Assembly: GCA_002633005.1 (NCBI GenBank)
Contig: NMRA01000399.1
Coordinates: forward strand, 1-64,000
Source: Phoronis australis
Taxonomy: Eukaryota; Animalia; Phoronida
DNA length: 64,000 nt
Reading direction: 5' to 3'
In this document: positions 1 to 64,000 of the stretch, one piece after another
Layout: each line of letters begins with the position of its first letter
How positions within the stretch are numbered: position 1 is the first letter of the stretch
The notes under the pieces: model-generated
Told to the model about the DNA's origin: nothing
Seen by the model: the letters and a program-made list of their open reading frames with translations, nothing else
Databases searched by the model: none
Made by a program: the position numbers and the translations under genes

Positions 1-388
1 GTGCTAAATAATTGAATAAAAATTCTAAAGGTAGTGATTTTGATTAATTTTAATATTAACTGACATGAAATGAAAAAATAATGTGTTTCCGTGATTTTCC
101 ACGTATTTTGCACTGAATTAAAAAACGAGACATTTCTGATTCCAATACTTTGGAGACACGGTGAAAGCCAAATTCGTTGTAACGATGATGTCATAGACTT
201 CGATTAGTGCAAGCGCCGTCTCAAGTTTTTTTGGCGCTAAATGGGATTCGTGATGGGGCAACTGTATTGTCGAAGGCCTACTTAATTAACGACTGGGGTA
301 TGCTATGACACAGTATTTTGATGTTTTTTATCAATAAATGTATTTTAGATGTAAAAATAGTCATTTTGGCACCATACTTGGCCTTTAA
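1..388. mobile_element. End of a dispersed DNA transposon family (Kolobok-like TTAA boundary); homologous to 19022-19445
   Basis: 1-388 aligns by eye with 19022-19445. It ends ...GGCACCATACTTGGCCT+TTAA. Confidence 0.6.
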
Positions 389-923
389 ATGAGCACGCGC
401 AACAATCGCATGTTCAGCAAAGGGCATTGCACCGACAATTATACGCTATGAAAAATAAGACGCATAATTTTTATAAAAACGATATTTTAATTCAGTGAAA
501 TTTTTCTCTCGTGTTCTCTCACTTGTAAATCACCGAACTCCAATTTGAATGCAGGTGTCGTGTGGTCGGGATCCTTTGACTTGAGCATTATAGTCAGTTA
601 CTACTGGTAACCTACTTTAGCAGACGATATATTCCCGGTCAAAGCTTAGCGTGATAGAATGTGTAGTAAGTTATAACAGTTGCTAAACCTTAATTTATAG
701 ATTCACTTTATTTCTATTTTGTTTTATTTTTCAATTGGTTTTGAGTAAAAGCATTATTTTACAAAAATATCTCGGCTTTTCTTAAAAGGTCACGACCTCC
801 GACCCCGGGCCTCTGACATAGAAAGTAGTTACAAAGCCGAGGCGAGTCCAGAAAGGTAGATCGATTCATTGCAATGTTTCTCGTTCAGTATGTGGTATAA
901 ATAGATTATTACATGTTCTCAGT

Positions 924-1042
924 CGTTATCCCCCTTATCTAAGGCCCTCGTGGATTTTGTAGAATTATCACCCTCGGGGTTAACGCCCCTCGGGCGATAA
1001 TTCTCCAAATCCACTCGGGCTCTAGATAACGGGGGATAACGA
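924..1042. repeat. Palindromic MITE-like hairpin next to an assembly gap
   Basis: GTTATCCCCCTTATCTA...GTGGATTT..GAATTATCACCCTCGGGG / CCCCTCGGGCGATAATTC..AAATCCAC...TAGATAACGGGGGATAAC are imperfect inverted arms. Confidence 0.7.
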
Positions 1043-4000
1043 NNNNNNNNNNNNNNNNNNNNNNNNNNNNNNNNNNNNNNNNNNNNNNNNNNNNNNNNNN
1101 NNNNNNNNNNNNNNNNNNNNNNNNNNNNNNNNNNNNNNNNNNNNNNNNNNNNNNNNNNNNNNNNNNNNNNNNNNNNNNNNNNNNNNGCCAGAAAAATGAA
1201 ACAGAAACAGCGTGAAGCGCGAAGAAAAAGAAAGTTCAGTAACTAGGACCAGTAGCGGATGGGGGGCTCAGATCCCAGATGGAGGTGGAATCGTGTTCCC
1301 GTTTTTTTAGTCCACCGATAGATTTTCTGAACAGAAGGTTCACATCCTCGGCTCCCACAACTTTCGGGCCCCTGTGCACATACAATCACGCTTTGCCCAA
1401 TTCCCTGAGGCAACATGTTATGGTATCCTAGATCCTCCACTGTATGGTTCCTAAAATACTTGGATGCGATGGGTGATCTTGTTTGAATCTACTGACAAAT
1501 AAATTATCATTCTCGAAATGTGGAAACAGAGAATAATAGATTTTCCGTTTACTTGATTTTCTTATAGATCTAACATTCACCCTCTGACGATAAATCTCGA
1601 TCCTTGTTCACTTTTCACAGCTCATTGTATATGTATTTGTCACAGGTATTATGCACGTCAACATGAAAACAAGTTTGTCTGTAATGCGTATTTTTGACTG
1701 AAGAGTTTTGTATGTAGTATTACCATGTTTGCATAAAAGGAATTTAAACTATTCTATCTATTTTAAACAGGTTCCAAGCAGCTTCCTGTGTTCCAGAAAG
1801 TCACGGATAAGAGGAAGAGTCCCCCTCAACTGACGCAGCACGTTCATGCTACTAAATCAGGGACACACAACTGGTCTCATTGACAGCACATGTGTGCTTG
1901 CTTTGTTGTCAGCGTTAAACTTTATTATGTGTATGGTATCTGATTGGTCACATTGCTAGTTGCGTGACATCCTGGTGGCGTAAATGAAAAGTGTTATTCC
2001 ACAGGGAGGTGGGTCAAAATTATCAAACTGTGTTCCAGACAATCAGAGGACAGAAGTATCAGGTTAGCAGAAAGTCCTGGGTTCAAACCTTGGTGGGGAC
2101 AGAGAGCATTTTTGATGTAACTATGTATCACCTGATGCCAACAAAATATCGGGCGGTGTGAAAAGATTAATTCTTGCTTATTATTCTCAAAGTTTTAACA
2201 ATTTCTTCCTTTGAATTAACGTCAAGGCAGACTCTAGTCAAATGGAATCTGTTATTGTGACGAAATCACCTTTTTTAAGTTTGCCTCTGTATTTTAAGAG
2301 TTCGTTGGTATACTTTCATGAAATTTGACAAATAGTTGTGTTTTACAGAGATGACGCCACCTTCTCAATTCGGATGGTTTGAACACATTAAACAAAGTAA
2401 TGACCATTTTTATGATTCCAAAAACACGACTGGAATAGCGTTGCAGTCGTGGATGCAGTAGCTCTTGTATACAGAAGGCAAGCATCGAAACTTTTTACAC
2501 CATTTGAGCATTTATTGCAGTGCTGCATGTCAAAGGTTATTATAAGTGTGTAGGGGGATGGATTGTTTTTCAAATGAGAACCATTCATTACACAGCACAC
2601 ATCCCATGGAGTCCGCTCAGTGTTGTCATCGAAAAATTATTATTGATTACTGCAGCAGAATATTTGTGCAAGTCAGAATGTTGCGATGTTGCATTTTACA
2701 AGTACATGTACCAAAAGATTTCAAAAGAAATTAGACAGACTTCAACAGAAGTCTCTAAGACTGCCAAATTTGGATAAACTTCTTACCAGAATTATTTTTG
2801 TCAGTTTACGTAGTCGAACTTTTGTCAGAGTTGAATGACGACATTGTGTCTAGTCCTTAATTTTTTGTGTGTGACTGGTCTTGCGCAATAATTTGTTTTT
2901 GTTGAGATTTAGCTAGAATTGGATTGGATTCTATTGGAAAATAAATAGATATATTATTAACCTTGTCAAATTACGACATTGTGTAATTTAGTTTGAAAAA
3001 TACTGTATGCCAGCCTTTGTACCTTTACACAGTATGGTTTGTGTTGTATTGTAAAATAAAAACTTAGACCTGTCCATGCAGATATTGTTAAAGCAAAGTC
3101 ACATTCTTATTTTTAAATATCTTTAAAAACTATCCACCATTTTCGTTGTAACATACATCATCTCCAGAGACTCTGTCCACCTGCACTAACATGGAGAACA
3201 TGTTTTCTGTGATCTCCTGAGCTTCCCAAAAAGAATGGGCCCAACTCGAGGATTTCATTTTTGTCTATGAAAGTTTCTCATTAAAGGTATTGAAATTTTT
3301 ATAAAATTGAAAACGTAAAACCCCATACTTTTTTAAGTACTGGTTAAATTTGGAATTATGTAGATGAAGACGAATGCTAATGTGTTAGAGTAGTCTCAAG
3401 AACAGGAATTGTGTTTACAATTTATTGTAATCTTCGAGAGAAAGCTTGCTTCACTACTTTTTGTAAAATGCAAAGACATTGATTCCAAGTTTGCTTATTA
3501 AAGGGAAGAGTATTTTGTTCTGAATTAATTTAGCACACAGCTTTGTACCAAGGCAAGAGCGACGGATGGTATCCTATGTCCACCCTCTTAGGCAACACCT
3601 TTTTCGCAGTTTGAACAACTAGGTGCCATACAAAAAGGCATGGAGAACTTTTTACTACACTGGCAAACAGTAAATAATAAGAATCGGCGATACAATGATA
3701 AAACGCAATGTAAACTCTATCCACTCAATGCCCCAATATGGAGCAGAAATATGTGATAAGCAGTCGATGCCCTGTCAACCACTGACATATCAGCCAACCA
3801 CAGATTGCTGTCAGCATTAGTGTTTTTACAATAATTACTGTGAATCAGCTTTTGTTTGGAGCGCAACTCTTGCAAATGTGAGTTTTATTTGTATGTTAGA
3901 ACCGGTTTACGGTTGCATTATTTTTACTACAGTCATCTTTTAATGTTGGCATTGGGTAAAAATTAATCGCCTATAATTTACAGGGACAGAAAAATTGCTC

Positions 4001-4119
4001 ATAATGTCTTGAAATCTTTCAGAGAATGCTTACTCCACAACATAGGGTTTGTAAAGGGAAAATGGAATGGCCTGCTTAAACGTGGAATTGGGAAGAAAAT
4101 AATTGTTAACCTGTTCAAT

Positions 4120-5585
4120 AAAGTCTCAAGATAAGAAAAAAGTTGTGCTTACAGCATATTGTAACCAGCCAGAGAATGTTTGGTTCACCGTGTGACTTTG
4201 TAAAACTAACATACAATCGTAACTTGGGTTCCAAGTTTAAGCAAGGGCGTGGCTTGCTTAAACTTAGAATTTGGTAGAAAACAATTGCAAATGCATTCAG
4301 AGATGTTCCAAACGTAATAGAAAATGCATATATGACATACTGTAACCGGTCAGAGAATATTTGCTGCAACACACGATTTTTTGTAAAGAAGAAATTGAAT
4401 TATTTCAAGTTTAAGCAAGGGCGTGGCTTGCTTAAACTTGGAATTGGGTACAAAAAAACAACGAAATGCATTCAGGGGTGTTTCAAAAGTAATAGAAAAT
4501 GCACTTACAATGTATTGCAACCAGTGAAAGAATGTTTGGTTAACCACGTGATTTTTTGTAAGGCAGAAACTGAATTATTCCAAGTTTAAGCGAGCCACGA
4601 CCTTGCCTAAACTTGGAATTGGGTAGAAAAAAACTGCGAATGCGCTCAGAAGTGTTCCAAAATTAATAGAAAATGCATTTAAAATGTCTTGCAACCCATT
4701 ACCGAATGTTTGGTTCACCATGTGTTTTTTGTAAAGCAAAAGTTGAGTTATTCCAAGTATCTTGCTTAATCTTGGAATTGGGTAGAAAAACTGCGAATGC
4801 GCTCAGAAGTATTCTAAAGGTAATAGAAAGAAGCATTTAACATATTGCAACCAGTCAGAGAATGTTTGGTTCACCACGTGAGTTTTTGTGAAGCAGAAAT
4901 TGAGTTATTCCAAGTTTAAGCGAGCCACGCCCTTGCTTAAAATTGGAAGTGGGTAGGAAACAACTGCGAATGCATTCGGGTGTTTCGAAAGTAATGGAAA
5001 ATGCAGTTACATTGTATTGCAATCATTAAGAGAAGCCGGTTTGGCTCACATCGCGAACTGAATTTTTTAGAGAAGAAATTGAATTATTCCAAGTTTAAGC
5101 AACCAGTGTGGCTTGCTTAAACTTGGAATTAGGGAGAAAAAACAGCGAATGCGCTCAGAGGTGCTCTAAAGGTAATAGAAAAAAAGCATTTAAAATGTAT
5201 TGCAACCAGTTAGAGAATGTTTAGTTAACCGCGTGAGTTTTTGTGAAGCAGAAATTGAATTTTTCCAAGTATAAGCGAGCCACGCTCTTGCTTAAACTTG
5301 GAGTTGGTTAGAAAAAACTGCGAATGTGCTCAGAAGTGTTTCAAAATTAATAGAAAATGCATTTAAAATGTCTTGCAACCAGTTACCGAATGTTTGGTTC
5401 ACCAAGTGATCTTTTGTAAAGCAGACATTGAATTATTCCAAGTTAAAGCAAGGGCGTATCTTGCTTAAACTTGGAATTTACGGGGGTAGAAAAAACTCGG
5501 CCAGAGGTCTTCTGAAATTAACTGAGAGAATGCCTATAAAGTGTACGTATTGCAACCAGTTAGTGAATGTTTAATCAAGTTCACC
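4120..5585. repeat. Tandem array of ~8 x ~175-bp units, each with a 17-bp-arm hairpin
   Basis: TTCCAAGTTTAAGCAAG-N7-CTTGCTTAAACTTGGAA recurs at ~4229, 4403, 4578, 4751 (partly deleted), 4908, 5087, 5263 and 5436, with conserved intervening motifs (GTAATAGAAAATGCA, TTGCAACCAGT, GAATGTTTGGTTCACC). Confidence 0.92.
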
Positions 5586-6024
5586 TCTTGATCAAACATC
5601 AACCAGGCACTAATTTCAAACATCAAGCTTTATTGGAATAGGCAGCAACACAGAAATCAAATGGCCACCGTAGCCGTAGGGCTATGACCTTGAATGCCCG
5701 GTGCATTACTGAGGGAACATGTAAGCACAATCAGTCCTTAAGTGATTTTTTATTCCAGTCCCTCGCCGGGTACTAGTATTCATGACCAGGCCACGGGAGC
5801 TTTATTTCGCCTTTTTAGTTTCTCTCCGTAGCCTATACCGGTTCAAGCATTAACGATTTCAGCCCAAGCGCCTTGTTCTGTGATTGTGTGTCAGGCAGCC
5901 ACTTAATTCCAAGTTAACGCAAGATTCCAAGTTCACGTACGGGGTTTGGCAGTTTGCTTAATTAATCTCAAATCTTGAAGATTACTTGCGTGATCTAGGA
6001 ATTCCTACTAGTTCACGCAACACT

Positions 6025-6320
6025 CACTTCCGCTTATTCTTGATATTAATCAGGATAATCAGCAGTTGGTAGGAGTGGTTAGTCAAAGGACCATGTCTGA
6101 CTTGACGTGGAAAGCCGAGCATCTATGGGTTTGCCCCGAGCGTGACGACGCTGATTCTGCACCCGAGTATACCCAAGTTCACGTACAACAGCGGGAATCA
6201 TGATTTACTCTCGACGGTCAACAGATAGCGTTGCGATCTTTTCTAGGAAATGTAGCTTAGTCACTTAGTGACTCGAATGTTCCTAAGTTAATATTCGTCA
6301 GTTGGCTTCAGAAGGTAAGT
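6025..6320 (+). promoter_or_regulatory. Candidate promoter and non-coding first exon of the DED-TPR-TIR gene
   Basis: ETS-type CACTTCCG at 6025-6032, CpG-richer stretch, and a consensus donor AAG|GTAAGT at 6315. The DED exon has an acceptor 20 nt before its ATG, which implies an upstream 5'UTR exon. Confidence 0.35.
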
Positions 6321-7574
6321 TCTCATGCAGTTTAGATTGAGGACGCATTTGCATATCTTTTGGCTGTCGTGAAGATCGTTAAGCTTCTAAACATCAGGTC
6401 AGAAGTCCAACTCTGTTGAAGCAACTTATAGCCGGAAGAAGCACAAAATAATGGAGTTGTAATTCTTGAGGACTTGAGGGAGGAATCTCCGACTTACCAG
6501 CTCCGATTTCAACAGCACTAAGTAAACCAAACGTCTCAATTAAGAATAGAGTTGTTGTAGATGTGCTTCCGGTGAATTATATGAGCCTCTGTTAGCTACT
6601 CGCTAACGGGCAATTGCCTATTAGCTGAATGGTTAGCACGCTTGCCGGTTTTATGTTTATGGGGGTCGCGGGTTCGGGTAATCTCGGCTAATACTACAGA
6701 GTTATCAGTTGTTATTTGTAAATAATATCCTGAACTGTTTACGGCAAATTTAGGTTGTCGAATAGACGTCTTCCGGTCTGCTGTCATACATTGATTCCTA
6801 ATCATGGATATCTCGCCGGACTTCGCTTGGATGATGTACTTTGACTATAGAAGAGGAAAGTCTGATAACACTGTAAACTCCCATTCCATGCATATAACAA
6901 TTTAGAGCTGGTTCCACCTAGCTCAACCGACAAACGAGATCTCACCACAGTTCTCGTCTGCTGTTATGACTTGTACAAGACTTGTACGTTGTATAACATC
7001 ATCCAATAAACCAAGGAGACCAGACATCTCTAAGCATCTAGCAATCTCATAATTACTAATACGGTGTTGATGTGCTAGCAGTGAAAGGCATTCTGTTCGG
7101 TTAGGAACGTTGAATGCGCGACACAGTGCGAGAACGCGGTCCAAGGATAATACTAGTCTGAAGGAGGATAATAGTTTTATTACATACTCTTCTACTGATA
7201 CTACTGAGTCTGTTACAATCCATGCGATCATACACTTTTATAGTGACATACATGAATCATAACAGGATATAGTGAACAAACATGTTTACTACAATTCCTC
7301 ATATTGGGGGTGTATTACGTAACACTTAATTCTCTGAACTACTCCTACACATGCACTCACTGGGATATGAGATCATACTCTAACATACGGTCTAACAGAT
7401 CACTGGGTTCAAGCGTTGTAAACAGTATGAATTTACTGAACGGCTATATATACTTTGCTTTCCAGCAATATGTCTTGTATTGTAACTATGCTGCCCTTAC
7501 CACTTTATTGCTTAAAGAAGACAGCTTACCTTAAGGATATATACCACTGGTCCTGAACACAGAAAATGCACGTG

Positions 7575-7838
7575 TTGACTGATTTGCAAACAAAAGCAAA
7601 CAACAACTGAACTTATCACAACCAAGGTAGAACAATGACTGACTCGACAGCTCTCACACTCAGACTATATGAAAAGAAATTGGCGCGAAATTCTTACCTC
7701 CCAAAACGTCTGCTTCCAGAGTAGAGGACAAATAATTAACTAAATTATAAAAAGCTGTAATTAAGTGAAAACTATGTCTAGGATAATCACCAAACATTAT
7801 TTTTGCTAAAAATGACATGAAAAAGGTTGCCTTCGGCT
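7575..7838. mobile_element. Diverged terminal fragment of the Kolobok-like family seen at 40151-41484
   Basis: Aligns with 41220-41484 and ends ...CATGAAAAAGGTTGCCTTCGGCT+TTAA, about 100 bp upstream of the DED exon. Confidence 0.75.
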
Positions 7839-7959
7839 TTAATTGTCAGCATGTTTCACTGAAGGCACAATGATTTCAACTGATATTTGATATCACTGCA
7901 TATCAATATCACAAAATTTCAACTGATTTTTTAATTTTAGCAGCCAGAGTTCAGATGCA

Positions 7960-8248
7960 ATGGCTACAAGATGGTCTGAAGAGCAGTCACCCCCGTGTGA
8001 CTGGCGGGGATTAATATTCAACATCTGTAAGGAGTTGTCCGAAGAAAACATGAAGTCAATGAAGTTTCTGTGCAAGCGTAATCTACAGAAAGGTTCATTG
8101 GAAACATGCAAAGATGGATTAGATCTCGTGACGCTGCTGGAGGAACGCACCTTAATAACTGAGCAAGATTGTTCTTATTTGATACTACTGCTAAAAGAAG
8201 TTGGAAGAACAGACTTATCGCGAAAACTCCTTGATGCCGATCAGAAAA
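7960..8248 (+). CDS. Exon encoding a death effector domain (DED)
   Basis: WRGLIFNICKELSEENMKSMKFLC...KDGLDLVTLLEERTLI..DCSYLILLLKEVGRTDL matches the caspase-8/FADD DED pattern, including the C-terminal RxDL motif. Acceptor TTTTAG at 7935-7940; donor GTATGT at 8249. Confidence 0.9.
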
Positions 8249-11200
8249 GTATGTCTTATTTCTTGGCCTTTGTTCATTCATGCTGCCTCGCTTAACTTGT
8301 CACTTTTGGGGCTTTGATAAAAGCGACAACTTCTTTGAGTCATGATTCATGGGAATGTTAAAGGTGATGATGACTGGTTCAGATTGCCTAGTTGTGCGAT
8401 GACAAGTTTAAAGAATACTAAACTATGTTTTGGTGATTTCAACTATATCCTCTTTTTGTCCCTCTTAATCTACCACTGACGTTCAACTTCATTGATAAAA
8501 GAAGGATTCAACTAAAACATATACAATGTCACAGAATGGACATTATAGTTTTTAGTGAATGTCTCTTCGCTACAGTTGTTGTGTAAATCATCTAAAGTGT
8601 ATGTCTAACTTGCTACTTTAGCAGACTTTGTTGGGAGTTTTTAGATTTCCCATAAGCCGTAGAAGTTGGACAAGGGTTAAGGAGCATTGTTTTACACAAT
8701 AAAGTTGTGTGTGAGTGTCATTGTTAAGATTATCTAGGAGCTGAGAATACTTTCCAAATTTGACTACCTTCGGCTCAGATTGGATTTATATGAAACTTTC
8801 AGACACCAAGCTTTATGCATGCTTCTGTAAACCTTTGTTGGGAACTGTGATTTAAAATGTTCCACTTTTGCACGAAGGTCCATTAAAATTAGAATGTTTA
8901 ATATTATATTTGTGGAAAATATAAAAGATGCATGAGAGAAAATGAAGTGATCACATGACAACTGTTGAGATTTTATCATGAACACGTGCATTAAACTGAT
9001 GTCACCAATTTTGGACAAAAATAATTGTCAAAATTGCGCTTCTTTAATTTTTTAAGAGCTGTCTGCCAGTTGGTAGGTATAATAGTACTAAATGTGAATA
9101 TGTCAAAACATTTCTGTATTGTGAAAAAATGAGAATATGCAATTGCCTCTTGTCCACCATATCGTGTCCTAAATTTGTGAGATTATACCATTACATTAAT
9201 AGAAATTTGGTCGTGTTGTTTTGGTTCTTTTGTGGTTAGGTGACCCTGTCATTGGCAGATTGGTACAATGTCAAAAATCAAATTCAACTTTCAGAAAAAC
9301 GTACACTTTCACTGAATTGAAACAGGCAGTGCTGTAGGTACCTAGCCATAAATACACACTTCTCTTAAAGTTAAAAAACAGGTGTGGTTCATTTTCCAGT
9401 GCTGTGTCTTTATTGACTTGATCACCATTGTTTGCCTTGAAGTCCCACATATGCAACTATTGTAAGATGGCCAGCTTAAACTTGCATTTCCAAGTTTGGG
9501 TTGATAAATGCCACCTGCAGCTCATTGGTTGGTTTTGACCCTTAGCAGGGATCACTTCAATTAGTCAACACCTAATTACATTTTCTTTTTTCTGGTCTAG
9601 TGTTTTTATTCAAATTCTATTGCTTTCGTTCTCTCACTACATTAAAAAGTTGTATGACTATGTTTGCATGTGCAAGGATATTCCTGGACTGTGCCTTTGC
9701 ACCATTGGCTCATAAAAAATAAAAAGGCGCAAGTACATTGCAACGGCGGTGAGCTCCTGGAGGCTCATATGCAAAAATGTTCCAGAAACTGAAAGATACT
9801 AGTCAACGTACTGCCTGTGGGGTAAAACATAACCCTGTTCTTATTTCAATTGCCCTTGTGATTCTGTTTTATATGTGACAACTTGAATTATACAAAGTCT
9901 GCTGGGCACAACTTTTTGAAAAAAGACACACTTTTTATCATCAGGTGCGCCAAAGGGCCAAGGTTCAAACCTAGTCAGGAATATCCCTGCATGTGCTTCA
10001 CAAGCTACCAGTCTTATAGCATATTGTGGAAATAACATTTTCACAGTTTAGAACCTGTAAGGTGCTCTGTTAAATCAGGTGAATAAACAGTAAGATTCCA
10101 AATTATTTCATGTACCGTTGCTGGTTGTTTATAGGCAAAACCATGGTTCTCCTTCATCAAGGAAAACTATGGATAGCTATAACCACAAAATAGTTTCCTT
10201 AGATACGTGGAGATGTGTAAAAATTAGAGACTCATGAAAAATGAAAAGGGGAGAAAAACCATGAGGGCCCCCATGGAAAGCAGTGTTAAACAATGGGGCT
10301 CCCCTCATTGTAAATATTACATTAATAAATAAACATGAAAAATTTCAGAATTGTATGGACTACCCTCACTGTGTGAGTCCATTCATCCATTTGTTCATTT
10401 GCATGTAGACAACAGTAGAGAAACTAATGCTTGTGAAAAGGAAAATTTTATTGAGCTGGAGAATCGAAATAAATGCATGATGAACGGTAACCTTGAAACA
10501 CTGGACGTGCTTAATTTTTCACTCTACTTACAAAACTTTGTGCATTATTTTCACCCAAAACAGAATCAGCTAACGCCACTGGCAGACTCCCTCTCAGCCG
10601 TGACTCATCATTAACAAGTGCTGGAGACTCGGCGCAAGTGAAGGAACACAACTCAAGGTCTAGTGCGTCTGAATATGGTGGCCGTCGAGGACACTCCAAT
10701 GGTTTGTTCTTAATTTTGTTCTTGTCAACAAAAGCAAACTCTACTCGATAACTTCAGTGTTCACATTCCAACATCACATTTTTTTATTTAATCACAGTCC
10801 CGCATTTTTTTAAGAGCAAATAAATAATCTTGACCATTGGAAACCAAAGTTTGGGATTGTCATAATGGGGAGACAGTACCCATAAAGATTACCTTATAAG
10901 GTAAGCCTGGCAACTGCACCATGAATATAGTCAAAATCACGTCAGGGGCCATGATTTAGGTAACCATTATTTATACTAATTTCAAATTATTGTTTACTCA
11001 GTTGAAAGTTAATTTCTGGACTTCACATGAACTGGCTGTGTGTTGACTTTGATTCCTTGATTCGAATTAAAAGTCAAATAAAGTCACTTTGTGCACGAAA
11101 ATTGAAGAGTGCTGGCCATAGTACAGGATATGCAGTGTAGTTCCAAGGCTGAACAACAGGTGAAATGCTGGTTGGTCATTGGCCTTTTGACACAATATAC

Positions 11201-14200
11201 ATTAGTGACTGGTTGGGTTAAACCAAGTTTTGAACCTTGGGCCTGTTTTGTGAAAGTGACTTCAGATTGAAATTTGGTTAACTGTTCCACTTGATAGTTT
11301 CTGGGATTATCTCACAAACGATTATGCATGTAGTCTTAGAGTCACTTCACTTTTGTTCAACCGAGGTTTTCGTTATTTTTCATAAATAGTGGAGCATATA
11401 TAATGTATGTGGTGCATTCCACAGTATTAGTTTTGTTACAGATGTGACATTCAGACACTTTAAATTCCAATATAAAATTAGTGAAACATCACAGTAGTAA
11501 GAAATTTTAAGTACACATTACACACTTGATGGAAGTTTTTCAGGTATCAAAAGTTTTTAATTCTGCACATTATAAGTGTACTAAAATTTACTTTTAATTA
11601 GTGTTACAGATGTGACCGAAAATGCCATGGTTAATATGCTAATGGTGGTTTGTCTAAAAACTCTGTTCTGTCTTTCATATTATGGAACTAGTTTCCCTAT
11701 AGATAATTTAACTATTTATTTGGCTATAACATGAAGAAAAGGTTTTTGAACTAAAATCAAGTCTTTGTATAATTATGAGCAATTTAAAAAAACCACGTGC
11801 GTTACAGATGTGACTGTTACAGATGTGACTATTTGGCACTTGCACTATACAGAGTTGTAGAATGCAATTTTAATGAAAACAAAGCTAATAAAATCACATT
11901 AAGTGTATGTAAGGGTTGTGGGTAAACTATTTTAGTGTTTTTGATAGATGGAGTCTTAAAATTTACTTTGCTTGTTTGCGTGCACCTGTGTTTTGAGCTT
12001 CATTATGAAATTGTGTTCACTGAGAGAAAAATACAACAACTATACCAAGTAAGTCCTTAAACCACCTTGAAAAAGTTGAGTTTAGTAACAGGAGTAAATC
12101 AGGTACAACTAACTAAGACCAACATAAACACTCATACAGGTATAATTACGAAGTGACGTGAAATGCTGACATGACGTACTGAGCTAAAATCTTAGGATTA
12201 AATGTTCGTTTAGGCTGCGACAGTTGCTTGTCCTTGTAAATTATTCTGAGCAATGATCGATATGCAGAACAGGCAGTTTTTTGATTATTTGGTCCGTCAA
12301 TCCATGTGGTGTCGTCTTGTGCTGGTAAACTGAACGCAGTCTTGTTACTATCTGTTTTTCTCATGACAGTGACTTTGATACCATCTCTTTCAACCATCAT
12401 GGTCTATGCAACGTTTGAGCTCCTAGGACACAATTGTTCCATCGAAATTGGAATCCTAGCGTGAAACAAATATCCCGGAGTCAAAACAGCTAACCAGCCC
12501 GAAAAACAAACCCGGCTTTTAAAACGCGAACCCCAGTGATCAAATAGGGAACCTTGACAATTTTTCAAATTTTCTAAGACAACGTCAATAGCCTCAAACT
12601 GAGCATTTTCTAGTACTTTCCATTTGTTTTCTGAATTTGTTAAAGATTAGCAATAATAAAACGTAACTTACGTTATGTTGACTTGTTGCTTAAAACTCGT
12701 GCAATTTGTGGTCACCAACTTTTCTGTTCTTGTCCTCAAGAAGAGTTACTTCAACTCCTCAATGATCACTAAATTTGGAATCGGAATTTCTGAACTCTAC
12801 GCATTCACATGCTTTTTTGGTAGATAATCCCTTAGAATTCTGTGACCATTGTGGCATCCACCACTCAAGCACATGCCATTTTTCATTGTTCACCCTGTCT
12901 AGTACACTGTACACACGTCCGCGATTTAAGAATGAACACTTTTTTTGCTACAGATCAGTCCTAAGTTGTTTAAAACAACATATCACATCAACTATTTAAA
13001 ATAGGAAGATTTATTGTTTCATCAAAATGTGAAATTGATACAAGTCGTATGAACACAGAGTGCTAATAAAGGCACTATTTTCTTGCAATAAACAATGTTG
13101 GAAAGCAAGTACAGGAGTGGTGTTTCGGTCCGGGGTGTCCTGTCCGATCCCCAGGGTTTCTGTTTTAGAGGTCGGGGTTTGTGTTTTTCGGGCTGGTAAG
13201 CTGTTTTGAAGGTGCGGTAGTACGTTTTTGACTCTGGTCTATCTGCTTAACACCGTAATACCAGTTTTGATGGAACATCTTGCTTGAAACGAATACCTCG
13301 GAACTCAACAACCACAAAATCACTGACAGAAAAAACACTAATCAGTCCCTCTGATGAAGGGGGATATGCCTCCGGTGAAGTGGGCGGATTTTCAGCTTGT
13401 GCTTTGGGTGAAGTTTGTGGATTTTTCAGCTGGTTGCTATAGTGAATGAAGGGGACCTTCAGTGCATGTGTTCTTCACCGCAGTGTGTGTCGACGTTACT
13501 GTTAGCCGTGAACTATCGCTAAACGGGGAGTACTTGGCTCAGTAGATGATTAACAGTGGCTTTAACAATTCTTCATAGATATTTGTTCAAATTAATCATA
13601 CACACCTTTTAAAAATTGAGTCATGAAAAGTAAATCTTTACTTAGTGGCTGCAAAAGATGGTCACATTTCTTACATCATGTCACATCTGTAACAAACTGT
13701 TACAGATGTGACTTGAAATGTTTTTTGATTTTTTTGGAACTGGATTGAGATACATTTGAGAAATTTTGCTAAATTATGTTGATTAGGGTGAATAAAGAGA
13801 AAATTAAATTGTGTTAAAATTGATTTACTTTTTTTCCTAAAATCAAAACTTTTGTTACTTAAATGTTACAGATGTGACTTTCACTAATTTGAAAGTTTAA
13901 TTGGAAATACTAATTATCAAAAAATCAGGTAGTTTCAACTGTTAGTATACTTCTTGTGTAGCAAATGATATATTAAAACAATTTTGGCATTTATTTCTTC
14001 ATGTCTGTAGAAAAAATTATGAAAAAAGTTATGTCACATCTGTAACGCAAAATTTTACAAATAAGAGATAAACCTTCCGATAAAAGCAAAATTTCTAAGA
14101 CTAACAGAAAATGGACCTGCAGACAACAAAATTCAATGATTAAACTATGTTTTAACATCAAAATGAAAGTTAAAAGGCTGATTTGAAATTTTTAAGTCCA

Positions 14201-17200
14201 TGGCACAAATACCGTGGAATGCACCATGTATTGTTCATAAAAATATTATTTTTGCTTCTTACATACCACGGAAAGTAATTAATTGATAAGCAAATTACAC
14301 CGCTCATAATTTGTAGCCCCTTCGAGCGCCCCAGAAAAAATCTCAACCAATCAGCGTAAGGTGGTGACATATGACATCATCGTAGCCACAAAAATTACTG
14401 GGAAGCCACACTGGGTAACAGCTGAGTGCCATTTCTTGGACGTTCTGTACTTGTCGATTTCTGGGATAAAATTCTTTTTTGCGTGATGTGCGGGTGTAGA
14501 AATGTCATCGACAATGGGATACATTTGCACAACTTCCCCACCGATCACGTCGTGTGCTGTGCGTGGAATAGATTCGTATCCAGGACAAGGACTGGCGACA
14601 AACTTCCCGATCGGCAAGATCTGTTTTGACTAAATAAAATCTGACTCAGAAATAGTGTCACTAAAAGCTGCACCGCTCTTTGAGTAAGCCAGATTATTTA
14701 CCGGTGTTGGAAGAATTATCGTTATAGGCCTACCGCTCATCTACTGCTAAAATTGAAGTGCGCTCATCGTGTCGGCGTTTCAGTTGCGATTACGTCACCT
14801 GACCTGTACAGTTTCGTTTCCCCCCGGTATATTTTTCTATCAACTGTTCTTTGCTGCCACGAGGTTGCGTACTGTCACAACAAATTGTCGGAACTGGTTT
14901 CATTTCGTTACAAGTTATTAGCATTTTTAGGACCAGCAAACCGAATTTATAACAAACGTTACTGCTGCGAAGCTGCCATCATGTCCCAAAAGAAGTCGTA
15001 AAATTTTAGTACGGCACGTGCCCGTGTCACGAGGGTACTGTTTTCACAACGACAGACTTTCTTTGTTACACCATAGTCTATGGTTACACAACTCAAAAGG
15101 CACAGAGTACATGCTAGAAAATGACGTTTATTAGATTGTTCTTTCCCGTAAACGACTAGCAACGGGCAAGGTGAGCGTCGGAATTGTCTCCCAGATTTTG
15201 CATGTACCCCGGCCGTCGGTCGTTGGCTCTGCGATATAAGTTTCACGACGAGGTGACTAACACAACTCATACCCGGCTTGTATGAGATTCAGTCTATAGT
15301 CTGTGGTTTAAATACCTCAATTCACAGTGTTACCTTGCTGTATTTTGGCGATAATCTTCAAACAGCGAGCTGACTGGGCTACAAAAAAATCTGCAGTGTG
15401 CACTTCGACGTTTCGTGTTACTGTTTCGGCCCAGAAGAGTATAGGGAATCCGGTATATGGCACGATATAGGGTAAAGCATAGACTGGGTAAAGTGAAAAC
15501 GCGCATTTTAAAATGTGTCGGTTATTGACGTTGAAATCGACACATTTAGTTTCGCAACTAAAACCCGCAAAAACTAGCTGATTAAACTACGATCACCGAC
15601 TGGATCGTAACTTTCCGGCAGTGGTACAGCGGACGCGCACTCATTCTCTCCCAGGGCAGTTAGTACGTGGTCCTCCGCCAACCCATGGGTAATGAATACG
15701 GTGCCGCAGGGCAGCCGATCAGGCCTTATATGTGGATGCCATTCTGGGAAACCGCAAAAAATATATATACCAGCATTTTAGTCGGCATCACGACCGCCAA
15801 CGTCTCTGAACTTGAAACCGACACAAATGGCCAATAACCGACACATTTCTCGGAACAGAAAATTACGCACACATACGCAGGTGACACTATGATACCTGCA
15901 GCCCCGCTCCGACCTCGGCAGCGCAGACCCCGCAATTAAGCTGCCGGACCGCCGTCTGGGAAGTTTTCACAGATATTACCGGGACACGACAAGGAACTGT
16001 ATACCGGCCAGCCGGTCGACCCCGATACGTTTGCTTTTTGTTACATTTTCAAAGCACCTTTGAGAAAGCGACACAAATGGCCAATAATCGACACATTTTG
16101 TTGGACTTAGAAAATTTTGCACATAGGCGTAGACAGACCTGCAGACGGACTGTAGCGCCCCGGTTGCGGCCAGCCCAGACCCGCATCCCGACTGCAGTGG
16201 ACTGCGTGACCCGCCGTCTGGGGACTTTTTGCAGATAGCCGGGACACGACTAGGGACCTGTATCCCAGCTCGCCTCTCGACCCGCTATGTTTGCTTACCT
16301 TTGTTATGTTTTCAAGGCTTCTTTGAGAAAGCGACACAAATGGCCAGTAAACGACACATTTCTAGGGACTTATAAAAATTTTCCACACAACGTTTCTGAA
16401 AGCGACACAAATGGCCAATAATCGACACATTTATTGAGACTTAGAAAGTTTGTCAATGTGACGTTTCTGAGTCCCATTTAGCGCCGAAAAAACTTAAGGT
16501 GGCCCTCGTACTAATCATCTTAGTTGTGACCCGAGAGGTACAATCTGTTGCCACAGGAAACTTACCTTTCGGTGACGGGTGCAGATTTCAAATCACAGAA
16601 TTTCAAAATTACATCTATTAGAGACGACAAAGTTAAGATATTACGACACATATCTTGACACTTCCCCTTGCATGTAATATCTTACTATTCGCTGTGCCAC
16701 GATAGCCTAGCGTCACTGAAGTCAGTAGCGCGGTCTCAGTGGAGACCTCTTACTCAATCTAACATCAAACGCTTATTCACAAAGACATCGGGGCGCAGTG
16801 AACCAATTAAAGTACAGGGTCCCTGCGTGCGGAGCGGGATGAATGGAGATTCGTCGGATCCCCTGCGACATACTGGTGGAATGCGTGTACCAGAGAACTA
16901 ATCTGTTTGTAGTCGCTCCGTGACAATTACGGGATTATGTCGAGGCTTAGGTCTAAGGCGGCGAATGGCCCAAGATTTTTCGCACTTGGGTCAGAGAAAT
17001 TTCTAAATCCAAGAAATGTGTCGTTTACTGGCCATTTGTGACGCTTTCTCAAATAAGGATCGAGCCTTGAAAACATGAGGTAAGCAAACGTATCGGGGTC
17101 GATCAGCAGGCCGGAATGTTCCGGCTATCTGTGAAAAGTCCCCAGACGGCCGTTCACGGGGTCAAGTCGAACTGCGGGATCTGCGCTGGCCGAGGCCGGA

Positions 17201-20200
17201 GCGCGCGGCAGTCCCCTTGGAAGTCTGCCCCTGCGTATGAACGAAATCTTCTAAGTACCTAGAAACGTGTCGATTATTGACCATTTGTGTCGCTTTCAGG
17301 AACGTTGCGTTGAAAAATTATCGAAGTCCCATGAAATGTGTCGTTTATTGGCCATTTTTGTCACTTTGGCTATCTGCGAAAAGTCCCCATACAGCGGTCC
17401 ACGGCTGTCAAGTCCCGCGGCCTGCGGGGTCTGCCCTGCCGAGGTGCAGAGCGCAACAGGTCTCTCCCTGCGTATGGCGAAATGTGTCGATTATTGGTCA
17501 TTTGTGTCGCTTTCTCAAAGGTGCTTTGAAAATGTAACAAAGTAAAGAAAACGTAGCGGGGTCGATCGGCAGGCCGGTATACAGTCCACAGTCTTATCCC
17601 AACTACCCGTGAAAAGTCTCCAGACGGTGGTCTACGCGGTCATGTACGGCAACCTTCGGGGTCTGCGCTGCCGAGGCTGGAGCGGGGCTGCAGGTCTGTC
17701 CTCTGTGCATTGGTGCGAAATTTTCTAAGTTCCGAGAAATGTGTCGATTATTGGCCATTTGTGTCGCTTTCTCAAGGAGTCTTGAAAATATAACAAAGGT
17801 AAGCATACAGCGAGGTCGATTGGCGGGCCGGGATACAGAGTCCCTAGTCGTGTCCCGGCTATCTGTGAAAACTCCCCAGACGGCGGTCCACGCTGTCAAG
17901 CTCGGTATCCTGCGGGGTCTGCGGTGCCGAGGCCGGAGCGCTGCAGCTAGGTCTGTCCCTGCGTATGTGCAAAATTTTCTAAGTCCCAAGAAATGTGTCG
18001 ATTATTGGCCATTTGTGTCACTTTCAGAAACTTTGAGTTGAAAAATTTTGCGAGTACAAAGAAATGTGTATATGACTATCGACGCCGGAGCGCGGAATCC
18101 GTATCGGTCGGAGCCTGACCAGCGGAAGACACGGGGTGCGCTTCCATACTGGCCAGTGGAAGACAGGGGGCACACGGGTACGTTCTCATTGACGGAGCGG
18201 AGCCGGCACCGATTTGTGGTTTGCGGACTTTTGTTTCTCTCAGCATGATTTGGAAGTTTCCGCGGGTTTTGGTCGCGAAACGAAATGTGTCGATTTCACC
18301 CGCAATAATCGACACATTTTAAAATGCGCGTTTTCATTATACCCTATATCGTGCCACTGTTGGATAATCCAGCCCAAATCCGGAATATTCTGTCTGATTT
18401 GGGTCCTTCCCGTAGGCCTAACGGAATTCTGATACTGAATTTAAAACGTTCAATTGGTTACAAATTCTTATAATTAGGTATGTTTTCATGCAATCCAGAC
18501 TTTATTTCGTAGTTTTAATTTTTTACAGACACTCACAATGTTGTGTTGCTATTAAATTTTCAATTTTTTTAGGTTGACCGAGTAAAAATGTCGGCGATTA
18601 GGCTACAGGTTGCAGCATTTCAAGGCGATTTATTTTGGAAATTGAGTTTCGAATCTAAAGTTTTCAATGAATTTGATTACAATTGGGTTGTACGAAAACA
18701 TCAAGCTGATATGTATTGTAACGTTTCCAAGTATTTTACACCAAATTAAGCGGCCTGTTGTCGCCTATACCAATACGGGGACACACACTCGACAGCCACC
18801 CGCAGGCCTATTGGAATGGCGCAGCGTTCACGCCTTCAGCTTTAAAAAGACGGGAATGCAAAGCTCCTGACATTAAAGTTTTTATATCAAGCAAATTACT
18901 CTTTATAATAAACATTGTGAAATGGCTGATAACAATTCAGACGAAGCGTTTTGTTTTTTCCGGCGGTTTCGACGGCCCCAGTCACACTCCCGGGGATTCC
19001 CATACCGCCGTATTGGAATGTGTGCTAAATAATTGAATAAAAAATTCTAAAGATAATGATTTTAATATTGTCTGACATGAAATGAAACATTAATGTGTTT
19101 CCCTGATTTTCCACGTATTTTGCACTAAATTAAATGGCCAGTCATTGCTGATTCCAATACTGTGGAGACCCCTTGAAAGACAAATTCGTGGTAACAGGAA
19201 GAGATAACCAGTCCTGGTTATCTCTTCGTGGTGGTAACGATAATGTCATTGACTTCGATTGGCGCGAGCGCCATCTCAAGTTTTTTTTTTGCGCCAAATG
19301 GGGTTCGCGATGGGGCTACTGTATTGTCGAAGGCCTATTTAATTAACGACTAGGGTATGCCATGACAGAGTATTTTGATGTTTTTTATCAATAAATGTAT
19401 TTTAGATGTAAAAATAATTATTTTGGCACCATACTTGACCATTAAGTGACTTATCTTGATAAGTGACTTATCTTGATAAATGACTTATCTTGATAAGTCA
19501 CTTATCTTGAAACAGGGCTCTGGTCTCAACCAATAAAAAGACTCAGTTCTTTACAATCCTAGAAATAAATCAAGTATAGCTTACAACAATTAATTTGAGA
19601 ACAAATTTCAATTGTTAAGTAAGGTGGCTCAAATCAAAAGTTTTTGACTAAAGACTGGTTTGTTCTTTAGACATGTACATACTTTTCTATTTCTGAATCC
19701 TTGGTAGCAGTGCTATTGTTAAAATACCACGCCAAGAAGCTCTTGAATTACACACAAAAATAATAACCAAAATTGCATTTTTTAACAGCTGACTACGTTC
19801 TTTATGTTTTGTAAATATTACGAATGTTTTTTTCTGCTATGTAGTTCATGCTTACAATGAAACACATAATTAAATATTTGTTTTTGTTGACAGATTTTGC
19901 TGAATTTTTTACTTGTTTGCCATTTTAATTGTGTACAAAGTTGAAGAATTCTGTTGCAGGCATGACTGAAGGTAAAGTTGTCAAAGAACTGCAGAAGGAG
20001 GGCATTGAGTGTCTCTTTACCAATTTATTTCTTCAAAACACTTTAAGTTTGCTGAAGGGTAATCGGGCACGTTTCGCAGGCGATCTTAAGAATGAGGAAT
20101 ATGCCCGCCGGTATCCACTAATGAACCTCCTCGGGTTTTTGAACTTTAGAGCAAGTGATGGACGACATGAAGACATGTTTAAGGACATTCTTAAGGAGAA

Positions 20201-21671
20201 ACCTGGTAACTTGCTTGCTTTACTCAATTTGGTGTTCCTTACTGAACACTTGGGTTCGTTAGAAGCAGCTAGAAACCATAGAAAAGAAATAGTATGCATT
20301 CTGGGCTCTAGAAATGGATCTGCACATATGGCACGTGCCAAGTATGAACTGGCAGAGATTTTGACAGCTGTTGATGCTCACAAACAAATGGGTGGAGAGA
20401 AAATTGTTGAACGCCTGTTTGAAGAGGCATTGAGGTGTGAAGATATTGGCGATGACGAGAAAAGGGAATGGAAATTTGGATTTGCTTTTTTCTACTTTAA
20501 AATGGACAGTTGGAAAGGACAGTACTGTGAAAAGTACTTTGTCAAGGCCATGGTAGGCTTCTATGGCATTGTAACACAACCATCAGAAGAGGTTACCAAA
20601 CAGAGGTCACCTCGAGTGCTTCAGAGATTGAATGATATGATATCAAAAGGATGGTGTTTCATTGGGAACATGCTCTCCAGATGGGAAAGAAAGGCAAACT
20701 ACAGAGTGCTGTCTGATGTACCGGAAGTGAGAGACAGATGTACGACTGATCATGCCAGATTTACCTTGACTGATTGTCTTCTTCAGGCAAAAGAGAATTG
20801 GATGGAGCAAAATAAGGCTATGATTTCAAGACGTATCGGTGTTGCCTTTTTAAAGGTTAATATGACATATGCAAGGGAGTACATCCATAAAGCACTCAAA
20901 TTAAAGAGAGATGGTTACGGATGCAGTTTGTTGGGAAGGTACAATCTTAAAATGTACAAGGATGGCGAAGGAGATGACTATCTTGATCAAGCAATAAATA
21001 GTTTCAGTGAGGCAGAAAAGACATATGAGTGCGATCTGTGGCACTGCTACCGTGATTATGCCGAGTGTCTTTTCCATAAAGGGAAATATCTGGATGCTCT
21101 TGTTAAATGTAAGAAGTCTGAAGACTGCGGTGGTACCCATGATAATAGCCTGTATTGTCTGTGGGCAGAGATTCTAGAAAAACGTGGAGATCAAGAGGGG
21201 GCATTGAAGAAAAGAAGTCAAGGTGAGCGGGTAAAATCTGGCGACTTCAGCGAAAAATACACCATTGGTTGGCTTTATTGCGACGAGGATGCAAGTAAGA
21301 TTGGGCACTTGACTATGCGTTTAGAAGACCGTAAAGACTGCATTATTACCATATTTTATGTTACTCGAGACATGGTGGGTGGAGGACAGGAGAGTCTTGA
21401 ACCATGGGAAGAAATAGACAAGAAATGCCAGTGGATACTGGTCTACTGCAGTGTTGCCTTTGATAAAAGCGAAGGCATAGCCAAGAAAACTCTTCCCGGA
21501 ATCATTCAGAGCAGAAGTCGTGCTGGGAAACTAGAGACTATAGTTACCGTTCTTGAAAGTGAAATCCAAGTGCCTCATCTGATTCTTAAGAACAACAAGA
21601 CACTTAAAGTTGACGACCCCAGTTTGTTTTGTGATGAAGTCGAGAGGCTTGTGAACAGAGAGATGAAGTAG
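7960..21671 (+). CDS. Spliced gene encoding a DED - linker - TTC22-like TPR - TIR-like protein (~712 aa); putative innate immune/death signalling protein
   Basis: Exons are 7960-8248 (ATG...GTATGT donor, phase 1), 10564-10701 (CAG acceptor, GTTTGT donor, 138 nt, phase 1-1, open frame) and 19960-21671 (TTGCAG acceptor, in frame, TAG). The total of 2139 nt is 713 codons with no internal stop. Splice linkage is inferred, not transcript-supported. Confidence 0.72.
10564..10701 (+). CDS. Ser/Gly-rich linker exon of the DED-TPR-TIR gene
   Basis: GC-richer 138-nt island bounded by CAG/GT. It reads (K)SANATGRLPLSRDSSLTSAGDSAQVKEHNSRSSASEYGGRRGHSN(G), in phase with both flanking exons. Confidence 0.6.
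11411..14225. mobile_element. Non-autonomous DNA transposon with an 18-bp TIR, a 4-bp TSD and repeated internal motifs
   Basis: GGTGCATTCCACAGTATT ... AATACCGTGGAATGCACC, flanked by ATGT on both sides. GTTACAGATGTGAC occurs about 8 times in both orientations. Confidence 0.8.
12415..13310. mobile_element. Nested degraded inverted-repeat element inside 11411-14225
   Basis: TGTTCCATCGAAATTGG...CAAAACAGCTAACCAGCCCGAAAAACAAACCC is mirrored by GGGTTTGTGTTTTTCGGGCTGGTAAGCTGTTTTG...CCAGTTTTGATGGAACA. Confidence 0.55.
15458..18359. mobile_element. Foldback-like DNA transposon with ~1-kb modular inverted arms
   Basis: Termini TGGCACGATATAGGGTA / TACCCTATATCGTGCCA(CTG). GACACAAATGGCCAATAATCGACACATTT occurs 4 times on the left arm and its reverse complement about 6 times on the right arm, within GC-rich ~250-bp modules. 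Confidence 0.8.
18360..19445. mobile_element. Terminal part of a TTAA-bounded DNA transposon (same family as 1-388)
   Basis: 19022-19445 is homologous to 1-388. The left extent is uncertain. Confidence 0.5.
19443..19519. repeat. 17-bp minisatellite (TAAGTGACTTATCTTGA x ~4), probably a MITE remnant
   Basis: Visible tandem units ending in CTTGAAACAGGGC. Confidence 0.75.
19960..21671 (+). CDS. Large terminal exon: TTC22-like tetratricopeptide repeat region plus C-terminal TIR-like domain
   Basis: Part of a 580-codon ORF. The motifs NLLGFL..., PGNLLALLNLVFL, LFEEAL...EKREWKFGFA..YFKMD and KGWCFIGNMLSR parallel TTC22 as recalled (PGNLNAWANLAHVY, LYDKAL...EEKRGWYFTMATLYIRLD, LAWCYLGMLLER). From ~21255, YTIGWLYCDEDA...RLE, RDMVGG, IDKKCQWILVYCSVAFDKSE, IVTVL and VPHLI follow TIR strand/helix order. 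Confidence 0.88.
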
Positions 21672-21744
21672 GCCGCGGTCATCTATGTACCGTGCACTGC
21701 AGAAATTATCATTGGCAAAAATGATGTTAAGTTCCCTGTCATGA

Positions 21745-22004
21745 CAGTAGTTGAGTGCTGGTGGCATTGCCTGTGGATACAGTTGAATGCTGTTAGTATT
21801 GCCAGTCGTTACAGTTGAATGCGGTGGTATTGCCTGTGGTTCCAGTTGAATGCTGGTGGCATTACCGGTCGTTACACTTGAATGCTTGTGGCATTGCCTG
21901 TGGATACAGTTGAATGGTGTTGGTATTGCCAATCGTTACAGTTGAATGCAGTGGTATTGCCAGTCGTTACATTTGAATGCTGGTGGTATTGCCAGTCATT
22001 ACAG
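21745..22004. repeat. ~30-bp minisatellite directly 3' of the TIR stop codon
   Basis: ACAGTTGAATGCTGGTGGTATTGCC(AGTCGTT/TGTGGAT) repeated about 8 times. Confidence 0.85.
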
Positions 22005-22543
22005 CCAAGTGTGGGTGGACTTCACCATGAGTGTGGCTGGAAGGTCTTGCCTTAATGGGACACGACAAGTGCGTGAAAGTGGCTGAAATTGGGCTTGGTA
22101 ACCAGTTAGCCAATGATTTTCATAGGCCTTTGGCGGTGCCCTCATATGAACACGCCGAAATTGAAATGAGGGGCTGAATAATTTTAGAGCTGTGATTCAC
22201 CTTAAAGCTTCCAAGATCCGCTATTGGCTTGACAGAGATGACGGCATATTGCGTCCACATATAAATATGTGGGCGCATTATGCCGTCATCTCTGTCCGTC
22301 CGTCCGTCCGGGCGGCGTCCATCCGGCGTCCGCTGCTCTATCTCCAAAACCCTTTGACATACGTTCATGAAATTTGGCACATATGTTCCATTCATGAATG
22401 GGACGGCATGTGCGAACTTTCGGACGGATCCGACTACCGGTGTGCCCCCTAGTGGCAGTTTTAGTTTTTTACGCTTACCTTTGTATCTTCAAAAGTCCTG
22501 AACGGATTTTCATGAAATTTGGTATGTAGGCACCTAGTAGTGA

Positions 22544-23412
22544 GNNNNNNNNNNNNNNNNNNNNNNNNNNNNNNNNNNNNNNNNNNNNNNNNNNNNNNNN
22601 NNNNNNNNNNNNNNNNNNNNNNNNNNNNNNNNNNNNNNNNNNNNNNNNNNNNNNNNNNNNNNNNNNNNNNNNNNNNNNNNNNNNNNNNNNNNNNNNNNNN
22701 NNNNNNNNNNNNNNNNNNNNNNNNNNNNNNNNNNNNNNNNNNNNNNNNNNNNNNNNNNNNNNNNNNNNNNNNNNNNNNNNNNNNNNNNNNNNNNNNNNNN
22801 NNNNNNNNNNNNNNNNNNNNNNNNNNNNNNNNNNNNNNNNNNNNNNNNNNNNNNNNNNNNNNNNNNNNNNNNNNNNNNNNNNNNNNNNNNNNNNNNNNNN
22901 NNNNNNNNNNNNNNNNNNNNNNNNNNNNNNNNNNNNNNNNNNNNNNNNNNNNNNNNNNNNNNNNNNNNNNNNNNNNNNNNNNNNNNNNNNNNNNNNNNNN
23001 NNNNNNNNNNNNNNNNNNNNNNNNNNNNNNNNNNNNNNNNNNNNNNNNNNNNNNNNNNNNNNNNNNNNNNNNNNNNNNNNNNNNNNNNNNNNNNNNNNNN
23101 NNNNNNNNNNNNNNNNNNNNNNNNNNNNNNNNNNNNNNNNNNNNNNNNNNNNNNNNNNNNNNNNNNNNNNNNNNNNNNNNNNNNNNNNNNNNNNNNNNNN
23201 NNNNNNNNNNNNNNNNNNNNNNNNNNNNNNNNNNNNNNNNNNNNNNNNNNNNNNNNNNNNNNNNNNNNNNNNNNNNNNNNNNNNNNNNNNNNNNNNNNNN
23301 NNNNNNNNNNNNNNNNNNNNNNNNNNNNNNNNNNNNNNNNNNNNNNNNNNNNNNNNNNNNNNNNNNNNNNNNNNNNNNNNNNNNNNNNNNNNNNNNNNNN
23401 NNNNNNNNNNNN
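22544..23412. other. Assembly gap (second gap at 1043-1186; single-N joins at 37614, 41733 and 44805)
   Basis: Runs of N. Confidence 0.99.
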
Positions 23413-24326
23413 TATGCCTCTAGTGGCAATTTTAGTATTTGCCTCTAGTGGCAATTTTAGTATTTTACATTGACCTCTGTATTTTCATAGGTCTTCAGGT
23501 GTATACTTTGTGTTACTTCGTGACTGTGAAGGAAAAGTTCCAAGTAGAAATTTGTTTCTGGCATTCTAATGCTGTGCTAATCTCGTATGTTGGTAAATTT
23601 TTAATTCTATGTTTCTGTGGTGCTTTAAGCAACTGGTTTATAGGATGTGCTTGTATTATGAAGATTACTCACATTTTGCCCCTAGCCTATTGAGGAGACA
23701 ATGACCATGCCTTTCCATTTTGCAAAGTATTCCCTCTTCTGGCCACTTTATGGTACCAATAAACAACCCTAGAAGGATACCGTATGCGGTGCAATTGTGG
23801 GCGCATTTCAACGCTCCGCGTTGCTCTTGTATTTACTATTGGCTTGTAAGTCAATGTATACTCACTTGAAACGGGTCCACTTCTTCTGTGTTTTGCAGGG
23901 GAATGCTGACAATCCATGTACATAAATTGTCATCCGTGTCCTGTGCTGTCCACTACTTGGTGAATTGAAATTTCTCCAAGTCTGTCATAAAGTTGTTTTT
24001 TTGGTTAATTTCTTTGTTTGCAAGCTACACGTCAGATTTCATATTTAGTCAACATGGAATTTACGACTAACTTGGCTCGTAGATTTTTAATTAAAATCGA
24101 AAGTGAGATTGCATTGTTGCGGCCATTTTTCACTATTTTGGTTTGCGGAGCTATGGCCCCGTTGTTCTTGGGGAATTTTTCTGAGACTAGCACATTTCAT
24201 AGGTTATTGGAAGTGCGTCATTTGTTTTTCTCTAAGACTTACTATTCTGGAGTTTGATATGTTACTATTACTGCTCACCATGCAATTAGTATGCAGATAG
24301 CATTATCAACATGGTGAAGTCTGTTT

Positions 24327-24775
24327 CAAGGTACCTAAGCCTACACGGTCAACGGACTCATAAACACGGGCACGGACGCATGAACACGACTCACGGACCT
24401 GCAAACACCGTCCTGACTCACAAACACGGGAACGGACTCACAAAACACGATCCACGCACCCAAATACACGGGACACGGACTCGTATTCACGAGGAAACAC
24501 GATTAACGGACCGCCAAACACGGGTCATGGATTCATCGGCTTCCTGGGTCAGCTGACATCTCCATTTTGTCCGTAAACCGTTTTCGGCGGTCCGTTAACC
24601 GCGTTTCCTCGGAAATATGAGTCCGTGTCCCATGTATCTGAGTGCGTGGATCTTGTTCTGTGAGTCCGTTCCCGTGTTTGTGAGTCAGTGGACGGTGTTT
24701 GCGGTCCGTGAGTCGTGTTCATGCGTCCGTGGGCAGTGTTTATGAGTTCGTTAACCTTGTAGTTTAGGTACCTTG
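24327..24775. mobile_element. Palindromic MITE (~450 bp, nearly all inverted repeat)
   Basis: CAAGGTACCTAA...TTAGGTACCTTG termini, ~190-bp mirrored arms (ACGGACTCACAAACACGGG-type modules), flanked by TGTTT direct repeats. Confidence 0.85.
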
Positions 24776-25560
24776 TGTTTCACACTATGACTTCTAGAGA
24801 TTTACTACTTGACTGTTCTTTTATTGACTTATTCCTAAGTGCACTTTGTTGGCCTTTCTTATATCTACTTTTGCTTGAGATTCCATTTTTTGTGTGATAA
24901 GTGTGAAATTTATGTACAGTATTAATGTAGTCAACAGCTCAAAGACTTTCGGTTTGAGGCAAAAGTGGATGCAAGGTGGCGTTTTGATTGTCTATTTTCA
25001 AATTGTTTAGGTCCATAATTCTTTGGCTTAATGTTTTCAACTTTGAGGTCTACTCAGGTATTTTCTGCCGAGCGTGGTTAGTTTGCTGCTGCAACTTGTC
25101 GTCTTTGAGTTTTTCTGATTTGATGACTCTTTTATTGATTGAAACCTCACTTCATTTCAGTAATTTATCGGCGTCAGGGTGTTTGCATCATAGTTCAGCT
25201 CTCTTTTTAAGTGTTCCATTTCACCAAGTGTCCGTCTTCAGAGCACCATTTTTGTTTCACAAGTGGTGTATGTTACCAGTGATTATTTATTACTTTGATG
25301 TGACCTCCTGTGTGCGGTGTTTCATGTGTGTTTTTATTTTATATATTGGTGATAATAATACATATCTGCATAGGTGAGGATTGTGCCTGTGACATTGAGT
25401 CATTTAATCCGTCTGTAAAGAGGTATGTGCACACTGGACAAGGTAGTTTAACCTTGGAAAACAAGTTTACCAAAGTTTTGCCAATTAGAACAATACCTGT
25501 GGTAGTTGCAAGACCTAACTCAGCCAAAATGCAGTATCTGTTGTGAACGAGCACAGATCA

Positions 25561-25677
25561 GGCAGTGTGGCCTAATGAGATAAGTGACCAAGGTTGTGGC
25601 TTCGTGTCCAGCTGAGGCACACTGCTGGACTATCAAGTTAGGTCTCTGGCTGGACAGCTCGGTTCTATCTATATCTT
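25561..25677 (+). mobile_element. Degraded tRNA-derived SINE-like fragment
   Basis: A-box-like GGCAGTGTGGCCTAATG and B-box-like GGCTTCGTGTCC. No intact cloverleaf; TCTATCTATA tail. Confidence 0.45.
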
Positions 25678-28304
25678 AATTATTAAAGTTGACGTCATTA
25701 TTTTAAGAAGGTCAAAAGGTCAACCTTCTGACCTAGTTTTTAGTTGTGTTCCATTTGAAAATGAAAGTATGGTAAAGTATCTTCATATTAGAATGCAATA
25801 TTGAGAAAACAAGAAATTTTATCAAAATTTTTAACAAGGAAACCAATTTACTTCATCACTAGAAACTGTACATAGTGCAGTTGTAATCAAAAACGACTAA
25901 ACGTCACACGTTTTTGGCAATACAGTGAACATTTGTAAAATGAAGTTAAAATTTTGGCATTAATTTTGTTTGAATTTGAAGACAGACTTTACCATAGACT
26001 TCGGGCATTTAGTGGAACTGGAAGGAAAAGTTTTTGAAAGTGGCCTTTTAACGAGATGTTTTTAATTGAAGGAATTGTGAACAGAACAGAGGATGATTTT
26101 GTTATATGCCGAGTTTATTTTCGAAACAACTGATGAAGTGAATTCGAAATCTGTTCCCAAAAATTGCAGCAGGAATGAGTAGCAGTGGTGGCATATCAAA
26201 TGATGACCAAGATGTGTAGTAAGGAGAAGTCATGATTCTAATGGATGGTTCAGTTTTGCAGAGAAGTCATTAGTCTGAAATAAATCATTTTGTTGTTTTT
26301 TAAAAGCATTTTTATTCAAAATTCTTCAGTATGAAAACAAATTTAAAGAAATTGTACACTTTGCTTTGAAGGAAATTATAGACAACTGCTTTGGAAAAAC
26401 CAAAAAATCGTAATTTCATATTAAAGTAAGTAACAGCACGTATAATTTATAAACACTTTATTCAGAGCTTCAGGTTATATCGAGTTCTGAAAATAGGAAA
26501 CAAGTATTTATACACAAGAACCATCAAATGTTATGAAAGTTGCTCTTGAAGATCAGGGCCGAGGAGTTATAATCTAAATTCTGACATAACTAAGACACAA
26601 ACTCAACCAATTGTCACATTATTAGGGAACAACTTTGCAAGTCGAAGTGTGCCATGCAATAAGTCACTTGTCTAGAGTAATTTCAGGGTCAGAGGTACGA
26701 CCAGATTCCTCTTGCATCGGTATTCCCTGTTTCTCATAAGCAATAAGCACAGCTAACAACAAACTTCCATTTTGTCAAGGCCAGTACGTAATGACGGATC
26801 ACAACTTGTCAACGGACCACTTCTGCTGTAGATTTTTGTTTGCTCTCCATTGACAATGCGTGGAAATCTGCCAGCGGTCAGCCATAGTGAACTTTACATC
26901 ACTTATTCAAAATATCGTATCCTTGGACGTGACGACGTGTTTACCAAACATGCTTCAGGCTTGTGATGCGTTGCCAAGTTGTCTACTTCAAGCAGAACAC
27001 ATGTATTAACAAAACTCTTTTCTCACAAGTACAATTCTTTTCTTACAACTTCACAAATCAAATCTCCCAAAATAGTAATAAAGATGAGGATGCATGAAAC
27101 ATTTCTTTTCCCATTGAACCGCAGTTTCTTTCGCTCCAACACTGTTGAAATAATGGCAACACACAACAAAACGAAAGTAATCGCACAAAAAACGCTTCTC
27201 TGTAATGATGGCTAATTCTGTGAACTATTATGGCAGCAAAATTCTAATTACAAAATAGTTTAGCCACGTTACTAACAATCGTGTTAGTTTCCCTTCATTC
27301 ATTCTCGGTCATCAGGGGAGACTACTCTCGACGGTCATCAGGGGAGACTACTCTGACGATGAATTTGGCATGATGGAGAATTATGGGTAATTTGTCTGAA
27401 TATGTTTGGCTTGAACTGTAATCGTGTCAAGAGAAAAATAGAGGTCGTGAGAAACTCACTGCATCAATGAGAAAATACCTAAATTTTAAAAGAGAACACC
27501 GGTGTGATATGAGAGATTGCATCAATATAGCCCATGTGATCTGTGAGAGAAGATTGCATCAATATAGGAACAGCGTAAATATTGTGTCACAAAAATTGAA
27601 CAGGAATTCAAAGATAACGTCACAAATTTTTGACAAGCTGACACTATCATGATCTACCGATTCAAATATATCACCAAATTGGTACTTTTCTAATCACTTG
27701 AATTAAAAGTTTTCTTGATATTAAACGAAGCATCAGCACAGGATATCGAATTGTAGCAATACGTCTATGCTTAATTAAAATTACTTCAGCATCACTCTCC
27801 TCAACAGACAATCATTCCTGCCCAATAGTCAAAACAGTCTTGCATGTAGAAAAATAACACTTCAAAGTACTTACAAAAATCCATCGCCAACCATTAGTTT
27901 GCCTCCAAAAATAATGAAACGAAGCATATTTTTAAAGTAAGTTACACTGGAACAACAGTTACACGTCATTCACTTTAAGATTTTGTGTTTGCAAGGTGAA
28001 ATACGTGATTGCGGAAGAACGACAAAAGGGAACAAGACTTATACTACACGAAAAACATAAAATTGCTTGATGAACAAAAACATACTTCAGACACTGATTT
28101 GTCACTAAGACACAGATGAGGAATTAGTTGACAATTGCCCTTAAACCACAGCTTGATCTATGCATCTTAACGGCACAAATTTCTGTTCAGTAACATATAT
28201 CTCCGCCCCCTCCACAGGCTCCACCCCTAATGCATGTTAGGTGACTCCCCTTGTACATGCCACGACCTATCTACACGCTACACCCTGACACAAGCCACGC
28301 CCCT

Positions 28305-31300
28305 CTACATGCCAGGCAGATCACTCATGCTCTTTTCACGTGACTCCGTCCACGCCTTGGCAATGGTTCTCTTCATCTCATCATCTCCATCTTCATACAT
28401 CTTCTTCATCATGTTCATCAGACTCTCCTGCGGATCTTGGCTTTCGTCGTATTTTGGCATTTTGCTTAAATGAACGTAAGTTTTGAACTAAGTTTTATAA
28501 CAGCAACACAACTATGACGAAATGAGCATCAGGGCCCAGTTGCATAAAAGTTATACGTCGTATAGCAACAATGACATCGCATTATCATGCGTCACGTTGT
28601 TATTGTTGAACAATGCACCTCATGTCAGCGGATAACTTTTGAAGCTTTATGCAACCCACCCTGGTCAGCATGACATGTGACTGGCACATGACTGGCACAC
28701 GAGCCCACTGATGGACAGTTCAGCTGGTGGATTCCACGTAAAGTGACTGAGAAACACTTCAATTATAAATTCATGTCTGATTTTCGCACGGCATGAAAAG
28801 AATCTCAAAATCAAAAAGTAAATAGTCATGCCATCTCTTGAAAAGACAATTGAATCGATTGATTGCTCACATGAAATAAATGATTAACTGACAGTTACAG
28901 CATTAAACATCAATTTTCCTTAATGTTTACCATTGTACAGTTGAGGTGCATGGCACAAATGTATTTTTTTTCTTTTGACAGGTGATTATACAGTAATAGT
29001 GCCCCAATACCCGCGACAAAAAACCACCTAAACTTACTCCTTGCTCTCTTTCGCATCAGCTTCTCGCTTTGTCACATAAGCCCAAGTCTTCACCTCTGAT
29101 TTCTTCAACATAACCAACACACTATCGGCCTTCACCTTAAAGCAAGTTAAGCAGAATGCTTCAACAGTATAAAGTAAAGACGGACATCGGTATAATATAT
29201 TAAAATATTCCCTGCATTTAGAGCGGTATGCACTTTATCAAGGGTGTGACACAGACTGATAGATAGATATGTGACGCAGCACAGAAGATGACATGGTGAC
29301 GTACAACAAGAACAATATGGATCCTAACAAGCCACAGAGGGAGCATGCATGAAGAGACGAAGAATCTCAACAGAAAAAGGTGCCTAACGTATATTATTCA
29401 CTGCACACTTGCAATGATATACCTACGTCCCTGTTTAGACCTCTGGCGTGGCTATAGAATGTGGCAATGAACTCAGCCTCGTACGTTCTCCGAGAGTTGA
29501 TATAAGGCAATCGCCTTTAACTACTAACACATTAATGTCACTGATAGTGTGTCCCACAAGATTGAAATGATTCCCGGTGAGGACCACCTTATTGTTGTGC
29601 AGGATCATCTGTTTATGGCCGTTCATTCTCGTGCGTAATGGGTTACAAGTCTCCTCAAAATACAAAGCGCGAGGACAACACATCTAATCAGATAAGCAGT
29701 ACAGGCACTTGAGCATGTGAGCTTATTGCCGATTCCATACGAGACACCATCAAGGCCTGTAACAGACTCCTCTGATATACGAGTGCAAGTCGAGCACCTC
29801 CGTTTCTCACATCTCACAGCAGGGACTCATCTAGGATTTGAAAATTGGGGGTCCAAATTCGTGAGACTGATGAGTCGTGCAAAGCGTAAATCTGAGGCAC
29901 ACAGCGCTGATGGAGGGGGGGGGGGAACCTGGGGCGCCCAGCGCTGATGGGGGGGAAGGTGGGGGTGAAGCTCCCCTCACCCGCTGAGGAAAAAAATTGT
30001 TACATAAAAAAGGTCATTTCCTTGCATTTTATTTAGCACACTGTTTGCGTGTCTTTTTCTTGTTCAAAGGATGGCACATAGGGAAACTAAACAAAAATTA
30101 GGAGGTTTGTTCCATTCAGGATTTGTGTATATTGTCACTAGACTGCAAAAATCAAGATCTGTAAATATTTTTAGTAAGATAATCTGTGTAGAGTTGCATG
30201 TTAGACAGATAATCCACAGCATGAGTACAGTACTCAATGTATCTTGAAACTCTCAAAATAGAAGTGTACTACTTTAATGCAGCTGAGAAACCATTTAAAA
30301 TTATGAGAAGACAATGAAGTCGCATTCGAAAGGACCTGAAGAAATATATCCTAGAGTACTTGTCTACGTTTCATTACATCGCACAGTACTGCAATTCACG
30401 AGTCCACAAAAACAAGGCCATATCCTCAACAAATTCACAACTCAGTATCACCAGTGCTCAACACGGGCGAAAATCTCCGCTGGAAAATAGAAGTGACGGC
30501 GTATGTGCACTCGCACGTTTATACCAGGACTTAGCTTCGTAAAGGATCGTGACCAAAAAACGTCGAAACTCAGTGTTTGAATTTGGCATTCGTATTTTTA
30601 CGTTTCTAAATGTTTTTCCGAGCGCTTTACTCGTAAATTTCACGTTGTTTGGCTACGAGCGTCGCCAGTGGTCGCCGCGGACATCGTAGTTGTTAACGTC
30701 TTCTGCATTGCATTATAAGTGGACGCTTTGTTGAATTGAAACTTACAAGGTCGAAAGTCAATCACAGTCTTTCATAGTACGCTACAAGAAATTTATTCTT
30801 AAAAAGAACCATTCTTTTCTTGCAATTTAAGAGCCTGGTTCACGGCCGAGGTAACAGAAGCTGTGCACGTGACTGGCTGACCAATTTTTTCCATACACGG
30901 CACGCAGTGCCACACACAGAGGATAAACTCGAATCGCCCAATAATCATGGAATTCAACAAAAAGTTGAACTATTTCGAGGCAATTTACTATCATGCTAAG
31001 TTAGTCATTGAATACGTAACCAACATTACACACCACATTTTTTTCTCGTAAAGTTTGCACTGCATTTTCGCGCATCAATAGAAGTAGTTCGGCTGTGCGG
31101 ATTTTTTTGATAATTTTTCATTCATTCGTTCGACTTGCAACGGAACTATGCGAACAAATTAAGGAAGTTTGCGCCAAGTTTTATCTGGTTTGCATGTTCA
31201 ACGACATTGATGGCATTTGTATGGCAGGTCAGTGCTACAATTTTGGCGGGTATCATTTTTTTCGAAGTGTATGTTCTCAGCTATTTCAAATTGGCTACTC

Positions 31301-34300
31301 CGCCGAATAAATCGAGTGCCGCTTCAACTTCCGCGTCGGCAACTAGCATTAGGGGTACGGCAAATCCTTTGAAGTTCGGGTGTGGGTTCTTTAATTTAAA
31401 AGATTAAGTGTCCATGTACGGTTAGTTAGCGCTGGATGCAATACTTCTCGACACTAGCCGTGCGGGGGATTACGTATGAAGTCACCTTGACGTCACAGAA
31501 AAGGAAGGTATTTCCCAAAGATGGCTGCCAGTATTTGCCGATCGTCATTGTGACATTTATAGTAAAAAGAGACGGCAAAAGTTTCTAATGTCGAGTTATT
31601 TCTTAATATTTAGCGAACTTAAACAATGAATTGTAGGTTTCAATAAAATTTATTAATAATAATCAAATGTTAAAATTCTTCATTTAGCCATCATTTTCAC
31701 CGAGGTTGTCTTGGAACAGGCAGTCTTTTTTCCGTCTTGGCTGTGCCGTCCAAAGCCGTCATAGATAAATCCCTGTCTCACAGAGCCCACCTGTAGGTGA
31801 TCTGCATTTATAAACCTGATTGTAACTACAATTTTCCTCAGGATGCTGGCTATAGACGTGGCCTGCTGAGGAAAACATTAGTTAATTGCTCTTCGTCCGA
31901 GTTCATCAAAAATCATGTTCAGTCCTTTCGTCACAAGTTTGTATCCTGGTGTGAATCAACATGCTCTTATCTTGCCTATTCACCTGGTCCTTAAGGATCA
32001 GGAGTTGCTCCTTAGAGATAGATTGTACCTTGGATAGAGTGTCAGATACCAAACACAGTTCATAACCCCTTTCAACAAACCTAGTGGACAACAGTCCACC
32101 TTCTCTACAGAAATCCTCATCGTCTGTGCATATGTGGAGATGGTGAACACCCTGACTGTAAATAATAGACAGCTTAAAATGAGGGGTGGAACACTATATT
32201 AGTGATTCTTCATCATGAAGACATCACTACATTTTCAATTTTTTTTTTGAAAAAACTGACCTTGAACTTGCTTGTCTCTGGAATTATGGGATACATGAGA
32301 TGTGAGACGCCGAGTCGATAATTCTTTCCATTTAGCTCACGAATAAGTAGATGAAAGGAGCTGGAAGAAATTGTGAAAGACAATTTATTCACTATTAACA
32401 CATCCAATGATATTTGACTTCATTGAGGGTTATCACACACATTGACAAAATGCAAGGAGTCAAAAGTCTCAAAACAACCACCGGACTTAAGTGCAGGTTC
32501 CTGTGAAGCCTCCTTGGCCCTTCATTACAAGTTCACACAAACACGGCGACAGCACATCAGTATTTCCGTGTTAATTTCTTATTTTTTGCTTATTACTTAG
32601 ATTTGTCTTTCATTTTGTAATTATGTTTTTGTCTTGCTATCTGTTTGTTATTTACTGAGGGCCCCCATGGAATGCAGTGTGAACTGATGGGGCTACCCTC
32701 ATTGTAACTATTTCATTAATAAATAATAAATAAACAACTATAAAGATGTTATAAACATACATTTGCCCATTAAAACACAGTTTGTATAACTTTCTCTTGT
32801 AATTGGCCTTAACTTGTAGCTCACTCAGATGATTTGTGAGCTGAAGAAGAATTAATAGTTTGGTTGTGCTCCGTGCAATAAACTCCAGATTCATAGTGAT
32901 CGCTAAAGACACACCATGACAAGCTCAATCATCGAGCTTCATACAGAACAATAGACACATCACGACAAGCTCAATCATCGAGATTCATACAGAACAATAG
33001 ACACATGATGACAAACTCAATCATCAAACTTCATACAATAAGAAACTGCCAGCTGTTACTAAGCCCAATAACTAACTTTAATATGAGAATGGAGACCAGA
33101 TTTATAGCAGTAACTGTACAACATTATAAGTTGTTTTTTTCACAGGAGGATTTACACTACTTATGACTAAATGTAACTGGAAAAAATTCTATAAATTGTT
33201 ACAAAAAACAATCTTTGCCGAGTTAAGTCTAATAATTATGCAATAGAAATACCCAAGCTGTTGTTCATATACTACATGGAACTTTGCATTACAGCTCAGC
33301 ACACAAGGATAACAGACATCATTCAATTAACTGTTTTTACAATGGCTGACAAGCTCAGCATACCAGGATAAAAAATTAATAAAGTTTGCACGGATACAAC
33401 TGCATGAGTGAAAAACGCGAACCTGATCGTCTCTTTCTAAACAGCTTAACAGCATTTCATTTTTAAAACCTCGTTAATAAAGCCCATATTGAATACTAAC
33501 CTTTGTGTAAACTCACACGTCACATTCTCTTGAGGCAACTTTCCGACTCCGTCAGCAGTCACATAGATCTTCATAAACTTATCAGACTGATCCCATGCTG
33601 AATGTATGAAAAAAACATGAATGTATGACGAAACAACCGATAGGACACCTCAGAACTGTTTATAATGGTAAGACACAATTTATACAAGTACAATCATTGA
33701 ACATCACAGAATAGCGGAGTTGCAACGCCGCCATATTGGAAATGGGTCAGAATGTTGCATTGTGGTTAAGCCGGTAAACAAGTACGTCGGCAAGCGTGGG
33801 GGCGAACCGGCCACAGGGAGGTTATACGCGTTGTGTGCCTGGCATGCAATAATACCAGTCAGCGAGATAAAAAATTTAGTAACTACCTGTTTCCCAAGGA
33901 TCAAGAACTGCGTTAAACATGGGTCAGAGACATTAGTAGAGATGGTAGCAAAGGACGACTTCGTGAATTCTTTCCGACTTGGTAGCATAAAGTATGCAGC
34001 GCTCATTTTGAGGGCGGCAAGAAAACGTATCTTGACAACTGCCCAACAATATCTCCCTTCAAAGAAACAGTAACAAAATACTCTACGGCGTTTGGTAGTG
34101 AAAAAAAATCTTGTTTTCGCTTGACCAGAACCAAGCCAACATGAGCAATTTTGAGGATAATGCCTCTGCACAATCACCTGTTCTGGGTCAACACACTTAA
34201 CGTACGCTCACTATATGTATTACGCGCTAGGATAAAGCGTGCAGAATATTATTATTTACTTTCTACAAAATTGTGGTGCATTGCTATCAAAATTCATTGT

Positions 34301-36510
34301 TAAATTACGATCATTTTTCATAAAATTGTGTTGGAAGTCCCAGGGTGAAATCTTGCCGACAAATGCGTAGCTGCCGGTCTCGCAATCGTCGATAGGGCTT
34401 GAATTCTTGAATAAGAATACAGCTTCGACTCAACAAATTACCTGAAATCCTCCTCAAGTTTTCCAAATAGCGTCTCTAAGATTTTTAAATCCTTGTGGAT
34501 TAACTGCAGATTAAGTCCAAATCTGCGCTAGATTGTAGCCCGCAACACGATAAAAATCTCTGGAGGAACACACGTTGTTGTCATGTAACGTTTGTTTTGA
34601 AGTTTGTATGCGTGTGTGTGACAGTAAGCGTGCGTGTGCTTGTCATCAGAGTTCATTTGCCAGAGTAATGTAATGACCTAGGTGTGCATTGTATCCAAAG
34701 AAATTAAGTCAAGCAGTCAAGCAGAGCGTGTTTTAATATTTAGTTTAGCACTTGCTGGCCTCATCTGCTAAAAAATGTTTGAGAATTTTTTCGGTAAGAC
34801 CGAAATGTCATTCATTGAGTCGCCGGGTGAGTAGATGCTTGACGGTAGTGTAACAGCTATTTTCCGGAAGATTTGGGGTGCAAGGGTGCGAAGTGGGTCA
34901 TTTTGACCTTAAAAACACCAATTACGATTAGTTAAATAATTTCTCTTCAAAAAATGCAAAAGTTTTTTACGGTATTAGAAACTTTCGGAAATTAGTGTCA
35001 ATATTTATTTGCCGATGCTTTGTTACCCGTTTCATGAATAGATAGTTCCCGACTAAATGTCTTCGATGACAGCCGGTACATTATGCAGCTCGCGCTTCTT
35101 GGCCGCGTGCTAACACTGGTCGATTTTTTATTAGTCTTCGATTCACGGTTTTCACGTGTACAAAGAAGTTTGGATTCCTGTTGAGGCCGGAGAAGATCTT
35201 TAACTGAAAGAAACAATGCAAGGCCGCTGACAAGTACGCTGCATCTCTTTTCAAAGTCCACACCCGCGTACTGGGGCACATCCCTCTCAAGAGCAGCAAA
35301 ACTTCTGCGTTCTTTTTGAATCGCGACGTAAGTTTGAAGTGTATACGGACATAACGGTGAGGCTCGTGGTCTGCAAATTCAGGACTGTCGGATCTTTCAA
35401 TTGATAAATTGGAGACGTTAGAACTGTAGGTAAGGGCATTTTTCGCATGTAGTTCATGGGCTGGGCGCTTACTTTAGCAAAGTCTGAAAACGCGTTGGGG
35501 CACTTGTTGGGGCATGGGCGCTTATTAGGGCGAATAGCGGCAGAATTGCATACAGCAGCATAGTTTAATGCACACAAATCACACGTCATGCAAACCAATC
35601 GGCCATTCCATTTACCCTTATCAATCCCAATAGCCTTTGCGCACCCTAATTTCCGGACATGCGCAATCGTTAAATCGGTTCGGTTGCAACTCCGCTATTG
35701 CACAATGTGCGTGAAATCAAAACCCCGACATTTGCAGTCATGCGACATTTTGTAAGACAACAGCAATTTTTTACACACAAGAAGGAACGTCCATTGAATG
35801 TGTGATTTCATGGTTGAAATTATGAATTTTAAGTTACTCCGTGCATGTGACCAAAGATTTGCAACTTATGAATTCGACAAAACAAATTTTGAGAATGTTC
35901 AACAAGCCAAACATAAAACAGGGTTTTTGAAGACCAAAAAGTGACCACTAACAAATAGCTCTAGTGCCTGAAACTGATGTTCTATATTGTGGCTACCAAT
36001 AACGCTACGCCATGTTCAAGTTGCATACTGTGGCTACCAATATTTTGTAAACTTCTTGGCATTCACAATACTGTTAAAGTTTTATGAAAAATGAAAAAAA
36101 AAACTTTAGAAATTATTCTTGTGCAAGATGTGACTTTACTGAAGCCTCGGCTGAAATGTGTGAGTTCGACAGTTTCTCTTGGATACTTTCAAACATCGAC
36201 AGCATGTCCTTCACCCCATATTTAAAAGGTTATTTACAAGAAAAAGCTTCTAAACTTTAGACTGAATTAAGGTGATTGTCAACACACCATAGTTCTCAAC
36301 ATTGACCGTGTATGTCTTTGGTACCCTGACTTGAGAACCCTCAGTTTTGCTCGATGAGTTCGCCGATGGTTCAGACACTGGCGCTTCCTTCTCCTCTAAG
36401 GTCAGAATAGATGTCTGAAGCTTGCGCACCTCCATCGCTAGAATGTCTCGCACCTTCTCCCGTGTCGTTAGGCCCAACAGGCGTTTAAACTCTTCTAGGT
36501 CATACTTAAG
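28305..36510 (-). CDS. CACYBP: Calcyclin-binding protein / Siah-interacting protein (first short coding exon not located)
   Basis: Exons are 36510-36288 ([12 protein letters not shown]...YTVNVENY), 33597-33501 ([14 protein letters not shown]), 32360-32261 ([14 protein letters not shown]), 29135-29038 ([12 protein letters not shown]...W) and 28464-28305 ([38 protein letters not shown] domain, TAG). All introns are GT-AG with consistent phases, 226 codons. Confidence 0.93.
28531..28663. mobile_element. Short MITE (Harbinger-like ends) in the last CACYBP intron
   Basis: GGGCCCAGTTGCATAAAAG ... CTTTATGCAACCCACCC imperfect TIRs. Confidence 0.5.
29435..32215 (-). mobile_element. Penelope-like retroelement remnant (end of RT plus GIY-YIG endonuclease), frameshifted and split by a hAT insertion
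   Basis: 32215-31900 reads [12 protein letters not shown]...ICTDDEDF...[10 protein letters not shown] (PLE RT C-terminal part). 29819-29435 reads [10 protein letters not shown]...LTCSS..AYLIRC...[17 protein letters not shown]...[16 protein letters not shown] (PLE GIY-YIG). Confidence 0.85.
29820..31775. mobile_element. Non-autonomous hAT transposon
   Basis: TIRs CAGGGACTCATCTA / TAGATAAATCCCTG, with a perfect 8-bp TSD TCTCACAG at 29812-29819 and 31776-31783. Confidence 0.88.
33713..35696. mobile_element. Non-autonomous DNA transposon with a perfect 14-bp TIR and AT TSD, absent from the duplicate copy of the locus
   Basis: AGCGGAGTTGCAAC ... GTTGCAACTCCGCT flanked by AT. The empty site CAGAATTGCAC is at ~38432-38442. 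It contains a pogo/Tigger-like fragment related to 46996-47680. Confidence 0.9.
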
Positions 36511-36529
36511 CTGTAACAAGAGAATCTGA

Positions 36530-36637
36530 ATGAGGTTCACAGATCAGAGGAGTGAGGTTCATAGAAGATCAGAGGAGTGAGGTTCACAGAAGATCAGAGG
36601 AGTGAGGTTCATAGAAGATCAGAGGAGTGAGGTTCAG
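36530..36637. repeat. ~25-bp minisatellite next to the CACYBP acceptor (also at 39270-39400)
   Basis: AGAAGATCAGAGGAGTGAGGTTCA(C/T) repeats. Confidence 0.85.
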
Positions 36638-36979
36638 TGACAGTTTTTCCTCAGCACGTGAGACGATAATGAGTACACCCCAGTACGCAGCAACAGCGTG
36701 GGATGTTGACTGACTCATAAGCAAAAGCATACGACGACCGAACTTATCACAACCGAGGTAGAACAATGACTGACTCGACTGCTCTCACAGTTGGACTATA
36801 TGAAAACAAATTGGCGCGAAATTCTTGCCTCCCAAAACGTCACTTCCTGAGTAGATGACGAGTAATTAATTAAATTACGAAAAGCAGTAACTAAGTGAAA
36901 AATATGTTTGGGATAATCAACAAACCTTATTTTTGCTAAAAGCAGCTAAAACTGACATGAAAAAAGGTTGCCTTCGTCT
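36638..36979. mobile_element. Right end of the Kolobok-like element, left by a deletion
   Basis: Matches ~41154-41484 and shares the same downstream flank (TTAATGTCAAGGTCGCG). Confidence 0.85.
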
Positions 36980-38225
36980 TTAATGTCAAGGTCGCGAATG
37001 TGTGAACTTGGAATACACTAGGAAACTTATCAATTTCACTCAAATAATCATATTGATGTTGATAAAAATTTGCACAATACTACAGCAAATTATATACTGG
37101 GGAACCCAATGGTCGTCCGCCTAAGCATAAAACCGACTTGCTGTTGTACTCACCGAATTATTCCACTTCAAAGTTATGATCTGAATAGGATTCAATTTAA
37201 CTCTCACAGATATACCGCATTCATCGATTCGGAAGTTTTCATTAATTTGTGCCGAGTTATTTCAAATGTGCACTGCCTTCGGCAGCCATTTTATTGTGAC
37301 ACCTAAGGTCGTCATATGCTGCCCCCTTTTGTAAAAACTGAGAAACATGCAGAAAAAGGCCAACGAAGCAATGAAAATTGCAACAGCCTGTTTTTATTGA
37401 CATAAACTCGATTTGAAGCTTTGATGTTGAGCTCTGCACTGTGGTTTCCAATAAAAGCCAATTGGACAACATTTCAATGCAGTTTAATGGTGAATGTGTG
37501 AGGAAAAAATGTTAAGAACCCAGCGTATTGCATTTATCTGCGGATTTTTCTTTTGGCCTTCTAGATCCTACTAGTGCCTGGGACAAACAGATACATTGCA
37601 TAAACAAACCCTGNGATCCATACAGAACAATAGACACATCACGACAAGCTCAATCGTCGAGCTTCATACAGAACAATAGACACATCACGACAAGCTCAAT
37701 CATCGAGATTCATATAGAACAATAGACACATAATGACAAACTCAATCATCAAACTTCATACAATAACAAACTGCCAGCTGTTACTAAGCCCAATAACTAA
37801 CTTTAATATGAGAATGGAGACCAGATTTATAGCAGTAACTGTACAACATTACAAGTTGTTTTTTTCACAGGAGGATTTACACTACTTATGACTAAATGTA
37901 ACTGGAAAAAATTCTATAAATTGTTACAAAAACAATCTTTGCCGAGTCAAGTCTAATAATTATGCAATAGAAATACCCAAGCTGTTGTTCATATATTACA
38001 TGGAACTTTGCATTACAGCTCAGCACACAAGGATAACGGACATCATTCAATTAACTGTTTTTACAAGGGCTGACAAGCTCAGCATACCAGGATAAAAAAA
38101 TTAATAAAGTTTGCATGGAGACAACTGCACGAGTGAAAAACGCGAACCTGATCGTCTCTTTCTAAACAGCATAACAGCATTTCATTTTTAAAGCCTCGTT
38201 AATAAAGCCCATATTGAATACTAAC

Positions 38226-39250
38226 CTTTGTGTAAACTCACACGTCACATTCTCTTGAGGCAACTTTCCGACTCCGTCAGCAGTCACATAGATCTTCATA
38301 AACTTACCAGACTGATCCCATGCTGAATGTATGAAAAAAACATGAATGTATGACGAAACAACCGATAGGACACCTCAGAACTGTTTATTATGGTAAGACA
38401 CAATTTATATAAGTACAATCATTGAACATCACAGAATTGCACAATGTGCGTGAAATCAAAACCCCGACATTTGCAGTCATGCAACATTTTGTAAGACAAC
38501 AGCAATTTTTCACACACAAGAAGAAACGTCCATTGAATGTGTGATTTCATGGTTGAAATTATGAATTTTAAGTTACTCCGTGCATGAGACCAAAGATTTG
38601 CAACTTATGATTTCGACAAAACAAATTTTGAGAATGGTCAACAAGCCAAACATAAAACAGGGTTTTTGAAGACCAAAAAGTGACCACTAACAAATAGCTC
38701 TAGTGCCTGAAACTGATGTTCTATATTGTGGCTACCAATAACGCTACGCCATGTTCAAGTTGTATACTGTGGCTACCAATATTTTGTAAACTTCTTGGCA
38801 TTCACAATACTGTTAAAGGTTTATGAAAAATGAAAAAAAATTTAGAAATTATTTTTGTGCAAGATGTGACTTTACTGAAGCCTCAGCTGAAATGTGTGAG
38901 TTCGACAGTTTCTCTTGGATACTTTCAAACATCGACAGCATGTCCTTCACCCCATATTTAAAACGTTATTTACAAGAAAAAGCTTCTAAACTTTAGACTG
39001 GATTAAGGTGATTCTCAACACACACACCATAGTTCTCAACATTGACCGTGTATGTCTTTGGTACCCTGACTTGAGAACCCTCAGTTTTGCTCGGTGAGTT
39101 CGCCAATGGTTCAGACACTGGCGCTTCCTTCTCCTCTAAGGTCAGAATAGATGTCTGAAGCTTGCGCACCTCCATAGCTAGAATGTCTCGAACCTTCTCA
39201 CGTGTCGTTAGGCCCAACAGGCGTTTAAACTCTTCTAGGTCATATTTAAG
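38226..39250 (-). CDS. CACYBP: Second near-identical copy of two CACYBP exons (39250-39028 and 38322-38226); probably the other haplotype
   Basis: Near-identical to 36510-36288 and 33597-33501, with a few substitutions (PSANSSS vs PLANSPS; WDQSDK vs WDQSGK). The block lies between single-N joins at 37614 and 41733. Confidence 0.8.
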
Positions 39251-39802
39251 CTGTAACAAGAGAATCTGAATGAGGTTCACAGATCAGAGGAGTGAGGTTC
39301 ATAGAAGATCAGAGGAGTGAGGTTCACAGAAGATGAGAGAAATGAGGTTCACAGTTGATTAGAGAAGTGAGGTTCACAGTAAACCAGATGAGTGAGGTAA
39401 GGGATTCACATTTAGGAATGTGAGGCGGTACCCACTCAAGGCATGCTTTGAAATCCAATTTTGCAATCGGAGGAAACATGAACAAAGTGTATTAGAGCCA
39501 CTGCGACTAGTAACTGAAATCTTGTGATTTATTGTACGTAGAAAAAATATGAAAAACACACTCGAGACTGAAATCTTACATACTTCCGAGACTTATGCAC
39601 CTGTAAAGTAGTGCACCTCTGTAATACTGCCATGTAACCAAAATACAAGTTATTTGATAACAGTAATAATGCATATAGAATGTAGCAAATACTTGTAGTG
39701 TTACGGTTCACAATAGCTTTTTATTTGTGAAATTACTCATTTTGTTGAATAATAAAACATTTTGTGTTTGCCTTGAGGTGCAATAGTCAGGCTGATACAG
39801 AA

Positions 39803-39966
39803 TTGACACACATAGCCACTAAACATTGACACACACAGCCACTAAACATTGACACACACAGTCACTAAACATTGACACACACAGTCACTAAACATTGACA
39901 CACACAGTCACTAAACATTGACACACACAGCCACTAAACATTGACACACATAGCCACTAAACATTG
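39803..39966. repeat. ~23-bp minisatellite
   Basis: CATTGACACACACAG(C/T)CACTAAA repeated about 7 times. Confidence 0.9.
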
Positions 39967-40150
39967 GTTTGAAATTGCACCAAAACTTTTGGTACTTACT
40001 AAATATAGTTTTCTTAAAACTGTTCTTCATCAATTTCTATCGGGGACTAGCACACGTGCCATTGTTTTATCTGTTTGTGAACCATATCGATGTGAAATAA
40101 ACCTTTACATACTTACTTACTGACGTGCATGAACTTGGAATCCTTCTTAA

Positions 40151-41484
40151 AGGTGAAGGCAACCTTTTTTCATATAACTTTTAGCAAAAATAAGGTTCGT
40201 TGATTATCCCAGACACATTTTTCACTTAATTACAGCTTTTCGTAATTTGATTAATTTTTCGTCCTCTACTCCGGAAGTGATGTTTTGGGAGGCAAGAGTT
40301 TCTCGCCAATTTCTTTTCATTATAGTCTGACTTTGAGAGCTGTCGAGTCAGTCATTGTTCTACCTCGTTTGTGATAAGTTTGGTCGTCGTTTGCTTTTGT
40401 TTACAAGTCAGTCAACATGCCACGCTGTTGCTGCGTGCCGGGATGTACTCATTATCGTCTCACACGCGCTTTGGGTACCTTACGTCGCTTTCCGAAGGAT
40501 GACACACTTCGCAGTACTTGGCTAGCTCGTTCATGTGAAGAACACAGCGCTACCCGTTCACGCAACGTACAAAGCGATGGAGGGTTACCGAGTGTGTGGC
40601 AAGCATTTCCTGCTGTAAGATTATGACAGATATGTAGGTCCCTGCGAAACATCGCCTGAAGAAGGGTACCATACAATCGCTGTTGATTCCCCGGCAGTAC
40701 TTCCCCGGCAGTACTTCCCCGTCGCCAACCCCAGGAAGTGCGTTTTTGAAGCGAGAAGCCTCGCGAGCTGTGGCCACTTTATAGTGACTGGAGGCACTTC
40801 ATCTACTGTCACCCGTGCCTCCGAACATACCCCATTGCGTGCAATTCCGGGAACTAGCAGTGATTCCCCCTGTGCTGTTGTCTGTAGCCAAGAGCCTGTA
40901 AGCAGCCCTGCAGCAATGTTGAGTAGTGGGAGTGAATACAGGCCCAGTTTGACACCCAGTGAAGACGACAGTTCATCATCCAGTGAACAGATCGGTGAGC
41001 CTAAGTTTGATAAGTTTATTGTGGACTTATGTATTGGAGCTATTTGGAAGGTGCCAGGTGTGTGGCGAGGGAGTCATACGGCGGGATGTAAGCAGTTTGG
41101 GTGCTCAGATCACCCTCCAGTGGGAGTGTGACGCGGGACACTCGGGCAAGTGGGACAGTTTTTCCTCAGCACGTGAGACGATAATGAGTACACCCCAGTA
41201 CGCAGCAACAGCGTGGCATGTTGACTGACTCATAAGCAAAAGCATACGACGACCGAACTTATCACAACCGAGGTAGAACAATGACTGACTCAACTGCTCT
41301 CACAGTCAGACTATATGAAAACAAATTGGCGCGAAATTCTTGCCTCCCAAAACGTCACTTCCTGAGTAGATGTCGAGTAATTAATTAAATTACGATAAGC
41401 AGTAACTAAGTGAAAAATATGTTTGGGATAATCAACGAACCTTATTTTTGCTAAAACTGACATGAAAAAAGGTTGCCTTCGTCT
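40151..41484 (+). mobile_element. Kolobok-like DNA transposon deletion derivative with a THAP-domain pseudogene
   Basis: TTAA TSD at 40147-40150 and 41485-41488. Termini AGGTGAAGGCAACCTTTTTTCAT / ATGAAAAAAGGTTGCCTTCGTCT. Frameshifted THAP MPRCCCVPGC...FPKDDTLRSTWL...YRVCGKHF from 40417, then LELFGRCQVCG...LQWECDAGHSGKWDS, as seen upstream of the catalytic domain in Kolobok transposases. Confidence 0.82.
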
Positions 41485-43467
41485 TTAATGTCAAGGTCGC
41501 GAATGTGTGAACTTGGAATACACTAGGAAACTTATAAATTTCACTCAAATAATCACATTGATGTTGATAAAAATTTGCACAATACTACAGCAAATTATAT
41601 ACTGGGGAACCCAATGTTCGTCCGCCTAAGCATAAAACCGACTTGCTGTTGTACTCACCGAATTATTCCACTTCAAAGTTATGATCTGAATAGGATTCGA
41701 TTTAACTCTCACAGATATACCGCATTCATCGANCCTTCGGTCACAGCCAGCTGGCTGGCTTTCAGTTCACTTTGTTTTGATTATGCCTAGTTGACCCAGA
41801 CTGACCCAGCCAGCACTGTTCTACTGTAGACTGGACCGTCATGTGGCGCCATCTATCGTTCTTTATTGTAGTTGATTGTATGCTCTCTATTTGATTTCGT
41901 CGCTAGTCACATGAACGTTATCGTGTTTGCCAAACTACCATTTTAGATAGAGTTTTGAACGGGCTTTCAGATGATAATTTCCATTTTGCGCTACGACGTC
42001 TACTTTTTGAATTATTCGAGATTTTCGGATACCGTTGTTCCTTCGATCACGTATGCACTCAGCTGGCTGGCTTTCAGTTCACTTTGTTTTGGTTATGTCT
42101 GCACAAGTTAACAGAGAGTTGTGACCCCGACTGACCCAGGTAGCACTGTCGTACTGTAGACTGGAATTCCAGGCGAAATACTATTGTAAACATAACTTTG
42201 CTCTGCAGACTGTCACATAGTGCCACCTATTTTGGATTGCGGGAACAAAGCATGGTTCGTCCGTCATGTTGCGCTATCTATTGTTCTTTATTGTAGTTCA
42301 TTATAGGCTCTCTATTTGATTTCTTCGCTAGTCACATGAATGTTACCGTGTTATTCATTATTGTCGCCTTGATCGTCATGATTGTCGTTGTCCTCCCCAT
42401 TGTCGTCTTTCGATTAATTCCGCCAAGTGTCGCTCCTCCGAGCGCTCTCGTTTATCTCTTGATTACTTGGCCAAATTAGATAGAAACAAAACCTACGTCA
42501 ACGATGTAAATATGGAGTAGCTTAAAAGTTGTCAAATGTTTCCAAAAACGAGTTTTGTGGCGAAAATGAGCCCACAGGCACAGCAAACTGACACTTACTG
42601 ACTTACTAGACAGTTTTAGGGGGAGCCCAAGGGTTAGCGAGGGCCTAGTGAGGTATGAGACATTTTTGTGTATTTTTGGAATGATAATAACCTGAGGAAT
42701 CGAACAACAGGTCAACCAAAATCTTCTGAGTAGGTCAATGTCGTCATCGTCATGTTGTGTACGTACATTGAATATTGAATAGTTCACGCCATCTTGGGAC
42801 GGGTCGAGAATCGAGATTAATCAGGATTTCAAGTTCACACACTGCATAAAAATGGCCCGGTAAGCTGGCATGATAATCCATTCAATCAAGGGTAACATTT
42901 CTACGAACCTCTCGCACATTTGCCATTATCTCAGGACTAAATGCGCTCCACACTGCTCAATGATCAAACACTAGTACAGTAAGCAGGTAAACCCTCCTTT
43001 CGTTTGAGCTTCCCGAAACTTCCACATGTGTTTCAAAGAAATAAAGGAGTTCTGTTTTAGTATAGATTCGTATTTTTCAAATAAAGATATTTTTGTCTCA
43101 AGGAGCTAAAGATGATAATTTTAAATACAAGTTCAAAATGCAGACTTCACATATTTTCGAAAATGATCAATTTGGAAAAAACATACAGTTCAAGAAAGGA
43201 TCTTTTTCGAACACTTTGGTCTATTAACCTGCGCACTCAAGATCTACGCATGGAGGAAGCGGATGTTGTTCACTGATGGCACATGTCTCATGTGCAAAGA
43301 TCCGACGTTGGAAGATGTTCGTTAATACTCTAGTTCTCGCAAGTATTTTCCCGGCTCTAACTCTTATTGAATGAACAACGAGGATCGGAAATTTTCCATT
43401 GAAATCTCTGGCCTGAGTGCTAGAAACGTGTTTCGTGCGATATTACTTTCCGTTACGCTGCTACATC

Positions 43468-46400
43468 ATGTCTCAGTCGCGGAATTTGCGCGAGTCGATA
43501 ATGCTCGACAATGACTTTTTCAAGAGCGTCATAGACACTATACCTGCAATGCAATATTTTGACAGTGATACAAAAGAGAAGATAAAGCAGAAAAGAAACA
43601 AGCACATGGATGAGAAAGTACAAGGTATCGTGTCAGTTATAGTTCGCAGAAGTTTGTTAAATCATACGTCGGATATAGCGGTCCCTGCCAGTTTCATCCA
43701 CTGAATAAATTGGCCTAGGTCAGGACCAATTGCCATGCAATAGCATTAGACAGCAGTCCCCACTTCAGAATTTAGTGAACGTACGTTGTGGGTTAGGCAA
43801 TGACCATTGCCTCTGTTGGCCCGACCAGAGGCGATGCAGCTCCTGTAGGCACTCCATACGCCGGAAGCTTTTCGGCGAATTATGCCTCACACCGACTAAA
43901 ACATCAAAGTCACGTTGTTATAAATACCTTTTGCACATAGAGGAACACCTTGGGAGGTTGTCGATGTGTTTAATTCCTTCCAACTCGAACAAATACTCCT
44001 GTTATCAAACTTCTTCTTCGAGCAGTCCGTATTTCAGTTCCCAAAACCGTGAACTCACCATTTTCACTCGACGCACGCCAAGAGATAGGACCTCATTCAT
44101 TTAACCAGGCCGAAGGTCAGAAGTTGCGGTCCTACCGGCGGACTTTGAAAGCTGAAGTCCCCGCACTCTGCGTACATGCTGTCGGGAACCTGCCGTGCAT
44201 TTGCCGTGTTGTTAAACATTAAAATGTCAAATATTTGCATAAATACTATTAAATGTTGTATCAGCAACATTTATTTTTATCAAATACAAACAATAATTCA
44301 TTGAAATATAATCAGTTTCAAGTATTGCCAATTAAAGACAAGTAGTGGTGGCATTTTGGAAACGAACATTTGACTGACAAGACCGCAGTGGCTGACCTTT
44401 GACCTATTTAAAGATTGAGGCCAGGCATGGTCCACTGCATTATCAAATCGTAGCATCAGTGGTTAAGGTCCTCAATCCCTCGATGTTGGGGCTGAATATC
44501 GTATACTCATTCCCTTCTGAAAAATAGTGAAAAGTCAAGTGATTGAAAATTCCCCTCCAGATTTGAATCACTTGTAACTCTTACAGTTGACAACTTGAAA
44601 GAGCACAATGGCTACAGAGCCTGTGAGCTGGGCCTGCAACAGGATGGGAGTCGTATTGATGGTTATCGGGTAATAGAATTTTCCCCTCACCTTGAAATAT
44701 TACCCTCTCAGAAGGCATAGACACCTTTCCTGTTGGATGTATGAGGGCCCTGGTGGTATATATAGACTTTCCATTCAACGACACCCGCATATAGTGGAAT
44801 TTTCNAAAATAAAGGGCTAATTATCGCTCTTCAAACGTTCATAAAAAGTCAACGGCTCAACGGAATTTGTTAATTTTTTTTGTTTGAATCTGTTTTGCAT
44901 GTTTTTTAAATCAATGCATTTTTAAATATTAAATAAGAATTTGAATTTTTTTGTCACGTCCCTACTATAGGCACTCCATACGCCAGAAGCCTTTCGGCGA
45001 ATTATGCCTCACACCGACTAAAACATCAAAGTCACATTGTTATAAATGCCTTTTGCGCATAGAGGAACACCTTGGGAGGTTGTCGATGTGTTTAATTCCT
45101 TCCAACTCGAACAAATACTCCCGTTATCAAACTTCTTCGAGCAGTCCGTATTTCAGTTCCCAAAACCGTGAACTCGCCATTTTCACTCGACGCACGCCAA
45201 GAGATAGGCCCTCATTCATTTAACCAGGCCGAAGGTCAGAAGTTGCGGTCCTACCGGCGGACTTTGAAAGCTGAAGTCCCCGCCCTCTGCGTACATGCTG
45301 CCGGGAACCTGCCGTGCATTTGCCGTGTTGTTAAACATTAAAATGTCGAAATATTTACATAAATACTATTAAATGTTGTATCAGCAGCATTTATTTTTAT
45401 CAAATACAAACAATAATTCATTAAAATACAATCAGTTTCAAGTATTGCCAATTAAAGACAAGTAGTGGTGGCATTTTGGAAACGAACATTTAACTGACAA
45501 GACCGAAGTGGCTGACCTTTGACCTATTTAAAGATTGAGGCCAGGCATGGTCCACTGCATTATCAAATCGTAGCATCAGTGGTTAAGGTCCTCAATCCCT
45601 CGATGTTGGGGCCAAATATCGTATACTCATTCCCTTCTGAAAAATAGTGAAAAATCAAGTGATTGAAAATTCCCCTCGAGATTTGAATCACTTGTAACTC
45701 TTACAGATGACAACTTGAAAGAGCACAATGGCTACAGAGCCTGTGAGCTGGGCCTACAACAGGATGGGAGTCGTATTGATGGTTATCGGGTAGTAGAATT
45801 TTCCCCTCACCTTGAAATATTACCCTCTCAGAAGGCATAGACACCTTTCCTGTTGGATGTATGAGGGCCCTGGTGGTAGATATAGACTTTCCATTCAACG
45901 ACAACCGCATATAGTGGAATTTTCCCATCAGTGACCCTCACCGTCTTGCTTTAGGAGAGTCATGACCCCCATCAGCCCACTGAGCTCCTGTGTTCATCTT
46001 TGAGTCATAGTTACAAGTAGAAAATTCATCTGTCCAGTGTTGGTGTTGAACATGGGTTGCCAACGTATGAGTTTAGCATCCAAACTGATTGTATAGAGAA
46101 TAACTGACCATTAGGAAGGATTTGAATTTAGGTGCATCACAACAGCGCGCAAACTCACCATGATAACTTTTCTTCTTCTGTTGTGTTAAACTTGCTTAGT
46201 TCGTCTACATTGTATCTGAAAGAAAGGAAGTTCATTGGCCATGCATTGAATCGCTTACCTGTTAAGTGTTGCATAGTGTCAATGACCACATAGGAAAAAT
46301 CCCATCGCTTCTATTTGAAGTTGTTGTTTGCACAGCGACACTGTTACATGACCGCCACCACTGCAACAGATACGTAAAGGTACAACACTTCACACCAGAA

Positions 46401-49400
46401 TTTCAAAAATGACCAGTTTCAGTTGTCCGGATCTAACATGCAGGACATTGTCAAGAGAAAGAATAATTATCTATTATTGGTTGACCCCGTGTTTTTTGGA
46501 AATTTATGCAGATTTGGGTTTCATGTGGACGCATGAAGTTGGGCAGGGTGCTCAACTGAAATTGTGGGTGGAAGCATAGTACTTTTCTGGCAGAAGACTT
46601 GGATCTCTGATTATAACAAAGTGAATGAAAGATGGCCTGTTTTCATAAAATTTGGTTAGCTCCCAGCCTCCCAAAGGACCAACGGTATCTGTGAATATGT
46701 AATACGTGTCAGTTTTAACCATATTGCCAAAACAAGTACTGGTCAGTAGTAGATGCAGTGTTCTCCATGACCTGTTTTGACTCGACACGGTAACAAGTTT
46801 GGATTTTGCCGCGTCGAGTTTGGGGAAAGTGCTTCGAGTTTGGGGAAAGTGCTTCGAGTTTGGGGAAAGTATGTCACGTTTAAAAATTGCGGCGCCAGGT
46901 TTAAACCTTTGGCTGGCTTGGTGCTTCAGCCCTCAGCATCTAATCAAGAGTCTGATTTTAACATACTTCACTTCACTAAGAGGCAGTTGATAGTACCGTA
47001 TTCGCCGTAATAAGGCGCCCGGGGCGCTTAGTAAAATTTCGTTTCAAGGGTCAGGCGCTTATTGAATATTTTTACCGAAGGAGGTTGAAACCCGGTCTCT
47101 AAAACGCGAGAAATCGAAGCTAGGATTCATCAAATTTGCGCTACGTGATGTATCTGTAGCTTATGACAGACTTTCTACAAAACTGTGGCGCATTGCTTTC
47201 AAATTTCTTTGTTAAATTACGATCACTTTACATAAAATTCTCCTGAAATCCCACGGCGAAAACTCACCGATGCGCCGCTGCCTCACGATCGTCAACAGGA
47301 CAGCTTGAGTAAAAATATAGTTTCGACTCAACAAATTGCCTGAAATCCTCACTTAAGTTTTCCAAATTGCGTCCCTAAGATTTTAAGTTCCTATGAATGC
47401 ATTAAATAAGTGATTAATAAGGCAATCCCTCTTAAAAATAACGCTACAGTTTTTATGGTGTTAGAAACTTTCTGAAATTAGTGCCAATGTTTATTTCTTG
47501 CCAATATGCTATCCGTGTAGTTTCGTGGATAGTTCCCCAAGACTAATGTCTGCGATGACAAGTGACAGCTATGTAGCACGCGCTTCCTGGCTGCATGCTT
47601 TTAACAACAAGTTTTTTATTCGTGAGACAGTCGTCAGCTGAATGGGCACCTCGAACAATTCGCGATTTTCATGTGTAGGCCCTACAAAGTGTCAAAAAGT
47701 AGGTCACACGTGACTAGTTCAGTGTACATTTTTTGACACGTATATAAGTACCTCCGGTGGAGATGTTAAGGCTAGACGGTGTTGACTACTGATACTGAAC
47801 TCTAGAAATTTGTGTAGAGTTTGGAATTGGTATTGTGGAGAACACTGAGATAGGGAACATAGGGAAAGGATATCTCTGACCCAAACAAAGGTTACGACAA
47901 TCTACTGTTCACAATCGCATTGCGCTCTTTGTCATGTAACCCAACTCCAACTGTGTGGTAACAACACACTTCTTTCATTAACAAATTTCCCTCTTCACCC
48001 TTTGAGTTCTTATGCTGTCAACAGTCATATTTTTTAATTTATGTTTTTGCATTATTGCAGAGATTGAGAAAGGACGCCAGACAAGCTTGGATTGGTCTGA
48101 CAAAGCCAAGCTGAAACGGGCCCGTTTTGATCCAAAGGAGAACGCTACAGTGTCGCAAGTACAGAGCCAACTCGAGTCAGAAAGAGGTTTGTAGGTCAAG
48201 GGTCAACCATGTCTCATAAGAGCTGCTCAGTTGTGGTAGTACTATTTCATAAAATTCTGTAAGGTCACAAGGCTCGGCACTGGCAGCTGTAAATACAGCG
48301 AGAAGTCACAAGGCTCAGCACTGGCAGATGTACATACAGTGAGAGGTCACAAAGCTCGGCACTGGCAGCTGTAAATACAGTGAGAGGTCGTTATCATGAA
48401 GTGGCGTTGTAACTAGGAATGGTGCAAGGAGCTGTCAATCAATGTCTGACTTCACTCCTGTAAAACAAATTCAATTCTTGACAACACAATCTTCAAAGCC
48501 TTTTCGTGTGCCTAATTGTGGAGCTTAGGCGCATTGCCCATACCTGAAATAAACGAGTGGGAAAATCTTTCGAAAAAACGCATTATTTTTGGTATGGGTG
48601 CATGCGTTTACATGCAGGGTTTTGCGGGAGTTGTTTTTGTTTAAACTAAAATGATTCTCATGACAAAATCCATTTACAGTGAAGTTATATTTGAAAGTTA
48701 AATCTTGACCATAACAATATTTATCAGAACTTATCAAACTTCGCATTCTTGTCATCAGAAATGAATGATATGGAAATTAACATACCCGACCATGATCACT
48801 GTGCCAGTAAATGTATGTCGCACTTAAGTCATCAAAATGACCACATGTAAGTCCTCACTCGGACAAGTTGTCGCTTTTTTCGGGTCTCGTACGTGATGAG
48901 TTAAGGAAGTTCACTTGTACATTCAGTATTGGCTATACGTTATTTGATGTTCAAATCATTACGTCTTTAATATGTATCAGAATATCGTATAAAATGTCAA
49001 AATTCTGTTTTCCATCATTACTGGTTGTAGGCAATCCTGACTTGTCATTTGACTGTTTGGTTGAATTGCACTTACTGCACTGTAAGGAGAATCTGGGTCA
49101 TGTCTGGGGGGGGTACTCCGTCATTTTGTTGGGGGGTACTCCGTCATTTTGTCTGTTTATTTTAGAAGTATATATTTTATTTTATTTTAATTATTTAAAC
49201 TTCTTTAAAAGACTGGGTGACCACTTCAGTGAGTACACTTATTTTCAAATGGGTCCAGTTGGAAATAGAGGAAGTACAATACAGAGAGCTATGTACACTT
49301 AGATTGAAAAGATTAGTATATAAAATGAAATACTAGTTAATGTGTACAATCAGATGAATAAATAAGTAAAATAATGATGAGCTGAGGCCTACAGTCCCAA

Positions 49401-51777
49401 ACTGCGCACCAAGTCCCAGTATTTCTGTTTGAAGACGTGGACATTGGGCTCATTCGTGACAGCAGTCTCCAGCCCGTTGTAAGCGACAGCACCTCTGTAG
49501 GCAAAGTTCTTTTGAAAGTATAGTGATGTGTCTGAACATCATGTATATTGCACAACGACACTTAATGTCATGGATCTGAAATTTGTTTTCTGTTGTTTAA
49601 AGTGCTGTGGGATGGGAAGTCTGTAGTCAGTTTGTGTCTGCATAACACATGCGTTGCAAATGTTAATACAGATTCACATGCAGACATGTGGGCTTGTTTA
49701 TAATTAAGTGTCCTCTAGAATTTATAAAACTTAAAGATTTAGTGTTTTCCGAATTCTAATTGTCATTTACTTGTTTTTTTTTTACAGAGGAAGAAGAACC
49801 CGTCCAAAAGAAGCAGAAGAAGAAGAAGGCAAAGCGTCAAATGCAAAATAAACAAAGTGGTGAAAACGATGACTTTGATGAATTAAAAAGTTCCACTAGC
49901 AGTCTTGAAGACTTAAGGCAGAAATTGCAGGCAAAGATCAGTAGTCTACAAGGTACTGTAAACCTTCATTTAATTACCATCCTGCGCAATGTACACATAG
50001 TTGGCTCACTGCAAAATTAATTAGAAAATGAAATTTTGTTTCATTAAACAAATTTCTTGTTAAAAACGAACACTGAGGGTATCACCTTTCATCCCTGTCA
50101 TAATGGTTTCTACCACTCAGCTGTGATGAAACAATAAGTTAATATGATTATTGATGCGCAACTTGGTTCTCCATGTTAAGAAATTGAAAGGACGGTAAAT
50201 TTTGTCTTTCTATTGGTGCAGTAGTTTGAGAATTGTCGTAGACACTGATCGGTCCCCCAGGTGTGATTTCATTGTTGTGTGACCTGCTTCTTAAAACTAA
50301 GGATGTTGTTTGACCTTTGGATAACATCAAGTTAGATAAGATTTGATAGAAAATTCATTTCACAAAAGCCTTGTTTTCATTCGAGCGCCTTCATTGGGAC
50401 TTAGTAAAACTTCCCCTGGAAATTGAATGACATCTGTTCTCAAATCATTTGTGATTTGACATTTTTGCGTTTAATGATTTTTGTGATATCTGTCGTCGAA
50501 ATGTAGCTGTATTTTTTCTATTCCTATTGGTTAATTCATTTTACTATGTATGACCAGCTTCTCACAATTCAATGTGGGATTTTGATGGATGTGATGTATC
50601 TGTCACAGACGAATCGAGGGGGGACATCAAAGGGTCCGTCCCCCTCTTTTTCCCTTGGTTTTAGCAATATCAAATCTAGAATTTTGAAATTATGGACTTG
50701 GACCCCCTTTTCAAAAGAATCCTTGAGCTGTCTCCCCTTTTAAAAAATTTTGGATCCGCCCCTGTCTATCCAGCTGTAAAAAAATCAGTCATCAACGTTG
50801 TGCTTGGCTTCTTCATTGTGACCAGTGTGCTCTTTTAGAAAAATGCCTCTCTACAAGATTTGCTGGTGAAGTTTCACCCGAGTTGAGTTGTATAGACCAC
50901 AAGACATTGTTTTGCACTCATGGTGAAAAGTATTCCCACAATGCAACACTCCAGTCTCGCTGACTGATCACTTCAGAGTTCACCACTTTGCTAGCCTGTA
51001 TGGCATGAAGAATTATGGGATTGTTAGGGAATTATGGGATTGTTAGGGAATTATGGGATTGTTAGGGAATTGTGGGTAGTAATCAAGGTGGCTGCCCCTT
51101 CACCCAAACAAGTACAGAATTCCAAATTTGTGTTGTTTTTTTCAGCCAAGAGGAAGAATTTCTCAACTTACGATAAGATGCAACGTCTCAAGATGAAGCG
51201 GCAAGAAAGCAAAATGAAGCGAAGACTGAAGCTGAAGTCGCAGAAAAATAACGAACACAAACAGACTACCACAGACGGTGGCTCTAAAGTAGTCAAACCT
51301 TCAATGACCAATAGTAAGCCTGTGTATAACAAGGAGGGGAAAATGGTGTTTAGCAAATTTGATTTCACTGACATCGGTGACGGCGACAAGAAAAGCAAGA
51401 AAGAGAAGAGTAAAGACTTCAAGAGGTTGTTGCAAAAGGCGGAACAGCAGCGGGATCAGGTGAGGAGTTTAGAAAACACAGATTTGAACAAGGCAAAAAA
51501 CCTGGAAGAGAGACAGAAGTGGGATAAGGTGATAAAGAAAGCTGAGGGGTTCAAAGTTCGGGATGACCCGCAGTTGTTGAAGAAGGCGATTAAGCGAAAG
51601 GAGAAGATAAAGCAGAAATCGGCGAATATGTGGGAGGAAAGGACAAAAAAAACGGATGAACGTGTAAAAGCGAGGCAAGAGAAGAGACAAAAGAATATTA
51701 AACGTAAAAAAGAGTCGACGATTAAGAAGAAGGTGAACAAGGCAAAGAAAAAGGGGCGAGTTATCCCAGGCTTCTAA
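43468..51777 (+). CDS. SURF6: Surfeit locus protein 6 / Rrp14 nucleolar ribosome biogenesis factor (~359 aa)
   Basis: Exons are 43468-43624, 48061-48186, 49788-49952 and 51146-51777, all phase-1 introns, 1080 nt. The C-terminal FSKFDF, KAEGFKVRDDPQLLKKAIKRKEKIKQKS..WEER...RQKNI and GRVIPGF* are SURF6 hallmarks. Small extra exons cannot be excluded. Confidence 0.92.
43846..45924. repeat. Near-identical ~960-bp direct duplication (43846-44804 and ~44967-45924) in SURF6 intron 1, across a single-N join
   Basis: Identical runs with scattered SNPs; copy 1 ends exactly at N 44805. Confidence 0.88.
46996..47680. mobile_element. Truncated pogo/Tigger-like (Tc1/mariner) non-autonomous element
   Basis: TA+CCGTATTCGCCGTAATAAGGCGCCC terminus. 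The interior resembles 34260-35165, and a matching opposite end (GGGCGCTTATTAGGGCGAATA.CGG) is at ~35515-35540. Confidence 0.6.
48264..48390. repeat. ~41-bp tandem repeat x3
   Basis: GTCACAAGGCTCGGCACTGGCAGCTGTAAATACAGTGAGA units. Confidence 0.85.
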
Positions 51778-53114
51778 TGTGTAATTTCGTGGGAATTTGG
51801 TTTTGTAAGTCAAGGCTGATGCAAATGTACATGTTTGTTAAAGGGACATTGTTGGGTTTATGGCCGGAAAAGGTGTTTTCGAGTATATTGTTATCGTAAT
51901 ATGGTATCGACTTCTTCAAGTCATTGACTTTGACCAAAGATGTAAAACAGAGTATGGGTGTTTGTCATTTTATTACAACTGTTCAATTCTAGGCGTTGCT
52001 TGCCAGTTGTTCACTAATTGGAAGCTAATGACTGCATCAGTTAAATACTGTTAAAATAATCATGGCTGATTTGCCTTTAAAAGTGGGATTTAGTTCTGTT
52101 GACAAAGGGTCAGTCAACAAGTGGTGAGGTCTTGTGTGTGATTTTTGGGGCTCACCTTGAAAAAAGTAATTGTAGAATAGCGCTGCAAAACTAGTGAGAT
52201 ATATTTTATATTTTGTTAGTATTTGCCACTGTTATTGTCATTGAGACAACAATACTGCAACAGTATAGAAAGTTCTTTAAAAAATCTTGGCCATAATAAG
52301 CATCTGAACATTCTAGTTATCAGAATCCCTCCACCCTCACCAAACTAGGTGTGCTCTTTCAGTTTTTTTTGAATCACTTTGGTAGATGTGTGTAAGTCAA
52401 CGATGTGCACATTGATGTAACGAGATTTAGTTCAGTATGTAAAAATTGCTTCTATTACTGTGATGTACTATTACTGTGATGGGGGTTTTCATATCTATCT
52501 GATGATAAGCAAGTGCATTTACTAATGAGAACACATGTTTAGATGCCGAGGCCGATCTTGAAAAATAAAACTTTTCTCTTTCAGATTATGTTCCTTTAAA
52601 GTGAACGCAGAAATGTTCATGTTTCAAGATCGGCCTCGGTATCTAATGGAACCTGGAACCCCCGTAACCACAGCCAAACTGTGTGCTGGCAGACCTGAAT
52701 CCTTTTCGATGAATTGCAGAGTTTTTAAGCGTATTTAAATGGCAAGGTCACAAATCATGATTTTATTGATTGTCTAATGGACAAGGTTGAGAATTGAGTA
52801 TTTGTAATCAAGTCACAAAATACTAAGTTACTTTTGGTCTTTTATAGCTTTGGTTAAAGTTATCTCCAGCCATCTTATCCTGTGCAACAGTAATCCTAGA
52901 ATTTATATTTTGGACATAAAACCAATAATGTTCACTAATTGTATTTCCTCCTTTCGTTGACCCAGATGTCAATTGGACACGAGATATCCAGTTGGTGATG
53001 CCTTTACAAACTGGCTAAAGTGCTAGCAGGTCAAAGGTCATATGAAGGTTGTAAAGGTCACTTGTACTGGCTCTTGGCTGTGTCTCGAGTTCCTCCATAA
53101 ATACTGACATTCTT

Positions 53115-53648
53115 CATGCGCGCGCACAGTCTAAAGTATAGGGGGGTACTTGAATTTTTGAGAATATGGACCTTTTACTAAAAAAGAACCAAGTCCATTC
53201 AGAGCTATGAATTCATGTCAGTCTTTTTGGTGGACCTTTTAGTGTACTTTTGTCTCATTTTCTCGTACTTTTTGTTTCTTTGAGGCAGACTTTTTTGCCC
53301 ATTTTGCCAAATGGGGGGCTCATTTGAGCCCCCCTGGGTGTGCAAATATTTTTACTAGTATTTCCATATCGAGCTTTCAGTCAATATCATGCGCGCACCC
53401 AGGGGGGCTCAAATGAGCCCCCCCTCCCAATTTGGCGAAGTGGGCAAAAAGGTCCACCTGCGAGAAACAAAAGTCCAAAAAAAATGAGATAAAAGTCTAC
53501 TAAACAAGCACACACGTGCAATTCATAGTGTTGCGCCCGTTTTTTTTGTTTTTCTTCTTTTTTTAATCTGCCAGTTATTTTGTTACCAAAAGGTCCACAA
53601 CGTTAGGAATTTGAGCCCCCCCCATATTGAAGGCTGGGTGCGCGCATG
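53115..53648. mobile_element. Two inverted MITE copies (CATGCGCGC termini) forming a palindrome
   Basis: CATGCGCGCACCCAG ... CTGGGTGCGCGCATG (53388-53648), plus an inverted related copy at 53115-53345. Confidence 0.6.
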
Positions 53649-56355
53649 AATATTCTCCGGTTTGTGACTGGAAAGTGATTTTGCTCAAAGTCAGAAGTTG
53701 CACCAAATTTTATAAGTAATGTTGGCCGTACAAATTCAAGAATTACTCTCATTCTCCTTAATGTGACACACTATAAGGTCACTTGAGAACATTGGATTTA
53801 CAGGATTTTTGAAAATTTTATCAGCTGTCAGACTCTCTTGTTGCAAAAATGCAGGTTGAGAAGTTTGATGAATGTCCATATCAACCATGTACTAATCTAT
53901 CAACCATGCACCAATCTTCAGAATCAACAAAAATCAGTCTCTGCTTAAATTTCTGTGCCACAAATTTTAGACTTTTTCAAACTGGATTTTTGCCATATTT
54001 CATAAGAAACGCATATGCAACGAAACACCACTTTTGTATATTGTTGAATTTGTTTATGGCAGAAAATGAATGTTCTTAAAATGCTGTGTAGGTAGTGAGC
54101 AAATTAATGAATTACTGGCAAAAATTACCCGTTTGCAAGCAATAACTGTCTCGCTAAAACGTTAAACAGTGTCTACCACTGAAAGTTGTTAGCATTTGTC
54201 ATTGGTGTGAACCAGGCATTAGAGTAAGATTGGAATGTCGGGGTTCTGAAAAGCATGCTTTCTTGAAGGTTAACTTGGCTTGCTTTCTTGGATCGGTACT
54301 GGTCAACTCTTTTACGTTTGAATCTTTACAATTATTATGTAGGGCGTTTTAATTACCTACAATTAAAATGGAATAAATTATCTGTAAATTGTTACTTGGC
54401 TTAATGTACCCTTTCATGCACGTTGACTGAGTGTATTTTGTAATTAAAGAGGATATAATGAGAAGCTTGCAACATGGTGACCAGTCACGCGAGACGTGAT
54501 TCTACTGGCCTCTGGAGAATGGGGTGATTTCAATTTTGTTTAAAATGTCTCTTGTCCAATCATGCGCGTTTCAAGAGATATTTAACAAAGTCAAACACAT
54601 TTCCTTATGCCATCCTATGCGAAGAGGAAGTACCTCCTAATGTAGCTAGGTTGCAATAGGTGTCACCGATTCCATGACCTGTGGAAATTTGAGAGATATT
54701 GTAGGGTTGCTTCAGTTCTCTTTATTATTCACTCAGCTTGCAGAAGTTCCGAGATCCAAGAGGTTTAGGAATTACCCTCTTGTACGAAAAGTGCGAGTAC
54801 TGACAAAAGCTTGATAATTGTGATTTAAATCACTTCATATAAGATTATGATGAGTTTGTCGAAAGATCTTGATGTTCTCGTAAGCATCCAGTTCTTCCCA
54901 GAGTCTCCAGTTTGAGCTTTTTATATTCTTTTCTCACTTTGCAAATGACGGAAATTTGGTGTTGAGCTCCCACTTGAATAAAAAGGCAAGAAATAACGAG
55001 TGCATCACAGTCTTGAAATTATGAAATTATCTCAATAACAAGCAGTTAAGTACTATATTTTCAGAGACTGCACCATTGAGTGAGCACTAAATTCGGTATC
55101 GGATGACATGAGAGTGATCTCTGGAGACTGCACCATTGAGTGAGCACTAAATTGGGTATCAAATGACATGAGAATGATCTCTGGAGACTGCACCATTGAA
55201 TGATCTCTGGAGACTCGTAATAACTATTGTTGTGGCAAAAACCTTTTTCTGCACAATTTTTTCATCCATCTTTAATACTAACTTTCCTGGAAATTCCCTT
55301 TCATTCTGGGTCACTAGGGGAAGTAATTCTAAAAGATGAATTTGGCTTCTGCCCAACCGTCAACAGGTCTGAGTTAAGTTGTCTGAATATTTTTTCATGT
55401 ACTGTAGTTAGTAGGAAAAAGGATTGGCTGAAGTCCGGCAAGTACCAGGATGTTGCTGATATAGGACCAATAAAAGTCGAGGTGTGGAAATAGTTCCAAG
55501 AATCAACCCGTAAGTGCAATAATTGGACCACTAAATCTGAACAGAATACTTTTGTGGCCTATTCAACAAACATGATGGTTGGACCATATCGGGGATATGT
55601 TGCATACTCTGCATTCATAAGATATCGGGAACCTACATGCATAATTAAAAAATTGCCCAACCACCAACACCGACCTTGGCCTTAATGCACAGCTGGTGAT
55701 ACGACCCAATTTGATGAGGTGGGGCACAGAATCCTTTCGTCCAGCCACTACATTTAGCTGTGCGGTACTAGAGCCTCTAGATCGTGTCCTTTTTCATCAT
55801 ACAAGCCACTGTATTGTTTCCAGTCCTCTGTATTTGTAATCCAGAATACAGCTTGACAGATTTCCTGATGACATTTTCATGTTGTGTCATCTGATGACAC
55901 CGTTAACAGGAAGTGGCGACTGCTCCAATTTTAAGAGTAGAATCACTCGCCAGAAATACCAGCAATCTCTGAATATACCGTAGTAGTTTTCAAAATAGAC
56001 TGGCGAATGTGGAAATTTTACAAAAGTTTCCATGCAATCTGCTATACGGCCATTTCTATTCAACTGGAGTTCTCTTCAGTTCCAGCTAAATCTCCCCAAA
56101 AGTTCAACAGATGTCACTCCACACTGTCAGAACACTAACAACTTACACCATTAATTTGAAAACTACTCTGCAAGTGGTGTATACTGTATTGGTCTGTAGA
56201 TCATCTGATCAATAAAAGAAACCAGTGGGAAATTTGGTGTAGAAAACAACACAGTTCTAAAACAACAATCCACTACACAGTCGAGTTTTCTCATTTTGAA
56301 TCGAAGTATATACACATCAGTCCAATATATGTTTTATACATATATGGAGGTGTTG

Positions 56356-59300
56356 CTATGACGATGACCTGAGCTTGTCCTTTGGATAATATTTGGTATA
56401 GTCGTACTCTCTGAAGGGCACTTCCTCTTCTATGAATCCTGGATAAACAAAACAAAAAACATTAAGAGCAAAATAAAAAATTGGCACTTAAATAAACCTT
56501 CCATTTTCATCTGATCTTTAATTTACCTCCTGAGGAAATTTTGAGGCCAATTTTATAAATGTAGAATATCTAACAGGCAAATTGCTACAGAATCAATCGA
56601 TGTACAGTATTCAATTCATGGTTCAATCATGCATGATAAGAGACATGAAGCCTGTATATAAAAAACAAATAAACAAATGATTTCTGTCCAAAACAATAGC
56701 TGTAGAAGCCGAGGACACAGACTAAAACTTCTTTCGTCCTAACGACCACTTTTTCTTCATCTAAACAAGATCTCAAGACCATCATTGGTCTCCCACAATG
56801 CAACAGTTTATTAAAAGTTTCACGTACCATAGTCCTTTGCCCGTTCTATGGCGACCAGTAGATTCTTGTGTTGTTTTTGACAGACACCTGTAAGAACCCA
56901 ACAAACCAATGTTATAAGCCTAAGCATTCAGAGGTTAGGGAACAGGAAACGGAAACCAAATCTTCCCTGACTGACTCAAAGTCGTTTTTTTATTTTCTTA
57001 GAAATGCTTTTTGTAGACACAAGTTTCATCTGAAAAAAGAACTTGAGATACAATATGAAAAACTTGTAAATCGAGTTGCCTTGGAAATGCTGAAACACTA
57101 AACTGCTGGAGTTTTCTGCAAGAAACTCAGTTGAGTAAACAAATACCAAATGCTAACATACATGTATAACCAGGTGAAATTGGAAGTGACAAATACACGC
57201 GCTCGTGCATCAATATTGTACCCTACTGAGAATGAAACGGGAAGTCAATGAGCAGCATTGTTGGTATATCTTGGCAATGTTGCCTCTCTGCAGCAGAATT
57301 TGTTAAAAATGATGCGACATCTGTTGTTTAGATGAGAAGTTATCCAAGAACGAATGGTGCATCATTTTTAATGAACATTGAAACTGGGGAAGTTTTAGGA
57401 TTCGATCTTGCATATTGTATTCCCCAATCTACATGTATGTCATTGGGCATGTATAAATAGGGCCCCGTCTGCAGGCAAGTCAAGTACCACTTCCATGACT
57501 AGTTATTCCAGACTACATTATAGTCACTAATTAACTGGAATTAGAAAATAATCATGAAATTTTAAACTGCATGAGACACTTGTGATCGACTGCTTCTAAG
57601 AATACAGTAACAAGGTCAACCAGTAGAATCTGAATGTAGAATTGCAGAGTACGGGTGAAATTGCACTTGTCTAAACACTGTCGGCATTGTCCGAGTTTGT
57701 CATCTTAAAACTGGTCAGAATCTTCCACTGATGGAGTTGTTTCATCAATGCACCGTGAATTCTGACCAAAAAGGTCGTCTCACACACAGCCACATTTGTG
57801 TGCCTTACTCAGCCATGTACAATAAAACAGCAGTTCAAGCCAGATAGTGTTGGAAACCAGGATCAACAAAACTTAAACAAAACCAAACCATTAAAGCTGC
57901 ACTATGCCATTTATCACATAAGACCTTTTACTCAGTATGATAAAATCGGTGATGTATTATTCCTTACCATGACAGGATTATGTTTTTGTAACCAACAGGA
58001 ATATAGAAGCCATCAGTAACTGAAGAAATCACTTCAGAGTTGGTAGAGTTTGTCTAACACTTAAATTGCCAATTGGAAAATGGTGCATTTACACATTATG
58101 TATGCATTATGTGCGCATTGCCTCTGACTTGAGTTGGCAATAGAAACAATTCTATCACAGTAAGGAATACTGCGAGATTGATTTGATAACAAAATGCTCA
58201 ATTTTATTTTCATTTTTGCAAGGTAAACAAGGTGAAATGCACCTTTGAAGTCAACATTGACAACTAAATACTGGAAAGAGCACCTGTAATGATTGAATAT
58301 GTACTATATAGCGGCACTTTAATAACAACAACACCAATAATAATAATAATAATAACAGTATCGACTAGACACACAAATAATGAGTAGTATGTAAGATGAG
58401 TAAAAGCATAATAAGTACTTACAAGTTTTTTGATATGAAAGGACTTCCCCAGTGTAAGGAGAAATAAACTGGTTCAGCAATTTGACGTTCTGCAAAAACA
58501 AAATCAAATACAAAGTCGTAAGATGCCACTAGAGCAACCCAACAAAATGACGACCATTCAAATAATTGTTTGTTGAACCGTTGGGCAGAATTCAACATTA
58601 CCATGTCATTTGAACTGTAACTTTAACCTTATGTCTCGGAGTTCATGGGTCACAGCCCAGGTCATCACCATGACAACATGCAAGATGATCCGATTCAAAG
58701 ACTACTTCTCCGAACTTTGAAAGGTCAGTGTCAAAATGATCTTTTATCAAATCAGCAGTACTATCCATCAAACTGGTTCTCAACACCCATCTTCACTGAA
58801 TAACAGGCATCAAACTGGTTCTCAACACCCATCTCCACTGAATAACAGGCATCAAACTGGCTCTCAACACCCACAAGAAGCCCTGTAAGTGGCTATGGCC
58901 CACATTGACACTTACTCTATGATCCACTACCAAGTAGTCATCTCTACAAACAGGACAAGGATTTCCAGTGGATAAGGCACCTGATCTCTGTAACAAACAT
59001 TGGATAGTATGAGATGTGTATTCTCAGAAAAGATAACCATGTGTGTCAAATCTCCTTTTTACAATATCCAGGGCACGATTTGGTGACCTGCATCTCGCCT
59101 GTGCGACCTCAGACTTTGTTAGGCGATCTGGTAAAAATCTTAAGTCGCCACACATACATCTAGGAGTCTGAAATGTTCGGCAACAAGCAGGGCCTATTCA
59201 TGAGCCACGCACAGACAACGTGTCCTGATTGTCTGCTTCACCCCTAGGTAGGAACCAAACATATGCGCGAATATCATGCCAGGGGATAAATTGGTCAAAT

Positions 59301-61554
59301 AGAGTTACTGATAATTGTTATCTCAACTAAAAGGCAAAAACGTCACCAGTTATGTTTGGCTCTTCCAGATGTCCAATGGTTCTTCAATTCAGATGTCTAT
59401 CGCCAATCATATGTCATTTCTTTCATCTTTCTCACTGCCATATATGGAGTTTTCTTTGTTGCTCATTTCCCACTTGGCAACCGCACAATTTCAACTGGTT
59501 GCAAAAATTGTACATTATTAAGCTAAAGGCCACTAAACACGAAACTAAGAATTAAAAAATAGTGCTTCATAATTAAAAACCCATAAGCCAGTAAAAAATG
59601 GTAACATGTAATTGCCTTTGCAATGTCACCACCTCAATTATTTCAAAAAATCTAATCTGAACTAAACAGACACTATATTTGGTGCTTGACTGGCCGGAAC
59701 GCAAAGAAAACTGTAATAATGAAGTGCTACTACTACGACTGTTATGCCAAGCACAAGATGCTTACGATACATGTCTTTCGAGTCTTAGCTGGTGCCCATT
59801 GTCCTTTGAAATTACGTCTGTATTTTGTCCATACTGGGTCACTGCCGTAGGTCGTGTAATAAGCTGCAGAGATAAAGATCAACGGTCAATTTCAAAACAA
59901 AGAGAAATGAGAATATACACTTCATTACTTTAGCACACAATATGATGGACACAGGGAATTTAGTTTGTGAAAAAAAATCTCTACAGCATACCATGAAATT
60001 TAAGAAAGTGTCACTTTGCTCTGAGCAAAGCTGGCATGGTGCGACTGTCCCAAGACAGTGCACACCTGGTGTGACTGTCCCAAGACAGTGTACACATGGT
60101 GCGACTGTCCCAAGACAGTGCACACCTGGTGTGACTGTCCCAAGACAGTGTACACATGGTGTGACTGTCCCAAGACAGTGTACACATGGTGTGACTGTCC
60201 CAAGACAGTGCACACGTGGTAAAACTTTATTATTAGCCACATGGTGGTCAGCCTAAGTAGAAAATGGGAATTTCATCAAATTTATTTTTTGAAACATTTG
60301 TCCCAATCAAATGTCATCTTTGTCAAACTTCAGTCAGAGTTCAATGTCAAGTTATAGTGGCGAGTCGCTAATTGTTTATGTGTATGACAAGTTGTCTCCA
60401 CCTATCAAGATTTTGTCAAGTTTTTGTAGAGATTTGTCAGAACCAAAAAATGAAATAAATGGAAACAAATGGATGTTTAACTGTGTTTTTGTGCATTGAT
60501 ACTTTGTCGAATTTTGGTGCTGTGCAGGTTATTTTGTAGATCAGATATAAGTTCTAACAATAAACATTTGATGTACGGCTCTGTAGTGTTGTGGAAAGCA
60601 TGAATGTCATAGAAAATGGGCCGAGTTGACAGAGACAAGTAGCAATTTGTCATTCATGAACATTCGTGAACATTTTGAAACATTCGACAGTTTTGTAGAA
60701 ATCATTTGACTATTCCACCTCACTACAGTGGTGTCAAGCAATTCATAACTTTTTTTTGAAAATCGGTCAGTGTTGTGGTATTTTTTAGTTCCTTACTTTT
60801 TCAAAAATAAAAATCTGAGATGAGTATAGATGGTGCTAGTTACGTTTTTTAATTTTTTTCCCTTCACTTGACAAATCACGACGTTTCAAATCTTACAAAC
60901 CCATACTTACACGCCTTTGTACAGCTTTTCAGAAAAAAAACAAGACCCAGTTTGAAATTGATGCAGATGGAAGTTTTGTTTTTTAGCCCCAAAATGAGAG
61001 AGCAGAACCAGTAATGTCTTTAGTCTCATCCCACTGCATCAAATTGCTATACACGAATACAAAATGATATCCATCAATTACTTTACCATCACCTAGAGAC
61101 GTCATGTTACCACTATGTTGCAAAAAGGCTTATTGGATTAAACACTAATTTTTCACTTATTTCACAAAAAATTAATTTTCCGTTTTTCAAAGGCTGCCAA
61201 TAAAGGAAAGAGTCGTTACCTTCTTATTTTATAAGTGATTTAATTTTAATTTTAATTTTAATGCAACAGGGAAACAAATTTATAAAAACAATTCTACAAC
61301 ACCAAAATAATTTTGACATGTTATTCTATCATTTCTTTCATCAAAATTACTCCAGAGTCACGTGTACCTTTACTCTCCATGTATCTGATGCTTGTCTCCA
61401 CATCCACGTCCAGCACTGGCCGACCTTTGACCTGTAACACCCCTGCCTCTTCATCATTTTCCTTGTCTGAGGATTTCCCTGTACTTTCTTGTTCCTCATA
61501 CAAAGGTGAACTTAGAGTCAAAGTACGAGAACACAGAATGCGAGGAACAACAAC
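56356..61554 (-). CDS. MRPS18B: Mitochondrial small ribosomal subunit protein S18B (mS40); start exon not securely located
   Basis: Exons are 61554-61368 (..[11 protein letters not shown]), 59863-59766 ([33 protein letters not shown]), 58987-58916 ([17 protein letters not shown]), 58489-58423 ([14 protein letters not shown]), 56887-56828 ([21 protein letters not shown]) and 56438-56356 (..[11 protein letters not shown]). Phases are consistent. Confidence 0.93.
60034..60220. repeat. 30-bp minisatellite x6 in an MRPS18B intron
   Basis: CATGGTGTGACTGTCCCAAGACAGTGTACA units. Confidence 0.93.
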
Positions 61555-61583
61555 CTGGATTCAAACAAAAGTAAAAATACTTT

Positions 61584-61594
61584 AATAATAAATC

Positions 61595-61638
<44 letters not shown>

Positions 61639-61655
61639 TAATAATGGCAATAATA
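61584..61655. repeat. (AAT)n microsatellite
   Basis: Visible run of AAT repeats. Confidence 0.9.
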
Positions 61656-62627
61656 TCTAGCAGTAGTAAGTTTTATATCAACATTATACTATTATAACAA
61701 ATTTTCCCATATTTTTTGGAAATAAGTCTGAGCTGAATTGTCACAAGGCCACCCACATGGTGAAATTGGTGGGGACAGGGGGAGGGAATTATCTCTCACC
61801 CAAAAAACCACTCTCAGCAGCGGCCACAAGCACCATCTGGTGAGCATCATGTGACTTAGCCTTGGTGCAAAGCTGTATAAGCATAGCTTTGAAACTATTG
61901 GGGTAAGAAATGAATAAAACAAAAGTCCGTCATTAAAACTACATACTTCCTTCTGTCAGTAAACGTATTGTAATGCCATTTGTCCAGTATTGTATTGCCA
62001 TTTGTCCAGTATTGTAATATCATTTATCCTGCAACCAAATTTGTGGAGGGAACATGTGCATCAACTTTGAGTGTCAGAAAATAGTGCCATCTGGGCAATT
62101 TCCATTCCACCATTCTTTTTTCACAAGTTTGCACAAAGTTCACAACAAATTGTCAAAAGTGGTTTCACTTCACTAGTTCTGAGTATTTCATTGCCATGAT
62201 TAGCAACGGAAGTTCTGAGCAAAGTTATCACCATCTCCCAAAGGATGTCACTTAAACAAACCAAAATCATGAGTGTACTACTTCAATATCAGCGTTTGAC
62301 TTATTATTTCTTACACAAGTGGGCGGCTGTTCATCAGATTGTGTTCCTTTCAATAGTCGCAACAGAGGAGAAGGTGTCATTTGAATTTTAGAGTTTCAAA
62401 AACTTCATGCACCATTGGATACGCTACATTTTGGGGCAAGTTTCATTGCCAAAGACATGCACATTGACTAGTGGTAAACTGAGGAAGCGAGCTGCCATTA
62501 AAGTTGGAATCAACCTGCATTCCATTCACGAAGCGAACTTTTGATTTGAATTTTAGGCCTTGACTTACTGCTACAAAATATTCCTCACTTGGATGACAAG
62601 TGAGTTCTAGTTTAATTCACAAGGAAC

Positions 62628-63101
62628 AGATAGTTCATTACAGATAGTTCATTCATAGCTGATGGCTATCTTCAACATACACAAGATAGTTCCTTCATAA
62701 CTGATGGCTATCGTCAACATACACAAGATAGTTCATTCATAGCTGATGGCTATCATCAACATACACAAGATAGTTCATTCATAGCTGATGGCTATCGTCA
62801 ACATGCACAAGATAGTTCATTCATAGCTGATGGCTATCGTCAACATACACAAGATAGTTCATTACTCCTTGAGAATTAGCCAGCAGCTAAATGAAGACTA
62901 TCATCAAAATACACAAGATAGTTCATTACTCCTTGAGAATTAGCCAGCAGCTAAATGAAGACTATCATCAAAATACACAAAATAGTTCATTACTCCTTGA
63001 GAATTAGCCAGCAGCTAAATGAAGACTATCATCAAAATACACAAGATAGTTCATTACTCCTTGAGAACTAGTAAGCAGCTAGCTGAAGACTATCATCAAA
63101 A
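62628..63101. repeat. Compound minisatellite (~42-bp units changing to ~66-bp units)
   Basis: CACAAGATAGTTCATTCATAGCTGATGGCTATCGTCAACATA x5, then CACAAGATAGTTCATTACTCCTTGAGAATTAGCCAGCAGCTAAATGAAGACTATCATCAAAATA x~4. Confidence 0.9.
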
Positions 63102-64000
63102 TAGAAAATGCTGTTGTAGATTATATTTTAACTGACCAAAATAATTTAAAGAATTATGTATCCTTTTTAGAGAATTATGACATATGCATGGCACTTGCTA
63201 TTCGCCCTAGCCGCCATGTTCCTTGTGTCTCTAAGTCCATTGTTTAATTAGCGGTAAGATTCCCTCATTTATTGTAGCCTTAGCACATCTCTGGCATTGT
63301 TAACCTATTGTAATCATACATCACTTGTCAGCGACCTAGTATTTACCCCCTGTCTCTGTTCTTTCAGGTTGCGATCATTCGTAGTTTGCTGTCATCAATA
63401 AACATTGACGAAATACTTACGAGTTAAGTTATGATATTGATATGTTAGATATCCAAGCATTAATTGGGCCAAGATGTAAAGCACCAGATCATTCTATTCT
63501 TGTTTTAAGGTTTAAAATTTCCTTGCCTGAGGTATGTTCATCTGGTATTGACAGACCTTCAGATTCAAACACTCTTTCGAACGTACACATGACACCTCCA
63601 CTTAGAATTTAGAACTAACGCGACATGTAAAGAAGAAATTTTATGTTCAAGTCAACTTTTAGAGCTTGGTATCTAGGAAAAACGAACTGTTAGTAATATC
63701 ACAGTCTTGAAATCATCTCAAATTTGACAAGGGTGATACTAATTTTACAAAAAATCATGTCCAAAAGTATGTTTTGCCACACTGCCCAGTCATGTAATAA
63801 CCTGGTCAGCAGGTGTACATAGTGCTTGTGTGCAAGATCAAGAATCGAGTGCAGTGTCCAACTGTCTATCGGCAGAGTTGCCAGACAGTCAGTGAGGCAG
63901 CGCAGACAGTCGGAGTACATGCCGCTGGCGGTGTCCATGATTCATGATTGCACGAATAAATTCAAGCTGATAACTAAGTATCGTCTTTGACCTAGTTGAC

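What the first reader, a model, noticed from the sequence alone, without database searches (positions are those of the whole stretch)
7960..21671. DED - TTC22/IFIT-like TPR - TIR fusion: candidate new class of invertebrate cytosolic immune receptor
Seen: a clean DED exon, a symmetric linker exon and a 1.7-kb exon splice in frame through canonical phase-1 introns into a ~712-aa protein. Established: DEDs recruit FADD/caspase-8-type proteins, TIR domains nucleate MyD88/TLR-type signalling, and TTC22 is a TPR-only protein whose solenoid resembles the RNA-binding IFITs. Inference: a TPR ligand-sensing module with a death-signalling domain at one end and a TIR at the other could link detection (possibly of foreign RNA) to both apoptosis and NF-kB/IRF-type output, like an NLR without a NACHT domain. 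I know of no characterised protein with this architecture.
Basis: partly seen in the sequence, partly recalled or inferred. Interest (0 to 1): 0.9.

Follow-up and report, generated by a model that had tools for sequence, protein, structure and literature searches.

The report
Death-domain graft on IFIT-like TIR protein
An expressed invertebrate gene encodes a protein predicted to fold like the vertebrate antiviral IFIT proteins, ending in a worn, likely non-enzymatic Toll-type (TIR) domain, and it likely gained a cell-death (DED) domain by exon shuffling, which would wire an IFIT-like sensor straight to caspase-8, though the splice that joins the parts is not yet shown.

The parts
7941..7959 (+). 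5' part of the DED exon upstream of the ATG (acceptor AG ending at 7940 or 7943); implies at least one further upstream exon
   Evidence: sequence; X4 transcript contig aligns from 7942
7960..8248 (+). Exon 1 coding part: ATG plus death effector domain (Pfam match about 8005-8241); phase-1 GT donor at 8249
   Evidence: sense-strand reads in X1-X3 and a contig at 7942-8148 with 16 differences in 207 nt
10564..10701 (+). Exon 2: 46-codon Ser/Gly-rich symmetric (phase 1-1) linker exon
   Evidence: faint sense-only depth in the bin holding its last 26 nt; 1 of 3 equally scoring symmetric candidates in the interval
10702..19959 (+). Intron 2 (9.3 kb), repeat-rich, with a CpG-rich stretch at about 14.5-19.5 kb and a sub-threshold THAP fragment
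19894..19959 (+). Alternative phase-1 acceptor extension; holds an in-frame stop and no ATG, so its use gives a 153-aa DED+linker product
   Evidence: generic splice score 4.5 against 0.6 for 19960; translation test
19962..21251 (+). Exon 3, residues 1-430 (from its own ATG): IFIT-fold TPR solenoid
21252..21671 (+). Exon 3, residues 431-569 plus stop: degenerate TIR-like domain without catalytic Glu or BB-loop Pro
   Evidence: family-TIR HMM 6.8 bits, collinear over positions 5-126 of 132, 6 of 2000 shuffles as high; 6 of 400; Atlas features; no Pfam hit
21672..22029 (+). 3' UTR (at least this far), containing a 32-bp tandem array at 21749-22004 that is shorter in the sequenced transcripts
   Evidence: joint 21750 to 21973 in X3 and X4

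Best explanation
This is a transcribed invertebrate gene whose large exon encodes a predicted IFIT-fold TPR solenoid with a likely degenerate TIR, and a DED exon is likely spliced in frame in front of it, so the protein would act as a cytosolic sensor that signals mainly through its DED. Proposed working: (1, inferred) the IFIT-like channel binds a non-self ligand, most plausibly an RNA 5' end, possibly a protein; (2, inferred) binding clusters the molecules, and the non-catalytic TIR, which sits where IFIT1/5 continue with their last helices, serves at most as a self-association surface; (3, inferred from established DED biology) the clustered DEDs on a flexible Ser/Gly linker seed a FADD/caspase-8 DED filament and the cell dies. 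Origin (inferred): exon shuffling of a phase-1 DED module onto an acceptor just ahead of the ancestral start codon of a TPR-TIR gene, moving the output from TIR to DED.
For: Shown: in-frame phase-1 structure. Intact DED closest to caspase-8, with the FL and RxDL motifs visible (motif roles recalled). Exon 3 is homologous to a 23-member TPR-TIR family, all 23 with Pfam TIR_2. The family profile hits IFIT1's N-terminal subdomain at E 2e-12, including the CHxTW-type motif, and the top 11 VIA rows are IFIT5/IFIT1. Sense-strand depth per exon base is comparable in X1/X2/X3: exon 1 0.5/3.3/8.4, linker end 2.2/2.2/3.9, exon 3 bins 0.2-4.0/1.0-2.4/4.9-9.4. Transcript contigs differ from the window by a similar 8-9% in exon 1 and exon 3. 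No caspase, death-fold or other coding partner for the DED exon was found among the ORFs scanned; the next genes are CACYBP (minus strand) and SURF6. The TIR keeps 2.5% of members' leave-one-out bits per residue, the TPR 19%. DED grafting onto RNA sensors by exon gain is described for invertebrate RLRs (PMC8998645, PMC8662601; passages).
Confidence: 0.45

Rival explanations
1. Dual-output receptor: the full 712-aa protein senses a ligand and signals through both ends, DED to caspase-8 and TIR to a MyD88-like adaptor.
For: Same gene evidence as above. The TIR region is full length, stop-free and collinear with relatives' TIRs, the model gives TIR-like strand/helix order, and relatives' TIRs are closest to TLR1/2/6/10 TIRs.
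Against: No Pfam TIR hit at E up to 1. The BB-loop position reads RDMVGG and the alphaC Trp/Glu motif is gone. Model pLDDT over the TIR is mostly 31-58 even with TIR rows in the alignment.
Confidence: 0.2
2. Two products rather than one fusion: exon 3 is an ordinary IFIT-like TPR-TIR gene translated from ATG 19962, and the DED exons make a short DED-only protein (153 aa through the 19894 acceptor, or 111 aa by running into intron 1), perhaps a cFLIP/PEA-15-like regulator.
For: Own ATG at the family's usual start. Stronger acceptor at 19894 with an in-frame stop and no upstream ATG. 0 of 23 relatives carry a death-fold domain. A relative's locus also has AG acceptor candidates just before its ATG. 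A palindromic kB-like site lies at 18992 and an ISRE-like site at 19684; kB matches in the window are at chance level (13 of 100 shuffles as high), ISRE matches borderline (1 of 100).
Against: Two phase-matched introns, similar depth and similar divergence across exons. No promoter evidence in intron 2. The splice matrix was generic, not trained on this species.
Confidence: 0.25
3. The fusion is real but the TPR part is a protein-binding scaffold, not an RNA sensor; the protein is an adaptor or decoy that tunes DED assemblies.
Confidence: 0.1

Closest known systems
Invertebrate TPR-TIR proteins (e.g. Ptychodera flava XP_070566814.1, Lytechinus pictus XP_063964556.1; 'TIR-TPR' class named in the oyster survey PMC4346834)
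   Same: Homologous TPR solenoid (family HMM 92 bits), C-terminal TIR position, start codon position, most of the protein on one large exon (L001).
   Different: Window protein is a distant outlier (21-25% TPR identity against 33% or more among relatives), has an eroded TIR, lacks the 40-60-residue TPR-TIR spacer, and likely carries an N-terminal DED that none of 23 relatives has. Whether the oyster class is this same family was not checked (its supplement could not be read).
Vertebrate IFIT1 / IFIT5 (PDB 5w5h, 5udi, 4hot, 3zgq)
   Same: Predicted fold over residues 1-430 matches IFIT residues 7-414; the family shares the N-terminal CHxTW-type motif; nearly all of the TPR is on one exon, as in IFIT genes (PMC3688568, passages).
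   Different: IFITs have no DED or TIR, act as RNA-sequestering effectors and were reported only in jawed vertebrates (PMC3688568). RNA contacts are only partly kept here. The intron is phase 1 before the ATG, not after it.
DED-bearing RIG-I-like receptors of brachiopods and sea stars (PMC8998645, PMC8662601)
   Same: A DED grafted by exon gain onto the N-terminus of a putative nucleic-acid sensor, proposed to couple sensing to caspase-8 death.
   Different: The sensor there is a helicase/CTD, here an IFIT-fold TPR; no TIR there.
Amphioxus 'direct connection' receptors such as DED-NACHT NLRs (PMC2575513)
   Same: A death-fold module joined directly to a sensor, bypassing adaptors.
   Different: No NACHT/NB-ARC switch here; that paper's main text has 0 occurrences of 'TPR'.
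TTC22
   Different: No TTC22 sequence or structure came up in any search, so it was not tested; TTC22 is described as TPR-only.

Membership tests
Death effector domain (PF01335) | Score above Pfam cut-off over the whole model | tested here: met
   67.3 bits against cut-off 35.9, positions 2-80 of 82
Death effector domain (PF01335) | FL hydrophobic motif and E/D-RxDL charge triad (motif roles recalled) | tested here: inconclusive
   FL and RxDL present; the acidic position aligns to Asn against caspase-8 DED1
Invertebrate IFIT-like TPR-TIR family | Homologous TPR solenoid | tested here: met
   phmmer E 1.6e-8 to P0001 in 1.84 billion proteins; family HMM 92 bits over residues 53-425
Invertebrate IFIT-like TPR-TIR family | C-terminal TIR domain | tested here: inconclusive
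   Collinear weak match, 6 of 2000 and 6 of 400 shuffles as high; no Pfam hit; low-confidence, alignment-guided model; fold searches did not cover this part
NADase TIR (SARM1/plant/bacterial type) | Catalytic Glu in helix alphaC | tested here: not met
   No Glu at the aligned position; 11 of 23 relatives keep a W/Y-x-x-x-E motif. The alignment here is weak.
TLR/MyD88-type scaffold TIR | Box 1 and BB-loop Pro-Gly (motif recalled) | tested here: not met
   BB loop reads RDMVGG and Box 1 is altered; most relatives also lack the Pro
IFIT family | IFIT subdomain fold of TPR helices | tested here: met
IFIT family | 5'-PPP/cap RNA contacts (IFIT1 D34, R38, K151, R187, R255, K259, R262; PMC3950709, PMC13197388) | tested here: inconclusive
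   R255 to R290 kept; D34, R38, K259, R262 not kept; R187 to K180 by eye only; K151 not covered
IFIT family | TPR-only protein, orthology within the jawed-vertebrate clade | tested here: not met
   Carries extra domains; 14-17% structural identity to IFITs; no tree with IFITs was built
IFIT family | Induction by interferon, virus or poly(I:C) | not testable with these tools
   Run treatments unknown; ISRE-like matches 12 against 6.1 expected, none clearly at a promoter
TTC22 orthologue | Best reciprocal similarity to TTC22 | not testable with these tools
   No TTC22 sequence was returned by any search
NLR (STAND receptor) | NACHT or NB-ARC NTPase | tested here: not met
   No such Pfam hit in the exons or in the 98 ORFs scanned between 8.3 and 19.96 kb

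The most novel reading that the evidence does not exclude
A pre-vertebrate IFIT-fold RNA 5'-end sensor wired directly to caspase-8: IFIT-like proteins began as signalling receptors with swappable outputs (TIR in most invertebrates, a grafted DED here, none in vertebrates), and alternative splicing at 19894/19960 toggles between the receptor and a DED-only regulator.
Probability: 0.25. Interest if true: 0.85.

Novelty: new variant of a known kind. Interest (0 to 1): 0.58.

Why it matters
IFITs are treated as jawed-vertebrate, interferon-induced effectors that only sequester RNA. An invertebrate IFIT-fold protein with a TIR, and here likely a DED, would make the fold an older pattern-recognition module with its own signalling output and give a direct sensor-to-caspase-8 route in animals without interferon. 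The gene is expressed and intact, so RNA binding and DED-dependent killing can be tested with ordinary assays.

Tried and rejected
Word-based protein search with exon 3 and with a 5-row alignment: nothing at threshold. PDB sequence search with exon 3 alone: 0 hits. Single-sequence AlphaFold: pLDDT 38, discarded. hhalign and pairwise alignment of the C-terminal domain against two TIRs or the family TIR alignment: not significant, wrong register. Fold searches did not test the TIR part; no TIR row is listed, which is inconclusive. Sequencing-run search: no RNA holder listed by index; runs were offered by species label. No whole genome is held, so paralogues could not be counted; within the window there is no second copy of any exon. 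A metagenome scan gave 1 locus from 80 pattern matches, a DED-less relative. Two papers I recalled as relevant (amphioxus immune repertoire, 2008; TIR-domain survey of bivalves and Metazoa, 2017) are not held and were not seen; either may list a death-fold-TPR-TIR architecture. The oyster paper's supplement could not be read. Literature searches: TTC22 + TIR domain 0 papers; TPR-TIR/TIR-TPR/DED-TPR/DEATH-TPR/CARD-TPR 4 papers, with hits only for TIR-TPR in the 3 listed; IFIT + invertebrate + TIR + tetratricopeptide + evolution 1 unrelated review; searches listed nothing on this architecture. Rejected: pseudogene (570-codon open frame, expressed); NLR (no NTPase); DED belonging to a downstream caspase (none found). 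No complex prediction was run.

Full report
OBSERVATION. Exon 1 is a DED (Pfam E 1.4e-18), closest to caspase-8 DED1 (E 4.8e-10) and then cFLIP and FADD. An acceptor at 7941/7944 precedes its ATG, so an upstream exon is likely; a strong donor at 6315 is a candidate (unverified). Exon 3 alone gives only sub-threshold TPR hits and no TIR hit in Pfam.

WHAT EXON 3 IS. A full HMMER search of 1.84 billion representatives gave 7 hits. Two align over about 370 residues and are TPR-TIR proteins of Ptychodera flava and Lytechinus pictus; five are short matches to generic TPR proteins. A search with the P. flava TPR region returned 23 proteins, itself included: 18 named from hemichordates and echinoderms, 5 unnamed. 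All 23 carry Pfam TIR_2, and none carries DED, Death or CARD (lengths 362-1154 searched, 7990 candidates scored). Their profile matches exon 3 residues 53-425 at 92 bits. The Atlas's three best clusters (0.96-0.97; 62, 85 and 54 members; representatives about 750 aa) are two mostly molluscan TPR clusters and one mostly echinoderm TPR+TIR cluster, followed by bacterial TIR proteins. All three remain when clusters with any DED member are excluded; Death and CARD were not excluded, so other death-fold versions are not ruled out.

THE TIR. Residues 431-569 align collinearly to positions 5-126 of the relatives' 132-position TIR profile at 6.8 bits; 6 of 2000 shuffles scored as high. A global profile score gave z 2.5, 6 of 400. 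hhalign did not find it. The model shows TIR-like order but at pLDDT mostly 31-58 and with TIR rows guiding it. Given that all 23 relatives have a TIR at this place and the Atlas features point to TIR proteins, I put a TIR origin at about 85%. The catalytic Glu is missing (kept in 11 of 23 relatives) and the BB loop has no Pro (also missing in most relatives). By leave-one-out score on 19 full-length relatives (3 with truncated TIRs and the 1024-aa P0016 left out), the window keeps 19% of members' bits per residue in the TPR and 2.5% in the TIR; by identity the gap is small, 23% against 18%.

IS IT ONE TRANSCRIPT? Reads from 3 raw RNA runs (about 18-19% of each read) and one contig set were laid on 5600-22500. 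The exon 1 bin and the four exon 3 bins are covered almost only in the sense orientation, while repeat-rich intron bins are covered in both. Depth per exon base is similar across exons. The bin holding the linker's last 26 nt has sense-only depth of less than one whole read's length, as expected if reads are clipped at its donor; this is weak. Contigs cover 7942-8148, 20470-20624 and 21243-21750 with 8-9% differences, so they come from another haplotype or a close paralogue. No listed joint falls on the two introns; 51 of 66 joints were not shown, and no base-level view was obtained, so the join is untested. Indirect support: no other coding partner among 58 plus-strand ORFs (45 aa or more) and 40 minus-strand ORFs (55 aa or more) between 8.3 and 19.96 kb, and none downstream, where the scanned ORFs (55-62 aa or more; a few with N left out) show CACYBP on the minus strand and RRP14/SURF6 on the plus strand. 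Short exons would be missed. Against: exon 3's own ATG lies at the family's usual start, and an acceptor at 19894 scores higher on a generic matrix and would end the frame at 153 aa. I put the in-frame fusion at about 70%.

MECHANISM. Shown: domains, frame, sense transcription of exons 1 and 3. Predicted: IFIT fold, TIR origin, loss of TIR catalysis. Inferred: splicing, ligand binding, clustering, caspase-8 recruitment. The intact DED beside an eroded TIR fits an output swap better than a two-output receptor. The graft resembles DED gain by invertebrate RLRs (PMC8998645, PMC8662601; passages) and amphioxus DED-NACHT hybrids (PMC2575513; passages).

WHAT IS KNOWN. A 'TIR-TPR' class is named in a figure legend of PMC4346834 and the abbreviation list of PMC9334734 (passages); its structure was not seen. 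PMC3688568 (passages) found IFIT-like TPR genes in acorn worm and lancelet but excluded them from IFITs by tree. PMC6321704, PMC7075850, PMC8195603 and PMC6723221 (passages) do not describe this architecture in the passages seen. Ten full-text searches turned up no DED-TPR-TIR protein, but two likely sources were not held. Earlier notes of this scan describe the same IFIT-like TPR-TIR family in other genomes, without a DED; they are leads, not support.

VERDICT. A real, expressed member of an uncharacterised invertebrate IFIT-like TPR-TIR family, probably with a lineage-specific DED graft: a new variant of a listed kind, not yet a new receptor class. Interest 0.58.

Noticed in passing
window 28308-39283, minus strand: CACYBP/SIP-like gene (Siah-Interact_N, CS, SGS) with its first exons duplicated: Siah-Interact_N at 36253-36543 and 38996-39283, CS at 33449-33649 and 38165-38374; the blocks are 96-97% identical. 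Recent partial duplication or a haplotype assembled twice.
   Followed up: partly
window 43417-51777, plus strand: SURF6/RRP14-like gene, with a 966-bp tandem duplication at 43840-44804 / 44962-45924, 97% identical.
   Followed up: no
window 14426-19500: CpG-rich, internally repetitive stretch in intron 2 (about 256-bp units in both orientations) with a sub-threshold THAP fragment; a second THAP fragment at 40378-40623. Possibly P-element-type transposon remnants.
   Followed up: partly
window 18992-19001 and 19684-19693: Palindromic NF-kB-like site and an ISRE-like site within 1 kb upstream of exon 3; window-wide counts are at or near chance.
   Followed up: partly
window 7573-7848: A 275-bp dispersed repeat just upstream of the DED exon, with copies at 36704, 40147 and 41219 (84-87% identical) and high read depth.
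   Followed up: no
window 4068-5572: Tandem array of about 175-bp units, 7 copies, upstream of the gene.
   Followed up: no
P0016 (Antedon mediterranea, 1024 aa): A family member with two TIR matches after the TPR region. P0015 of the same family is named 'Toll-like receptor 4' by its source although its listed Pfam domains are only TPR and TIR.
   Followed up: no
window 1043-1186 and 22545-23412: Assembly gaps (runs of N); the second lies just past the 3' UTR, so the polyadenylation site may be hidden.
   Followed up: no
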